NCBI GenBank assembly: GCA_963666485.2
Contig: CAXXUO010000006.1
Location: forward strand, 1-64,000
Length of the DNA: 64,000 nucleotides
Reading direction: 5' to 3'
From: Syntrophorhabdaceae bacterium
Lineage (GTDB): Bacteria > Desulfobacterota > Syntrophorhabdia > Syntrophorhabdales > Syntrophorhabdaceae
In this document: positions 1-64,000 of the stretch, one piece after another
How the letters are laid out: the number at the start of each line of letters is the position of its first letter
Position numbering within the stretch: the stretch's first letter is position 1
Notes under the pieces: generated by a model
Databases searched by the model: none
The model's input: the letters and a program-made list of their open reading frames with translations, nothing else
Told to the model about the DNA's origin: nothing
Position numbers and translations under genes: made by a program

Positions 1-833
1 CGTCATGATCCCCGATGCCCCGTACTGCGCCGGGTAGGCCACCATGGCAAACCCGCCGATCATTTTCCCCTTGACGATATAATCGAGGCTCCCGCCCGGT
101 GCATCTTTCCCTGGGCTGTCAGGATCTTGAAGTAATACCCGTGATAGGGTATGGGTTTATCTCCCCGCCTTGTACCCCTCCTTTGTCGCCTGCGCAAAGA
201 GTTCTCCGAAGGGGCTTGGCTCTTCGCCCGGCCTGGTCTCCCAGTAGAGGCCGTCCTTTTTACCCGGCGAACTGACGAATTTTTTGCGCATACTCGCGAA
301 AGCCGTCCGCATCCCTGTCATGGGCCGCGTATTCTCTCTGTGCGTCCACGTACGCCAGGCATGTCTGTATGGTGGAGAGTTCATTCTTCCCGATACGGCG
401 GTTGATGAGTTCTTCCTTGCCCTGCTTTGTATCGAAGAACCATTTCTTGCCCTTTTTCATGACAGGGACCGGGAACGGCCAGTCCTCTGCCCCTACCTGA
501 AGGATGGCTTTCTTATCGCCCTCCATCACCAGGGCGTTCTTCGCATCATACGCCTTGAGGAATTCCTCTCTCCCTACCTTGTCCTGTACCGGGTCTCCCG
601 AGGAAAGAATCTCCTTTGCACCCTTTCCGAAGATGTCATTCAAAGTCTGCGAATTGTCGGTCCCTTATTGCCTCGATCAGTGCTTTCACGGCCTCCTCAG
701 GAGAACCGAACGAGCTTTGGACGGTTTTCGCCGCATGGACCGGCAGGGGAACAGGGATCATGATCGCCAGGGCCAGGAGCATACAAACACAGGTCACCAT
801 ATATCTTGCTTTTTGATTTATAGAAGAGTTCAT
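1..833 (-). CDS. DUF2950 family exported protein; frameshifted three times, runs off the window start
   Basis: Joining ORF pieces gives signal peptide + FGSPEEAVKAL..SSGDPVQDK..DWPFPVP..RRIGKNEL..AQREYA..KDGLYW..PYHGYYFKIL..GGFAMVAYPAQYG, the DUF2950 pattern. +1 indels lie in homopolymers at about 662-664, 280-285 and 163-166. Confidence 0.8.
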
Positions 834-845
834 GATCTCGCCTCC

Positions 846-2111
846 TTATCGTCTGCCGCCACGACCGCCGCCGCCACCGCCGCCACGACCGCCGCCACCG
901 CCGCCACGACCGCCGCCGCCACCGCCTAAGGATGCGCCGCCACCGCCACCACCGCCCCTCTGCATGGACGGCGAGGGCGTGCTTGCCCGGCTCGACTGGC
1001 CCCTGCTGCTATCCATCCTTGCAGTGCTTCCCTTGTCCATACCGCCAAAGGCATCCTGTCTTCCGCCGCGGTCCATCGTTGAGGAGGTCGGCCTCCCGCC
1101 ATCCGGTCTTTTGCCCCGGGCGGTCCATCGAAGCCGGCCGCGTCTGGGCCGAAGGCCCTCCGGCACCCTGACCGCTTCTGCCTCTATACGCATCCCGGGA
1201 CTCGCTCCCGGAGGTCCCCCTGTTATATTTTTGTGCGGTACCCTGGTCCCTGTACGCGACTCCGCCGCGGTGGCTCGCGTCGTGCTGCCATTGGCCCTGA
1301 CCCGCCTTGCCTCCCTGCGCCTGATACTGCTGCTTGTACTGTTCGCGGTTGATGTTCCTGTTCAGGTTCGCGTTCTGGTTGACATTGATATTGACGTCGC
1401 CGCCATGCCAGTTCGCGTGCCCCCCAGGCATAACCCCATGCCGCGCCCACGGCGGCACCGGTCATGAAGGAAAGGGCGGCCGTCCCGGCCACATAACCCG
1501 GAGGGTAAACGGGATAGGGAGGGTACGCCGGGTATGCCCATGCGCCGTACACGACGGTCGGGTTGTAGGCCGGCACGTAGATGACCTGGGGGTTCGCCGG
1601 TTCGATGACGATGACGTTCTGATCGGACTTGACCACCTGTTCCTTTGTCGTCTTCAGGTTGCCCGATGTCTGGGCCTTCGACCTGAGCTTCTGGACGGTT
1701 GCCATGACATCCTTTTCCTGCGCGAGGAACGCGTCCCCCAGTTTTTGTGTCCAGTCGAGTTTTTTCACTCATCATAGACAGGACGTCGGGGAAGTTCACC
1801 ATGGATTTGACGCTGGGGGTCCCAGGGGCTGCGCCTCGAGCGCCTTTGCCAGGGCATCCCCCTTCACGTTCTTGTTCTGCTTTCGCCCACCTGTCCGCCT
1901 GCACGATCTCCAGGGGATACGTGGAGGCCATGAGCAACTGGGTGAGGAGGGGATCGGGGTAAAGGGCGACCGGGGCCAGTATCTGCTCGAGTTCCTCCGC
2001 CTTGAAAGGCTGGGCCGATGACGTCCCCTGCGCATACGACATGGGGGGGACGATCAACAATGCCATGCAGCAAAAAATCAAAATACGGGAGGTCACTGTC
2101 CTGATCTTCAT
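846..2111 (-). CDS. DUF3300 family exported protein with Gly/Arg-rich C-terminal tail; multiply frameshifted
   Basis: ELEQILAPVALYPDPLLTQLLMASTYPLEIVQADRW, WDPSVKS, LGDAFLAQ and VIYVPAYNPTVVYG are spread over several frames. AAGGAG RBS precedes ATG 2111. About six +1 homopolymer indels. Confidence 0.8.
855..957 (-). repeat. GGY codon tandem repeat encoding (R)GGGGG tail of DUF3300
   Basis: Repeated ccgccgccacga/ccgccgccaccg units on the + strand. Confidence 0.8.
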
Positions 2112-2434
2112 CTTGGCAACTCCTTTTGCGTTCATCGATATTACAGCCCGGCCGGGTGTTGAGGGTGGCGCGTTATGCAATATCGGCACCCGTTTTCACC
2201 GCCCGGCCCTTCACATTGCCGAAACAAGCAACTCGACCTGAACATGGGGGAACACTTTACTAATAATACAATTTCACCCCTCATGAGTTTTGTCAATTGG
2301 ATGTCTCGTCTTATACTCTCAATGGGCCTGCCGTCCATAAACCGTCCCGGTTCCTTTGTCAGTTGGTGCCCGCTAATGGCCACATGAAGGACCTTACGGC
2401 CGGCGAGAGACTGTTCGGGGCCCGTTCAAAAAGT

Positions 2435-3445
2435 TTAGCATATTCTGGGCAATTGTGCCCCCGTCAGCATCTCGAGGACCCGTCTCGTACCAATGACGGT
2501 CTTGAGGGCAACCCTTCCGGGGTGGTCTCTCACCACCTGTCCAACGATCCCGGCCTCGTGACCGAGAAAATGGCCGCGCACCGTTTCGAGAATGTCGTCC
2601 GCTTCTTCCGGATCGGCGATGAGAACGAGCTTTCCTTCGTTTGGGAGATAAAACGGGTTTAGCCCCAGGAGTTCACAGCCGGCACGAACTCCTTCATGGA
2701 CAGGGACTGCGGCTTCCTCGATCTCGAACCCGAGACCGCTGCCTTGTGCAAGCTCAACCAGGGCGGTGGCCAGACCTCCCCGCGTGGGGTCTCTCATAAC
2801 CCGCACCCCTTTGTGAGAATTCAGGACCCTCCGGACAAGACCGTTCAGGGGGGCACAGTCACTTTCGAGCGATGTGGCGAATTCCAGGCCTTCCCTCTGG
2901 CAGAGGACGGCCATCCCGTGGTCCCCCATGCTTCCCGAAACGATGATCCTGTCGCCCTCCCGGACCATTCCCGGAGAGAGGTCCACACCATCAGGTATCC
3001 ACCCGATCCCTGCCGTATTGATGAAGATCCCGTCGGCGTTTCCCCGCCCAACCACCTTGGTGTCACCTGCGACGATCACGCACCCCGCCTGCCGCGCGGC
3101 CTCGGCCATCGAGGTGACGACCCGCTCGAGGTCGGGAAGCGGCAGGCCTTCCTCCAGGATATAGCCTGCCGTAAGGTAAAGAGGCACTGCTCCCACCATG
3201 CTGAGGTCATTGACTGTGCCGCAGACCGCGAGCTTTCCGATGTCACCTCCCGGGAAGAAGATGGGCTGGACCACGTAAGAGTCCGTTGTGAAGGCGAGGG
3301 TGCCTCCCGGGCGGGGCAGGACTGCCGCGTCACACAGAGGGTCGAGGTATGTGTTGGAAAAATGGCGTTTGAACAACTGTTCGATCAACTCGTGGGTTGA
3401 ACGTCCGCCCTCACCATGGTCGAGACCTATCATTCCAATCTTCAC
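2435..3445 (-). CDS. hypE: Hydrogenase maturation protein HypE
   Basis: HGEGG, FTTDSYVV, GTVNDL and RDPTRGG motifs; C-terminal QLPRIC. GTG start overlaps the hypD stop (GTGA). Confidence 0.95.
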   Translation of the reverse strand: MKIGMIGLDHGEGGRSTHELIEQLFKRHFSNTYLDPLCDAAVLPRPGGTLAFTTDSYVVQPIFFPGGDIGKLAVCGTVNDLSMVGAVPLYLTAGYILEEGLPLPDLERVVTSMAEAARQAGCVIVAGDTKVVGRGNADGIFINTAGIGWIPDGVDLSPGMVREGDRIIVSGSMGDHGMAVLCQREGLEFATSLESDCAPLNGLVRRVLNSHKGVRVMRDPTRGGLATALVELAQGSGLGFEIEEAAVPVHEGVRAGCELLGLNPFYLPNEGKLVLIADPEEADDILETVRGHFLGHEAGIVGQVVRDHPGRVALKTVIGTRRVLEMLTGAQLPRIC

Positions 3446-4533
3446 AATAGTCTGTCTCCAAATTGAAAATAGGCCATGCATGCACCTTCAGAAGAGATCA
3501 TGCACGGGCCGACGGGATGCTGTGGGTCACAGGTGCTACCGAAAAGGGGGCAGTCCGCAGGAGAAGCGACCCCACACAGGATCTCCCCACAACGACAGGC
3601 CGAAGGCTCGCGGTCCATAGCTACGGTGACCGGGAAGATCCTCAAGGCATCGAATTCGGCATATTCTTCACGAATGCAAAGGCCGCTTGCCCGAAGGGGC
3701 CCGAGTCCCCGCCATTCGGTGTCGCAGGCCGTGAACACCTCGTTCATGACCTTGAGCGCCGTCCGGTTCCCCTCGGGCAGGACACTCCTCGAGTAGGCAT
3801 TGTCTACCTGCGAGCGGCCTTCGCTGACCTGGTCGACGAGCATACGGATAGCAAGCAGGATATCGACGGGTTCAAAACCTGCCACTGCCACCGGGACCCT
3901 CCACTTTTCCGGGACGAACTTCCAGGCGTTAGAGCCGATCACCGTTGTTACATGTCCCGGTCCCAGTATTCCAGATATGTTCACTTCGCCGGCATCCAGG
4001 ATGGCCGCGGTGGCCGGAGGGGTCAGCTTGTGGAATGAGAGAACGAAATAATTTTTCACCCCCTGTTGACGGGCCTGAAGGATCGAGGCTGCGACTGCCG
4101 GCGCTGTTGTTTCGAACCCGACACCCAGGAAGATCACGGGCCGGCCGGGGTCCTTTGCGGCCATGGCCACCGCGTCCATCGGGGAGTAGACGATCCGGAC
4201 GTCGGCGCCCTGTGCGCGCGCCTCCTCGAGACTGCCCCGGCTTCCGGGGACACGGACCATATCTCCAAAGGTCGTTAAGATGACGCCTTTTATCCCGGCC
4301 ATGGCTTGAGCCCTGTCGACATCGGCGGAAGAGGTGACGCACACGGGGCAACCCGGGCCGGCCAGCATCTGAACGTCCGGGGGCAGGAGTTTCCGGATGC
4401 CGAATCGCGCGATGGCGTGCGTGTGCCCGCCGCAGAATTCCATCAGCTTAAGGGGTTTGCGCACGCGCTTCTCAATGTCTGCCGCGAGGGCCCGAACTGT
4501 TAGCGGATTGCGATATTCGTCGATAAATTTCAT
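3442..4533 (-). CDS. hypD: Hydrogenase maturation protein HypD
   Basis: MEFCGGHTH, GPGCPVCVT, GFETTAP, PGHV and GPCMISSEGAC motifs. Confidence 0.97.
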   Translation of the reverse strand: MKFIDEYRNPLTVRALAADIEKRVRKPLKLMEFCGGHTHAIARFGIRKLLPPDVQMLAGPGCPVCVTSSADVDRAQAMAGIKGVILTTFGDMVRVPGSRGSLEEARAQGADVRIVYSPMDAVAMAAKDPGRPVIFLGVGFETTAPAVAASILQARQQGVKNYFVLSFHKLTPPATAAILDAGEVNISGILGPGHVTTVIGSNAWKFVPEKWRVPVAVAGFEPVDILLAIRMLVDQVSEGRSQVDNAYSRSVLPEGNRTALKVMNEVFTACDTEWRGLGPLRASGLCIREEYAEFDALRIFPVTVAMDREPSACRCGEILCGVASPADCPLFGSTCDPQHPVGPCMISSEGACMAYFQFGDRLL

Positions 4534-4757
4534 TCGCTCCTGCTCAGGTCCTCCATCTGCTTGAGAAGCTCGAGGGTCTCCCGCGCTTCTTCTTTATCCA
4601 GGGTGCCGATGGCATACCCGGCATGGACGAGCACGTAATCCCCCGGTTGTGCTTCCGGGGTGAGCGCCAGGCTTACCAGCCTTTTTACGCCGCCGATCTC
4701 GACTATGGCCCCGGTCTCTTTCTTCTCCAGTATGAGTACGGGTGTTGCAAGACACAT
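4530..4757 (-). CDS. hypC: HypC/HybG hydrogenase chaperone
   Basis: N-terminal MCLA(T)P and GDYVLVHAGYA; 75 aa. Confidence 0.95.
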   Translation of the reverse strand: MCLATPVLILEKKETGAIVEIGGVKRLVSLALTPEAQPGDYVLVHAGYAIGTLDKEEARETLELLKQMEDLSRSE

Positions 4758-4768
4758 AGGTCCTCTCT

Positions 4769-7138
4769 CTACTTCAACGCAAAATGACCGATCACTGCCT
4801 GCCCGAAAGCGACACCGCCGTCGTTGGCAGGGACCTGGCGGTGCAGCAAGGGCTGCAGATCATGCTCGAGGAGTTCTTCCACCGTTAGCCTGAGGAGAAG
4901 ACGGTTCTGGAAGCATCCGCCTGAAAGAACGACCTTCTTAAGGCCGGTACCCGCTGCGATATGACGGCTTACCTCGCCCGCCATCCGGGCAATGCTCCGG
5001 TGAAATTTGCTCCCGATCTCTGCGAGCGTTCTTGAAGCGAGCGCGTCCTCAAGGACCGATCGCAGTAAAGGTGTGAGGACAACCTCGTGAAAGGAAGGGT
5101 ACGGCGGAAGGTCGCCTGTTTCTCCCCAGCTCATGGGTGACCCGGTCAAACGGAGGTCGTAGGGATAGAGGTCCGTTGAATCACGGGAGACCATTTCCAT
5201 CTCAATGGCCCCCTGGGCTTCGTAGTCTGTATGGAGGCGTCCGCCCCCGATCGCCGCCACCACATCGAACAACCTCCCGCAGGAAGAGGTCTGGAAGAGG
5301 TTGACGCCGCGTTCGACCTGGAAGGCGAGCACTTTTTTTTCCGGTTCCCCGAGTTTCAACGTTGGCGGCAGCGGGAAGGCGGGACCGAAGAGCCGGTGAA
5401 GATACGCAAAAGCAACCCTTCCGGGATGGCGGATGCCCGTGTCCCCTCCCGGTAACGGAAGGCATTCGAGGGAGGCGGCCCGACAGAACCCTCCCGGGCC
5501 GGCTATCAGCCATTCACCTCCCCATATACGGCCATCGAGCCCATAGCCTGTCCCGTCCATTGTGACGGCAATGACGGGTTCCGTGACGCCGTTATCTATC
5601 ATACAGGCCACAGCGTGGGCGTGGTGATGCTGAACCCCGAGGAGAGGCAGCGTATCTCGCAATGCCCGCTCCTCGGCATAACGAGTCGAAAGATAATCCG
5701 GGTGCAAGTCGTGAACCAGGCCTTCAGGCCGCAAGCGAAAGAGCCTCTCGTAGGTGCGGACGGACGTTTCAAAATGCTCCATCGTCTCGAGGTTCTCCAT
5801 GTCCCCGATATGCGGGCTGAGGAGTGCATACCTGTCTCTCGTAAAGCAGAACGTGTTTTTCAATTCCGGGCCGCACGCAAGGAGTTCGCGGGAGGCGAAG
5901 GGGAGCTTGAGCGGGTAAGGGGCATCCCCTCTCGAACGCCGGATGGGCTGAGCGGAATAAGCGCCTTCTGCTTGAGCGGGGAGTGACGGGACAAACCAGA
6001 CGCCGTCATCGTACCGGGCATAGATCTCCCGGTTGTGAAAGAGGAACGCGTCAGCGAGGTGCCGCAAGCGGTCCCATGCCTCGTCGTTCGTCCGTGCTAT
6101 CGGTTCCTCCGACACGTTGCCGCTTGTCATTACGAGCGGCCTGCCGACGTCATTGAGGAGAAGATGATGGAGCGGCGTGTACGGCAGCATCACCCCGAGG
6201 TAGTTGTTCCCGGGCGCCACCTCCGGGGCCACAGTCGAGCCCGCGCGCCGTAAGGCAAGTACAATGGGGCAAGAGGGCCTGTCGATGACCTCTTCTTCCC
6301 GGGGAGTGGTCTTGCAATGCTGCCGGATCTCATCGAGGGATGCCATCATCACGGCAAAGGGCCTCGATGGGCGGCCTTTCTTTTCCCGGAGCCTTCGCAC
6401 CGCCTCTTCGTTTGTGGCATCGCATGCGAGGTGGAACCCGCCGAGGCCTTTAAGGGCAACGATCTTTCCCGAGAGGAGCATGTGTGCACAGGCTTCGATC
6501 ATCACTGAACTTGCGTTGTCACCCTCGGGTGCCCTCAGGGCGTCTTCGGTGCGTGCCGACGACGGCGCAAGCCAGACCCTCGGGCCGCACACCGGGCAGG
6601 CGTTCGGCTGCGCATGGAACCGGCGGTTCAGAGGGTCGTCGTATTCCTGTTGGCAGTCAGGACACATTGTGAACGGGGCCATCGTGGTCAGACGCCGGTC
6701 GTAGGGCACATCGGCGATAATGGTAAAACGGGGGCCGCAGTTCGTACAGTTGGTGAAAGGGTATCTATACCGCCGGTCGGCGCGGTCGAACAGCTCGTTG
6801 CGGCATGCGCGGCATGTCGCGATATCGGGGGATATCAAAACGTATCCGGCCTCAGCCTCGCTCGGGCGGATGTCAAAATGAAGATAGCCGTTAGGAGGGA
6901 TCGGCTCTGTCTCCACCATCTCGATCCGGGACAGGGGCGGGGACAGCGCGACAAGGTCCCGGCAGAAGAGATCAAGGGCGGACGGGTTGCTTTCCACCTC
7001 CATCACGACCCCCGAGGTCGTGTTCAGGACCCACCCCTTTACATGGTGCCTTGTGGCAAGGCCGTATACGAAAGGTCGAAAGCCAACTCCCTGCACGACA
7101 CCTCTGACATGAACACGCAGAGCCGAGGAAGTATCCAT
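4769..7138 (-). CDS. hypF: Carbamoyltransferase HypF
   Basis: Acylphosphatase GVVQGVGFRPFV, zinc fingers CRAC..CTNCGPRF and CPDC..CPVCGP, HDLHPDY, QHHHAH, PANDGG. Confidence 0.97.
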   Translation of the reverse strand: MDTSSALRVHVRGVVQGVGFRPFVYGLATRHHVKGWVLNTTSGVVMEVESNPSALDLFCRDLVALSPPLSRIEMVETEPIPPNGYLHFDIRPSEAEAGYVLISPDIATCRACRNELFDRADRRYRYPFTNCTNCGPRFTIIADVPYDRRLTTMAPFTMCPDCQQEYDDPLNRRFHAQPNACPVCGPRVWLAPSSARTEDALRAPEGDNASSVMIEACAHMLLSGKIVALKGLGGFHLACDATNEEAVRRLREKKGRPSRPFAVMMASLDEIRQHCKTTPREEEVIDRPSCPIVLALRRAGSTVAPEVAPGNNYLGVMLPYTPLHHLLLNDVGRPLVMTSGNVSEEPIARTNDEAWDRLRHLADAFLFHNREIYARYDDGVWFVPSLPAQAEGAYSAQPIRRSRGDAPYPLKLPFASRELLACGPELKNTFCFTRDRYALLSPHIGDMENLETMEHFETSVRTYERLFRLRPEGLVHDLHPDYLSTRYAEERALRDTLPLLGVQHHHAHAVACMIDNGVTEPVIAVTMDGTGYGLDGRIWGGEWLIAGPGGFCRAASLECLPLPGGDTGIRHPGRVAFAYLHRLFGPAFPLPPTLKLGEPEKKVLAFQVERGVNLFQTSSCGRLFDVVAAIGGGRLHTDYEAQGAIEMEMVSRDSTDLYPYDLRLTGSPMSWGETGDLPPYPSFHEVVLTPLLRSVLEDALASRTLAEIGSKFHRSIARMAGEVSRHIAAGTGLKKVVLSGGCFQNRLLLRLTVEELLEHDLQPLLHRQVPANDGGVAFGQAVIGHFALK

Positions 7139-7152
7139 TGCCTTATGCTCTC

Positions 7153-7806
7153 CTACACGCTTTTCACGAGGGATTCCAGCCATTCCGCCCATGCCCCCAC
7201 ACCTTCACGGGTCCGGCAGGAGACCTCGAATACCTGCGCCCCCGGGTTGAGCGATGAGACCCCCTCGCGCATGGCTTCCATGGCGAAGTCCACGTACGGG
7301 GCCAGGTCGATCTTATTCAGGACGACCGCATTCACAGCGGTGAAGATCCCCGGGTACTTGTACGGTTTGTCGTCTCCTTCGGGGACACTGGCAACGACAA
7401 CGCGGACCTCTTCACCCAGTTGAAATTCCACGGGACAGATCAGGTTGCCCACGTTCTCGATAAAAAGTACGTCAATCTCATTGAGGGGGAGGGCCTTCAG
7501 GGCCTTTTGAACGGTGAGAGCGTCAAGGTGGCATTCACCCCCGGTATTGATCTGAACGACAGGGATGTCTGCACTCGCTATTCTGTCAGCGTCGATACGC
7601 GAAGCCACATCGCCCTCGATAACGCCCGCCCGGATCCGTCTGCCCCACGCCCTGACAGTCTCGAGGATGAGGCTAGTCTTCCCGGCGCCCGGAGATGCCA
7701 TAAGATTCACGGCGAGGACGCCGCGGTCCTTCAGCAGTTCACGGTTTTCTTTGGCCGTAAGGTCATTGGCATTGAGAACCTGGGTGATGACCTCTACCTT
7801 CGTCAT
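7153..7806 (-). CDS. hypB: Hydrogenase nickel GTPase HypB
   Basis: SPGAGKT, ECHLDA, ENVGNLICP and NKID motifs; GGAGG RBS before ATG 7806. Confidence 0.95.
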   Translation of the reverse strand: MTKVEVITQVLNANDLTAKENRELLKDRGVLAVNLMASPGAGKTSLILETVRAWGRRIRAGVIEGDVASRIDADRIASADIPVVQINTGGECHLDALTVQKALKALPLNEIDVLFIENVGNLICPVEFQLGEEVRVVVASVPEGDDKPYKYPGIFTAVNAVVLNKIDLAPYVDFAMEAMREGVSSLNPGAQVFEVSCRTREGVGAWAEWLESLVKSV

Positions 7807-7820
7807 TTTACCTCCGCCGT

Positions 7821-8162
7821 TCACTCGACCTCGATGCTCTCCACGTAGAATTCACGTCCGCCTGTGATCTCCTCTAACACGCTATGGCACAGGGGGCAGC
7901 GCCAGTTCCCTTTCCCCGGGGTAAATTCCGTCCGGCATTGCCCGCAACGCGCCCGGACGGGAACGTGCACGACCGACAGGCGCGCGTTGTGCGCCTTTGT
8001 GCCCTCGGAAAGGATATCAAAATAGAACCGGATGCTCTCCTCGATGAAGCCGGTAAGGTCCCCGATCACCAGGTTGATCTTGAGCACTTTTGACGCCATG
8101 GCCCTTTCGGCATGCTCCAGCGTTACGTCCAGAAGCTGGTTGGTTACAGATAATTCATGCAT
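7821..8162 (-). CDS. hypA: Hydrogenase nickel metallochaperone HypA
   Basis: MHELS start, two CxxC, GREFYVESIEVE. Confidence 0.95.
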   Translation of the reverse strand: MHELSVTNQLLDVTLEHAERAMASKVLKINLVIGDLTGFIEESIRFYFDILSEGTKAHNARLSVVHVPVRARCGQCRTEFTPGKGNWRCPLCHSVLEEITGGREFYVESIEVE

Positions 8163-8186
8163 GTAATGCCAGACCCCCTGATGCTT

Positions 8187-8873
8187 TTATTCGTCAGACC
8201 TTCGCTGCCGATGGAATAATTCCTGGGAGACCAGGCGGGCAATGAGGATGGCGAGATAAAGCTGGCCTGTAATTGCTTCCGCGGTTGCAAGAGAGCGAGC
8301 GACGGGATGCACAGGCGCAATGTCCCCATATCCCAGAGTCGCGAGAGTAACGAAACTGAAGTATGTCCAGGACGAGAATCCGCCCGATTGGGTCACAGCA
8401 CCGGAGAAGGAGCCGGGATCGGTATATTCAAGGAGTTGATACGCATAGGCCCAGGCGAGTCCAAGGAGAAGGTAAACCGCTATGGCCCCTTCTATACGCC
8501 GGAACGTTACCGGCCCACTTTTGAAAACCCGGGCCAGGATGATCAGGCAAAAGAGGAGGACGCATGCGATCGTCGCAAGATAGTCCGCCACCTGGAGGGC
8601 GGGCAGGGGAAACAGGTGGTCCGTCCAGCGCAAGACGAGCGCGACCACAGTTATCCCGGCACCTGTCAGAAAAGAAGCCTTGCTTTCCGACAGGGACGCT
8701 ATACCCGATATGAGGAGGAGAGAGAAAAAAATGTCGATCACGAGCCGGCCCGCGAGACCGATGCGGCCCAGCGGAGGAAGAATGAATGTAAAGACCACTA
8801 TCATGGCGAGAAAAACGGACAAACCCACTTCGGTGGACGTGATAAACGATACTGGCCGCTTCTTAATAGCCAT
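8187..8873 (-). CDS. Potassium channel family protein (Ion_trans_2)
   Basis: Hydrophobic helices and pore/selectivity filter YFSFVTLATLGYGDI. Confidence 0.88.
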   Translation of the reverse strand: MAIKKRPVSFITSTEVGLSVFLAMIVVFTFILPPLGRIGLAGRLVIDIFFSLLLISGIASLSESKASFLTGAGITVVALVLRWTDHLFPLPALQVADYLATIACVLLFCLIILARVFKSGPVTFRRIEGAIAVYLLLGLAWAYAYQLLEYTDPGSFSGAVTQSGGFSSWTYFSFVTLATLGYGDIAPVHPVARSLATAEAITGQLYLAILIARLVSQELFHRQRRSDE

Positions 8874-8932
8874 GCCGGTCCCTCAGGCGACCCTCGCCCG
8901 CGCACATCCGGGCAGTTTATCGGCGGGCGCTA

Positions 8933-10150
8933 TCATTGTATGACCTCGGGCGCATCAGGGGCCATCGCAGCAACGCTTTTTTCATAGAGGCTGATCCCCG
9001 GCAGGGCGCTCAATCCGTGGGCAAAAACACTTATGAGCACCGTCACCGTCACTGCGAGGCGGATCGTGAGTTCTCCGGGGAGCTGTGCTTCATGCTCGAT
9101 GAATACCAGACCGAGGACGATCGAAGCAAGCCCCCGGGGGCCGTACCACCCCATGAAAAGGATTGTGCTCTTCTTCAGCCGGGTGCCGATCAGAGCGACC
9201 GCCACGGGAAGCATCCTGACCACGGTGAGGCTCAAGGCGGCATAGATCACGAGGTCGTACGTGAAGAGGTGCCATCCCTTCGAAGCCATGAGGCCGAGAA
9301 AGAAAAAGACGAAATAATTGAAAACCTGCCCCCAGCCTTCCGTAAATTCCAGGCTGTGTTTTCCGATGTCCTTGAACCCGATCTGCGAAGCCATACCGGC
9401 AACGAATGCGGCAATGAACATGCTCGCGCCCGAAGGTTCGGAGAATATCATTGACAGGATGGGCAGGGCGACGATACCAAGCTGTTCGGTGGCCTCATCC
9501 ATCCATTTTCTCTTGTGTGCCCACCCGAGAAGGAAGCCCCCCACCAACCCGATCACCGCACCGGTGATGATCCCGTAACCGAGCTGCTCCATCAGGAACT
9601 TCGCCAGGATGTGCCCGCCTGCGGAAGCCGGCTGGGCCATGGCGATGAAGAACATGAGAAAGGGGACCGACATCCCGTCATTGAGGCCCGCTTCTATGTT
9701 GAGAGCGTTACGGATACGCGCAGGCACACGGGGACTCGATACGATCACCTGCCCAAGGCCCGCGTCGGTGGGTGCCAGGATGGCTGCGAGAACACCTGCC
9801 TCCCAGACCGAAAGACCGGGAAATACGAGAAGGGCCGCAGCGGCGCCGAGAACTATCGTCAACAGCATGCCTGTCGAGAGAAGACGGGCAGGGAGGCGGC
9901 GGAGACTTCGCACGTCTCTGAGATCGATCTTGCTGGAATCCGTGAACAGCAGGAGAACAAGCCCCATTTCGGCGATGAAGAGAAGAAATTTGAGGTCCTT
10001 GTCTATCTCCAGCGAAACAGGAGTGAACAGGGGAACGATTAAACCTGCGGTGGTAAAAACGATGGGAGCGGTGATAATGGTCCGGCTGAGTGATTTCGAA
10101 AATAAACTGTACAGGAATATCAGCAAGACAAAAATTATTGCCAGAACCAT
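8933..10150 (-). CDS. CPA1/NhaP-type cation:proton antiporter
   Basis: About 12 TM helices; LAPTDAGL, EAGLNDG and WYGPRGLAS motifs. Confidence 0.9.
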   Translation of the reverse strand: MVLAIIFVLLIFLYSLFSKSLSRTIITAPIVFTTAGLIVPLFTPVSLEIDKDLKFLLFIAEMGLVLLLFTDSSKIDLRDVRSLRRLPARLLSTGMLLTIVLGAAAALLVFPGLSVWEAGVLAAILAPTDAGLGQVIVSSPRVPARIRNALNIEAGLNDGMSVPFLMFFIAMAQPASAGGHILAKFLMEQLGYGIITGAVIGLVGGFLLGWAHKRKWMDEATEQLGIVALPILSMIFSEPSGASMFIAAFVAGMASQIGFKDIGKHSLEFTEGWGQVFNYFVFFFLGLMASKGWHLFTYDLVIYAALSLTVVRMLPVAVALIGTRLKKSTILFMGWYGPRGLASIVLGLVFIEHEAQLPGELTIRLAVTVTVLISVFAHGLSALPGISLYEKSVAAMAPDAPEVIQ

Positions 10151-10182
10151 CGCTACCCCCTGGTATGTAACCCCGTTGGTTT

Positions 10183-10210
10183 ATAATAGCGTCTTCCGGT
10201 TAATTGTCAA
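10183..10210 (-). promoter_or_regulatory. Putative sigma70 promoter for the antiporter-K channel-hyp operon
   Basis: Minus strand TTGACA-16 nt-TATTAT, about 30 nt upstream of the antiporter start. Confidence 0.55.
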
Positions 10211-10350
10211 GAACAACCGCCGATGAGGACCGGGCCGTATGGGGCATAACCTATGTGCTTCCGCGGGCCGATCACCCGCGCTTCAAAAGCCTGATGCACG
10301 CATGTCCACGCCTGAACCCATTGTTCAGGGCGGGAGTACAGCTTTGCACG

Positions 10351-10379
10351 TTGACAAACGCCGTTTCGCAGAGGATACT
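10351..10379 (+). promoter_or_regulatory. Putative sigma70 promoter for the glycolysis/Ech operon
   Basis: TTGACA-17 nt-GATACT, followed by a ~200 nt leader. Confidence 0.55.
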
Positions 10380-10583
10380 TAATTATATTCGAGATGATCA
10401 GTCTAACTGATGATATGAACAGGTGCGGGCGGAAGGTATCGCAGGGCGGATAAATAATTTGCACCTATCGATATTGGGTATTTTCAACTGACGGGTATAC
10501 GAAAAGACGCACATCCGCTCAGGATCGCGGAGTGTGGAGGGTAGCCTGTGACATTTGAACCGATAAAAGCCAGTGGGGTCACT

Positions 10584-12941
10584 ATGAAGATTCTCGTGGT
10601 GGATGTGGGCGGGACAAGTGTCAAGATGCTCGTCACGGGAGAGGAGACTGCCCGTTCATTCCCGTCCGGGCCCGGCCTTACGCCCGGCGAGATGGTCTCA
10701 CGTGTCCTTTCGGCCGCAGGGGAGTGGAAGTATGACGCCGTATCCATGGGCATTCCCTGCCCGGTGGTAAATGGCCGCCCCGTGGGGGAACCTCTCAACC
10801 TGGGACCGGGCTGGGTAATGTTCGACTACGAAGAGGCCTTCAACCGTCCGGTAAAGATCATGAACGATGCGGCCATGCAGGCCCTGGGCAGTTACCGGGG
10901 GGGCAGGATGTTTTTCATGGGCCTCGGAACCGGGCTCGGCACGGCCCTGATCGTGGACGGAAGCATGCAGCCCATGGAGCTCTCTCACCTGCCGTACAAG
11001 AAAGCGACCTACGAAGAATATCTGGGAAAAAGGGGCTTGGAGCGCCTCGGCTTCAAGAGATGGCATCAGTATGTCCTTGACTGTGTGACCCGTCTGATGG
11101 CGGCCCTGCAACTCGATGACGTGGTCATTGGAGGGGGAAATGTGCGCAGGTTGAAGGACCTGCCGCCGCGTTGCCGCAAAGGTCATAATGATAATGCATT
11201 CCTCGGAGGATTTCTCATGTGGGATGAGCCCGGCCACGTGTGCCGCGCCACGATGTCCGTATCGGAGGGCGGGTCGCCATTGGGCAAAGGTGACGCGGAC
11301 ATACACAGCCGGGGCCTGCCGCCGGATAAGCGGCCCGCATGGAGCTCTCTCGAAGAACACTATAAGAAGGTCGTGGAACTGCATTTGCGGAAACTGTTCG
11401 CGGATGATCCAGGGCGTGGACAAAGGTTGGCGGCCGAGGCGGTCGGGATCTACCTTGATTACTCAAAGAACCGCATCACCGACGAGACGGTGCGGCTGCT
11501 CATCAGGCTTGCCGGGCAGTCGGGCCTGCGGGCGCGGATCGACGCCATGTTTGCCGGGGAAAAGATCAATGTCACCGAGAAGAGGGCCGTGCTCCATGTC
11601 GCCCTGCGTGCTCCACGGGGAACGTCGATCCTCGTGGACGGCGAGAATGTCGTGCCTGAGGTCCACGCCGTCCTCGACAGAATGGCAGATTTCTGCGGCC
11701 GCGTGCGCAGCGGGCAATGGACGGGCCACACGGGCAGGCGGATCCGCAATGTCGTCAATGTCGGCATCGGCGGTTCGGACTTAGGTCCGGTGATGGCCTA
11801 CGAGGCCCTCAAGTACTATAGCGACCGGGCAATGACATTCCGTTTCGTTTCGAACGTGGACGGCACCGACTTTGTTGAAGCCGTCTACGGTCTCGATCCT
11901 GCGGAGACGCTTTTTATCATCTCCTCAAAGACTTTTACCACATTGGAGACGATGTCGAATGCCGGTACGGCCCGCGACTGGCTCATAGCCGGTCTCGGCG
12001 GTGATGAGAGGGCAGTGGCGCGCCATTTCGTCGCTGTCTCGACCAACGCGGCCGCAGTCGCCCGCTTCGGTATCGATACGGAGAATATGTTCGAGTTCTG
12101 GGACTGGGTGGGAGGACGCTACTCCATGGACTCGGCGATCGGTCTTTCGACAATGCTCGCTATCGGGTCTGACAACTTCAGTGCTCTTCTCGCCGGATTT
12201 CACGAGATGGACGAGCATTTCCGCACGGCCCCGTTCGAACGCAACCTCCCGGTGCTCATGGGCCTCCTTGCCGTGTGGTACAACAATTTCTTCGGCGCGG
12301 AGACGCATGCCGTGCTGCCTTACGACCAGTACCTGAAACGGTTTCCGGCCTATCTGCAACAGCTGACAATGGAGAGCAGCGGCAAATACGTCACACGCAA
12401 AGGGGCGCGCGTCGCATACCAGACAGGGCCCATTTACTGGGGGGAACCGGGGACCAATGGTCAGCACTCTTTTTATCAGCTTATCCACCAGGGGACCAAG
12501 CTCGTGCCCTGCGACTTTATTGCGTTCAGCAGGCCTCTCAATGCCACCGGTGGACATCACGACATGCTCATCGCCAACGTGTTCGCCCAGGCGGAGGCCC
12601 TGGCCTTCGGTAAAACGCCGGACGAGGTCGCGGCTGATGGCACACCTGAATGGCTTAAAGCCCACCGGGTCTTCGAGGGGAACCGGCCGTCGAATACGAT
12701 CCTGGTGGAAAGGCTCACGCCGGAAGCTCTCGGAAAGCTCGTCTCCCTGTACGAGCATTCGGTATTCACGCAGGGTGCCATCTGGCAGATCAATCCCTTT
12801 GACCAGTGGGGCGTCGAATTGGGCAAGGCCCTTGCACAGCGCATCATGCCGGAACTCACAAGCGTCGAGGAACCGGTGCTGGCCCACGATACTTCGACCA
12901 ATTCCCTGATCCGGCGGTACCGCCGGCAAAAGTTTGTATGA
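10584..12941 (+). CDS. pgi: Fusion of ROK-family (PpgK-like) glucokinase and glucose-6-phosphate isomerase
   Basis: N-terminal [14 protein letters not shown] and GLGTGLG (ROK). C-terminal [38 protein letters not shown] and DQWGVELGK (PGI). One continuous ORF. Confidence 0.9.
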
Positions 12942-12982
12942 TACTGATGCGACGGAACGCATAGACCGTGGAGGGAAACACG

Positions 12983-14269
12983 ATGAGTAATGCAAATCTC
13001 GATTTTACGATACCAAGGCTTGGTGAATGTACGATCACGTCCCCGATGAAGGGTGCCCGGTTTATCCGGGACAACGACCGGGTGCTTTATCACTCCCGTC
13101 TGGACGATACCCAGGCATTGATCGATGAGCGGGCGGACCTGCCCGCGCTGGAGGTCGCCGGGCCGCGGGAAACGATCTTTTTCAACCCCTCCCGGCTTTC
13201 GTGCGGGATCGTGACATGCGGGGGGATATGCCCGGGGCTCAACGACGTGATCCGGTCCGTCGTCCTGAGCCTCTACAATCACTATGGCGTGAGCACGGTG
13301 TACGGGTTCCGTTTCGGGTATGAGGGCCTTGTTCCCCGGTACGGGCACAAACCCCTCGAATTGACGCCCGAGGCGGTTGACCGGATCTACGACGCCGGCG
13401 GGACCATCCTCGGCTCCTCCCGGGGGCCGCAGGACCCGGCAGAGATGGTGCGGTACCTCGAACAACTCAAAGTCGGCATACTTTTTACCGTCGGCGGCGA
13501 CGGGACGCTCCGCGGGGCGCAGAAGATCGCCGAAGAAGCGGCGGCACGGGGGCTCGCGATAAGTGTCATCGGCATTCCGAAGACCATCGACAACGATATT
13601 TCATTTGTACAGACCACATTCGGGTTCGAGACGGCGGTAGCCGAGGCGAGGCGGGCCACCGATGCCGCAAACACCGAGGCGGAAGCGGCGCGCAACGGCG
13701 TCGGCCTCGTAAAGCTCATGGGGCGTGATTCAGGGTTTATCGCCGCTTACTCGGCGCTCGTGAACAACAACATCGACTTCTGCCTCGTCCCCGAGGTACC
13801 TTTCACACTCGACGGATTTCTCGGGGCCCTGAAACGGCAGCTCGAGGCCAGGGGCCATGCGGTTGTCGTCGTTGCTGAAGGTGCAGGCCAGCACTTGATG
13901 GAACAGACGTCCGAGAGAGACGCTTCGGGCAACCTAAAATACGGCGACATCGGCATTTTCCTCAGGGACGCGATCAAGGACTATTTCAAAAGAGACGGCA
14001 TGGAGATGAACCTGAAATATATAGACCCCAGCTACACCATCAGGAGCACACCTTCGAATCCGCACGACTCCGCCTTCTGTCTCCTTCTCGGCCACAGTGC
14101 CGTCCACGCCGGCATGAGCGGCCGGACGAACATGGTGGTCGGCTTCTGGAACCACCAGTTCACCCACGTACCCATATCACTCGCGGTGTCACAACGCAAG
14201 AAGATCGACCCGCTGGGCGCTCTCTGGAGCGTTGTCATCGCATCCACCGGACAGCCGAGAGAGATGTGA
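12983..14269 (+). CDS. pfkA: 6-phosphofructokinase, ATP-dependent clade X type
   Basis: TCGGICPGLN, GGDGT, PKTIDND, MGR and YIDPSYTIRS motifs. Confidence 0.92.
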   Translation: MSNANLDFTIPRLGECTITSPMKGARFIRDNDRVLYHSRLDDTQALIDERADLPALEVAGPRETIFFNPSRLSCGIVTCGGICPGLNDVIRSVVLSLYNHYGVSTVYGFRFGYEGLVPRYGHKPLELTPEAVDRIYDAGGTILGSSRGPQDPAEMVRYLEQLKVGILFTVGGDGTLRGAQKIAEEAAARGLAISVIGIPKTIDNDISFVQTTFGFETAVAEARRATDAANTEAEAARNGVGLVKLMGRDSGFIAAYSALVNNNIDFCLVPEVPFTLDGFLGALKRQLEARGHAVVVVAEGAGQHLMEQTSERDASGNLKYGDIGIFLRDAIKDYFKRDGMEMNLKYIDPSYTIRSTPSNPHDSAFCLLLGHSAVHAGMSGRTNMVVGFWNHQFTHVPISLAVSQRKKIDPLGALWSVVIASTGQPREM

Positions 14270-14309
14270 CCGAAAGTTCCGTCGTCCAAGACGGATAGGG
14301 GTATCGTCA

Positions 14310-16403
14310 ATGTCCAAAAGTCTTTATATCATGAGCCTTGAGAGACAAAGCGGCAAGACCCTTGCGGCACTTGCCCTGATGGAGCACCTGGCAGGACGGG
14401 TCGGGAACCCCGGCTTCTTCAGGCCCGTAATATTCACCGACAAGGGGCCGGACAGGTTCATTGCTCTCGCAATGTCCCTCTACGGCCTTAATTTTTCGCC
14501 GGAAGAGATGTATGGTGTTACCGGGGCCGAGGCCATGCCCCTTCTCGCTGCAGGAGATTACGACGGGCTTTACACACGCATCCTCGAAAAGTACAAGGCA
14601 CTGGAGGAGAGGTCGGATTTCGTTCTCTGCGTCGGTACGGATTACAGCGGCGCTTCGATGGCCCTCGAGTTCGACTTTAACGTCGAGTGCGCACGGAACC
14701 TCGGCTCATCTCTCATCCCTGTCCTCAACGGGCGTGGCAAAGATGCAGGTACGCTGGTAACCGGCATTCGGGCCCTCGAGGAGGAAATGGAGAATGAGAA
14801 GTGCGACATGGCTGCGGTTATCGTCAACCGGATTGCGCCTGACCGGCGTCAAGACCTCATCGCGGTTGTCAGTAAAAGACCGACCGGGTCCCCGCCTGTA
14901 TACGTACTGCCCGAAGAGCCCATGCTCGATAGACCGACGGTAGGCGAGATCGCCACCGCGCTCCGCGCGGCGGTCATAAGCGGTGATGCCGAACGGCTGG
15001 AAGGAGAGGTCGTCGACTTTAAGATAGGTGCGATGGAACTGCCGAACTTTCTTGAGCGGCTGGAGTCGGGAAGCCTCGTCATCACCCCCGGGGATCGGTC
15101 CGATATTGTCGTGGGCGCCCTCGTTGCCGACAGGTCTGCGAACTACCCGCATATTTCCGGGGTGGTGTTGACGGGCGGCCTGAAAGTGGCACCACAGATA
15201 TTGAGACTCATGGAAGGACAGGCGTCCCCGGTCCCGGTGATGCACGTCGAGACGGACACCTTTACAGCTGCTATGAGCATACACAGCCTTTTGCCCTCCT
15301 TTACGGCCAAGAGCAAGAGGCAGATCGCCGCCGCGCTCGGTCTTGCCGACGCTTACGTGGATTTTGGAGATATTCTCGGGAAGGCGATCCTCAAGCGTCC
15401 CGGGCAGACCACGCCGCTCATGTTCCAATACGAGCTCATCAGAAAAGCCAAGCTACAGCGCAAGCATATCGTTCTGCCGGAAGGCATGGAGGAGCGCATT
15501 TTGAGGGCGGCGGAGATCGTCCTCTACCGGGATGTCTGCGATATCACGCTGCTCGGCGATCCGGAGGCCGTAAAAGAAAAGGCATCGAACCTCGGGCTTT
15601 CGATCGATCGCGCCAGGATCGTCGACCCCCTTACCTCCGAACTCCTCCCCGTCTACGCCGATGCGTACTATCAATTGCGCAAACACAAGGGTATCTCGCC
15701 TGACATGGCGCGGGACACAATGACAGATGTCAGCTACTTCGGCACCATGATGGTGCACCTCGGCCATGCGGACGGCATGGTCTCCGGGTCGGTGCACACA
15801 ACGGCGCACACCATCAGGCCGTCCCTCGAGTTTGTAAAGACCCGGCCGGGGATCTCCATCGTGTCGAGCGTTTCCTTCATGTGCCTTGCCGACAGGGTGC
15901 TCGTCTACGGAGACTGCGCGATCGTCCCCGATCCGACAAGCGAACAGCTTGCCGACATCGCGATCAGTGCGGCTGGGACCGCAGCCGGTTTCGGCATCGA
16001 GCCAAGGATCGCAATGCTTTCGTATTCGACCGGTGAATCGGGCCACGGGCCCGAGGTGGACCGGGTACGGGAGGCGACGCACCTTGTGCGCACGCGCAGG
16101 CCTGACATCAAGGTCGAAGGCCCGATACAGTATGACGCCGCCATCGACTCGACGGTCGCGAAGCTGAAGATGCCGGGCAGCGAGGTTGCGGGCCAGGCCA
16201 CTGTCTTCATCTTTCCGGACCTCAACGCCGGCAACAACGCATACAAGGCCGTGCAGCGCGCCACCAACGCTGTTGCCATCGGGCCCGTCCTCCAGGGGCT
16301 CAACAAGCCCGTTAACGATCTGAGCCGCGGCGCCCTCGTTCCGGACATTATCAACACCATCGTGATCACGGCCATCCAGGCCCAGGCAGGCGGGTCTTTA
16401 TGA
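14310..16403 (+). CDS. pta: Phosphate acetyltransferase, long form with DRTGG domain
   Basis: ITPGDRSD, IVLPEG, EGPIQYDAA, FPDLNAGN and KPVNDLSRG motifs. Confidence 0.96.
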   Translation: MSKSLYIMSLERQSGKTLAALALMEHLAGRVGNPGFFRPVIFTDKGPDRFIALAMSLYGLNFSPEEMYGVTGAEAMPLLAAGDYDGLYTRILEKYKALEERSDFVLCVGTDYSGASMALEFDFNVECARNLGSSLIPVLNGRGKDAGTLVTGIRALEEEMENEKCDMAAVIVNRIAPDRRQDLIAVVSKRPTGSPPVYVLPEEPMLDRPTVGEIATALRAAVISGDAERLEGEVVDFKIGAMELPNFLERLESGSLVITPGDRSDIVVGALVADRSANYPHISGVVLTGGLKVAPQILRLMEGQASPVPVMHVETDTFTAAMSIHSLLPSFTAKSKRQIAAALGLADAYVDFGDILGKAILKRPGQTTPLMFQYELIRKAKLQRKHIVLPEGMEERILRAAEIVLYRDVCDITLLGDPEAVKEKASNLGLSIDRARIVDPLTSELLPVYADAYYQLRKHKGISPDMARDTMTDVSYFGTMMVHLGHADGMVSGSVHTTAHTIRPSLEFVKTRPGISIVSSVSFMCLADRVLVYGDCAIVPDPTSEQLADIAISAAGTAAGFGIEPRIAMLSYSTGESGHGPEVDRVREATHLVRTRRPDIKVEGPIQYDAAIDSTVAKLKMPGSEVAGQATVFIFPDLNAGNNAYKAVQRATNAVAIGPVLQGLNKPVNDLSRGALVPDIINTIVITAIQAQAGGSL

Positions 16404-17617
16404 TGAAAGTGGCTGTAGTTAATTGTGGAAGCTCCTCCATCAAGTACGAAGTCTTCAACGTGCCGGGTTTCTCCCTGTACGCGAAGGGTCTTGTCGAGAA
16501 GATCGGAAGCGGCGACAGCTGTCTGCACCAGCAGAGGTTCGGCCCTGAAGGGACTACCGGGGAGCGGGTCTATGCGAAAAAACTGGCCGATCATAACGAC
16601 GGGTTCCATTTCATGGCGGACGTGAACAGGGAGGACCCCGTTATAGGAGACGACACGGAACTCATCGGTATCGGGCACCGGGTAGTCCATGGGGGTGAAG
16701 TTTTCCGGGAGGCGGCCCTCATCGACGATGATGTCGTCGAGGCGATCCGCGCGCTCATACCGCTCGCCCCCCTGCATAACCCTTCCAACCTGCTCGGAAT
16801 AGAGGCTGCCAGAACTAGGTTCCCCGGGGTGCCCCAGGTAGCGGTGTTCGACACGGCATTCCATCACACGCTGCCCCCGCATGCATTTCATTATGCCGTG
16901 CCCTATGACTGGTATACGGAATTACACGTCCGCAGATACGGGTTTCACGGCACCTCGCATTTCTACGTGTCGAGAGAGGCTGCGCGCTATCTTGGCAGGG
17001 AGCCCGAGGCGCTTAACCTCATCACCCTTCATCTCGGGAACGGGGCCAGTGCCGCTGCGATCCGGGGAGGCATGAGCATAGATACGTCCATGGGCATGAC
17101 GCCCCTCGAAGGCCTCGTCATGGGTACGAGGTCCGGGGACATCGACCCGGCCGTCCCCTTCTACGTCATGAGACAGACGAGGGTACCGGCAGATGAGTTG
17201 GAGAGGTCCCTCAACTCGTCAAGCGGCCTTAAGGGTATCTGCGGGCTGAACGATATGAGAGACATTATCGACCAGGCCGAAAGCGGCAACGAACGCGCCC
17301 GCCTCGCCGTCGAAATGTTCTGCTACCGCATCAAAAAATATATCGGTGCATACGCGGCGGCCCTTGGCCGAGTCCACGCCATAGTGTTCACCGGCGGCAT
17401 CGGCGAGAATTCAGGCGCCGTACGCGGTTGGATCTGCAAGGGTTTGGAGAATATGGGTATAATAGTAGATGAGGCAAAAAATGCGGCCGCCACGACGGAC
17501 ATTACCGACATCGGACAGAATGGGGCGCCGGTCAGGATACTGGTGATAAAGACGGACGAGGAACGCGAGATTGCCCGTCAGACCGTCAGGTCCATCGAAA
17601 GGGCAGGGAACGTATAA
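16400..17617 (+). CDS. ackA: Acetate kinase
   Basis: NCGSSSIK, GHRVVHGG, APLHNP, RRYGFHGTSH, HLGNG and FTGGIGEN motifs. Confidence 0.97.
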   Translation: MMKVAVVNCGSSSIKYEVFNVPGFSLYAKGLVEKIGSGDSCLHQQRFGPEGTTGERVYAKKLADHNDGFHFMADVNREDPVIGDDTELIGIGHRVVHGGEVFREAALIDDDVVEAIRALIPLAPLHNPSNLLGIEAARTRFPGVPQVAVFDTAFHHTLPPHAFHYAVPYDWYTELHVRRYGFHGTSHFYVSREAARYLGREPEALNLITLHLGNGASAAAIRGGMSIDTSMGMTPLEGLVMGTRSGDIDPAVPFYVMRQTRVPADELERSLNSSSGLKGICGLNDMRDIIDQAESGNERARLAVEMFCYRIKKYIGAYAAALGRVHAIVFTGGIGENSGAVRGWICKGLENMGIIVDEAKNAAATTDITDIGQNGAPVRILVIKTDEEREIARQTVRSIERAGNV

Positions 17618-17640
17618 GCCGCCGGATGTATACCGGCGGC
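17618..17640 (+). other. Intergenic stem-loop without U-tract (possible mRNA stabiliser)
   Basis: GCCGCCGG-atgtata-CCGGCGGC immediately after the ackA stop. Confidence 0.5.
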
Positions 17641-17672
17641 GGCCAGATGAAGAAACTTAAGGAGAAGAGACC

Positions 17673-20600
17673 ATGGCACGTAAAATGGTCACTATCGACG
17701 GGAACGAGGCTGCCGCTTCAGTTGCTTTCCGACTCAATGAAGTCGTAGCCATTTATCCGATAACACCCTCGTCGCCCATGGCGGAACTTTGCGATGCGTG
17801 GGCTGCCGCAGGGAAAAAGAACATATGGGGGGACGCCGTATCCATAATGGAGATGCAATCCGAGGCCGGTGCGGCAGGGGCGGTGCATGGGGCCCTCCAG
17901 GCCGGGGCGCTAACCACCACGTTTACCGCGTCGCAGGGACTTCTGTTGATGATACCGGACATGTACAAAATAGCCGGCGAGCTTACTTCCTGTGCGATGC
18001 ACGTCGCGGCAAGGACAGTGGCGACCCACGCCCTGTCAATATTCGGTGACCACTCCGACGTGATGGCCTGCCGGCAGACAGGATTTGCCCTGCTCGCCTC
18101 CGGTTCCGTTCAGGAAGCCCATGACATGGCCTGCATCGCGCAGGCGGCGACACTCGAGGGCCGTATCCCGTTCCTCCACTTTTTCGACGGGTTCCGGACC
18201 TCCCACGAAGAGGCAAAGATCGAACTTTTGTCCGATGATGACCTGCATTTCATGATGCGCAGCGATCTCATTCAGGAACACCGCGCCCGCAGTCTCTCGC
18301 CGGACCGTCCAATGCTCAGGGGCACGAGCGAGAACGCCGACACATTCTTTCAAACGCGTGAGGCCGCCAACACCTTTTACCTGGCGCTTCCGGAAACGGT
18401 CCAGCGCGTGATGGAGCGGTTTGCCGCACGGACCGGCCGGGCATATAATCTGTTCGATTATTATGGCGATGCGGCTGCCGAACGGGTCATTGTTTTGATG
18501 GGGTCCGGAGCACAGACGGCCATTGAGACCGTGGACCATCTTGTACGGCAGGGCGAAAAGGTTGGGGTACTTGTGGTCCGGCTCTTCCGGCCCTTCCAGT
18601 CGGACCGTTTTATCGCTGCCCTCCCCAGGTCCTTGAAAGGATTGGCCGTGCTTGATCGCACGAAGGAGGCGGGTTCGGTAGCCGAACCGCTCCACCTTGA
18701 CATCATTGCGTCCCTGCAAGGGCGCGGCAACGATGAGGGAGAGCATTTCCGGAACGTGAGCGTTATCGGCGGACGGTACGGTCTGTCCAGCAAGGAGTTC
18801 ACTCCCGGCATGGTAAAGGCCGTATTCGATGAATTAAAGAAAGCACGGCCTGCGGACCATTTCACCATCGGCATTGAAGATGACGTGACAAACCTTTCGC
18901 TGCCCTATGATGGAGCATACGACATTGAGGGCGGTGACACCGTGGGTGCCGTATTTTTCGGCCTCGGGGCCGACGGGACGGTGGGTGCCAACAAGAATTC
19001 GATAAAGATCATCGGGGAAGAGACGGACAATTTTGCCCAGGGTTACTACGTGTACGACTCGAAAAAGTCCGGGTCGGTAACGGTATCGCATCTCAGGTTC
19101 AGCCCGGCGCCCATCAGGTCGGCCTATCTTCTGCGGCAGGCAAGGTTTGTCGCCTGTCACCAGTTCTCCTTCCTCGAGAAGATCGACGTCCTGAGGTATG
19201 CCCTGCCGGGCGCCGTATTCCTTCTGAACAGCCCGTATGGGGCCGACGATGTCTGGGAGCACCTCCCCGGGGAGGTCCAGTCGGCGATCCTCGATAAAGA
19301 ACTTCGTTTCTACGTGATCGACGCCGGCCGGGTGGCGAGGGAAGCGGGTATGGGGAACAGGATAAATACGGTCATGCAGACATGTTTTTTTGCCATATCG
19401 GGGGTCCTGGCCCGAGAGGCGGCAATTGAGAAAATCAAGCAGTCGATCAGGAAGACTTACGGGAAGAAAGGCGAGGAGGTGGTCGAGCGGAATTGTGCCG
19501 CCGTTGACACCACGCTCGAAAACCTCCATGAGGTGTCGGTGAGCGGGAGGACCATAACAGGCCTGCCGCGCCCTTCGATCGTATCCGATCAAGCGCCTGA
19601 CCTTGTCAAGCGCACGATCGTGCCGATGATGCTCGGCGAAGGGGACAGTCTGCCCGTAAGCGCCTTTTCTCCCGACGGCACATGGCCTACGGCAACGACA
19701 CAGTGGGAAAAGCGCAATATCGCATACGAGGTTCCCGTCTGGGACCCGTCGGTTTGCATCCAGTGCATGAAATGCGCGATGCACTGCCCCCACGCGACTA
19801 TACGGGGGAAGATCTACGACCCTTCACTGCTTTCCAACGCCCCGCAGTCCTTCCGGTCGGTGCCCCTTCGTTCCAAGGATTTCAAAGATAAACAGTTTAC
19901 TGTTCAGGTGGCCGTCGAGGATTGTACCGGGTGCGGCCTCTGTGTTGCCGTCTGCCCGGCGAAGAATAAAGAGAACCCGCGGCGCAGGGCGATCAACATG
20001 GAGCCGCAGGCCCCTTTGCGCGAGCAGGAAAGAGACAATTACGCTTTCTTTCTCAGCATTCCGGATTTCGACCGCTCTACCGTTGAAAAGCTTGACGTCA
20101 GGACATCGCAGTTCGTGACGCCGCTCTTCGAATACTCGGGCGCATGTGCCGGCTGCGGAGAGACCCCGTATATCCGGCTCCTTACCCAATTGTACGGCGA
20201 CCGCCTGCTCGTTGCCAACGCGACGGGGTGCTCCTCGATCTACGGGGGGAACTTGCCCACGTGCCCGTACGCGACCGACCCGGAAGGGAGGGGCCCCGCA
20301 TGGTCAAATTCTCTTTTCGAAGACAATGCCGAATTCGGTCTCGGGTTCCGGCTAGCGCTGGATGCGCAGCGCGATCAGGCAGAGCGGCTCTTAAAGGGCT
20401 TCACAGGGACTCTTGACGGCGGCCTTATCGGGAAGCTTCTCGATCCCGTTCCGGAAAGCGACAAGGCTATCGCTGATCAGCGTGCGCTCGTCGCCGACCT
20501 GAAGCGGCGCCTGAAATCTATCGATACGATGGAGGCGCGCCAGTTGGAGATGCTCGCGGATTATCTCGTGCCCAAGAGCGTCTGGATCGTTGGCGGTGAC

Positions 20601-21296
20601 GGCTGGGCTTATGACATAGGGTACGGGGGACTGGACCATGTGCTGAGCACCCGGCGCAACGTCAATGTTCTCGTTCTGGATACCGGGGTTTACTCCAACA
20701 CGGGAGGACAGGCATCGAAAGCGACACCTCTCGGTGCTGCCGCCAAGTTCGCGGCCCACGGAAAGGATGTGAGCAAGAAGGACCTCGGACTGATGGCCAT
20801 GAGCTACGGGTACGTCTACGTAGCAAGCGTGGCGCTTGGTGCTCAGGAAGGGCATACCCTGAAGGCTTTTCTCGAGGCCGTGTCGTATCCGGGACCATCC
20901 CTCATCATGGCATACGCACATTGTATTGCCCACGGATATGAACTCAAGTTCGGGGCCCAGCAGCAGAAACTGGCCGTGGACTGCGGAGTATGGCCGCTCT
21001 ACCGGTATGACCCCCGGCGAATCGGCGAGGGGGAGCCGCCCCTGATCGTGGACGCTGTAGGGGGTAAGATTCCCGTCTCGGAATACATGAAGAACGAAAC
21101 CCGCTTCAGGATGGTGGAAAAGCTCGATCCCGAGAAATTCAGGAAATACGCGGTACAGTCACAGCTTTCGGCGGAGCGCCGGATGGCCGTCTACAAGCAC
21201 ATGTCTCAGCTGCGCCTTCCCACCGCCGACCGGGGCGGTACAACCGCGTCCGAAGAACGCTCAGAGACTGGCTTGCAGCCGGAAAAGGAAAGGTGA
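17673..21296 (+). CDS. nifJ: Pyruvate:ferredoxin (flavodoxin) oxidoreductase, single-chain
   Basis: YPITPSS, SEAGAAG, GLGADGTVGANK, two CxxCxxCxxxC, GACAGCGETPY and GGDGWAYDIG; 1207 aa. Confidence 0.97.
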   Translation: MARKMVTIDGNEAAASVAFRLNEVVAIYPITPSSPMAELCDAWAAAGKKNIWGDAVSIMEMQSEAGAAGAVHGALQAGALTTTFTASQGLLLMIPDMYKIAGELTSCAMHVAARTVATHALSIFGDHSDVMACRQTGFALLASGSVQEAHDMACIAQAATLEGRIPFLHFFDGFRTSHEEAKIELLSDDDLHFMMRSDLIQEHRARSLSPDRPMLRGTSENADTFFQTREAANTFYLALPETVQRVMERFAARTGRAYNLFDYYGDAAAERVIVLMGSGAQTAIETVDHLVRQGEKVGVLVVRLFRPFQSDRFIAALPRSLKGLAVLDRTKEAGSVAEPLHLDIIASLQGRGNDEGEHFRNVSVIGGRYGLSSKEFTPGMVKAVFDELKKARPADHFTIGIEDDVTNLSLPYDGAYDIEGGDTVGAVFFGLGADGTVGANKNSIKIIGEETDNFAQGYYVYDSKKSGSVTVSHLRFSPAPIRSAYLLRQARFVACHQFSFLEKIDVLRYALPGAVFLLNSPYGADDVWEHLPGEVQSAILDKELRFYVIDAGRVAREAGMGNRINTVMQTCFFAISGVLAREAAIEKIKQSIRKTYGKKGEEVVERNCAAVDTTLENLHEVSVSGRTITGLPRPSIVSDQAPDLVKRTIVPMMLGEGDSLPVSAFSPDGTWPTATTQWEKRNIAYEVPVWDPSVCIQCMKCAMHCPHATIRGKIYDPSLLSNAPQSFRSVPLRSKDFKDKQFTVQVAVEDCTGCGLCVAVCPAKNKENPRRRAINMEPQAPLREQERDNYAFFLSIPDFDRSTVEKLDVRTSQFVTPLFEYSGACAGCGETPYIRLLTQLYGDRLLVANATGCSSIYGGNLPTCPYATDPEGRGPAWSNSLFEDNAEFGLGFRLALDAQRDQAERLLKGFTGTLDGGLIGKLLDPVPESDKAIADQRALVADLKRRLKSIDTMEARQLEMLADYLVPKSVWIVGGDGWAYDIGYGGLDHVLSTRRNVNVLVLDTGVYSNTGGQASKATPLGAAAKFAAHGKDVSKKDLGLMAMSYGYVYVASVALGAQEGHTLKAFLEAVSYPGPSLIMAYAHCIAHGYELKFGAQQQKLAVDCGVWPLYRYDPRRIGEGEPPLIVDAVGGKIPVSEYMKNETRFRMVEKLDPEKFRKYAVQSQLSAERRMAVYKHMSQLRLPTADRGGTTASEERSETGLQPEKER

Positions 21297-21299
21297 TAT

Positions 21300-22292
21300 A
21301 TGGACCTCTCGACCACATATCTCGGACTTAAGCTCTCCAACCCGTTCATTGCAGGCCCGTCCCCCCTTACCGGCCGTTTCGACACGGTCAGGGGCCTTGA
21401 GGAGGCCGGCATTGGGGCCATCGTGACTCCACCGCTTTTCGAAGAGCAGCTTAAGGACGCCGAGATGGACCTCTTCCGATCTATCGACACTCCGGCCGAG
21501 TCTTTCCCCGAGGCGCTGTCGTATTTCGCCGAACCCGAACGCCCCCTGGTCGCTGTCGAAGGCTACGTGGCGCATATAGCAGAACTGAAGAAACAGGCTG
21601 GCGTTCCCGTCATAGCGGCTATTAACGCTGTCACGCGGGACCGGTGGACCGACTACGCGAGGCGGATGGAGGATGCGGGCGTCGATGCGCTGGAGCTTGA
21701 TTTTTACTTCGTCGGGAACGATGCAGACCAGTCAGGCTCCGAAATCGAAGGGCGCTTTATCGATGCCCTGACAGCGGTGAAACAGTCTGTACGGATCCCC
21801 GTAAGCGTAAAGATCACACCCTTTCACACCTCTCTCGCGCACTTTGGGTGGAGCCTGGAGAAAGCGGGGGCCGACGGCATAGTCCTCCTTCACCGGTTTT
21901 ATGAGCCCGACCTGGATATTGAGAACCTGGAGCCCATCTCGAGGCTTAAGCTTTCCGATTCCCGGGAATTGCCCTTGAGGCTGAGGTGGCTCGCGATCAT
22001 CTCCGGCAAGGCCGCCTGTTCCCTTGCTGCGAGTGGTGGTGTCCATTCGGTTGAGGACGCGGTCAAGGCCATCATGACGGGGGCAGACTGTGTGCAGGTG
22101 ACCTCGGCGCTTTTGAAAAACGGGATAGGGTACGCGGCATCCTTGCGTCAAGGGCTTGAGGCCTGGCTTCAGCATAAAGAGTACGAATCGCTGGGGCAAA
22201 TGCGGGGCAGCATGAATATTGAGCGGATCCCGGAGCCCGGGGCCTTTTCGAGGGCCCACTACATGCATCTCATGGACTCGTGGGGGACGTAG
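21300..22292 (+). CDS. Dihydroorotate dehydrogenase-like FMN protein (PFOR-associated family)
   Basis: MDLSTTYLGLKLSNP, LFEEQ, IPVSVK, RFYEPDLD and LAASGGVH; lacks the N-x-S-C-P-N catalytic loop. Confidence 0.85.
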   Translation: MDLSTTYLGLKLSNPFIAGPSPLTGRFDTVRGLEEAGIGAIVTPPLFEEQLKDAEMDLFRSIDTPAESFPEALSYFAEPERPLVAVEGYVAHIAELKKQAGVPVIAAINAVTRDRWTDYARRMEDAGVDALELDFYFVGNDADQSGSEIEGRFIDALTAVKQSVRIPVSVKITPFHTSLAHFGWSLEKAGADGIVLLHRFYEPDLDIENLEPISRLKLSDSRELPLRLRWLAIISGKAACSLAASGGVHSVEDAVKAIMTGADCVQVTSALLKNGIGYAASLRQGLEAWLQHKEYESLGQMRGSMNIERIPEPGAFSRAHYMHLMDSWGT

Positions 22293-22369
22293 CAGGCTAA
22301 AGCCAGCCGGCGGACGCGGCCTTAAAAGATGTCGGCCCCGCGCCGCGTGAGCGAAACAGGAGGGAAGGA

Positions 22370-23821
22370 ATGAACATCGATTCACCAAAAACGAAGATCG
22401 TGTGTACTATCGGACCCGCCTCCGAGTCGCCCCAAATGATGAAGCAGATGATCGAGGCAGGTATGAATATCGCACGGCTCAATTTTTCGCACGGTGAATT
22501 CGCAGCCCACAAAAAAGTCATCGACAATCTGCGGGCCGTTTCCGGGTCATTGGGCACAAGGATTGCCATCATGGCCGACCTTTCCGGACCGAAGATGCGG
22601 ATCGGGAACGTCACCCCGGAGCCGACGGAACTCAAAGCCGGTGATACTTTCGTGCTTACCACCGACCAGGACGCAAGCGGGACCGGTCGGGTATCGGTCA
22701 CCTTCATGGGTCTCCCCGGGGCCGTGAAACCCGGCGACATACTCTTTCTCAACGATGGGTACATCCAGTTGAAAGTAGCAGAGGTAAAAGGAAACGATGT
22801 CATCTGCACGGTGCTGGTAGGGGGAGAGATCCGTTCCCGCAAAGGGCTTAACCTGCCGGGGATCGACCTCGGGATCGACGCATTCACGGAAAGGGACCGC
22901 GAGTGCCTGAAGTTCGCCCTGGAGAACGGGGTAGACGCCGTCAGCCAGTCTTTCGTCGAACGCGCTGCCGATATCGAGGCGGTGCGCAAGGCGGCGGCAG
23001 ACCTCGGCCATTCTCCCTTCGTCATCGCCAAGATAGAACGTTCCGGCGCCCTTGAACACATCGAGCGGATACTCAGGGCGGCCGACGGCATCATGGTCGC
23101 GCGCGGTGACCTGGGTGTGGAGATCCCTATCGAGGACATCGCTGTTGTACAAAAGAGGATCATCCGTTTGGCAAATATGCTCGGTAAACCGGTCATTACG
23201 GCCACCCAGATGCTCGAGTCCATGGTCGACAACCGCCGTCCGACACGGGCGGAGGCAACAGACGTGGCGAATGCGATCTTTGACGGGACCGACTGCGTCA
23301 TGTTGTCCGCCGAATCCGCCATGGGGAGGTACCCTGTGGACGCCGTCGCCATGCTTGCGAAGATCGCGGCGTCCTCAGAGGCCCACCGGCCCTCCCACAC
23401 GGTGCGGGGGTTGTTCAAGGATATCGATCTCGAGGGAAAGGTACGCCCCGAACATCTCGTTGCCATCAGTGTACAGGCCTGCATGGAGTACTCAATGCCG
23501 GCGGCTGTATTCGTCCCCACCAGCAGCGGGGCCACGGCCCGGAACATAGCGCGGTTCCGCCTTCCTGTCTGGACCGTTGCCATCAGCAGGAATGAGGCGA
23601 CATGCCGGCACCTTCAGTTCTCCTCAGGTGTATTTGCGGTACAGGAAGGGCAAACCCCGGAAAACTGGAAAGAATACGTGAGAGCGTGGGTGGATGCCCA
23701 CGGCCTGAAAGGAGATCTGGCCCTTGTTACAGAGGGGCCTTCATCCCGGCATCCGGAAGCCAACCACAGTATGGATATCATCGAACTCTTGGCCGAAACC
23801 GGCCGGGAAGGAGTGTCGTGA
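22370..23821 (+). CDS. pyk: Pyruvate kinase
   Basis: [40 protein letters not shown] and PTRAE motifs. Confidence 0.97.
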
Positions 23822-24567
23822 AGAAACTCGTCCTGCTCCGCCACGGCGAGAGCACATGGAACAGGGAAAACCGTTTCACCGGGTGGACCGACGTGCCCCT
23901 CTCGGAAACGGGCATCGAGGAGGCGCTTAAGGCTGGTCGCCTTCTGAAGGAGGGAGGTTTCACCTTCGATATCGCATTTACCTCTGTGTTGAAGCGGTCC
24001 ATCAAGACCCTGTGGATCGTCCTCGAGGAGATGGACCTGATGTGGATCCTCGTTATGCGCAGCTGGCGTCTGAACGAACGCCACTATGGTGCGCTTCAAG
24101 GGTTCAACAAGAGCGAGTCGGCCGTCGAGCACGGAGAGGAACAGGTGCGCCTGTGGCGCCGCAGCTACAATGTGCCGCCACCCCCTTTAAGTCCCGACGA
24201 CCCGCGCCACCCCCGTCATGACCCGAAGTACGCCATGCTCCACCCCGGGGACCTTCCTGCCACGGAGTGTCTCAAGGACACGGTGAATCGTGTCCTGCCA
24301 TACGCACAAGAAAGTATCGGTCCGGCGCTCAGGGAAGGGAAACGCGTACTGGTCGTCGCCCACGGGAACACCTTGAGGGGCTTCATCAAATATGCCGAGA
24401 GGATATCCGACGAAGATATCGCCGGCCTCAATATTCCCACGGCGGTGCCGGTCGTGTATGAACTGGAGGACGATATGAGGATCATCCGGAGATACTACCT
24501 CGGCGACCCTGATACTGTGGAAAGGTCTGTTCAGGCAGTGGCAGACCAGGCGAAGAAGGAAACATAG
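23818..24567 (+). CDS. gpmA: 2,3-BPG-dependent phosphoglycerate mutase
   Basis: [27 protein letters not shown] and AHGN; GTG start overlaps the pyk stop. Confidence 0.96.
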
Positions 24568-24683
24568 CGCCCGATGCGTGACAGCCTGTCCGGATGATGG
24601 GTTAAAAAGCTCTCGAGGCATACGCCGGGAAGCTCATCCCGCATTGCCGGGAAAAGACGCGGGGTGCGCAAGGAGATAATGCT

Positions 24684-25118
24684 ATGAAAATATTGACCAC
24701 ACCGAGAATGGAGCGGTGCATCGGATGCCACTCCTGTGCTCTCGCCTGTGCGAGGCTTGTGCACAAAAATCTGTCATGGGCTACCGCCGGGATACGGATA
24801 CACTCGTCAGGCGGATTATCGACGGGTTTCGAGGCAAAGACCTGTCTCGCCTGCGACCCCGCCCCCTGCGCTGAGGCCTGCCCTACTGGCGCTTACTCGC
24901 AGCGGAAGGACGGCGGCGTTATCGTGAAGAAGAGTCTCTGCATTCGCTGCGGGAAGTGCGCTGAGGCCTGCCCTGTGGATGCCATATATCTTGACGACTC
25001 CACCGAACCGTTCGTATGTTTACATTGCGGGCGCTGTGTCCCTTTCTGCCCGCATGACTGCCTCGAGATGGCGGATGCCCCCGGAAAGAGGTCAGTTCAG
25101 AAGGGAGGTGCGGCATGA
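24684..25118 (+). CDS. 4x[4Fe-4S] electron-transfer subunit of the adjacent AOR-family enzyme
   Basis: Four Cys motifs (CIGCHSCALAC, CLACDPAPCAEAC, CIRCGKCAEAC, CLHCGRCVPFC); ATGA overlap with the next gene. Confidence 0.9.
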   Translation: MKILTTPRMERCIGCHSCALACARLVHKNLSWATAGIRIHSSGGLSTGFEAKTCLACDPAPCAEACPTGAYSQRKDGGVIVKKSLCIRCGKCAEACPVDAIYLDDSTEPFVCLHCGRCVPFCPHDCLEMADAPGKRSVQKGGAA

Positions 25119-26872
25119 TCAGGGATCATTTCAGGGTCCTGGGAGTCGATCTTACGACGGGCCGCGGGAACGTCGAGATCGTCGAAGGCAGGGACCTGGT
25201 TGCCGGCGGAAGCGGCCTCGCAGCCCTGCTTTTCGAAAGGCACGGGCATCCGGACAAACCATGGGATGACCCGGACCAGCCCCTCATTTTCGCAATAGGG
25301 CCGCTTACAGGTTATTTCCCGCTCATGAGCAAGACAGTCTGCGCCTTCAAGTCCCCCTATCACGACCAGTATGCGGAGAGCCACGGCGGCGGACGCTCGG
25401 CCCTTGCACTTCGTTTTGCAGATTACGATGCGCTGGTGGTGACGGGCAGGGCACAGAATCCATCCGTAATAGCGCTCGGGTCACGTCACCTGGGGATTAT
25501 CGATGCTTCCTACCTCTGGGGCAAGGATGTATTCGAGACAGGGAAGATGCTGCGCGGGATGTCGAAGGGTTCGGGACATCGCAGTATTCTGCGGATCGGG
25601 CCCGCCGGTGAGCTTGGCTCGTCCTACGCGGAGATCAACGTCGACACGTACCGGCATTTCGGGCGGCTTGGCGGCGGGACCGTCATGGGGAACAAGAACC
25701 TCAAGGCTATAGTAATAAGGGGTGACGCCGCTTTTCCTCTCCCGGAATCGAAGGAGTATCAGAAGATTTTCCAGGAGGTTTACACAAAGCTTACCGATAC
25801 TGACATGATGAGCAAATACCACGACATAGGCACACCGATAAACATGGCCGCGCTCAACAAGCTGAATATGCTTCCCATCCGTAACCTTCAGCTGACAACG
25901 GACCGGGGCATCGATGCAATAACGGGTGAAAGGTTTGCCGATGACACCCTTCTCAGGAACGCCGCCTGCGCGGGCTGCCCGGTGGGGTGCATTCACATAG
26001 GGTTTGTCCGCGAGCGCTTCACGAAAGAGCACCGCTATATTTACCATCAGGTTTCCTACGATCATGAGCCGATCTTCGCCGTGGGAGCGATGCTGTCCGT
26101 CATGGACCCTTTCCAGGTCCTCGCGATAATCGACGTATCCGAGAAGATGGGACTCGACGTGATGTCTGCGGGTGTTGCCCTCGCCTGGGCCACCGAAGCG
26201 ACGGAAAAAGGTCTTCTTTCGGAACGGGAGACACTCGTCCGCCTTTCGTTTGGTGATACCGAGGCCTATAAGGACGCGATGGAGCACCTCGGGCGGGGAA
26301 CGAACGAGTTTTACCGCCTGTTGACGCAGGGGACACTCAAGGCCGCCGACCATTACGGCGGAAGGGAGTATTCGTGCGTTCTCGGTCAGGAAATGGCGGG
26401 CTACGCGACCGGCGAGGTGTACTTTGCCTCGCAGGCCCTGGGGTTGCGCCACTCACACCTCGATAGCGGCGGTTATTCCTATGATCAGAAAGAAACCGGC
26501 AAGGATGTGTCCAAGGCGATCGATTTCCTCGTTAAGGATGAGCAGGGCAGGGTGCTGCTTACCTCAATGGTGGCGTGCCTTTTTGCACGGGGCGTGTACA
26601 CGGACGAGCTGCTGGCGAGGTGCTTGAAGTCGGTCGGCTACGATAATCTTGCCGAGAACATGGGGCCCGTCTCACGGGCGATCCAGCAGCTGCGCTGGAA
26701 GATGAGGCTTGATACCGGCTACAAGCCGGAGGACATCGCAATCCCGAAGCGCTTTTACGAAGTGACAACGGTGAAAGGCGCCGTGGACGCGGCATTTTTG
26801 GATGAACTGATGAAAGAGTATGCCAGGACCATCCGTAAGCTGGCGGCAGCCGGGGAGGGTGCCCCGTTGTGA
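25115..26872 (+). CDS. Aldehyde:ferredoxin oxidoreductase family W/Mo-pterin enzyme, probably GOR-type (glyceraldehyde-3-phosphate) large subunit
   Basis: FKSPY..ESHGGG, IGPAGE, GRLGGGTVMGNKNLKAI, CAGCPVGC and GLDVMSAG; 585 aa; glycolytic gene context. Confidence 0.85.
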   Translation: MIRDHFRVLGVDLTTGRGNVEIVEGRDLVAGGSGLAALLFERHGHPDKPWDDPDQPLIFAIGPLTGYFPLMSKTVCAFKSPYHDQYAESHGGGRSALALRFADYDALVVTGRAQNPSVIALGSRHLGIIDASYLWGKDVFETGKMLRGMSKGSGHRSILRIGPAGELGSSYAEINVDTYRHFGRLGGGTVMGNKNLKAIVIRGDAAFPLPESKEYQKIFQEVYTKLTDTDMMSKYHDIGTPINMAALNKLNMLPIRNLQLTTDRGIDAITGERFADDTLLRNAACAGCPVGCIHIGFVRERFTKEHRYIYHQVSYDHEPIFAVGAMLSVMDPFQVLAIIDVSEKMGLDVMSAGVALAWATEATEKGLLSERETLVRLSFGDTEAYKDAMEHLGRGTNEFYRLLTQGTLKAADHYGGREYSCVLGQEMAGYATGEVYFASQALGLRHSHLDSGGYSYDQKETGKDVSKAIDFLVKDEQGRVLLTSMVACLFARGVYTDELLARCLKSVGYDNLAENMGPVSRAIQQLRWKMRLDTGYKPEDIAIPKRFYEVTTVKGAVDAAFLDELMKEYARTIRKLAAAGEGAPL

Positions 26873-28768
26873 AGTCCCTGATCTTCCTTATAGTTTTTCC
26901 TCTCTTTGTCGCGGGAGTGGCCGCATTGCTGCCTGCCGCGCGGCTTGCGCTGAGAAAGACGCTCGGCGTTATAGCAGCAGTTGCTTTAAGCGCCGTCCCG
27001 ATCTACCTGCTCGTCTCCTATATCGACAAAGGGCCTGTGTATTTTCCTGTCGAGAGCCATACGGTCAATATTGCCATGCTTATTGCAGAGATGGGCATCG
27101 CAGCTCTCATCGTGTACATCTCCTTGAGGTCGAAGAGGTCCCTGCCCGTTGTCCTCGTGGTTGTCCAGTCGCTGATCATGGTGATCTTCGAGTTCACGGC
27201 GGGCCGCGGAATGACGGTTGAACACGGCCTGTTCGTGGACAAGTTCTCCATCATCATGGCGCTTATCGTCGGCGTTATCGGAAGCGCCATCTGTCTCTAC
27301 GCGATCGGCTATTTCCCGGAATATCACGAGCACCACAAGGAGGTCAGGCCGAGGCGCAGGTATTTCTTCTTCCTCATATACCTCTTTCTCTCCGCCATGT
27401 TCGGCATAGTCTTCTCCAATAACCTGATGTGGCTCTACTTCTTCTGGGAAATAACGACGATCTGCTCCGCCCTGCTCATCGGTTACAGGAACGACGAGCA
27501 GTCGATCCAGAGCATGTTCCGGGCGCTCAACATGAACCTGCTGGGAGGCGTCCGTATTTGCCGTTGGCCTCGTCTATCTCTATAGCTCGACCGGGGTTAT
27601 GGAACTCGATAAACTGATACGGCTCGAGCAGACGTATGCGCTGCTTCCCGCGGTATGCCTTTCCTTTGCCGGTCTTGTGAAATCGGCCCAGCTTCCGTTC
27701 TCCTCCTGGCTCACAGGCGCCATGGTCGCCCCCACGCCCGTGTCCGCACTGCTCCATTCGAGCACCATGGTAAAAGCCGGGGTGTACCTGATCCTGAGAG
27801 TGGCCCCGGCGCTCGAGAACACGGCAGCGGCAAAGATGCTCATGCTCATCGGCGGCGTCAGTTTCATCGTTACCGCCTTCATAGCCATCTCCCAGAGCAA
27901 CGCCAAGAAGGTGCTCGCCTATTCGACTATCTCCAACCTGGGCCTCATCGTGGCCTGTGCGGGCATCAATACGGCAGCCGCGATATGGTCGGCACTGCTC
28001 CTGATCATCTTCCATGCCGTGGCCAAGTCGCTTCTCTTCCTCTGCGTGGGCATCATCGAATACAAGCTCGACAGCCGCGACATAGAGGATATGGATTACC
28101 TGATCATGCGCCTGCCGAAACTGACGGCCGTGATGATGATCGGCATGGCGGGGATGTTCATCGCACCCTTCGGGATGATCATCAGCAAGTTCGTAACGCT
28201 CAAGGCGTTCATCGAAACGAACCCCGGAATGGCGGTGATCCTGGCGTACGGCAGCGCAGCAACGGTCATCTTCTGGGTGAAATGGATGGGCAAGATCATG
28301 TCCATCAGGCACGGAATGACGGACGTCGTGGAAAACCGGATAAGCGGCTGGGAATGGTTCACGCTCACAGTGCTGGCCCTCTCCACGGTAGCGGTCTGTT
28401 TTGCCTTCCCCTTTATCTCCCGGGGGATCATCGACCCTACCTGGCGGAATTGTTCACGGCCGTCCCCGTGCTCGAGACCCTTAACATCACGATAACCTTT
28501 TTCATATTTGTCGGCCTGCTCATTATCCTACCCCTCGGACTCCTCTATTTTGCGTTTGCCAATAAGAATTACAGAAGGGTAGGGACCTACCTCGGAGGGG
28601 CGAACATCGACAACGTCACCTTCGAAGGAGCGATGGAGGTCGAGGCAGATGATACGGATGAAGAACTATTACCTCGAGAAGTACTTCGGGGAGGAACGCC
28701 TGTTCAATGCCGGCGTCCTGGTTTCCCTGACCCTGCTTCTCGTCATGTTCGGGGCGGCATTGATATGA
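26869..28768 (+). CDS. echA: Ech hydrogenase subunit A (NuoL/MrpA-like); three frameshifts
   Basis: FFWEITT, KSAQLPFSSWL.GAMVAPTPVSALLHSSTMVKAG, KKVLAYST and C-terminal KNYYLEKYFGE in different frames. Indels near 27553, 28436 and about 28640. Confidence 0.88.
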
Positions 28769-29646
28769 ACAGCGTGTATGAAATATACCAGGCTCTCGGC
28801 ATCTTCGAAAGGATACTGGCCTTTATCGTGCTGGCGCCGATTGTCGGGGCGCTCCTGGCCGGCCTTGACCGGAAATTGAGCGCACGTCTGCAGGGCAGGT
28901 ACGGTCCGCCCGTGAGACAGCCTTTCTTCGACGTCATGAAGCTTCTCCACAAGGAAAGGATCGTTGTCAACAAATTCCAGAACTTCAACGTCATCCTCTT
29001 CTTCCTGTTCACCGTGCTGTCCGGCGCCCTCTTTTTTGCCGGTGCGGACCTCCTTCTCACTATCTTCGCCCTGGCCCTGGCGGAAACGTTTTTCATCCTG
29101 GCAGGGTTTTCCGTCAGCTCTCCCTACAGCCACATCGGTGCCGAACGCGAGGTGATACAGATGGCGTCCTACGAACCGATGGTGATCCTCGTGGCCGTGG
29201 GGATGTACCAGGCGGCGGGCACGTTCAACGTCGGCGATCTCGTGCAGCACCAGGGACCGCTGATACTGTACCTTCCCGGGATCTTTGCGGGCTTTTTGTA
29301 TATTCTCACGATCAAGTTCAGGAAATCGCCCTTTGACCTTTCCATGAGCCACCATGCGCACCAGGAGATCGTCCGCGGGATAACCACCGAATTTTCGGGT
29401 CCCACACTCGCCCTCATCGAGGTGACGCACTGGTATGAAAATGTCCTTCTCCTCGGCATCGTATATCTTTTCTTCGGCTTTAACCCCTGGATCGCCCTCG
29501 CGGCCACCCTGGGGACGTACGCATTCGAGATCTTTATCGATATGAATTACGCCCGTTTCAAATGGCAGCTGACGCTCGGGAGCGCCTGGGCATTCACGGC
29601 CGTGGCCGGGGTCTCCAATATTATCGTTCTCAGTATGATGAAATAA
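28765..29646 (+). CDS. echB: Ech hydrogenase subunit B (NuoH-like)
   Basis: GLDRKLSARLQGRYGPP, KSPFDLS and HQEIVRGITTEFSG; start MNSVYE overlaps the echA stop. Confidence 0.92.
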   Translation: MNSVYEIYQALGIFERILAFIVLAPIVGALLAGLDRKLSARLQGRYGPPVRQPFFDVMKLLHKERIVVNKFQNFNVILFFLFTVLSGALFFAGADLLLTIFALALAETFFILAGFSVSSPYSHIGAEREVIQMASYEPMVILVAVGMYQAAGTFNVGDLVQHQGPLILYLPGIFAGFLYILTIKFRKSPFDLSMSHHAHQEIVRGITTEFSGPTLALIEVTHWYENVLLLGIVYLFFGFNPWIALAATLGTYAFEIFIDMNYARFKWQLTLGSAWAFTAVAGVSNIIVLSMMK

Positions 29647-29663
29647 TAGAGGGGAATAGATAG

Positions 29664-30110
29664 ATGAAATGGTTCAAACGATCGCCATGGGTCCTCCACT
29701 ATAACGCCACGAGCTGCAACGGGTGCGACACGGAGGTCATCGTCTGCCTCACCCCCCTGTATGATCTGGAGCGGTTCGGCATTATGAGCACGGGCAATCC
29801 CAAGCACGCCGATATCCTGGCCGTCACGGGATCGGTGAACGAGAAGAGCGTCCAGGTGGTGAAAAACCTCTACGATCAGATGCCGAATCCCAAGGTCGTC
29901 GTAGCGGTCGGCATCTGCGCCACTTCAGGATGTGTGTTCCAGGATTGTTACAACGTCAGGGGAGGCGTCGACAAGGTCCTGCCCGTAGACGTGTATGTCC
30001 CGGGATGTGCGGCGCGGCCCGAAGCTATTATCGACGGGATACTCCGGGCCTGCGATATTCTCGAACAAAAACAGGCCGAAAGGAAAAGGAGCGCGGGGAA
30101 CAAGTCATGA
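29664..30110 (+). CDS. echC: Ech hydrogenase small subunit C (NuoB-like)
   Basis: SCNGCDTE, NPKHAD, VGICA and YVPGCAARPE motifs. Confidence 0.93.
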   Translation: MKWFKRSPWVLHYNATSCNGCDTEVIVCLTPLYDLERFGIMSTGNPKHADILAVTGSVNEKSVQVVKNLYDQMPNPKVVVAVGICATSGCVFQDCYNVRGGVDKVLPVDVYVPGCAARPEAIIDGILRACDILEQKQAERKRSAGNKS

Positions 30111-30529
30111 GCGAACCTCAGGAAATAATACCGCTGCCGAAGCACGATCTCGTGGGGGTGGTTGCCCGCCTTTATGCGGAAGGCTACCGGCTCGTACAGA
30201 TCAGCTGCAACACCCTTCCGGCTGAATACGAACTCAACTATTCATTCGACAAGGACTATCAATTTAAAAACCTTCGCGTTAGCGTAGGTCCCGGGGAAGA
30301 CGTTCCCAGTATCAGCATGATCTACCAGAACGCTTTCCTGTATGAGAACGAGATCCATGACCTGTTCGGCGTCACGGTCACGAACATCTCTATCGACTAT
30401 GGCGGGACGCTTTACCGGACCGCTATCAAGGCCCCGTTCAGTATTGACAACGTAAAGTTTCCCGAGCCTCCGAAGGCAAAGACGGACGCTCCGGGAAAAG
30501 CCCCTAAGGAACCAAAGGAACAGGCTTGA
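30107..30529 (+). CDS. echD: Ech hydrogenase subunit D (NuoC-like)
   Basis: YRLVQISC, ELNYSF and PSIS..AFLYENEIHDLFG motifs. Confidence 0.9.
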   Translation: MSEPQEIIPLPKHDLVGVVARLYAEGYRLVQISCNTLPAEYELNYSFDKDYQFKNLRVSVGPGEDVPSISMIYQNAFLYENEIHDLFGVTVTNISIDYGGTLYRTAIKAPFSIDNVKFPEPPKAKTDAPGKAPKEPKEQA

Positions 30530-30569
30530 AGGGCCTGAAGGCCAAAAAGAACGGAAGGAGCAGTCTCTT

Positions 30570-31649
30570 ATGGCGCGGATAGCAGTTTTACCCTTTGGAC
30601 CACAACACCCGGTCCTGCCCGAACCGATCCACTTCGATCTCGTGATAGAGGATGAAAGGGTTGTAGACGCGATTCCCTCCATAAGTTACGTCCACCGGGG
30701 ACTGGAAAGGCTGATCGAAAAGAGGGATTTCATCGATTTTGTGCACGTCGCCGACAGGATATGCGGCCTGTGCAGCTTTATGCACTGCATGGGTTATTGC
30801 CAGGCCGTGGAACAGATCATGGGCATAGAAGTGCCGCCGCGGGCGGTCTACCTGAGGACCATCTGGGCAGAGTTGGCACGGGTCCACAGCCACATCTTCT
30901 GGCTCGGTGTGGCAGCCGATGCCTTCGGTTACGAGAGCCTGTTCATGCAATCCCTGCGGCTCAGAGAGACAATCCTCGACATATTCGAAGAGACAACGGG
31001 GGCCAGGGTGATCCTGGGAACGTGCAAGGTGGGAGGCGTCAGAAGGGATATAGACGCTGATATGCTGAAAGGGGTCCTGGCCAAACTCACGAACCTCACG
31101 GCGCATCTACGCGAGGTAAGCCGCGTCTTTATCGACGATTATTCGATCAAGCACCGTCTGGTCGGGGTAGGGTACATATCAAAAGAAGACGCCCATGCGT
31201 TAGGCTGCGTCGGGCCGATGGCGCGGGCAAGCGGGCTCAGCATCGATATGCGCACGCTCGGGTATGCCGCATATAAGGACCTCGAGGTCAAGCCCGTGGT
31301 AGAAACCGGGGGTGACTGCTACGCGCGGTGCCTCGTCAGGATCCGCGAGATCTTTGATTCCATTGATCTCATCCGCGAGGCGGCGGGAAAGATACCCGAG
31401 GGACCGTTCGACGTCAAGGTGAAGGGTGCCCCTGACGGCGAATACTTTTCCCGCATCGAGCAGCCCCGCGGCGAGGTCATCCACTATGTCAAAGGGAACG
31501 GGTCGAAGTTCCTGCAGAGGTTCCGGGTAAGAGTGCCCACTTTCAGCAATATCCCGGCAATGATCACGGTCTTGAAGGGTTCGGAGATCGCTGACGTTCC
31601 CAACATCATACTGACCCTCGACCCCTGCATCAGCTGCACCGAGAGGTGA
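30570..31649 (+). CDS. echE: Ech [NiFe]-hydrogenase large subunit E (group 4e)
   Basis: PFGPQHP, L1 RICGLC and L2 DPCISCTER at the very C-terminus. Confidence 0.95.
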   Translation: MARIAVLPFGPQHPVLPEPIHFDLVIEDERVVDAIPSISYVHRGLERLIEKRDFIDFVHVADRICGLCSFMHCMGYCQAVEQIMGIEVPPRAVYLRTIWAELARVHSHIFWLGVAADAFGYESLFMQSLRLRETILDIFEETTGARVILGTCKVGGVRRDIDADMLKGVLAKLTNLTAHLREVSRVFIDDYSIKHRLVGVGYISKEDAHALGCVGPMARASGLSIDMRTLGYAAYKDLEVKPVVETGGDCYARCLVRIREIFDSIDLIREAAGKIPEGPFDVKVKGAPDGEYFSRIEQPRGEVIHYVKGNGSKFLQRFRVRVPTFSNIPAMITVLKGSEIADVPNIILTLDPCISCTER

Positions 31650-31651
31650 CG

Positions 31652-32044
31652 ATGAGATCTTTTACGATGTCGAAGACGGTGATCAGGAACCTCCTTAAAG
31701 GGCCTGTCACGCTCATGCACCCGAAGAAGAAACGCACATTCACGCCCATCACGAAGGGAAGGGTCGAGAATGATATCAACCGGTGCATTTTCTGCGGATT
31801 GTGCTCCCGGCGCTGCCCTACCTACGCCATTATTGTCACAAAGGATGCGAAGCAATGGCAGATCGACCGTCTCAAATGCTGTACGTGCAACCTCTGCGTC
31901 GAGGTATGCCCCGTCAAGTGCCTGAGAATGGACAACCGGTATGCCGAACCGGTGGTCCAGAGAAGCGAGGCGATCTATGTGATAAACCCGGACAAGGAGC
32001 CCGCATCGTCGACGGTCAAGGGCACTGAAGGGGAGGGCACATGA
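31652..32044 (+). CDS. echF: Ech hydrogenase subunit F (NuoI-like, 2x[4Fe-4S])
   Basis: CIFCGLCSRRCP and CCTCNLCVEVCP motifs. Confidence 0.9.
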   Translation: MRSFTMSKTVIRNLLKGPVTLMHPKKKRTFTPITKGRVENDINRCIFCGLCSRRCPTYAIIVTKDAKQWQIDRLKCCTCNLCVEVCPVKCLRMDNRYAEPVVQRSEAIYVINPDKEPASSTVKGTEGEGT

Positions 32045-32197
32045 GCGTCCCGGCGCCTTCAGGGTGATGATCCCGCCGGCGAAGTATCCGGAGGCGCTGA
32101 AACGGCTAATCACAGGACAGGCAAGGATTGCGGGGAACCATAAAACATTGTATAAAGAAAACGTATGAGACTAAAAGGCACGAATGGAGAGACAACT

Positions 32198-33487
32198 ATG
32201 AAGAGATCGGTTTTTCGAATGGTCATTTCTACGCTGGTCTGCACAGCCCTTCTCGTTCTGAGCTTCGGGGGATGTGGGGAGAAGAAGGCGGAAACACCCC
32301 CGCCCGTTGAAGTAGTGGCAGTAATCCAACAGGATGTACCGATCTTCGCGGAGTGGGTCGCCACCCTTGACGGTATGGTGAACGCTACCATCCGGGCCCA
32401 GGTCCAGGGATACCTTATCAAGCAGAGTTATAAGGAAGGAGACGTGGTCAAGAAGGGCCAGGTCCTCTTCCAGATCGACCCGAGGACCTTCCAGGCGACC
32501 CAGGAGCAGGCGAAAGGCGAACTCGGACGGGCGGAGGCCCGCCTGACGCAGACCAAAGCCAATCTGACGCGGATACGGCCGCTCGCGGCCCAAAGGGCCG
32601 TCAGCCAGAAGGACCTTGACGATGCAATAGCCGCCGAACAGTCCGCCCAGGCAGCGGTCATGTCGGCGAAGGCGGTGTACGACAAGGCGTCCCTCGACCT
32701 CGGCTTCACGCGCATCACATCTCCCATCGACGGTATAGCCGGGATCGCCAAGGCCCAGATAGGAAACCTCGTCGGGCCGGGATCTATCGAGGAACTGACC
32801 ACGGTCTCCACCGTGAACCCCATTAAGGCGTATGCCGGTTTGAGCGAACAGGAATATCTGAAGGCACAGGAATCGAGGCAGCAGACGGGAAAGGTCCCCC
32901 TGCAGCTCATCCTCGCAGACGGGAGCGTTTTCCCCCACAAGGGGGAGTTTGCCTTCGCAGACAGGCAGGTGGACGTGCGGACCGGGACCATCAGGATTGC
33001 CGCGCTTTTCCCCAACCCGAACAATCTGCTTCGTCCCGGACAGTTCGCCCGCATCAAGGCGCAGATGGGTTTGAAGAAGAACGCCCTCCTCGTGCCTCAG
33101 AGGGCCGTTACCGAGGTCCAGGGGAAATTTCTGGTAGCGGTTGTCGGCACCGATAATAAAGTAGCGATAAAACAGGTCAAGGCTGCAGAGAGGTACGGAT
33201 CGTTATGGGTCATCGATGAAGGCCTGAAAGCCGGCGACAAGGTAGTGGCTGAGGGTGTTCAGAAGATCCGGGACGGTATGATCGTGAGCCCCAAACCCTA
33301 CCAGCCTGAAGCTGAAAAGAAACCCGGGAAGCCGGAGGAAGCGGCGGCAAAAACGGAACCTGCCGTAAAAAGCCCTCCTGTGGAAAAGGCACCGGCAAAG
33401 GCTGAAGGGGAGAAGGCCCCGGGAAAACCGGAGACCGCTCCGAAAAAAGCGGAACCGGCCGGTCAGCCCAAACCTGAAAAGAGGTAG
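32198..33487 (+). CDS. RND efflux periplasmic adaptor lipoprotein with K/P/E/A-rich tail
   Basis: Lipobox FGGC, IRAQVQGYL, LFQIDP, TRITSPIDG and LLRPGQF. Confidence 0.92.
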   Translation: MKRSVFRMVISTLVCTALLVLSFGGCGEKKAETPPPVEVVAVIQQDVPIFAEWVATLDGMVNATIRAQVQGYLIKQSYKEGDVVKKGQVLFQIDPRTFQATQEQAKGELGRAEARLTQTKANLTRIRPLAAQRAVSQKDLDDAIAAEQSAQAAVMSAKAVYDKASLDLGFTRITSPIDGIAGIAKAQIGNLVGPGSIEELTTVSTVNPIKAYAGLSEQEYLKAQESRQQTGKVPLQLILADGSVFPHKGEFAFADRQVDVRTGTIRIAALFPNPNNLLRPGQFARIKAQMGLKKNALLVPQRAVTEVQGKFLVAVVGTDNKVAIKQVKAAERYGSLWVIDEGLKAGDKVVAEGVQKIRDGMIVSPKPYQPEAEKKPGKPEEAAAKTEPAVKSPPVEKAPAKAEGEKAPGKPETAPKKAEPAGQPKPEKR

Positions 33488-33493
33488 GGCGCC

Positions 33494-36400
33494 ATGGCTA
33501 AATTCTTCATTAACAGACCAATCGTTGCTATCGTTCTCGCCATCGTCATGGTCATCGTCGGTGTCGTTGCCATGCTTGGCCTCCCCATAGCGCAATACCC
33601 GAACATCGTTCCCCCCGAGATATTCATAAATACATTCTACACGGGCGCCGATGCGCAGACGGTTGAGCAGTCCGTGGCGACGCCGATCGAACAGGAGATG
33701 AGCGGCGTCGACAACATGAACTACATGTACTCGCTCAACGCGAACAACGGCGAATTGAGGATGTACGTCAATTTCGACGTGAAGACGGACCCCAATATAG
33801 ACCAGGTGCTCTCGCAGATGCGCCAGAGCCAGGCGGCTTCGAAGCTCCCCAAAGAGGTGACCAACTACGGGGTCACCGTGAAAAAATCCACCGCCGCCCC
33901 TCTCATGCTGGTCTCCCTGTACTCGCCGAAAGGCACCTACGACGCCATTTTTCTGGCAAACTATGCCTACATCAACCTCAACGACCAGCTCACCCGTGTG
34001 GCCGGCATCGCGAGCGTCACGGTTTTCGGGGCGGGACAATACGCCATGCGCATCTGGGTCAAACCGGACCAGCTTGCGAAGATGAACATCACCGTGTCGG
34101 AGATCGTGAACGCGGTCCAGGACCAGAATACGGTGAACCCGGCGGGTCAGGTCGGTGCGGAGCCGGCGCCGGCGGGCCAGGAATACACGTATGCCATCAA
34201 GGCCCAGGGCCGGCTCGAGACACCGGAGCAATTCGGGCAGATCGTGGTGCGCGCAAATCCCGACGGTTCAATGGTGCGGCTCAAGGACGTAGGAAGGGTA
34301 GAACTCGGAGCGCAGAACTACTCGATGCTGGGAAGGCTCAACGGTAAGCCGTCAGCAGTTCTGGCACTCTACCAGTTGCCGGGAAGCAACGCGATCCAGT
34401 CAGCCGACGGCATCACCAAACTGATGGAGCAGGCGAAGAAATCTTTTCCTCCCGATCTCGACTATAAAATATCCCTCGATACGACCCTCTCGGTTCGCGA
34501 AGGTATTAAGGAGATCCTGAAAACACTCTACGAGGCCATGATCCTCGTCATTATCGTTGTTTTCATTTTCCTCCAGGGCTGGCGGGCAACCCTCATACCG
34601 GCGCTTGCAGTGCCGGTCTCCCTCATCGCCACCTTCGCCATGTTTCCCTTGCTCGGATTCAGCATCAACACTATCGCACTTATGGGAATGGTCCTTGCCA
34701 TCGGCCTCGTTGTCGATGATGCCATCGTCGTCGTCGAAGCGGTGGAACACCACATAGGACAGGGTCTGTCTCCCAAGGAGGCGACCAAGAAGGCCATGGA
34801 AGAGGTTTCCGGTCCCGTCGTCGCGATTGCCTGCGTCCTGTCGGCCGTCTTTCTGCCCACCATCTTCATCCCCGGCATTACGGGCCGTCTTTACCAGCAG
34901 TTTGCGGTCACCATCGCCATATCTGTCCTCATCTCCGCCTTCAATGCGCTGACACTGAGCCCGGCGCTCGCCAGTCTGCTCCTGAAACCGAAGAAAGAGA
35001 CACGGGGGATCCTGGGCAAATTCTACAAATGGTTCAACAGGATTTTTGGAAGGGCCACCGACGGCTATGTCAAGTGGAGCCGTCATTTCATCCGCAAGAT
35101 GGTCATGAGCCTCCTTTTTCTCGTTATAATTACAGCTGCCACGGGCTTTCTCGGCACGCGCCTGCCCGGAGGCTTCCTGCCTGAAGAGGACCAGGGCTAC
35201 ATTTACGCCGGCCTTCAGCTTCCCAATGCGGCATCCCTCCAGAGGACCGATGCCGCGACCAAAGAGGCCGAGAAAATAATCATGAACACGCCCGGCGTGC
35301 AATACTGCACGGCCATCGCCGGCTACAACATGTTAAGCGGCGTCACGAACACGTACAGCAGTTTCTTCTTTATCACCCTCAAGCCGTGGCACGAGCGCAA
35401 GAAGTCGGAGGAGAAGTACGCCGCCATAATGGCCAACCTCAACCGGGAGCTTTCGAAACTGCCCCAGGCGGTCGCGTTTGCATTTTCTCCCCCCGCGATC
35501 CAGGGCATCGGCACCTCGGGCGGTGTCACGATGCTCATCGAGGACCGGGCGGGAAAAGACATCGCTTTTCTCTGGGAGAACACACAGAAATTTATGGCCG
35601 AGGCAAAGAAGCGCCCCGAGCTTGCGCGCGTGACAACGACCTTCCTTCCGACCGTCCCCCAGATGTTCGTCGACGTCGACCGGGACAAGGTCTTGACGCA
35701 AGGGGTCGACCTCAGGGATGTCTATCAGTGCCTCCAGACGTTTATGGGGGGGTACTTTATCAATTACTTCAACCGTTTCGGCCGTCAATGGCAGGTCTAT
35801 CTCCAGGCCGAAGGCGACTACCGCACCGAGGCACAGCAGCTCGGCCAGTTCTACGTGCGCAACACGAAGGGCCAGAGCGTGCCTCTCGCGTCCGTGACGA
35901 AATTTGAGAACCGCGCCGGGCCGGACTTTACCATGCGTTACAACCTTTACAGGTCTGCGCAGGTCAACGTTACCCCGGCCCCGGGGGTCAGCTCCCAGCA
36001 GGCCATGAAGGCCCTCGAGGACATATTCAAAAAAACCATGCCGAGTGAAATGGGATATGACTATATGGGCATGAGCTTCCAGGAGAAGAAGGCCCAGGAA
36101 GGCGTGCCGATATCCGTCATTTTCGGCCTCTCACTCCTTTTCGTTTTCCTGATCCTCGCAGCACAGTACGAAAGCTGGTCGCTTCCCTTCGGCGTGCTTC
36201 TCGGGACGCCGATTGCCGTGTTCGGTGCCTTCGCGGCCATCCTGATCGGGAGGCTGGAATTCAACATCTATGCCCAGATCGGGCTCATCATGCTTATCGG
36301 GCTATCGGCAAAGAACGCGATCCTTATCGTCGAGTTCGCCAAGGTGGAGCATGAGAAGGGCAGGGACCTTATCGATGCGGCCCTTGAAGGTGCGCGCCTG

Positions 36401-36661
36401 CGCTTAAGGCCCATTCTCATGACCTCTTTTGCCTTCATCCTCGGATGTGTTCCCCTGGCGAAGGCCACGGGGTCGGGATCCATAGCGAGGCAGGTCATGG
36501 GCTTTGCCGTCATCGGCGGCATGCTCACGGCGACCTGTATCGCCATATTCATCATTCCCGTTACCTACTACTTCGTGGAAAAGCTGTTCCTGAAAAAAGG
36601 GCCAGCCGCCACCGCGCCGCCACCCGCAGGGCCTGAAGACGCAACGGGAGGTGCCTCATGA
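33494..36661 (+). CDS. RND (HAE1/AcrB family) efflux permease
   Basis: MAKFFINRPI, GLVVDDAIVVVE, AKNAILIVEFA and RLRPILMTS; 1055 aa. Confidence 0.96.
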   Translation: MAKFFINRPIVAIVLAIVMVIVGVVAMLGLPIAQYPNIVPPEIFINTFYTGADAQTVEQSVATPIEQEMSGVDNMNYMYSLNANNGELRMYVNFDVKTDPNIDQVLSQMRQSQAASKLPKEVTNYGVTVKKSTAAPLMLVSLYSPKGTYDAIFLANYAYINLNDQLTRVAGIASVTVFGAGQYAMRIWVKPDQLAKMNITVSEIVNAVQDQNTVNPAGQVGAEPAPAGQEYTYAIKAQGRLETPEQFGQIVVRANPDGSMVRLKDVGRVELGAQNYSMLGRLNGKPSAVLALYQLPGSNAIQSADGITKLMEQAKKSFPPDLDYKISLDTTLSVREGIKEILKTLYEAMILVIIVVFIFLQGWRATLIPALAVPVSLIATFAMFPLLGFSINTIALMGMVLAIGLVVDDAIVVVEAVEHHIGQGLSPKEATKKAMEEVSGPVVAIACVLSAVFLPTIFIPGITGRLYQQFAVTIAISVLISAFNALTLSPALASLLLKPKKETRGILGKFYKWFNRIFGRATDGYVKWSRHFIRKMVMSLLFLVIITAATGFLGTRLPGGFLPEEDQGYIYAGLQLPNAASLQRTDAATKEAEKIIMNTPGVQYCTAIAGYNMLSGVTNTYSSFFFITLKPWHERKKSEEKYAAIMANLNRELSKLPQAVAFAFSPPAIQGIGTSGGVTMLIEDRAGKDIAFLWENTQKFMAEAKKRPELARVTTTFLPTVPQMFVDVDRDKVLTQGVDLRDVYQCLQTFMGGYFINYFNRFGRQWQVYLQAEGDYRTEAQQLGQFYVRNTKGQSVPLASVTKFENRAGPDFTMRYNLYRSAQVNVTPAPGVSSQQAMKALEDIFKKTMPSEMGYDYMGMSFQEKKAQEGVPISVIFGLSLLFVFLILAAQYESWSLPFGVLLGTPIAVFGAFAAILIGRLEFNIYAQIGLIMLIGLSAKNAILIVEFAKVEHEKGRDLIDAALEGARLRLRPILMTSFAFILGCVPLAKATGSGSIARQVMGFAVIGGMLTATCIAIFIIPVTYYFVEKLFLKKGPAATAPPPAGPEDATGGAS

Positions 36662-38097
36662 GACCCCTGGTCATAGCGATCATATTCCTGTCGCTTCTTT
36701 CCTGTGCCATGGGGCCGGATTACAAGCGGCCGGCCATTGACACCCCCCAGGCGTGGCGTATAGAGGAAAAGGACGCCGCCGCCCTTGCGGACACGAAATG
36801 GTGGACGCAGTTCCGCGATCCCGTTCTCGAAGATCTCATCGAAACAGCCTTGAGAGCGAACTACGATCTCAGGATTGCCGCGGCCAGAATAGAAGAATAT
36901 GTCGGGTACTACTGGGTGGGCCGTTCCACCCTGTTCCCGCAGATATACGGATCCGGCAGCGGCGCCAGGCAGCGTGTGAGCGAACGGGGAGCAACAGTCC
37001 TGCCGGATACGACAAAGAACCCCTCGGACTTTTATCAGGCGGGCCTCAGCGGTTCCTGGGAACTTGATATCTGGGGCCGTCTGCGCCGCCTTACCGAAGC
37101 GGCCAGGGCGGACCTTATAAGCACGGAAGAGGGCAGGAGGTCGATAATCCTGACGCTCGTCACCTCCGTAGCAAACTCTTACGTAAACCTTCGCGACCTC
37201 GACAAACAGCTGGAGGTGACGGAACGCACTACCAGGAGCCGTGCAGAATCATACAGGCTTTTCCAGCTGCGTTTGGAGGGGGGAATAATCTCGGAGCTCG
37301 AACTCTCACAGGTCAAATCGGAGTATGAGCTTGCCCTGTCGCAGATCCCCCTCACCCAGAAGCAGATCACCTTTCAGGAGAATGCCCTGAGCATCCTCCT
37401 CGGAAAGAACCCCGGACCCATCGCCCGCGGCAAGACGATAGACGAACTCACCCTCCCGGCCGTTCCCGCCGGTCTGCCCTCGGACCTTCTCGAACGCCGT
37501 CCCGACATCCGCAAGGCCGAACAGGACCTCATTGCCGCCAATGCGCGCCTTGGTGCGGCAAAGGCGCTCTTTTTCCCCACCATTTCCCTCACCGGGCTTT
37601 TCGGGTGGTCGAGCACGGAACTGTCGTCCCTCTTCTCCGGGCCCTCCCAGATGTGGAGCTACGCGGGGAATTTCATCGGTCCGGTTTTTACGGGTGGTGC
37701 CATCACCGGCAATTACATGGCAGCGGAAGCACGGCAGCAGCAGGCCCTTATCCGGTATCAACAGGTCGTCCAGAACGCTTTCAGGGAAGTGGATGACGCA
37801 CTGGCCGACCAGAAGCGCACCCGGGAGCAGCTGGCCGCACAGAAGCAGCAGGTGGAGACTCTCAAGGACTATGCCCGTATCGCACGGCTGCGTTACGAGG
37901 AAGGGTACACGAGCTACATCGAGGTCCTTGATGCAGAGCGAAGCCTTTTTAACGCCGAGCTCAATTACGCCGCGACACAGGGGGTGCTCTTCCAGGCGCT
38001 GGTCAATCTCTATAAGTCAATGGGGGGAGGATGGGTTGCAGAAGCTGACAGGATGACCATCCCGGCGACAGGGGGTAAACCCGCCGAGAAGGATTGA
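36658..38097 (+). CDS. Outer membrane efflux lipoprotein (OprM/NodT family)
   Basis: Lipobox LLSC, GPDYKRP, WELDIWG, LLERRPDI and LYKSMGGGW. Confidence 0.95.
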   Translation: MRPLVIAIIFLSLLSCAMGPDYKRPAIDTPQAWRIEEKDAAALADTKWWTQFRDPVLEDLIETALRANYDLRIAAARIEEYVGYYWVGRSTLFPQIYGSGSGARQRVSERGATVLPDTTKNPSDFYQAGLSGSWELDIWGRLRRLTEAARADLISTEEGRRSIILTLVTSVANSYVNLRDLDKQLEVTERTTRSRAESYRLFQLRLEGGIISELELSQVKSEYELALSQIPLTQKQITFQENALSILLGKNPGPIARGKTIDELTLPAVPAGLPSDLLERRPDIRKAEQDLIAANARLGAAKALFFPTISLTGLFGWSSTELSSLFSGPSQMWSYAGNFIGPVFTGGAITGNYMAAEARQQQALIRYQQVVQNAFREVDDALADQKRTREQLAAQKQQVETLKDYARIARLRYEEGYTSYIEVLDAERSLFNAELNYAATQGVLFQALVNLYKSMGGGWVAEADRMTIPATGGKPAEKD

Positions 38098-38183
38098 CCG
38101 GAAAGTGCTGTGAGAGAATCGAGCTTTAAGGGATCAATATAACCGGGATTCAAAAATAGCAGTGGGACAATGAGGGAAGGCTT

Positions 38184-39263
38184 ATGAAAATAACGCTGAA
38201 GAAGGCTTCTATTTTGTTGATAGCCATGGCGATGCTGATGACAGGGTGTGCCGGGGTCGGGCCGGTCATCATAGGGCGTGACCGGTTGAATTACACGGCA
38301 GCGCTTTCTGAGTCCTGGAAAAGCGAGATGCTTCTCAATATGGTGAAGCTGCGATATGGCGATACTCCCGTCTTTCTCGATGTCGTGTCGGTCATTAATT
38401 CCTACGAGGTTTCCGGGGCCGCCAGCCTGGGAGGGACGTGGAAATTCAACCCCTCTTACGAGTCGGGGGCGAGTGCGGGAACATCCGGGTTCTACGCCGA
38501 CCGCCCGACCATCACGTATGCACCGCTCAGAGGCGAAAGGTTCTCGAGAAGCATGCTGACCCCGATCCCTCCCTCGTCGATCTTCTATTTCATTCAGTCC
38601 GGGTATAACGCCGCGGCGGTCTTCCGGGTCCTCGTCCAATCCATCAATGGCATTCGAAACAACCGTTCCCAGATAACCAGGAGTCTCCCGGCAGACCCGG
38701 ACTTTTACCGTCTCACCGAGAGGCTGGTGAGGGTCCAGGCCTCGGGGGCATATGAGATCCGTATCCGCAAGAATAGCGGCCAGGAGGCCCTCGCCGCGGT
38801 TTTCAGCCAGAAGGTCGACGAAAAGACCCAAAAAGATATCAGGGAGATTCGGGATATGCTGGGCCTCGACCATTCGGCTACTGAGTTCAAAGTGGTGTAC
38901 GGGGCGTTCGCCTCAGGAAACACGGAGATCGCTATCCTCAGCCGTTCGGTCCTGCAGGTGATCATCGGTCTGGCCTCTTACATTGAAGTCCCGGAAGCGC
39001 ACATTGCGGAAAAGCGCGCCTTGCCAGGCCCCGTTGCGGAAGAGGTGGACGGGACCCGGGTGCCCCCTCTCATCCGTATCAGGAGTTCCTCCGTTAGACC
39101 GGTTGATGCATTTGTCGCGATCCCCTATCGTGACCACTGGTTCTGGATCGACGACAAGGATGTGCAATCGAAGGGACTCTTCTCGTTCCTGGAATTCGTG
39201 CTGAACCTCGTCGACACGGGCATAAAAGAAGGGATGCCCGTTGTAACGATTCCCACGCGATAA
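38184..39263 (+). CDS. Uncharacterised lipoprotein
   Basis: Lipobox LMTGC; 359 aa ORF with RBS; no recognised catalytic motif. Confidence 0.75.
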   Translation: MKITLKKASILLIAMAMLMTGCAGVGPVIIGRDRLNYTAALSESWKSEMLLNMVKLRYGDTPVFLDVVSVINSYEVSGAASLGGTWKFNPSYESGASAGTSGFYADRPTITYAPLRGERFSRSMLTPIPPSSIFYFIQSGYNAAAVFRVLVQSINGIRNNRSQITRSLPADPDFYRLTERLVRVQASGAYEIRIRKNSGQEALAAVFSQKVDEKTQKDIREIRDMLGLDHSATEFKVVYGAFASGNTEIAILSRSVLQVIIGLASYIEVPEAHIAEKRALPGPVAEEVDGTRVPPLIRIRSSSVRPVDAFVAIPYRDHWFWIDDKDVQSKGLFSFLEFVLNLVDTGIKEGMPVVTIPTR

Positions 39264-39368
39264 ATGAAGGAGGCCATTCAGCAAGGTTTTGCGGCAAAGG
39301 AACCCTGCAGGGAACGAAAAATGTCTTACATTAGACCAGGGAGAGTTTCGAGAAAGGAGGAAAGGACT

Positions 39369-39752
39369 ATGAAGTACGTACTCATCTGTGTGTTATTGGC
39401 GGCGATGTTCGCCACGCCGGGCCTGGCCCGGGCGGTCACAGCCGAAGATTTTCAGGTAAGGACAACGAAGGACCTCATCGGCCTGTGCACGGTGTCCGCG
39501 AACGACCCCCTGGTAAAGGAATCGATCCACTTCTGCCACGGATTTCTTGTTGGAGCTTACAGCTACTACCTTGCCCAGGTTTCCGGCCCCGATGGGGACC
39601 GCCTGGTTTGTCTCCCGGACCCGTCCCCGACACGAAACGAGGCCGTTAGCATGTTTGTCGAATGGGTTAAGGCGCACCCCCAGTATTTGAATGAACGGCC
39701 GGTAGAAACTGAATTTCGCTTCCTCATGGAAAAATGGCCGTGCAAACCTTAA
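39369..39752 (+). CDS. Rap1a/Tai-like periplasmic protein
   Basis: Signal peptide; DLIGLC..FCHGFLVG..CLP..WVKAHP..WPCK four-Cys pattern. Confidence 0.7.
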   Translation: MKYVLICVLLAAMFATPGLARAVTAEDFQVRTTKDLIGLCTVSANDPLVKESIHFCHGFLVGAYSYYLAQVSGPDGDRLVCLPDPSPTRNEAVSMFVEWVKAHPQYLNERPVETEFRFLMEKWPCKP

Positions 39753-39778
39753 CCGACGGGAAAGACAAGGAGGACATC

Positions 39779-40051
39779 ATGGGTAAGATCGCTATAATAT
39801 CAATTTTTGTTGTCACCCTCGTTCTCGGCGGGTGCGCGGGCATGTCTGAGACCCAGCAGCGGACCGCCAGCGGAACGATCATTGGTGCTGCCGGAGGGAC
39901 GATTGTAGGGGCCATCGCGGGCAACGCCGGAATGGGAGCGGCCATTGGTGCCGCTGCAGGTGCCAGCGGGGGCTACCTCTATGGCAAACACAAGGAATCG
40001 GAAAAGGCTGCCTACGAAAAGGGGTACCAGGAAGGAAAACAGGGGAAATGA
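39779..40051 (+). CDS. Glycine-zipper lipoprotein
   Basis: Lipobox LGGC; GAAGG..GAIAG..GAAIGAAAG. Confidence 0.85.
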   Translation: MGKIAIISIFVVTLVLGGCAGMSETQQRTASGTIIGAAGGTIVGAIAGNAGMGAAIGAAAGASGGYLYGKHKESEKAAYEKGYQEGKQGK

Positions 40052-40133
40052 CCCTTTGCCGGATGACCGATCGTAAAAGAAGCCGGTGATCGCACGGAAA
40101 GCCGGGTAAACAAGAAGAGGACAGGAGGAACTC

Positions 40134-42911
40134 ATGGCTGTTTTAAAGCAGAATCCCGAGCTGAAACGTCTTGCTGAGTGCGCGGGTGGCACTGAGGAAT
40201 GCAGTACCGGGAAGGTCCCCTGGAAAAAATGGGGTCCCTACCTCTCTGAGAGACAGTGGGGGACGGTACGCGAGGATTACAGCGAAGGGGGAGACGCCTG
40301 GAATTTCTTTACCCATGACCATGCACGTTCGCGCGCCTACCGCTGGGGCGAGGACGGCATCGCCGGCATATCTGACGACAAGCAGCACCTCTGCTTTGCC
40401 CTCGCACTCTGGAACGGGAAAGACGGCATCCTCAAGGAACGGCTCTTCGGGCTCACGAACAGCGAGGCGAACCATGGTGAGGACGTGAAGGAGTATTATT
40501 TTTACCTCGACTCGACCCCCACCCACTCCTATATGAAATATCTCTACAAATATCCCCAGGCAGCATATCCCTACGCCGATCTTGTGGAGACGAACCGGCG
40601 GCGGAGCCGGGAAGAGATGGAGTATGAACTCCTCGATACCGGCATCTTCAACGACGATCGCTACTTTGACATCTTTGTGGAGTACGCCAAGGCCGGACCC
40701 GAAGACATTCTGGTGCGCATCACGGCGGTCAACCGGGGACCTGACGCGGCCGAACTGCACCTTCTGCCGACGCTCTGGTTCCGTAATGACTGGGCGGCGT
40801 GGATTGCCGAATCCAACAGGTCCCCCGAGAAACCGGGCCTTAAGGAGGTCGAGGCGGCGCCCGGCGCGAGGGCGGTCGCGGCAACACATCCGCTGCTGGG
40901 CGAATTCACCCTTTCCTGTGAAGGTGAGGTACCTCTGCTCTTTACCGAGAATGAAACGAATAATGTCCGCCTGTTTCCGGGCTATCCGAACGAAAGCCCT
41001 TACGTGAAAGACGGCATCAACGACTATGTGGTAGAGGGCCGCGAGGGCGCGGTGAACCCGGGCAAACAGGGCACAAAGGCCGCAGCTCACTACAGGCTGA
41101 AAGTCGCACCCGGCGATTCCGCTACCGTAAGGCTGCGCCTTGCCCGTGCGGCCGCCGCCGGCGGCAGGAGGAAGGGAAAAGCTGGCCCGTCCCCTTTCGG
41201 CGGCGATTTTGACAAAACCCTGGCCACCCGGTTGACGGAGGCGGACGAGTTCTATCGCTCCGTGACCCCGCCCTCAGTTTCCCCGGACGCCGCCAGTGTC
41301 ATGCGCCAGGCCATCGCCGGCATGCTATGGAGCAAGCAGTTTTACTTCTTCGACGGTGACAACTGGCTGGACGAGCACAACTCCAACCCCCTCCATTCCG
41401 GATATCACAACGCCCGGAACTCGGATTGGTTCCACATGCTGAACGAGGACATCATCTCCATGCCCGACAAGTGGGAGTATCCCTGGTATGCAGCCTGGGA
41501 CCTGGCCTTTCACACCCTCCCGCTCTCGATCGTCGATCCCGATTTTGCCAAGGAGCAGATGAAGCTGATGCTCAAAGGGGTTTATCTGCACCCCAACGGC
41601 CAGATGCCCGCTTATGAGTGGAACTTCAGCGACGTGAACCCCCCGGTCCATGCCTTCGCGACGCTTTTCCTGCACCGTACCGAAAAGGCGGTGCGCGGTC
41701 AAACGGACCTCGATTTCCTCAGGTCGGCATTCAACAAATTGCTCCTGAACTTCACCTGGTGGGTGAACCGCAAAGACCGGTTCGGCAAGAATGTTTTCGA
41801 GGGAGGCTTTCTCGGTCTCGACAATATCGGCATTTTTGACAGAAGCGCACCACTGCCCACGGGCGGACACCTGGAACAGGCGGACGGCACGGCGTGGATG
41901 GCGCTTTTCAGTCAGAACATGCTCGAACTCGCGGTGGAAATTGCCGCTTACGATCCCGAGTACGAGGACATGGTCGTAAAGTTCGCGGAGCACATCTACT
42001 ATATCGCCCGGGGCATGAACCGGCCCGACGGCATGTGGGATGAAGAGGACGGTTTCTACTATGATCTGCTGCGGCTCCCCGACGGCAGCGCCACACGGCT
42101 CAAGGTGCGCTCCATGGTAGGGCTCCTTCCCCTGTGCGCGGCGACCGTTACCGAAGAATGGCAGCGGAAGCGCCTCCCGCGGGCGATGGTTCAAATACAG
42201 GCCCGCACGCGCCGCATACCTGAACTCCTGGAGACCATGCACCCCACAGGCCCCGGTCACTACGGTGTGTCCGGGCGGGGGATGATCGCCCTGCTCAACC
42301 CGGAGCGGCTCAGAAGGGTCCTCACGAAGATGCTCGACGAGAACGAGTTCCTGGGGCCTTATGGCATCCGCTCGCTCTCGAAGTTCCACGAGCAGCACCC
42401 GTACGTCTTCCATGCGGGCGGCGAGGAGTATCGTGTGAGCTACCTGCCGGCAGAGTCGAACACGGGCATGTTCGGCGGCAACTCCAACTGGCGGGGACCT
42501 GTATGGATGCCCGTGAACGCCATGATCATCAGGGCACTGCTTAACTACTACCTGTACTATGGTGATAATTTCACAATCGAGTGCCCGACCGGTTCAGGCA
42601 GGATGATGAACCTCTTCGAGGTGGCCAGGGAGATCTCAGACAGGCTCACCCGCATCTTCCTGCGCAACGAACAGGGCCGCCGGCCTGTTTACGGGGGTAC
42701 CGATAAGTTCCAGACCGACCCCCACTGGCGCGATCACATACTGTTCTACGAATACTTCCATGGCGACAATGGCGCGGGACTCGGCGCAAGTCATCAAACC
42801 GGCTGGACCGGCCTCGTCGCGAAGTTCATCGAGCTTTTCGGCCTGCTTGACCCCGATTCTTACCTGAAAAAAGGGAAGCGTGTCCTGGACAAGGGCAAGC
42901 AAGAAAACTAA
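40134..42911 (+). CDS. GH63/MGH1-like glycoside hydrolase (glucosidase)
   Basis: WGPYLSERQWGTVREDYS, SMPDKWEYPWYAAWDLAFH, NSNWRGPVW and GASHQTGWT; no signal peptide. Confidence 0.88.
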   Translation: MAVLKQNPELKRLAECAGGTEECSTGKVPWKKWGPYLSERQWGTVREDYSEGGDAWNFFTHDHARSRAYRWGEDGIAGISDDKQHLCFALALWNGKDGILKERLFGLTNSEANHGEDVKEYYFYLDSTPTHSYMKYLYKYPQAAYPYADLVETNRRRSREEMEYELLDTGIFNDDRYFDIFVEYAKAGPEDILVRITAVNRGPDAAELHLLPTLWFRNDWAAWIAESNRSPEKPGLKEVEAAPGARAVAATHPLLGEFTLSCEGEVPLLFTENETNNVRLFPGYPNESPYVKDGINDYVVEGREGAVNPGKQGTKAAAHYRLKVAPGDSATVRLRLARAAAAGGRRKGKAGPSPFGGDFDKTLATRLTEADEFYRSVTPPSVSPDAASVMRQAIAGMLWSKQFYFFDGDNWLDEHNSNPLHSGYHNARNSDWFHMLNEDIISMPDKWEYPWYAAWDLAFHTLPLSIVDPDFAKEQMKLMLKGVYLHPNGQMPAYEWNFSDVNPPVHAFATLFLHRTEKAVRGQTDLDFLRSAFNKLLLNFTWWVNRKDRFGKNVFEGGFLGLDNIGIFDRSAPLPTGGHLEQADGTAWMALFSQNMLELAVEIAAYDPEYEDMVVKFAEHIYYIARGMNRPDGMWDEEDGFYYDLLRLPDGSATRLKVRSMVGLLPLCAATVTEEWQRKRLPRAMVQIQARTRRIPELLETMHPTGPGHYGVSGRGMIALLNPERLRRVLTKMLDENEFLGPYGIRSLSKFHEQHPYVFHAGGEEYRVSYLPAESNTGMFGGNSNWRGPVWMPVNAMIIRALLNYYLYYGDNFTIECPTGSGRMMNLFEVAREISDRLTRIFLRNEQGRRPVYGGTDKFQTDPHWRDHILFYEYFHGDNGAGLGASHQTGWTGLVAKFIELFGLLDPDSYLKKGKRVLDKGKQEN

Positions 42912-42929
42912 GAACGCAGGGAGGGAACT

Positions 42930-44414
42930 ATGGGAGCATGGCCGAAGCACCCGCTTATCTATGAGATCAACGCCTGGGTCTGGCTTGACGAGCTCAGCAA
43001 GAAGGCCGGAGAGGCGCTTACCCTGGCCACGGTCCCTGACGACGAGTGGGACCGGATCGCCGCCACAGGTTTCAATGCGGTATGGCTCATGGGGGTCTGG
43101 GAGCGAAGCCCCATGGGTATTGGCATCTCGATGTCTAATGAGGGACTCCTTGCCGATTTCCGGAGGGCTTTACCCGATTTTACGCCCGCGGATAACGTAG
43201 GCTCACCCTACTGCGTCCGCAACTATGTCGTGGATGCCCATCTGGGAGGCGCCGAGGCTCTCGCCATTGTCCGGCAAAAGCTTTCCAAAAAGGGTATCCG
43301 CCTGCTTCTCGATCTTGTGCCCAATCACGTGGCACCCGATCACCCGTGGGCACTCGACCACCCTGAATACTTTATTCGCGGCAGCGAAGAGGACCTCAAC
43401 CGTGATCCGGGCTCCTTCATGAAAGTGGGCGGACAGGTCTTTGCCTGCGGCAAGGACCCTTATTTCCCTGCCTGGCCCGATGTCTTGCAGCTCAATGCCT
43501 TCGATGGGGACCTGCGGCGCGCCATGACCCGGACCGTTCAGGCTATTGCAGAACAGTGCGATGGTGTCCGCTGTGATATGGCGATGCTCCTCATAACCGG
43601 CGTTTTCGAGAGAACATGGGGAGAACGCGCAGGAGGGAGGCCGGGGACCGAATACTGGCGGGAGATCATCCCCGCCGTCAAGGAAAAATACCCGGAATTC
43701 CGTTTCATCGCCGAGGCATACTGGGACCTGGAGTGGGAACTCCAGCAGCAGGGGTTTGATTTTTGTTACGACAAACGGCTCTACGACCGGCTTGAGCACG
43801 ACCATGCAGAGACCATCCGGCTCCATTTATGTGCCGAAGATACCTTCCAGGAAAAGCTGGTCAGGTTCGTAGAGAACCACGACGAACCCCGTGCTGCCGC
43901 TGCGTTCCCGGGTCCGAAGAACCGGGCCGCGGCTCTCACGGCCCTCTCCATTCCCGGGGCGCGCCTCGTTCACGAGGGCCAGATGGAGGGCCGGCTGACC
44001 CGCCTGCCTGTCTTTCTGGGGCGCAGACCCGGGGAGGATCCCGATACGGAACTGATGTCTTTCTACGGTCAGCTGCTCAGGGAACTACAGACCGGCGATT
44101 ACTTTGACGGTACCTGGCGTCTTTGTGAAACCGGCGGTTGGCCTGACAACGCCAGTCACCTGAACCTGGTGGCCTGGTGCTGGAAGGGTCAAACCGACCG
44201 CTGCCTCATCGTGGTGAATCTCTCGGGCATGCATGTGCAAGGACTCGTGAGGGTTCCCTGGGATGATCTTAAAGGGAGGGCATGGCCGCTCAAAGATGTG
44301 TTTACCTCCGCTCTCTATGAGAGGAATGGTGATGAAATATACGGCCCGGGATTTTACATTGACCTTGCTCCCTGGGCCTTTCACTTTTTTGTGTGGGTGG
44401 AACGGCTATCTTGA
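42930..44414 (+). CDS. GH13 alpha-amylase family glycosidase
   Basis: DLVPNH, DGVRCDMA (nucleophile), AEAYW (acid/base) and ENHDE; no signal peptide. Confidence 0.9.
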   Translation: MGAWPKHPLIYEINAWVWLDELSKKAGEALTLATVPDDEWDRIAATGFNAVWLMGVWERSPMGIGISMSNEGLLADFRRALPDFTPADNVGSPYCVRNYVVDAHLGGAEALAIVRQKLSKKGIRLLLDLVPNHVAPDHPWALDHPEYFIRGSEEDLNRDPGSFMKVGGQVFACGKDPYFPAWPDVLQLNAFDGDLRRAMTRTVQAIAEQCDGVRCDMAMLLITGVFERTWGERAGGRPGTEYWREIIPAVKEKYPEFRFIAEAYWDLEWELQQQGFDFCYDKRLYDRLEHDHAETIRLHLCAEDTFQEKLVRFVENHDEPRAAAAFPGPKNRAAALTALSIPGARLVHEGQMEGRLTRLPVFLGRRPGEDPDTELMSFYGQLLRELQTGDYFDGTWRLCETGGWPDNASHLNLVAWCWKGQTDRCLIVVNLSGMHVQGLVRVPWDDLKGRAWPLKDVFTSALYERNGDEIYGPGFYIDLAPWAFHFFVWVERLS

Positions 44415-44449
44415 TCCGGAAGGTTGCCTGAAGGCACGGAGACAGGCTC

Positions 44450-45646
44450 TCAACCTTGCAACCCCTTAACTCCCTCTTCCCATTGTGCCATTATTCGCTC
44501 TCCGATCTCACGGAATTCCGGATGTTCCGATATGTAGCCGGGAATCGTTTCTTTTGTGCCCATGACAGCTTCGGCCGTCTTTGTAATTATATCGGACACC
44601 TTTTTCACGGGCAGAGAGAGATGGGCCACTGCGAACCGTTCGAGCACCTTTCGTGACCACCATCTTTTTGTCCCGTCAATTGTGAGAGCAGGTACGTCTT
44701 TGCGGATGTAGACAGTAGTTGTGACCACGTCATAGACGGGTGCCAGTTCCACGGTGTTCCGGGGAGCCGAATACAAAACGCCAAAGTTTTTCAGATGGGC
44801 ATCACCGTTTCGCACCATCACCGACAATACAAGTGCCGCAAAGAACTGTTCCCGCGACGGCATAAGCCGGTCGCTGGAGACAAAGTCAGTGATGCTCTTT
44901 GCGACCCTTTCATAACTGCTGGAATATTTCCTGGATGTCCCGAGGGCCTGAAGGCTGCACATGTCTTCGAAGCCGATCGGGGTGCCATCCTGAGCAATGT
45001 CAAATCGGCGCATGATGAACAGGCCGCCGTTATCGGAGAGAAAGAACTCCGGGGTTGACAGCCCGGCCCGTTTTGCAGCCGACATGCAGAAATATTCGTT
45101 CGCGGCGAGGAAGGGATAATCTGTTCCCCATGATTTGACGATGTAACCCGAGGACGTTACAGCACCGCGATCCGAGGCGTCGAGCAGGACCTTTGGCTGG
45201 ATTCCCGATACCCCTGAACGAAGGGCGTGCCGGGCAACCAGTTCGTTGAAGAGTTCCCTGGTATCGGGATAGGTAAGTAATTCCTCCAGGGATTCGGGTG
45301 TTTCCTCAATACAGGGGGATCCATCGCCCGGAAGTGAAAAGCGGTTCCTTCCCACCTGGTTGCCCCCCGTCACGCGCAGAATGGAGAGGTCATCCTCACC
45401 CACCACCTTGGCGATGGCACGTCGGATGGCCTCCAATAGCGCACCTTCCGGAAGGTTCATCTGGAATATGGGGTGGAGTTCACGGTTCACCCAGCTTGCC
45501 AGCCTCACAGGCATAGTCAGGGAAACCTGCGACTCCGGGTCCGCATCAGGGTGGTAGGCAAACACGTATTCTCCCGGTGATTCGCGGCCGAGAAGGCCCG
45601 CGCGTCTGCTTCCGGCCCACACGGCAAGGGAAGGTACGTTCGGCAT
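44450..45646 (-). CDS. hipA: HipA family kinase toxin
   Basis: N-terminal couple_hipA-like region, SGVSGIQPK, FEDMC, NGDAHLKNF and LAPVYD. Confidence 0.92.
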   Translation of the reverse strand: MPNVPSLAVWAGSRRAGLLGRESPGEYVFAYHPDADPESQVSLTMPVRLASWVNRELHPIFQMNLPEGALLEAIRRAIAKVVGEDDLSILRVTGGNQVGRNRFSLPGDGSPCIEETPESLEELLTYPDTRELFNELVARHALRSGVSGIQPKVLLDASDRGAVTSSGYIVKSWGTDYPFLAANEYFCMSAAKRAGLSTPEFFLSDNGGLFIMRRFDIAQDGTPIGFEDMCSLQALGTSRKYSSSYERVAKSITDFVSSDRLMPSREQFFAALVLSVMVRNGDAHLKNFGVLYSAPRNTVELAPVYDVVTTTVYIRKDVPALTIDGTKRWWSRKVLERFAVAHLSLPVKKVSDIITKTAEAVMGTKETIPGYISEHPEFREIGERIMAQWEEGVKGLQG

Positions 45647-45891
45647 CAGCCACCCTCCTCTTCGCGGAGTTCTTCAAGGGTTGGAGGTGCACCCGACGGC
45701 CGGACCCGTAATTCCAGGTGCAGAAATTCCAGCAGCCGGATCAGCTTTCTCACTCCGATATCTTGAACGCTACCGTTCTCGATCTGCCCGATGGTAGTCC
45801 GGCTCATCCCTAAGGCCTTTGCCACCTGTTCCTGGGAAAGCTTGCGTCTCTTTCGCGCCTGACGAATCTCTTTACCGATGGAAAACAGCAT
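45646..45891 (-). CDS. hipB: HipB-like XRE/HTH antitoxin
   Basis: IRQARKRRKLSQEQVAKALGMSRTTIGQIENG; TGATG coupling to hipA. Confidence 0.88.
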   Translation of the reverse strand: MLFSIGKEIRQARKRRKLSQEQVAKALGMSRTTIGQIENGSVQDIGVRKLIRLLEFLHLELRVRPSGAPPTLEELREEEGG

Positions 45892-45893
45892 AT

Positions 45894-45951
45894 ATGAGTT
45901 ATATACGATGCATTTGTCTTAGTCAAGAATATTATGCATTATATCCAATGC
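45894..45951 (-). promoter_or_regulatory. hipBA promoter with two operator-like repeats
   Basis: Minus strand TTGACT(45926-21)-17 nt-TATAAC(45903-45898). Repeats ATGnnTTATATnCnATGC at 45894-45911 and 45934-45951. Confidence 0.6.
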
Positions 45952-46140
45952 TTTAATGCATGTTTTTCAGAGCATCGAATGGTGAGATTGTCTTCCGATA
46001 ACAAGAAGCATAACCCTCCGATTATGGAAATGGCAAACTCATCGCAAGATGAAGAGATTGCCCTATGATTTTCGGCGGGAAACTAAGGAGAACATGTTCC
46101 ATCAGGTATTTCCTGGGGGTATGTGCGGCGTGCAATTGGT

Positions 46141-46169
46141 TTGCTTTGAGGGTTGATGTCTTGTATAAT
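46141..46169 (+). promoter_or_regulatory. sigma70 promoter of ffs-dnaX
   Basis: TTGCTT-17 nt-TATAAT, 7 nt before the SRP RNA. Confidence 0.7.
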
Positions 46170-46176
46170 ATTTGCT

Positions 46177-46269
46177 GCCAGGCCCTGCGCAACGTGGAGG
46201 TTATGAACCCCGTCAGGTCCGGAAGGAAGCAGCGGTAATAGCTCAGCCGTGTGCCGCAGGTAGCCTGGC
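46177..46269 (+). ncRNA. ffs: Signal recognition particle 4.5S RNA
   Basis: Conserved core CGTCAGGTCCGGAAGGAAGCAGCG; terminal helix GCCAGGC/GCCTGGC followed by a T run; upstream of dnaX. Confidence 0.95.
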
Positions 46270-46312
46270 TTTTTTGATCGAGCATTATGATCCTCCCAAG
46301 AGGCACTGCTAT

Positions 46313-47864
46313 TTGAGTTACACAGTTATCGCACGACGGTTCAGGCCGCAGAGATTCGACGATGTCGTCGGGCAGCCGCATATCATCACCACGCTGAAAA
46401 ATTCGATCAAGGCCGGCAGGATAGCCCACGCGTTCCTTTTCACGGGACCGCGGGGCGTCGGCAAGACCTCGCTTGCCCGCATCTTTGCGAAGGCGGTCAA
46501 CTGCATAAACGGGCCGACCGACGAGCCGTGCAATGTCTGCGAGAACTGTGTCGGCATAGCGGGCGGCAGCTTCGTCGATGTCATCGAGATCGATGCGGCG
46601 TCAACGCGCGGGATCGACGATATCAAGGAGCTTCGCGAGACAGTCCGTTACCTTCCCATGAAGGCGAAGTACAAGGTATATATCCTTGACGAGGCGCACA
46701 TGCTGACGGACCAGGCCCGCAACGCGTTCCTGAAGACCCTTGAGGAGCCGCCGGGGCACAACATATTCATCCTCGCCACGACGGAATCGCAAAAGATCCC
46801 CTACACGATCATGTCCCGCTGCCAGCGATTTGACTTCAGGCGCATCACCGAGCGTGAGATCGTTATGCAGCTCGAGGCCATTTGCGCAAAAGACGGTATC
46901 ACGTTCGATCCGGGAGCTTTCCACCATGTCGCTATCGAGGCTGACGGCTCCATGCGGGACGCCGAATCGGTCCTCGAGCAGATCATCGCGTACAGCGGGA
47001 AGCACATATCTGAAAGCGACGTGATAAACATCATCGGTATCGTGGAGAAGAACGTCATATCCGGCATCGTGAGGTCGATCATCGGGAAGGACCTTGCAGG
47101 AGGCCTCAACGCCATCGAATCGACGCTGAGCGAGGGATACGACGTGGGCCAGATCTACCGGGGGCTCGTCTCGTACCTCAGGAATATGATGATCGTGAAG
47201 GCCTGCGGCGGCGTACCGGATTTTATATCGATGGGTGAAGAGGAAGCGGCCGAGGTCGGCAGGCTCCTTCAGGAGGTCGAGTACTACGAGGTGCAGAACA
47301 TGCTGTATTATATGCTGCGCAGCGAAGACCTCATGCGCGGCCTGTTCCCGAGGATCGCACTGGAGACCCTCTATATCAATCTCTACAACCTGTCACAGTT
47401 AAAGGATGTTGACAGGGTCATTGCCGAACTCGACAGGGCAGTCCCCGTTCCTCAGGTGCAGCGCCCCGTCCCCGCTGCCGCGCGGGACGAAGCCGCCCCG
47501 AGACCGTCATCGGGCAAGAGGCCTGGCGATGGCACGGAGCACGCTGCAGCCCCGGGCGATGCGCCCCGGACCGGGCGCCCGGCCGAAGATGTCCATGGGT
47601 TTGTCGAGTTCCTGAAGAAGAAGAAACCATTCCTCGGAAGCATGTTCGATTCGTGCGAATGCCTGTTGGAAGGCCAGGAACTCGTCGTTCTTATCGATAA
47701 AAAGTACAGCAATTTTATAAAAAGTGAGTATGAAGAGATAAAGAACCTGGCAGGGCCAGTTTTTTGGCCGGGCCATGAATTTGGAGTTCAGAGATGCCTC
47801 GGACAAGAAGAGGAACATCCTCGAAGAATATGTGAAAGAAGCTGAATCTCTCTTCAACCTTTAA
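46313..47864 (+). CDS. dnaX: DNA polymerase III gamma/tau; probable +1 error near 47755
   Basis: TTG start, ARRFRPQ, GPRGVGKT, C4 zinc, DEAHML and SRC. The alternative frame after 47755 gives QFFGRAMNLEFRDA..EAESLFNL, ending just before the ybaB RBS. Confidence 0.92.
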
Positions 47865-47875
47865 GAGGAGGAAGT

Positions 47876-48190
47876 ATGGCAAAAGGTTTTAACCAGATAC
47901 TGCAGCAGGCAAAGAAGATGCAGGACCGCCTTGTGAAGCTCCAGGAGGAGATGGGCGATAAAACGGTCGAGGCCCAGTCCGGCGGCGGAATGGTCACGTG
48001 CGTTGTCAACGGCAGGCAGGAACTGGTATCGCTCAAGATCTCACCCGAGGTCCTCGAAGAAAAAGACAACGAGCTTCTCGAAGACCTCATCGTAGCGGCC
48101 ATTAACGAGGGCCTCAATCGTTCCCGTGAAATGGTCCAGGAGGAAATGTCGAAGGTGACCGGCGGCATGCAGATGCCGTTTGGAATGTAG
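47876..48190 (+). CDS. ybaB: YbaB/EbfC nucleoid-associated protein
   Basis: QAKKMQ, SGGGMV and LEDLIVAAIN; dnaX-ybaB-recR synteny. Confidence 0.95.
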   Translation: MAKGFNQILQQAKKMQDRLVKLQEEMGDKTVEAQSGGGMVTCVVNGRQELVSLKISPEVLEEKDNELLEDLIVAAINEGLNRSREMVQEEMSKVTGGMQMPFGM

Positions 48191-48195
48191 GTACC

Positions 48196-48792
48196 GTGTT
48201 CTACCCCGAACCGATAGAACGTCTCATCGATAACCTGACCCGGCTTCCCGGCATCGGGAGAAAGACAGCAACAAGGCTTGCCTTTTATCTTCTCAATGCA
48301 CGCGAGGGATATATAACGGACCTTTCGCGGAGCCTTATCGACATCAAGGAAAAGATACGGCTGTGCAGCGTCTGCTTCAACATAACCGATACCGACCCCT
48401 GCGTTATCTGCAGGGATGAAAGGCGCGACAAAACATCCGTGTGTGTGGTGGAAGAATCCTCCCACATGATGGTCATCGAATCGTCAAACCCCGGGCAGCT
48501 GCGCTACCACATCCTTCACGGCGTGATAAACCCCCTCGAAGGGGTCGGCCCCGACGACATAAGGATCAACGAACTTCGTGACAGGATCGTCAACGAGGGC
48601 ATCACCGAGGTTATCGTCGCGACCAACCCGAACATCGAGGGCAACACGACCGCCCATTACATCGCTGAGATCCTGAAGCCTTTCGACGTCAGGATCACCC
48701 GCATAGCCTCCGGCATCCCCGTCGGCGGCGACATCGTCTACATAGATCCGCTCACGATCAAGAGTTCGCTGGACAATAGAAAGAAACTGTAA
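48196..48792 (+). CDS. recR: Recombination mediator RecR
   Basis: LPGIGRKTATRL HhH, CSVC..CVIC zinc finger, ATNPNIEG and RIASGIPVGG. Confidence 0.95.
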   Translation: MFYPEPIERLIDNLTRLPGIGRKTATRLAFYLLNAREGYITDLSRSLIDIKEKIRLCSVCFNITDTDPCVICRDERRDKTSVCVVEESSHMMVIESSNPGQLRYHILHGVINPLEGVGPDDIRINELRDRIVNEGITEVIVATNPNIEGNTTAHYIAEILKPFDVRITRIASGIPVGGDIVYIDPLTIKSSLDNRKKL

Positions 48793-48796
48793 AAAT

Positions 48797-48932
48797 AAGG
48801 CTATAGGCAATGGGCAATAGGCGATAGGGAAGGCGTCCCCCGAAATCATGGTCCCTGACCTCATCATAATCTTCTGTAAGTCCAGACAAATATCTCAGCC
48901 AATTGCCCATCGCCCATCGCCCATCGCCCCAT
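48797..48932. repeat. Inverted pair of heptamer tandem arrays flanking a ~63 bp core
   Basis: + strand AAGGCTA TAGGCAA TGGGCAA TAGGCGA TAGGGAA (48797-48831); minus strand GGGGCGA TGGGCGA TGGGCGA TGGGCAA TTGGCTG (about 48896-48930). Confidence 0.8.
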
Positions 48933-49005
48933 CTTCTTATTGAATTCCCCCCCAAAAATGTTGTTAACTATTGCGCTGCAGATATTGACAGGAGGATCGA
49001 AGAAC

Positions 49006-50799
49006 ATGAACAGCGCGAACACACAACACACACAACTTCTCCAATGGGTCGACGAGATGGCGCGCATGTGCAAACCTGACAGCGTTTACTGGTGCGACGG
49101 TTCAAAAGAAGAGTATGACCGCCTCATGGCAGGCATGGTGGAAAGCGGTTCCGCCACGCCGCTGAAGAAGCGGCCGAACAGCTTTCTCTTCCGTTCACAG
49201 CCGTCGGACGTTGCACGCGTCGAGGACCGTACGTACATCTCCACGGACGACCGGGACGAGGCAGGCCCGACGAACAACTGGGTCGAACCGAAAGAATTGA
49301 AGACGCTTATGCGCGGCCTGTATGACGGGTGCATGACGGGGAGGACCATGTATGTCATCCCGTTCTCCATGGGGCCCATCGGGTCGCCCATCGCAAAGAT
49401 CGGCATCGAGATAACGGACAGCCCGTACGTCGTCTGCAACATGCACGTCATGACACGGGTCGGCACGAAGGTGATCGAACAGCTGGGAACGGACGGCGAA
49501 TTCATCCCGTGCCTCCATTCGCTGGGCGCGCCCTTGGCACCGGGAGAAAAGGACGTATCCTGGCCGTGCGCGCCGATGGAAAAGAAATATATCAGCCATT
49601 TTCCCGCCGAGAACCTTATCTGGTCGTACGGCTCGGGTTACGGCGGAAACGCCCTTCTCGGCAAGAAGTGCCTTGCGCTGAGGATCGCCTCCGCCATGGC
49701 GCGCCGTGAAGGCTGGATGGCGGAGCACATGCTTATCCTGCGGCTGACGAACCCTGAGGGACGGCAGTACCATATTGCCGCCGCATTCCCCTCGGCATCG
49801 GGCAAGACGAACCTCGCCATGATATACCCGACCATCCCCGGCTGGAAGGCCGAGTGTATCGGGGACGATATATCGTGGATGAAGATACGGCCGGACGGAA
49901 GGCTGCACGCGATCAACCCGGAGGCGGGCTTCTTCGGCGTGGCGCCCGGGACCTCGTATTCATCCAACCCGGCGGCCATGGATACTATCAAGGAGAACTG
50001 CATATTCACGAACTGCGGCCTCACCGACGACGGCGACATATGGTGGGAAGGCATGACAAAGGAGCCCCCGGCACATACGATCGACTGGAAGGGGCACGAC
50101 TGGACCCCGGATTCGACGGAACCGACGGCCCACGCCAACGCGCGTTTCACGGCGCCGGCAAACCAGTGCCCGATCATCAGCCCCGACTGGGAGAAACTCG
50201 AAGGAGTGCCGATAGATATTTTTATATTTGGCGGCCGCCGGGCGTCGGTGGTCCCGCTGGTCCACGAGGCGTTCGACTGGGAACACGGGGTTTTCATGGG
50301 TGCGACCGCCTCATCCGAGACGACCGCCGCGAACATCGGCGCGATCGGGAACGTCAGGCGCGACCCCTTTGCCATGAAGCCTTTCTGCGGGTATCACATG
50401 GGGGATTATTTCGCCCACTGGCTCGCGATGGGCAAACGCCTCGGCGAGAAAGCACCGCGCATTTTCTACACGAACTGGTTCCGGAAAACCGAGGACGGCA
50501 GGTGGCTCTGGCCGGGATTCGGGGAGAACAGCCGGGTCTTGAAATGGATGTGCGAGCGCGTTGACGGCAAGGCGAATGCTCAGAAAACCGCGATAGGCTA
50601 TATGCCGTCGGTCGAGGACCTCGACCTCACCGGGCTCGATGTTCCGGTGGAAGACGTAAAAGAACTGCTGCGCGTCGATGCGGCAGGGTGGAAAGAAGAA
50701 GCGAAAGACATGCAGGACCATTTCGCCCAATTTGGTGAACGGCTGCCCGAAGCCCTTGCGGCTCAGCTTCAGGGCCTCATAAAGAGACTCGAAGACTAA
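49006..50799 (+). CDS. pckG: GTP-dependent phosphoenolpyruvate carboxykinase
   Basis: [47 protein letters not shown] and [15 protein letters not shown]. Confidence 0.96.
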
Positions 50800-50824
50800 G
50801 GGCCCGAAAGGATCGATATCACGC

Positions 50825-50879
50825 CCGGCAGGGGACGTACCGGTCAGCAAGGCCGGTACGTCCCTCTCGCCGGTTTTTA
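50825..50879 (+). terminator. Intrinsic terminator after pckG
   Basis: GGGACGTACCGG/CCGGTACGTCCC stem extended by CCGGC/GCCGG, then TTTTT. Confidence 0.7.
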
Positions 50880-50930
50880 TTGGCCGTGAATTACCTTGTG
50901 TTTTCGCCGTTTTTTTGGAATAGTAGAGAC

Positions 50931-51581
50931 ATGGCGCGAGATCTCAGGCTCATCTTTCCCCTCCCCCTGTTCATGATGGTTTTTTGTGCGGCATGGCCAT
51001 GCATTGCCTTTGCCAGCCCGCCAAAAGAGCCGCATACGGCAGCATCATGTGTCGAGAACGTGCGTATTGCCAGGGCAGCGAGCCCGTTCAAGGAGTGGGA
51101 TTCACGAATGGCCGGCTCGCAGGCATGGTCGGTCAGGGCCGTGGACCTGAAAGGCGGAGATTACGAGGCGGTTCCCTCACTCGCCCGGTATGCGGTATCG
51201 GGACAGATGCTTATGGGGATGGACCGGAAAACACGTGAGCCCGTCGTGTCGTCGCACTACTTTTCGACCCTTTCACGTGGCGACGCCACCCGGATTGAGC
51301 CGGGGCAGAAAAAGGAGATCGGGACATTCCTCGGCGCATCGTCGGGCAAGCCCCCGTTTCGCGATGTTGTCCTTTTCCTCCTCGAATCGCAGGTCATAAC
51401 CACGTACTGGCACGTCGAGTCGATACTCTGCCTGGTATCGGAGGATGATTCGACGGACCGTTACAAGGCACATTTCACGGGCAAACATATCTACTACACC
51501 AACCGGTACAATGAAGAAAAACTCGATTTTTTCCTGATCATCGAAAAGTCCTCCGGCCGCATGTTCCTCACAGGCGGGTAA
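50931..51581 (+). CDS. Hypothetical exported protein
   Basis: Hydrophobic N-terminus ending AFA; ORF fills the space between pckG and the nitroreductase. Confidence 0.6.
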   Translation: MARDLRLIFPLPLFMMVFCAAWPCIAFASPPKEPHTAASCVENVRIARAASPFKEWDSRMAGSQAWSVRAVDLKGGDYEAVPSLARYAVSGQMLMGMDRKTREPVVSSHYFSTLSRGDATRIEPGQKKEIGTFLGASSGKPPFRDVVLFLLESQVITTYWHVESILCLVSEDDSTDRYKAHFTGKHIYYTNRYNEEKLDFFLIIEKSSGRMFLTGG

Positions 51582-51611
51582 GGCATACAGGGCGGAGGCC
51601 GAACCCGACAC

Positions 51612-52493
51612 ATGAAAAATGAACCCGTGATACAAATAGACAGTACGGCCTGCATGAAAGACGGCCTGTGTGCCCGAATATGTCCGAAGGTCTTTACGCA
51701 GGAGGGAGAGGGCGCCGTCCCGGTCGCGTCACGCCCGGAGTTCTGCAACGGATGCGGTCATTGCCTGCTTATCTGCCCGGCGGACGCCATAACCGTCGAC
51801 ACTATTCATCCGTCCCGTGTCCGACGTATGCCGAAAGACCCTGTGCCCAAGTTTTCACAGCTGGAAGCGATGTTAAAGACCCGCAGGTCGATCCGCAATT
51901 TCTCCGATCAGCCGGTTGAGAAAGAACTCATCGAAAAGGTAATTGATTGCGCACGGTTTGCACCGAGTGCAAAGAACACGCAGAGCACACACTACACCGT
52001 TGTCCGGGACCCCGATGTGTTGCAGCGGGTCGCGTCGATGACTGCCGAATGGCTCGGACGATCGGCTGCAAAGCTCAGAAACCCGATCGTACGGAAAATG
52101 TATATCCTACGCGGATTGACCACGAGCGAGGAATTTGAGCGGTGGGTGGGACAGTTCGAGTTGACGGCCCGCAATATGAAGAACGGCTTAAACACGATCC
52201 TTTACAATGCCCCCGTCCTGATCCTGTTTCATGCGGGTAAAAATGTTCGTTTCGCAGAGGCAAATGCCAATCTTGCCCAGCATAACGCCACCCTTGCCGC
52301 ATGCGGCCTCGGGCTCGGCAGTTTCTATACCGGATATGTCGTTACCGCCTGCAGGCATTCGAGGGAAATAAGCGACCTCCTTCACGTCCCGCGCGGCCAT
52401 ACCGTTTTTGCGGGGATGGCCCTCGGCCACGTCCGCATCGGTTTTTCGCGCTGGATCGAACGGGACCCTGCGCGGGTAGAATGGATAGAATAA
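51612..52493 (+). CDS. Ferredoxin-nitroreductase fusion
   Basis: CMKDGLCARICP and CNGCGHCLLICP; RRSIRNF, APSAKNTQ and GLGSF. Confidence 0.9.
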   Translation: MKNEPVIQIDSTACMKDGLCARICPKVFTQEGEGAVPVASRPEFCNGCGHCLLICPADAITVDTIHPSRVRRMPKDPVPKFSQLEAMLKTRRSIRNFSDQPVEKELIEKVIDCARFAPSAKNTQSTHYTVVRDPDVLQRVASMTAEWLGRSAAKLRNPIVRKMYILRGLTTSEEFERWVGQFELTARNMKNGLNTILYNAPVLILFHAGKNVRFAEANANLAQHNATLAACGLGLGSFYTGYVVTACRHSREISDLLHVPRGHTVFAGMALGHVRIGFSRWIERDPARVEWIE

Positions 52494-52495
52494 AG

Positions 52496-52551
52496 AAGGT
52501 AATAGATTATAGATAATGGGTAATGGGTTAGAGGTGGTGGGTTTCGGTTTT
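52496..52551 (+). repeat. Degenerate heptamer tandem array
   Basis: AAGGTAA TAGATTA TAGATAA TGGGTAA TGGGTTA GAGGTGG TGGGTTT, starting right after the stop codon. Confidence 0.65.
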
Positions 52552-52576
52552 GGCCAATTACATAAGGGAACGGGGA

Positions 52577-53269
52577 ATGAAAGAGAATAGAGATCCATTG
52601 GTAATTCTTGATGCAATCGAGAAAGGCAGTATGACGGAGCTGGCGGCGCTCATTGCTTCGGGCGCCGATGTGAACGCCGCGGACGACACCGGGTGGACAG
52701 CGCTTATGATGGCGTCCCAGGCAGGGCGTGCCGACATGGTCCGTGCCCTCATCGCCGCCGGTGCGAACGTCAACGCGGCCGACGAGCTCGGTGTAACGGT
52801 GCTGATGGCGGCAGCGTCGGGCGGATTCATGGAAATAGTGGAGGCGCTTTTAGCGGCGGGAGCTGATATTCATGCGCGGGACCACAGGGGAACGACGGCC
52901 CTGATGTGGGCATCGACAGAAGGGCACGGTGATGTCGTGCAGGCCCTCCTCGATGCCGGGGCGGATGTCAATGCGCGGGGCGAGAGCGGGTACACGGCAC
53001 TCATGGACGCGTCCGGGAAGGGCCATGCGGATGTCGTCCGCATGCTGATCGAGGCGTTCGCAGACGTGGATGCCTATGACAAGAACCATCTGACGGCCCT
53101 CATGCTTGCTGCCATGATGGGCCATGCGGATGTCGTGAGGGTCCTCGTGCTTGCCGGGGCAGATGTGAACATGAAGGGGGAGGGGGGCTATACGCCGCTT
53201 ATGGACGCCCTGGGACGGGGCCGGACCGATATAGCGGACATTCTCAGAGAGGCCGGGGCTGCGGAATAA
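52577..53269 (+). CDS. Ankyrin repeat protein (about six repeats)
   Basis: 33-aa repeats G.TALM.A...GH.DVV..L..AGADVN. Confidence 0.95.
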   Translation: MKENRDPLVILDAIEKGSMTELAALIASGADVNAADDTGWTALMMASQAGRADMVRALIAAGANVNAADELGVTVLMAAASGGFMEIVEALLAAGADIHARDHRGTTALMWASTEGHGDVVQALLDAGADVNARGESGYTALMDASGKGHADVVRMLIEAFADVDAYDKNHLTALMLAAMMGHADVVRVLVLAGADVNMKGEGGYTPLMDALGRGRTDIADILREAGAAE

Positions 53270-53279
53270 AAGAAGGTAT

Positions 53280-54635
53280 CTAACGGCCGGCTGAATGAGC
53301 GAAATATTTTTTCAGTATCTCGCGGTGCCGCGCCTTTTCGTCATACATGTCCGCATCTGCTGTTTTGAGAAGGTCCTCGATGGGACTATCCTTTGCATTT
53401 CCCAGCACATACCCGGCTGATATCATGAGGGGGATCGTGGTGTTCGGGATGAATTTGTCCCTGAGTGCTTCTTCGAGTCTTTTCCGGACATCGTACAGGA
53501 TCTGCTTTGAACAATTTGGCAAAAGGACAGCGAATTCATCGCCGCCAATGCGGGCCACGACGTCACTGCCCCGGAACTGTTCCCTGAGCAGGTGGGCCGC
53601 GGCGATGAGCTGAAAATCGCCCCGCGCATGGCCCAGCGTATCGTTGACGATCTTCAACCCGTCGAGGTCGCACATGATGATCCCGACCGGGTCGAAGCGC
53701 CCGGAACCCAACCTTCTCAATTCTTCTTCAAAGAAGAACCGGTTGTAAAGGCCGGTCAATGAGTCGTGGATGCTGAAATATTTGAGGTTCGCCTCGGCCT
53801 TCTTGCGTTCGGTCACATCGAGAAATGTTCCCATAACGGACGGCTTGCCTTTGTACATGGCACGCGAACTGTAGACCTCGATGTTCCGCACCTCGCCGGA
53901 CTTCGTGATGATGCGGAACTCAGACTGAAGCGACTCTATCTCACCGCTTATCCTGCGGCGGATATTCTCCTCCATCATCGGCAGGTCCTCGGGATGAATG
54001 ATGTCCTTTGGCCCCATGGCATCGACCATCTCGGGGATAGAGTAGCCCGTCAGCTCGGCCAGCCGTTCGTTGGCATACCGGTACGTATCGTCCTGGAGGA
54101 CGTATATGCCGACAATGGATTTTTCCGCCAGGCTCCTGAACTTGTCCTCGGATTCGATGAGGTTCTGCTCGGTCTTCCTGCGGTCTGTTATATCCTTTGC
54201 GAATATAGCTATCTTCGAGACCGAACCTGCGGTGTCAAACACGGGGTATGCGAATGATTCATAGGTGCGGCCCTCTCTTTCATCGATAAAGATCGTCTGT
54301 TTCCCCGTCCGGGCGACTTCGTCAAATTCCTTTCTCCTGAGCGCAGCAAGGGAAGGCGGCAGGAGTTCGTACAGGCAGACCCCCAGGAGCTGCTCCGCAG
54401 TTTTCTCGAACCTCTGCGCGGCACATTCGTTTGCCATGAGGATCTTTCCGGACGCATCGATGAGCATCAGAGTCTCGTCAGTGGCGTTGATCAGCGAACT
54501 AAGGGTCTCTTCGCTTAGCATCCGGGCTTGCCTGAGGCCCGCCAGTTCGTGTTCCAGCTCAACGATCCTTTCCTGCAAGGACGATATTCGTTTCTCGAGT
54601 TCCCGGTTATTGTTCTGTTTTGTTCTGGTTTTCAT
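53280..54635 (-). CDS. PAS-PAS diguanylate cyclase
   Basis: Coiled coil, two PAS domains, HDSLTGLYNR, and RGSD I-site before GGDEF. Confidence 0.93.
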   Translation of the reverse strand: MKTRTKQNNNRELEKRISSLQERIVELEHELAGLRQARMLSEETLSSLINATDETLMLIDASGKILMANECAAQRFEKTAEQLLGVCLYELLPPSLAALRRKEFDEVARTGKQTIFIDEREGRTYESFAYPVFDTAGSVSKIAIFAKDITDRRKTEQNLIESEDKFRSLAEKSIVGIYVLQDDTYRYANERLAELTGYSIPEMVDAMGPKDIIHPEDLPMMEENIRRRISGEIESLQSEFRIITKSGEVRNIEVYSSRAMYKGKPSVMGTFLDVTERKKAEANLKYFSIHDSLTGLYNRFFFEEELRRLGSGRFDPVGIIMCDLDGLKIVNDTLGHARGDFQLIAAAHLLREQFRGSDVVARIGGDEFAVLLPNCSKQILYDVRKRLEEALRDKFIPNTTIPLMISAGYVLGNAKDSPIEDLLKTADADMYDEKARHREILKKYFAHSAGR

Positions 54636-54840
54636 GTTAGCATGGCCCGGCCTCATCCCGCCGGGATGCTGCCTCGCTATTTTTATCGCGTATTCTGCCG
54701 ATAAATTTAGGTCAATCAGGCGATGTCCGGCGTATGGCTGCGGTTCGCTCTCTCTTCAAGCCCGCCAGCCATCCATGATATACTTGACAATGCGGTGCCT
54801 GATACGTATTATCCGCTTAACATCGGGAAAGGAAGGTGCT

Positions 54841-55383
54841 ATGAACAAGTCATGCCGGATGATCGTTTTGCTGGGAATTTTTCTTGTTACGGGATGTTCG
54901 ACGGTAAACTGGCCCGGGTATGAAAGCGTGTATGTTCCTCTCAATACGGGGGTCGCGGACACGTCCTTACTTTCCTCGGGCGAGTTGGAAATAGTGCATG
55001 ATATGCTGAAGGTCCGGGCGAAGTCGGGCGGCGCGGGCTTAAAGCCGCTTAAACTGTCGAAAGGCCTTTCGTTTGCAGCGAAGCAAAAGGCGGTGGAAAC
55101 CGCGGACACGGGTCGGAAAGAGAACGCGCAGGCACCGCAGCCGCTCATGGCCCGGGTACAAAAATTTGGAAAAGTTACGGGAAAGGTTGCCGAGCTCGTC
55201 AGCCACGGATATCCCCAGCGGATAGTCGTCGAGCAGCTGATGAAGCCGGGACCGGTTTCGGAGGGTCAGAAGCCGGAGATATACTTCCTCGACCCTCAAT
55301 ACACGGTTGTTGGCGTCGGGTGTACGGGAGATTTCTATCCCATCTGTGTCCTGACGTTTGCGACGGATTTTGAGGAAGGGTGA
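54841..55383 (+). CDS. CAP/SCP-like domain lipoprotein (divergent)
   Basis: Lipobox VTGC; LKPLKLSKGLSFAA, AELVSHG and FLDPQYTVVGVGC resemble CAP motifs. Confidence 0.6.
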   Translation: MNKSCRMIVLLGIFLVTGCSTVNWPGYESVYVPLNTGVADTSLLSSGELEIVHDMLKVRAKSGGAGLKPLKLSKGLSFAAKQKAVETADTGRKENAQAPQPLMARVQKFGKVTGKVAELVSHGYPQRIVVEQLMKPGPVSEGQKPEIYFLDPQYTVVGVGCTGDFYPICVLTFATDFEEG

Positions 55384-55387
55384 AAGA

Positions 55388-55604
55388 ACGGCGTACGGCG
55401 TACGGCGTACGGCTGACGGCGTACGGCTAAAGGCTAAAGGCTAAAGGGGAAAGGCTAACGGCTAACGGCGTACGGCGAAAGGCTAAAGGCTAAAGGGGAA
55501 AGGCTAACGGCTAACGGCGTACGGCGTACGGCGAAAGGCGAAAGGCGAAAGGCGAAAGGCTAAAGGGGAAAGGCTAACGGCTAACGGCGTACGGCTGACG
55601 GTGA
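55388..55604 (+). repeat. 31-unit heptamer tandem array (AMGGNNN) with a higher-order repeat
   Basis: Units ACGGCGT, ACGGCTA, AAGGCTA, AAGGGGA, AAGGCGA and variants in unbroken 7-nt register. Confidence 0.95.
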
Positions 55605-55669
55605 GGGGGCCACGGGGAAGTAGCCGATTCAATCATCTCTGAATTACTCATCTTCGTCATCTCCTCCAA

Positions 55670-55798
55670 CCCCGTCATCCCGGCCGTAAGAGCCGGGACC
55701 CAAGGTTTTTCTTTTATATCCTTTTAGCAACGACCACATGAGAAAAGAATCATAAAAAACAAAACCTTGGGTCCCGGGTCAAGCCCGGGATGACGGGG
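55670..55798. repeat. Paired CGTC-tagged REP-like palindromes (MITE-like, copy 1)
   Basis: CCCCGTCATCCCGG..CCGGGACCCAAGGTTTT and its inverted copy AAAACCTTGGGTCCCGGG..CCCGGGATGACGGGG around an AT-rich spacer. Confidence 0.8.
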
Positions 55799-55964
55799 AG
55801 CGAAATATTCCCGAGTATATAAACGTGACGGTCCAAACGATTGGTAGGGAATTGTGAGACAGTTTCTTGACCCGGGATTCAGGGTTTGCCCTCGGGTTTT
55901 TCCTGTTGATTTGTCTGCCTGCTCATAATAATCTTGTTCTTACAGTACATGCTAAGGGGAGAAA

Positions 55965-56738
55965 ATGGAAGACCTGGTGAAACGTGTTGCGCGCATGATC
56001 GGCAAGGCTGAAAAGATCGTCGTTTTCGTGGGAGCCGGCCTGAGCACGGAGTCGGGCATACCCGATTTTCGCAGCCCCGGCGGGGTGTGGGACAAATACG
56101 ATCCGGAGGATTTCTATTTTCAGAATTTTGTCTCGAATCGCGCGAAACGGGAAAAATACTGGGAAATGGCGACCGAGATGTACGAGGCGATGAAAGAGGC
56201 GAAACCCAATGCCGGCCATAGAGCGGTGGCAGAGCTTGAGAAGCTGGGGAAACTCGACTGCCTGATCACCCAGAACATTGACGGCCTTCATTTCAAGGCC
56301 GGCAATTCGGAGACGAAGGTATTCGAGCTGCACGGGACAGCAATGCACGTCGCATGCCTCGATTGCCACAGGCGATATGAAAGGGCCCTTATCCAGGAGC
56401 GCATCGCAGCCGGCGACAAGGCGCCTGAATGTGATGCGTGCGGCGGCCTTTTGAAACCTGCCACCATATCCTTCGGACAGGCCATGCCCGAACGGGAGAC
56501 GGCGGAGGCGTTCCGCCGCAGTTCGGACTGCGATCTTTTTATCGTGATCGGGTCGTCGCTCGTTGTGTATCCCGCGGCGCAGATGCCCGTGGTCGCAAAA
56601 CAGTCGGGTGCAAAGCTCGTTATCATAAACCGCGATGAAACCGCATGCGACAGGCGGGCCGACGTGATCATAAACGGCCAGGCGGGGACGATAATGGCGG
56701 CGATACTGGAAGAAGTGAAAAGAAACCGTAAGGGGTAA
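55965..56738 (+). CDS. cobB: Sir2 family NAD-dependent deacylase
   Basis: GAGLSTESGIPDFR, TQNIDGLH, ELHG, two CxxC, GSSLVVYPAA and IIN. Confidence 0.93.
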   Translation: MEDLVKRVARMIGKAEKIVVFVGAGLSTESGIPDFRSPGGVWDKYDPEDFYFQNFVSNRAKREKYWEMATEMYEAMKEAKPNAGHRAVAELEKLGKLDCLITQNIDGLHFKAGNSETKVFELHGTAMHVACLDCHRRYERALIQERIAAGDKAPECDACGGLLKPATISFGQAMPERETAEAFRRSSDCDLFIVIGSSLVVYPAAQMPVVAKQSGAKLVIINRDETACDRRADVIINGQAGTIMAAILEEVKRNRKG

Positions 56739-56811
56739 AGAAAGGGGTTCAAGGTTCAAAGTTCAAGGTTCAAGGTGTTTAGGAGTAAAGAAAGAGGTTC
56801 AAGGTTCAAGG
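56735..56811 (+). repeat. GGTTCAA heptamer arrays within a duplicated ~26 bp unit
   Basis: GTAAAGAAAG(G/A)GGTTCAAGGTTCAA at 56735 and 56785. Confidence 0.8.
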
Positions 56812-56841
56812 CAGTGAGAATTGTGATCGAGGGTGGGGGGT

Positions 56842-57183
56842 ATGAATATACAAATTTTCGGGGTGAGCAAGTGCCAGGATACGAGGGCGGCGCAGCGTTT
56901 CTTTAAGGAACGCGGGATAAAGTTCCAGTACATTGACCTTGGCATGAAGGGATTGAGCAAGGGCGAGCTTAATAGCGTCAAGGCATCGGTCGGGCTTGAA
57001 AACCTGGTAGACACGGAAGGGAAGGAATACGCGAAACTGAATCTCAAGTACCTCACACACGATGTAGAAGAACAGCTTCTTGAGCATCCCCTTCTTTTTA
57101 AAACCCCCATCGTCCGCAACGGCGGAAGATCGACGATAGGTTTTCAGCCCGAGATTTGGAAGGAATGGATGAAGACGGGATAA
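56842..57183 (+). CDS. ArsC/Spx-like (YffB-type) thioredoxin-fold protein
   Basis: IQIFG..KCQDTRAA.RFFKERGI and LLEHPLLFKTPIVR. Confidence 0.85.
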   Translation: MNIQIFGVSKCQDTRAAQRFFKERGIKFQYIDLGMKGLSKGELNSVKASVGLENLVDTEGKEYAKLNLKYLTHDVEEQLLEHPLLFKTPIVRNGGRSTIGFQPEIWKEWMKTG

Positions 57184-57324
57184 TCCGGCAAAGAGCATAA
57201 GATATCATCTATCCGTATCGGTTTTATCTTGGACCTGAGGCCATGCCGCGGTCCCCATTCAGTTTCCCAATTTTATCAATTTCTGCATGTCGTCCTGCAC
57301 TCCGGGCCGAGCCTGACAACCTGC

Positions 57325-57439
57325 CGTCACCCCGGCGAAGGCCGGGGTCCAGGTTTTTTGCTTTTTTGTCGTTACCCGATCTGAGATGTTTATGAAAGAA
57401 TGAAAAAAGATCTGGATTCCGGCCTTCGCCGGAATGACG
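57325..57439. repeat. Paired CGTC-tagged REP-like palindromes (copy 2), between convergent genes
   Basis: CGTCACCCCGGCGAAGGCCGGGGTCCAG ... CTGGATTCCGGCCTTCGCCGGAATGACG. Confidence 0.8.
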
Positions 57440-57458
57440 ATCCCTGGGGATGTTGCGG

Positions 57459-59279
57459 TTATATTTTTTGCCCGGCTATCTTCGACCGTTTCCGTTCCAG
57501 CCCGTCGAGGATGGTCTTGCGCAGCCTGATCGATTTCGGGGTTATCTCAACCAACTCATCTTCGTTAATGTAGGATATGCAATCTTCAAGGCTCATGTAC
57601 CGGGCAGGCGTGAGGATGACGGCGTCGTCGGACCCGGCGGCCCTCATGTTGGTGAGCTTTTTCCCTTTTGCGGGATTTATGACGAGGTCTATCTCACGGC
57701 TGTGTTCGCCGATGATCTGGCCTCCGTAGACCTTTTCTCCGGGTCCCAGGAAGAGTTCTCCACGGTCCTGGAGGTTGAACAGGGCATACGCTACCGTGGT
57801 ACATTCCTCCATGACAACGAGAACGCCATTGTTGCGGTTTTTCATCTCACCGGCATACCGGTCATACCCGTCAAAGATGTAGTTCATCGTACCTGTTCCT
57901 TTTGTCTCGGTCAGGAACTGTGAACGAAAACCAATGAGCCCGCGCGTCGGTATGCGGTAGCTCAGCCTCACGATACCCTTGTTCTGGTCCATGTGGACCA
58001 TCAGGCCTTTGCGTTTTCCGAGATTTTCTATGACGTTGCCGGCATACGCTTCATCGACGTCGATAGTGAGTTCTTCATATGGCTCGAGGACCCCGTCTTC
58101 GGTGTCGTGATAGATGACCTTTGGCCGGGTGACCTGAAATTCGTACCCTTCACGGCGCATCTTTTCGATGAGGATCGACAGGTGCAGTTCGCCGCGCCCC
58201 GAGACCTTATACCCGATCGAATCATTGAGCTCCTCGACGACGAGCGCGACATCCGACAGCGTCTCCCGCATGAGCCTTTCCCTGATATGCCGTGACGTCA
58301 GAAAACGTCCTTCCTTTCCGGCGAAAGGAGAATCGTTGGGAATGAAGTTCATGGATATCGTGGGCGGGTCGATATCGATGCCGGGCAGGGGGGCAGGATT
58401 TTCGGGATCGGTAAGTGTCTGGCCGATCGTGATCGACTCCATTCCGGCCACGGCTACTATTTCACCCGTTCCCGCAATTTGCGTCTCCTCCATAGAACTT
58501 CCCTTGAACCGGTAGACCTTTGTGATCCGGGCCGGGGAAGAGGGCACGCCTTCAGTCGCGACGATGACATCCTTGTTGAGGTTGAGCACACCGGATGTTA
58601 TCTTGCCGATCGCGAGCCTGCCGAGGAAAGGGGAGTACGAAAGCGAGCTTACCAGCATCTGCAGCGGGGCCTCGGGATTGCCCATAGGAGGCGGGACCGC
58701 ATCGATGATCATATCGAACAGGGGAAGCATCGAAGAATTGGGAACTTCGTGATCGAGCGTCGCATACCCTGCCTTCGCCGACGTGTAAATGATCGGGAAA
58801 TCAAGGATGTCGTCCGGCGCATCGAGCTTGACGAAGAGATCGAACACCTGGTCCACGACCCAGTCGCACCGGGCCGCCGGTTTGTCGATCTTGTTGACAA
58901 CGACAATGACCGGGAGCTTGAGGCCCAGGGCTTTTTTCAGGACGAACCGTGTCTGGGGCATCGGCCCTTCCGCGGCATCGACGAGCAGAAGCACGCCGTC
59001 CGCCATCTTGAGCACTCTTTCGACCTGCCCGCCGAAATCGGCATGACCGGGTGTATCGATAATATTGATAAAATGGTCTTTATATACGAAAGATCCATTT
59101 TTTGACGAGATCGTTATACCGCGCTCGCGTTCGAGGTCCATGGAGTCCATAAGGCGCTCTTCTACGTGCTCATTGTCGCGGAACATCCCGCTCTGCCTGA
59201 AGAATTGGTCTACAAGCGTGGTCTTCCCATGATCGACGTGGGCGATGATCGCAATATTCCTGATCTTATTCTGTTCCAT
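57459..59279 (-). CDS. typA: Translational GTPase TypA/BipA
   Basis: IRNIAIIAHVDHGKTT, RGITI, DTPGH, NKID, GRGELHL and KKLTNMRAAG. Confidence 0.97.
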   Translation of the reverse strand: MEQNKIRNIAIIAHVDHGKTTLVDQFFRQSGMFRDNEHVEERLMDSMDLERERGITISSKNGSFVYKDHFINIIDTPGHADFGGQVERVLKMADGVLLLVDAAEGPMPQTRFVLKKALGLKLPVIVVVNKIDKPAARCDWVVDQVFDLFVKLDAPDDILDFPIIYTSAKAGYATLDHEVPNSSMLPLFDMIIDAVPPPMGNPEAPLQMLVSSLSYSPFLGRLAIGKITSGVLNLNKDVIVATEGVPSSPARITKVYRFKGSSMEETQIAGTGEIVAVAGMESITIGQTLTDPENPAPLPGIDIDPPTISMNFIPNDSPFAGKEGRFLTSRHIRERLMRETLSDVALVVEELNDSIGYKVSGRGELHLSILIEKMRREGYEFQVTRPKVIYHDTEDGVLEPYEELTIDVDEAYAGNVIENLGKRKGLMVHMDQNKGIVRLSYRIPTRGLIGFRSQFLTETKGTGTMNYIFDGYDRYAGEMKNRNNGVLVVMEECTTVAYALFNLQDRGELFLGPGEKVYGGQIIGEHSREIDLVINPAKGKKLTNMRAAGSDDAVILTPARYMSLEDCISYINEDELVEITPKSIRLRKTILDGLERKRSKIAGQKI

Positions 59280-59300
59280 AAGGGATAAGTTAGAAGGTTG

Positions 59301-59326
59301 TAAGGCCCGGGGTTAACCGGGCCTTA
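59301..59326 (-). other. Stem-loop between csp and typA without U-tract
   Basis: TAAGGCCCGG-ggttaa-CCGGGCCTTA. Confidence 0.6.
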
Positions 59327-59338
59327 GGTTGGTCTGTT

Positions 59339-59539
59339 TTATGCCTTTGCTACGTTCGATGCTGCAGGGCCCTTCGGGCCGCTGACGACATCAAATGTCA
59401 CTGAATCGCCCTCGGACAGGGATTTGAAGCCGCTGCCCTGGATCGCTGAATAGTGGACGAACACGTCTGTGCCGTCATCACCTGTGATAAAACCAAAACC
59501 TTTTGACTCGTTGAACCACTTCACAGTTCCTTTTGCCAT
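59339..59539 (-). CDS. cspA: Cold-shock protein
   Basis: [15 protein letters not shown] (RNP1) and DVFVHYS (RNP2); 66 aa. Confidence 0.95.
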
Positions 59540-59661
59540 GCTAATGAAACCTCCTGATAGAATGTGGAAGAAGAAGGAACTGTGCTACGGACAAACGACA
59601 AAAATGTATATTCCTGCGGTATGTGACGAACAGCGTGTTCCCTTCCTTTGTTCCGAGGTCG

Positions 59662-59690
59662 ATTATCGCATAAAAATCAGTCATGTGCAA
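59662..59690 (-). promoter_or_regulatory. Putative csp promoter giving a ~115 nt 5' UTR
   Basis: Minus strand TTGCAC-17 nt-GATAAT with extended TG. Confidence 0.55.
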
Positions 59691-59816
59691 GAAATAATTA
59701 TCGAGGGCCGTCCGGAAACGAAGGAATACCGCTATTTTCGCTTGAAACGCTGCATGAATTTTTATTAATCTTTTACTTTGCAGCGAAAAACTGCGGCTTT
59801 CGAAGGAGAAAAAAGC

Positions 59817-60611
59817 ATGGCGGATTTTGACAGGGGACTTGAATTGTATGATAGGCCGGAGATCCTGTACCGGCTTTTTTTTCCGCGGCGGGAAGTGGCC
59901 CCGGATTCGGACACAGCCAGGAACCATTACGTCGATGCCGCCCCCGGCATAGCGATCGGCTGCCGTTTCTTCACGGTCCGGAATGATGCGCCCAATCTTA
60001 TCTACTTCCATGGAAATGGTGAGATTGCCGCCGACTATGATTATGTTGCTCCTGTTTATGCACAGTACGGCCTCAACCTGTTTGTGGCCGATTACCGGGG
60101 GTACGGCGGAAGCGGCGGGACCCCGACATGCACCGCAATGATAAAGGATGCCCATCCGGTATTTCGGTATTTCGCGAACTATCTGAAGGAAACCGGGTAT
60201 ACGGGCCCCCTTTTTGCAATGGGCCGTTCCCTCGGAAGCGCTCCCGCGATAGAACTCGCCTTTCATTACGGGGACGCCCTGAAAGGCCTTATCATCGAAA
60301 GCGGGTTCGCGAGCGCGCACAATCAGATCGGCCGCCTGGGCGTCGAGTACCTTTTTGACGACGGGACTGAGCCGGTAGGGTTCGGAAACGACCTGAAGAT
60401 AGGAGATGTGAGGCTGCCCACCCTGATAATCCACGGTGAATGGGACGAAATAATTCCCGCATCGGAAGGACGGCACTTATTCGAGCTGTCCGGTGCCGCG
60501 GATAAAACATCTTTATTTATTCCCCATGCCGGTCACAACGATATTATGTATCACGGGCTGAAACAATACATGGAAGCCGTGCGCTCGTTTGTCGCAAGGT
60601 GCGGCGCGTAA
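59817..60611 (+). CDS. Alpha/beta hydrolase
   Basis: YFHGNGE, DYRGYG, GRSLG nucleophile, HGEWDE and AGHND. Confidence 0.9.
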   Translation: MADFDRGLELYDRPEILYRLFFPRREVAPDSDTARNHYVDAAPGIAIGCRFFTVRNDAPNLIYFHGNGEIAADYDYVAPVYAQYGLNLFVADYRGYGGSGGTPTCTAMIKDAHPVFRYFANYLKETGYTGPLFAMGRSLGSAPAIELAFHYGDALKGLIIESGFASAHNQIGRLGVEYLFDDGTEPVGFGNDLKIGDVRLPTLIIHGEWDEIIPASEGRHLFELSGAADKTSLFIPHAGHNDIMYHGLKQYMEAVRSFVARCGA

Positions 60612-60687
60612 CATTTCATCCCCCTTCCTTGAAATCTGACGAAGGAATCTTACATTTCCTTTATAAGAAGGTCCAAGGGAGGGGCAT

Positions 60688-61140
60688 ATGAAACCACCAC
60701 AAGCGATCCTGGTACCGACCGATTTTTCAGACTTTTCCGATGACGCTCTGGAACTCGCTTATGACATTGCAAAACAGTACAACGCGAAGATCTGCCTTCT
60801 TCACGTCATCGAGATCATCCGGCAATGTACCGTGGACTATTGCCTCGACATCCAAACGGTAGAATCGCTCGAAACACAAACGTTAACGGCCTCGGAAGAC
60901 CTCATGAAAAAGCAGATCGAGCGGGTCATCAAAACGAAAGATGTCGAGATCACGACGGACATCAGGAAAGGGACACCGTACCGGGAGATCCTGAATGAAC
61001 AGCAATCAAAGAATATTGACCTGATCGTCATCGCGTCCCACGGCAGGACCGGCCTTTTAAGCCATCTCATCGGCAGCGTAGCGGAAAAGGTCACACACGG
61101 GGCCAAATGCCCGGTCGTTCTTGTCAGGCCAAAGCACTGA
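60688..61140 (+). CDS. Universal stress protein
   Basis: ILVPTDFS, DLIVIASHGRTG, IGSVAEKV and CPVVLV. Confidence 0.93.
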   Translation: MKPPQAILVPTDFSDFSDDALELAYDIAKQYNAKICLLHVIEIIRQCTVDYCLDIQTVESLETQTLTASEDLMKKQIERVIKTKDVEITTDIRKGTPYREILNEQQSKNIDLIVIASHGRTGLLSHLIGSVAEKVTHGAKCPVVLVRPKH

Positions 61141-61158
61141 TCGGAGGCAGGTTCTTAG

Positions 61159-61195
61159 AAAAAAAGAGCGCCGGCTTGAAACCGGCGCTCTTCTA
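61159..61195. terminator. Terminator between convergent usp and MFS genes
   Basis: A7-GAGCGCCGG-cttgaaa-CCGGCGCTC-TTCT; strong U-tract on the minus strand. Confidence 0.8.
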
Positions 61196-61217
61196 TTAAA
61201 CGCGAGAAGTGATCCTC

Positions 61218-62462
61218 TTACCTTTTGTATTCGGAAACATGTTTCGGCCGTGTGAATGCGAGGGCGATGATAAAGCCGACGACCAACAGGCCCGCTGCGG
61301 TATAGAGCGACTGCTGTTTGTTGAATTCGGCGAACACAAAACCGCCGACAACGCCCGCCGCGCCCCATGCCGTGAGCAAGAAACCGTAGATCCTTCCAAT
61401 ATACGTCGGTCCGAACGAGTCGGCCGAGAAGGCAGGCATGACAGCAAAGCCGCCGCCCAGGCACGCAAGGAGATAGCAGGCGATGATCGTGAATACGAGC
61501 ACACTGCTGATCTGGGGAAGGATGACATACAGGATTGCCTGCGTAATGAACATGACCATGTAGGTGCCCTTCCGGCCGATCTTATCGGAAACGGCAGCCC
61601 AGAAAAGACGTCCCAATCCGTTGAATATAGACGCCGTGGCCAGGACGCCGCCACCGAGCACTGCCAGTTTCGCCGGGTCATCGACGTTCTGGGCAACCTT
61701 GATGACTTCCTGTGCCATGGGTGAAAGTTTCGACAGAAGCCCCATGCCTGCCGTGACGTTCAAAAAGAGCATGCCCCAGAGCATGTACCACTGGCGTGTC
61801 CGTTTTGCCTCTGTCCAACTGAAGGAATCGGCCGCGCTGACCGTTGTGGCAGCCGGTGTAAAGCCCTTGGGAAGCCAGCCCGCGGGGGGGTTTTTCAGGG
61901 TCGAGGAACAGATCAGGTTGAGCACCAGGTAGACCGCGCCGAGTATGAAAAAGGAGTTGGCCACACCGACATTAACGATAAGTTTGGGAATGATCATACC
62001 AATAAAGAATGCGCCAAAACCGAACCCCATGACAGCAAGGCCGGTTATCATACCGCGCTTATCCGGGAACCACCGGATCAAGGTAGCGATTGGCACGACA
62101 TAGGCGAGACCATTTCCGATACCGGCGATGACCCCGTAGCCGATGAGCAGGAACCAGAAGCTGCCGGCCTTGAGCGCCACGCCGCCCAGGAGAACACCAA
62201 CACCGTAAAAACAGGCGCCCAGTATTGCAACGAATTTCGGCCCTTTTTTATCAACGAGCATGCCGCCGAAAGCGGCGGAACAACCGATGACGCCGATGAT
62301 CAGCATGAACACGCGCGCTACCATCTTGGCTTCCCAACCCTGGGCGGCCACGATAGGTTTCACGAAAACCGACCATGCGTAAACGGTGCCCAGAATGAGC
62401 ATGATCACGACACCGGCGATTGCAAGAAACCAGCGCTTACTCTCCAAGTTTTGTTCACTCAT
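61218..62462 (-). CDS. MFS transporter, OFA/monocarboxylate family
   Basis: YAWSVF, DKKGP, RWFPDKRG, NGLGR..SDKIGR and GGGF; about 12 TM helices. Confidence 0.9.
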   Translation of the reverse strand: MSEQNLESKRWFLAIAGVVIMLILGTVYAWSVFVKPIVAAQGWEAKMVARVFMLIIGVIGCSAAFGGMLVDKKGPKFVAILGACFYGVGVLLGGVALKAGSFWFLLIGYGVIAGIGNGLAYVVPIATLIRWFPDKRGMITGLAVMGFGFGAFFIGMIIPKLIVNVGVANSFFILGAVYLVLNLICSSTLKNPPAGWLPKGFTPAATTVSAADSFSWTEAKRTRQWYMLWGMLFLNVTAGMGLLSKLSPMAQEVIKVAQNVDDPAKLAVLGGGVLATASIFNGLGRLFWAAVSDKIGRKGTYMVMFITQAILYVILPQISSVLVFTIIACYLLACLGGGFAVMPAFSADSFGPTYIGRIYGFLLTAWGAAGVVGGFVFAEFNKQQSLYTAAGLLVVGFIIALAFTRPKHVSEYKR

Positions 62463-62774
62463 GTAACAAACCTCCCCAGTTTAATTATTATTCAATGTAC
62501 GGAACAACGCCTCGCTGCTGTGTACCAGACTCCCCTTTTTATACCGGCGTGTCCTGTGGTTTTGTATGCATGCTTTTTACCACCTTTTTTTTGACGTAGT
62601 CAACCTTTTTTGTATCTTCATGAAATCCGCACACCTGTAATTTTCCGCGGGAAACCTGAAAAATAACCGAAAATATAATTAAAAAACCTATCACATATTT
62701 TATAAACATTATTTTTCTTGAAGCCGGCGGAAAATAGCGCATGATGTGATATCATAAGCACTCCCGACATAATG

Positions 62775-62804
62775 AAAACCCCGGGGTGGAAAACCCCGGG
62801 GTTT
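62775..62804 (-). terminator. Probable terminator of the aminotransferase gene
   Basis: AAAACCCCGGGG-tggaaaa-CCCCGGGGTTT inverted repeat. Confidence 0.55.
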
Positions 62805-62834
62805 CCTGGTCCCGGATCATTATCGGTCCTTACG

Positions 62835-64000
62835 TCATTTACCGCACAGGCGCTCCTCTGCGGCTTCGAGCGTGGCCAGTTTCTTGGCGAAAGCGAAACG
62901 TACCATTTTCTTGCCCATCCCTTTTGTTCCATAGAAGCACGATCCCGGAACGACCGCCACGCCGAGGTTGGAGGGCAGCCACCGCGCAAAGGAGTAATCG
63001 TCCCCGTCGAAATCCCAGTTGCTGAAATCGGCCATCACATAGTAGGAGCCCTGCGGGGCCGAGGCTGAGAAACCGGCCTTGTCGATAATCGACATCATTT
63101 TTGCGCGCCGCGCGGTGTAATCGGCCTGAAGCTGCGTGTAGTACGTGTCGGGAAGCTGAAGGACTGCCGCACACGCCGCCTGCAGCGGGGCAGGTGCGCA
63201 TATCGTCATAAAGTCATGAACGGTCCTCAGGATCGTGCTCAAGGGGTTCATGGCGCACGCGTACCCGAGCCGCCACCCCGTCATCGCGAATGTCTTGCCG
63301 AGGCCGCTGATCGTCACAGTGCGTTCAGCCATGCCGGGTACCGACGCGAGCGGGACGTGCCTGAGCCCATCGTAGGTTATATGTTCGTAGATCTCGTCGG
63401 TTATAGCGACGACATTGAATTCCTGGCACAGCCCGGCGATGCCTTCCATTTCGTCCTGCGTGAAGACGTGTCCGGTCGGGTTGTGCGGGGTATTGACGAT
63501 AATTGCCTTCGTCCTTTCGTTGAATGCGTCACGAAGCCAGTCGAGGTTCAGGGTATAATCAGGCGCTTCAAGGGGCACAAAGCGGGCCGTGCCGCCCGAG
63601 AAGACCACGGCGGGGAGATATCCCTCATGGTACGGTTCGATAATGATGACCTCATCGCCCTTGTTGATGATCCCCATCAGTGTCGCAAGAATGGCCTCCG
63701 TGACCCCGCACGTGACCGTTACGTGTTCGTTGGGGTCGAATTTCAGGCCATACCATTTCTCCATCTTGGCCGTGATGGCCTCGCGCAGGGGAAGCGTCCC
63801 CCAGGTGATCGTGTACTGATTTCCGCCCGACTCCAGGGCCTTCTGGGCCGCCTCGATCGCTTCGCGCGGCGGATCGAAATCCGGGAACCCCTGCGACAGG
63901 TTGATCGCGTTGTGCGTAATTGCCAGCCGCGTCATTTCCCTGATGAAAGATTCCCGGATCATGTGGAGGCGCTGAGCGCCGCCTCCCTGGACAGGGTCGA
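62835..64000 (-). CDS. PLP-dependent aminotransferase class I/II (YbdL/KAT-like); start probably beyond the window
   Basis: AINLSQGFPDF, NTPHNPTG, DEIYE and GKTFAMTGWRLG; the frame is open to the window end. Confidence 0.9.
   Translation of the reverse strand, partial: DPVQGGGAQRLHMIRESFIREMTRLAITHNAINLSQGFPDFDPPREAIEAAQKALESGGNQYTITWGTLPLREAITAKMEKWYGLKFDPNEHVTVTCGVTEAILATLMGIINKGDEVIIIEPYHEGYLPAVVFSGGTARFVPLEAPDYTLNLDWLRDAFNERTKAIIVNTPHNPTGHVFTQDEMEGIAGLCQEFNVVAITDEIYEHITYDGLRHVPLASVPGMAERTVTISGLGKTFAMTGWRLGYACAMNPLSTILRTVHDFMTICAPAPLQAACAAVLQLPDTYYTQLQADYTARRAKMMSIIDKAGFSASAPQGSYYVMADFSNWDFDGDDYSFARWLPSNLGVAVVPGSCFYGTKGMGKKMVRFAFAKKLATLEAAEERLCGK

Follow-up and report, generated by a model that had tools for sequence, protein, structure and literature searches.

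The worS-worL gene pair is located in a 64,000-nucleotide stretch of DNA (the window) and encodes a real, intact heterodimer of the GAP:ferredoxin oxidoreductase (GOR) lineage, within a fermentation operon that is unusually complete. Judged on its sequence, WorL is best read as a cytoplasmic class II tungsten oxidoreductase (WOR) of this lineage. WorSL is neither a new enzyme class nor a new type of system. Our working hypothesis, which we consider fairly probable, is that WorSL acts as a GAP:ferredoxin oxidoreductase in an operon leading from glucose or glycogen to acetate and H2, its ferredoxin being drained by Ech. Sixteen same-strand genes with gaps of at most 116 nt occupy positions 10548-32044; these, together with a set of hydrogenase maturation genes, are as follows.

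2435..8162, minus strand: hypA, hypB, hypF, hypC, hypD and hypE, [NiFe] hydrogenase maturation (five above cut-off; hypC had no profile match at the threshold used and was named by eye)
10548..12941, plus strand: gk-pgi, glucokinase-like domain fused to glucose-6-phosphate isomerase (PGI above cut-off; kinase weak, E 3.6e-11, under cut-off)
12968..14269, plus strand: pfk, ATP-dependent 6-phosphofructokinase (NF005301 above cut-off; GGDG motif)
14232..17617, plus strand: pta and ackA (NCBIfam above cut-off)
17673..22292, plus strand: PFOR (pyruvate:ferredoxin oxidoreductase, above NCBIfam cut-off) and a DHOD-like partner gene
22370..23821, plus strand: pyk, pyruvate kinase (NCBIfam above cut-off)
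23818..24567, plus strand: gpmA, 2,3-BPG-dependent phosphoglycerate mutase (NCBIfam above cut-off)
24684..25118, plus strand: worS, gorS-like small polyferredoxin subunit (144 aa, four [4Fe-4S] motifs)
25115..26872, plus strand: worL, gorL-like tungstopterin large subunit (585 aa; cofactor and catalytic residues intact)
26869..28768, plus strand: echA, membrane subunit for ion translocation (632 aa once three single-base assembly errors of the window sequence are corrected)
28768..32044, plus strand: echB, echC, echD, echE and echF (EchE with both Ni-binding CxxC motifs and without C-terminal extension)

The anatomy is as the initial annotation described it, with 144 aa and 585 aa reading frames behind gpmA and the worL stop lying over the echA start. 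The end of gpmA and the start of worS are 116 nt apart, worS and worL overlap by 4 nt, and the worL stop shares positions 26869-26872 with the GTG start of echA. A promoter and terminator scan, its signals too weak for use, found no terminator-like site between gpmA and worS; it placed a 10/12 promoter site at 10351-10379, before gk-pgi, and returned 14 sites where 7.4 ± 3.0 were expected. Scanning for Rex boxes gave no match to one consensus and eight matches to a looser one (9.5 expected), and two Rex-type N-terminal domains are encoded in the genome. No tRNA gene was found in the window.

WorS contains 17 cysteines arranged as four ferredoxin-type motifs, and 16 of them are invariant across 16 homologues. 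In WorL both AFOR_N and AFOR_C score above the Pfam cut-offs, and the predicted structure (pLDDT 92.5) superimposes on the five best AOR/FOR chains with TM scores of 0.84-0.88. A four-cluster small subunit beside the large one, unaccompanied by a dedicated flavin or membrane subunit, is the composition of a class II WOR as defined in PMC13328260, which sorts WORs into 92 clades and knows one characterised bacterial GOR, from a thermophile.

WorL is 44% identical (253/579) to the 586 aa protein ACM59936.1 of Caldicellulosiruptor bescii. We take the latter to be the characterised C. bescii GOR-L, which the supplementary information of PMC12096430 gives under another accession, WP_015907364. Identity is again 44% (251/575) to WP_073270162.1, which carries the label GOR_Alkalibacter in the same supplement. 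Against the five best-matching solved chains of AOR/FOR type it falls to 24-28%, and with none of the 67 outgroup WORs does it exceed 30%. The closest relative in culture, Syntrophus gentianae, is 78% identical. Searching representatives clustered at 50% identity recovered a group of full-length relatives with roughly 33-55% identity, below which generic WORs follow at around 30%; one cluster derived from the representatives contains Caldicellulosiruptor proteins including ACM59936.1, and a second contains WP_073270162.1. When the C. bescii protein was searched against this genome, WorL came first at 496 bits, followed by matches of 120 and 112 bits. The archaeal GAPOR model NF040818 gave WorL 18.2 bits (cut-off 1300), no GOR structure was among the nine PDB matches, and an ESM Atlas search returned generic AFOR clusters and nothing more specific. 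In a 33-row tree 23 GOR-like rows split from 10 other WORs at 100/100, the outgroup consisting of unnamed WORs; named AOR, FOR and GAPOR proteins were compared through PDB and NCBIfam searches. The phylogenetic test asked for at the outset supports the GOR assignment, WorL falling with the C. bescii enzyme and apart from the classical AORs. The window lineage itself has a long stem (0.74, support 100/100), and an AU test of whether it is nested within or sister to the other GOR-like proteins favoured neither arrangement (p-AU 0.21). Trees were built by FastTree or under LG+G4.

Residues were compared across aligned proteins, namely 41 of 120 from the window lineage, 82 of the 272 remaining GOR-like ones and 67 from the outgroup, with WorL numbering matched to P. 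furiosus AOR. The cluster ligands C285, C288, C292 and C488, as well as D348 of the pterin-binding Asp motif, are present in all 41 window-lineage rows, and the second-shell residues T240, E318, Y430 and H448 are kept in the WorL lineage. Retention of all four as Thr, Glu, Tyr and His is the mark of a GOR given in PMC12096430; they are common to AOR and FOR too and so do not fix the substrate. The window lineage has 32 positions in common with the remaining GOR-like proteins that are seldom matched among the outgroup rows. At 23 positions the window lineage differs invariantly from the C. bescii side, among them P319, A431, E434 and S451, which adjoin the catalytic E318, Y430 and H448. On this combination of kept GOR residues and invariant differences, WorL is an enzyme of the GOR lineage, and its pocket may be retuned. 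An attempt to map C-terminal arginines of WorL to the FOR substrate site reached FOR residue 424, where the alignment ended, and a search of the C-terminal part found no match. Given the long stem and the invariant changes beside catalytic residues, we infer the substrate of WorSL, as we do its metal, direction, co-transcription and electron flow to Ech.

The same features lend themselves to a different explanation, that an enzyme of this lineage has shifted to another small aldehyde (methylglyoxal, lactaldehyde, glyceraldehyde or another sugar phosphate) and serves detoxification or a side branch while the main flux runs via GAPDH/PGK. We regard this as rather unlikely. It draws on the long private stem, on the changes flanking three catalytic residues and on the presence of a characterised member in only two of 40 class II clades (PMC13328260), and is opposed by the retention of the 32 GOR-specific positions. 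The neighbourhood of related loci bears on it as well.

Neighbourhoods were compared at 79 loci from named genomes, drawn from the best 80 of 251 matches; 73 belong to the window lineage, and four Bacillota and two archaeal loci were set aside. All counts per 73 loci, here and below, thus refer to the best 80 of 251 matches. worS adjoins worL in 69 of the 73. At least one glycolysis or glycogen family is present in 47 and at least three are present in 24; for the 30 loci of at least 21 kb, which as kin are not independent, the figures are 22 with at least one family, 16 with at least two and eight with none. For comparison, segments of 21.7 kb drawn at random from this genome contain at least one family in 7.8% and at least two in 2.0% of cases. 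The families found per 73 loci are fba (28), gpmA (24), pyk (21), pfk (18), eno (15), ackA (14), pta (13), glgP (12), glgX (10), pgi (9), pgm (8), ldh (8) and gap (5), with pckA near some related loci, whereas pgk, tpi and Fe-ADH each occur in none. Neighbour order varies by locus, which suggests retained linkage, bearing in mind that the loci are kin and not independent. No glycolytic neighbours were found at the deeper members L128 and L129, at nine of nine more distant GOR-like loci or at four of four Bacillota loci. For a shifted substrate, gap in five and ldh in eight of these 73 best-match loci are favourable, as is the intact gap-pgk-tpi set of the genome; against it, gpmA, which uses the GOR product, occurs in 24 and pgk in none, and GAPDH is kept beside GOR in C. 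bescii too (PMC8269263). The absence of pgk may reflect only a housekeeping gap-pgk-tpi operon elsewhere, as tpi is found in none and gap in five of the 73.

In this genome gap, pgk and tpi form one block on contig C2, which rules out a genome-wide loss of GAPDH/PGK. The idea that the enzyme fills a gap/pgk hole accordingly holds for the operon and not for the genome, and at related loci tpi is as absent as pgk. Located outside the operon are fba, tpi, eno, pgm, two glgP and glgX, along with more distant copies of pyk, gpmA, pfk and pgi, so that the operon is an accessory catabolic set. The genome also has moaA, two moeA and tupA/tupB-like genes; of the tungstate uptake and molybdenum cofactor genes that the initial annotation had wanted checked, the latter are thus represented, and the tupA/tupB-like matches score under the equivalog cut-offs. 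GAPN was the best-scoring family for none of the four aldehyde dehydrogenase matches scanned (five matches in total). Taken together, the lineage and the glycolysis and glycogen neighbours support the GOR role first proposed for the pair, and the distinct branch with invariant differences next to catalytic residues qualifies it.

We consider it highly improbable that WorSL is a classical acetaldehyde/acetate AOR working with pta-ackA, either in the oxidation of acetaldehyde or, with Ech-reduced ferredoxin, in the conversion of acetate to ethanol. Such a role would fit pta in 13 and ackA in 14 of the 73 best-match loci, the two Zn-ADH-like genes elsewhere in the genome (30-33% to the query) and the AOR-Ech-eutBC arrangement of other genomes. 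WorL nevertheless falls outside the AOR part of the tree, with 24-28% identity to solved AORs; Fe-ADH occurs in none of the 73 loci, and the sole Fe-ADH-family gene of this genome is a glycerol dehydrogenase. No eutBC was found in this genome, whose contig C1 carries another AOR-type gene, one that belongs to the clade linked to eutBC. As noted from the start, there is no recognisable adh among the window reading frames, which were inspected by eye and in part scanned with profiles.

Our preferred reading of WorSL as a GOR would entail the following pathway. Glucose, or hexose released from glycogen, would be converted to GAP by pgi, pfk, aldolase and tpi, and this GAP WorSL would oxidize directly to 3-phosphoglycerate without NADH and without ATP, the electrons moving from the tungstopterin to the WorL cluster, through the four WorS clusters and on to ferredoxin. 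The 3-phosphoglycerate would be taken to pyruvate by gpmA, enolase and pyk, and PFOR, pta and ackA would then yield acetate, CO2 and further reduced ferredoxin. For each hexose, ferredoxin would deliver four electron pairs to Ech, which would use them to form H2 and build up ion-motive force. Substrate-level yield would be 2 ATP from glucose, or 3 from a glycogen unit, in either case 2 below the GAPDH/PGK route; the 2 ATP lost per hexose would be traded for electron disposal at H2 pressures too high for NADH. From midpoint potentials, we compute about 66 Pa H2 for a 1:1 NAD couple and about 1.6e5 Pa for ferredoxin at -0.42 V. The operon is without fba, tpi and eno, all of which lie elsewhere in the genome; small two-cluster ferredoxin candidates are likewise found elsewhere.

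Ech runs in both directions, and the same genes could be imagined working in reverse, with Ech spending ion-motive force to generate ferredoxin of very low potential from H2 and WorSL reducing 3-phosphoglycerate to GAP for ATP-free gluconeogenesis and glycogen storage. A glycogen synthase family gene in the genome, and pckA near some related loci, are compatible with this. We give such reverse use very little credence, as the neighbours are the one-way catabolic pfk, pyk, ackA, glgP and glgX, and the GAPOR reaction is given as -26 kJ/mol and catabolic only in PMC12525153.

The hydrogenase downstream of worL comprises six subunits A to F, with the Ni-binding motifs present and frames intact after correction of echA. 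No Ech-specific profile model matched in the profile search, and from subunit set and order we take the enzyme to be Ech. In the window sequence echA is broken into three out-of-frame pieces. One sample has contigs from three runs against which the window could be set, and single-base indels separate the two at exactly three places, 27552, 28434 and 28638. Runs X1 and X2 show all three and X3 the first; these contigs restore the frame at all three breaks, so a pseudogene is ruled out, and the corrected 632 aa product compares with 631 aa in genomes G021 and G034. As the sample is possibly the source of the assembly, this correction is a check of the assembly and not independent support.

How closely Ech is tied to WorSL is another matter. 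Among the 73 best-match loci echE lies in the fetched flank of one (L077). Of 40 relatives two have EchE, each time encoded on the contig that carries worL, separated from it by some 28 kb and lying at the opposite end of a glycogen-to-acetate island. In 300 genomes of the phylum, with at most four candidates scored per genome, a GOR-like match was found in 47, the window type (at least 54%) in 17, EchE in 15 and both window type and EchE in five, leaving 12 of the 17 genomes with the window-type enzyme without an EchE match. A close type of EchE (at least 77%) occurs in four of the 300. Three of these four also encode the window-type WorL, and in one of the three both genes share a contig at a distance of 42 kb. 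Both samples include G021, and some of these genomes may be the same assemblies as those of the related loci. Across G021, G034 and G271 ech lies 28-42 kb from worL in the same island, and in G271, G085 and G316 echA is directly 3' of a fused eutBC gene with an unrelated AOR adjoining. The four-base worL-echA overlap was seen in this genome only, among those examined. Ech therefore often accompanies the island and tungsten enzymes that reduce ferredoxin; with ech at one of 73 loci, EchE in five of 17 genomes and eutBC-linked Ech in three, it is no fixed partner of WorSL. The initial annotation had the GOR coupled to echA; this stands for the overlap here and otherwise reduces to a local gene order.

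A corresponding alternative accepts the GOR and treats the Ech link as an accident of gene order, a mobile block of echA-F and RND genes having come to lie behind worL, so that Ech mainly serves PFOR or other ferredoxin sources and the GOR electrons go to [FeFe] hydrogenases. The scarcity of ech at the 73 best-match loci, its distance in G021, G034 and G271, the same Ech behind eutBC in three genomes and seven Fe-hydrogenase-domain matches in this genome all point that way. We find it improbable all the same in view of the 4-nt overlap and the short gaps through echF, the co-occurrence of close-type EchE with this WorL type in three of four genomes and with the worL contig in both of the two relatives that have it, and the hyp genes flanking the operon. 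A complex prediction for WorS and EchF scored 0.00 in two runs, which carries no verdict either way.

Comparison with C. bescii GorSL (Athe_0820-0821; class II WOR, clade 20), the closest known system, reveals the same S-then-L order, a four-cluster small subunit, large subunits of 585 and 586 aa at 44% identity, the same four second-shell residues and a shared clade at 100/100. In both, GAPDH is kept in parallel and GOR is accompanied by POR, a membrane hydrogenase and Pta/AckA. The C. bescii GOR runs parallel to GAPDH and its ferredoxin can feed the membrane hydrogenase (PMC8269263), and GOR, POR, membrane hydrogenase, Pta and AckA form one Rex regulon (PMC8579813). In contrast, WorL belongs to a separate long-stemmed lineage with the 23 invariant differences; pterin and tupABC genes follow gorSL in C. 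bescii, whereas ech follows here and tup and moa genes lie elsewhere; the partner genes are scattered in C. bescii, united as a Rex regulon, and are gathered into a single operon here; and the host there is a thermophilic cellulolytic member of the Bacillota, as opposed to a probably mesophilic Desulfobacterota syntroph. The GAPOR of Pyrococcus furiosus (class I, clade 23) resembles the proposed WorSL in taking GAP to 3-phosphoglycerate on ferredoxin without ATP, with the membrane-bound, ion-pumping hydrogenase as sink, and is unlike it in being a monomer of an unrelated clade without the Tyr/His region (PMC12096430). AORs (P. furiosus 1AOR, C. autoethanogenum 9G7J, A. aromaticum 8C0Z), FOR and WOR5/ASOR share with WorL the fold (TM 0.82-0.88), the W-pterin and Fe-S ligands and the second-shell Thr/Glu/Tyr/His, but are only 21-28% identical to it, and WorL has HFGRLG for their AAGRGG-type motif, SYDHE for GPEYE and YxTG for YDPR. 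The hydrogenase resembles other six-subunit Ech enzymes (group 4e [NiFe] hydrogenase) in its echABCDEF order, both Ni-binding motifs and lack of a C-terminal extension; here it is directly behind a WOR gene and in three other genomes behind eutBC. A literature search outside most subscription journals found no paper describing this arrangement.

The host is probably a Syntrophorhabdus-like syntroph of the Desulfobacterota. This reading draws on which named organisms have the proteins closest to WorL, on a WOR that by eye resembles BamB and on the seven Fe-hydrogenase-domain matches; the first of these is a weak guide, since the island moves. WorL matches occur in five of 40 relatives and in one of 19 within the same genus, so the distribution of the worL island is patchy, and the end of the island is marked by a hipBA pair adjoining the SRP RNA gene. 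It is tempting to speculate, and we do so tentatively, that an aromatic-degrading syntroph here carries a transferable single-operon module for fermentation without a partner, one that would turn glucose or glycogen into acetate and H2 and employ no electron carrier other than ferredoxin. Its GOR, of a new lineage, would be translationally coupled to an ion-pumping Ech and might hand it electrons directly via WorS; the Ech block would be a plug-in electron sink paired elsewhere with ethanolamine lyase and acetaldehyde AOR. Were this so, an obligate syntroph could keep making ATP when H2 builds up on failure of its methanogen partner.

The window-type lineage spans Desulfobacterota and Nitrospirota. 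If WorSL is a GOR, the NADH-free glycolysis to H2 of Pyrococcus, proposed also for Caldicellulosiruptor, would extend to this lineage, and the operon would compactly encode the whole pathway, hydrogenase included. It would offer a probably mesophilic enzyme and, with it, the testable idea that syntrophs may use storage sugars at high H2.

Several features lie on either side of the GOR-lineage pair worS-worL and the Ech hydrogenase genes echA-F:

window 10548-12941, a glucokinase-like domain fused to PGI
window 32165-38097, an RND efflux trio directly 3' of echF
window 40134-44414, a GH63/MGH1-like hydrolase and a GH13 amylase-like gene
window 44450-46273, a hipA/hipB pair together with the adjoining SRP RNA gene
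window 46176-46273, the SRP RNA gene

The glucokinase-like/PGI fusion is also present in genome G021, and the GH63/MGH1-like and GH13 amylase-like genes, possible suppliers of glucose, turn up again in related islands. The echA-F and RND block recurs in G021, G271, G085 and G316. The island probably ends on its right at window 44450-46273, where GC falls from about 58–59% to 55% and where the genes beside hipA/hipB and the SRP RNA gene form a dnaX/recR-like block, as recognised by eye.

In three genomes (G271, G085 and G316) echA is immediately preceded by a fused EutB-EutC gene, whose protein bears an N-terminal signal-like stretch, and the AOR-family gene adjoining eutBC-echA belongs to a clade other than that of worL:

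L110:481-4954, fused eutBC gene before echA, AOR-family gene alongside
L113:1604-6100 region (G085:C5), the same arrangement
L117-L118 (G316:C48), the same arrangement

These genes form a candidate module for conversion of ethanolamine via acetaldehyde to acetate and H2, for which a literature search returned no match. The window's own genome (G000) encodes further family members:

G000:C1:147775-149745 and C1:1227427-1229175, two further WORs: BamB-like protein (by eye); 53% identity to the eutBC-linked AOR type

In the same assembly, a pstA-like gene (G000:C3:181250-182096) apparently lies in two ORFs, a split that is probably another assembly indel.

A distant GOR-like pair is followed by phosphofructokinase-type genes:

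L124:9124-13937, GOR-like pair, then genes resembling Pfk and 6-phosphofructo-2-kinase/phosphatase, which is unusual in a bacterium

Records with GOR-like proteins come from Treponema, Syntrophothermus, Thermosyntropha, Pelotomaculum and Methanosarcinaceae, and the GOR-like lineage is therefore wide among anaerobes.
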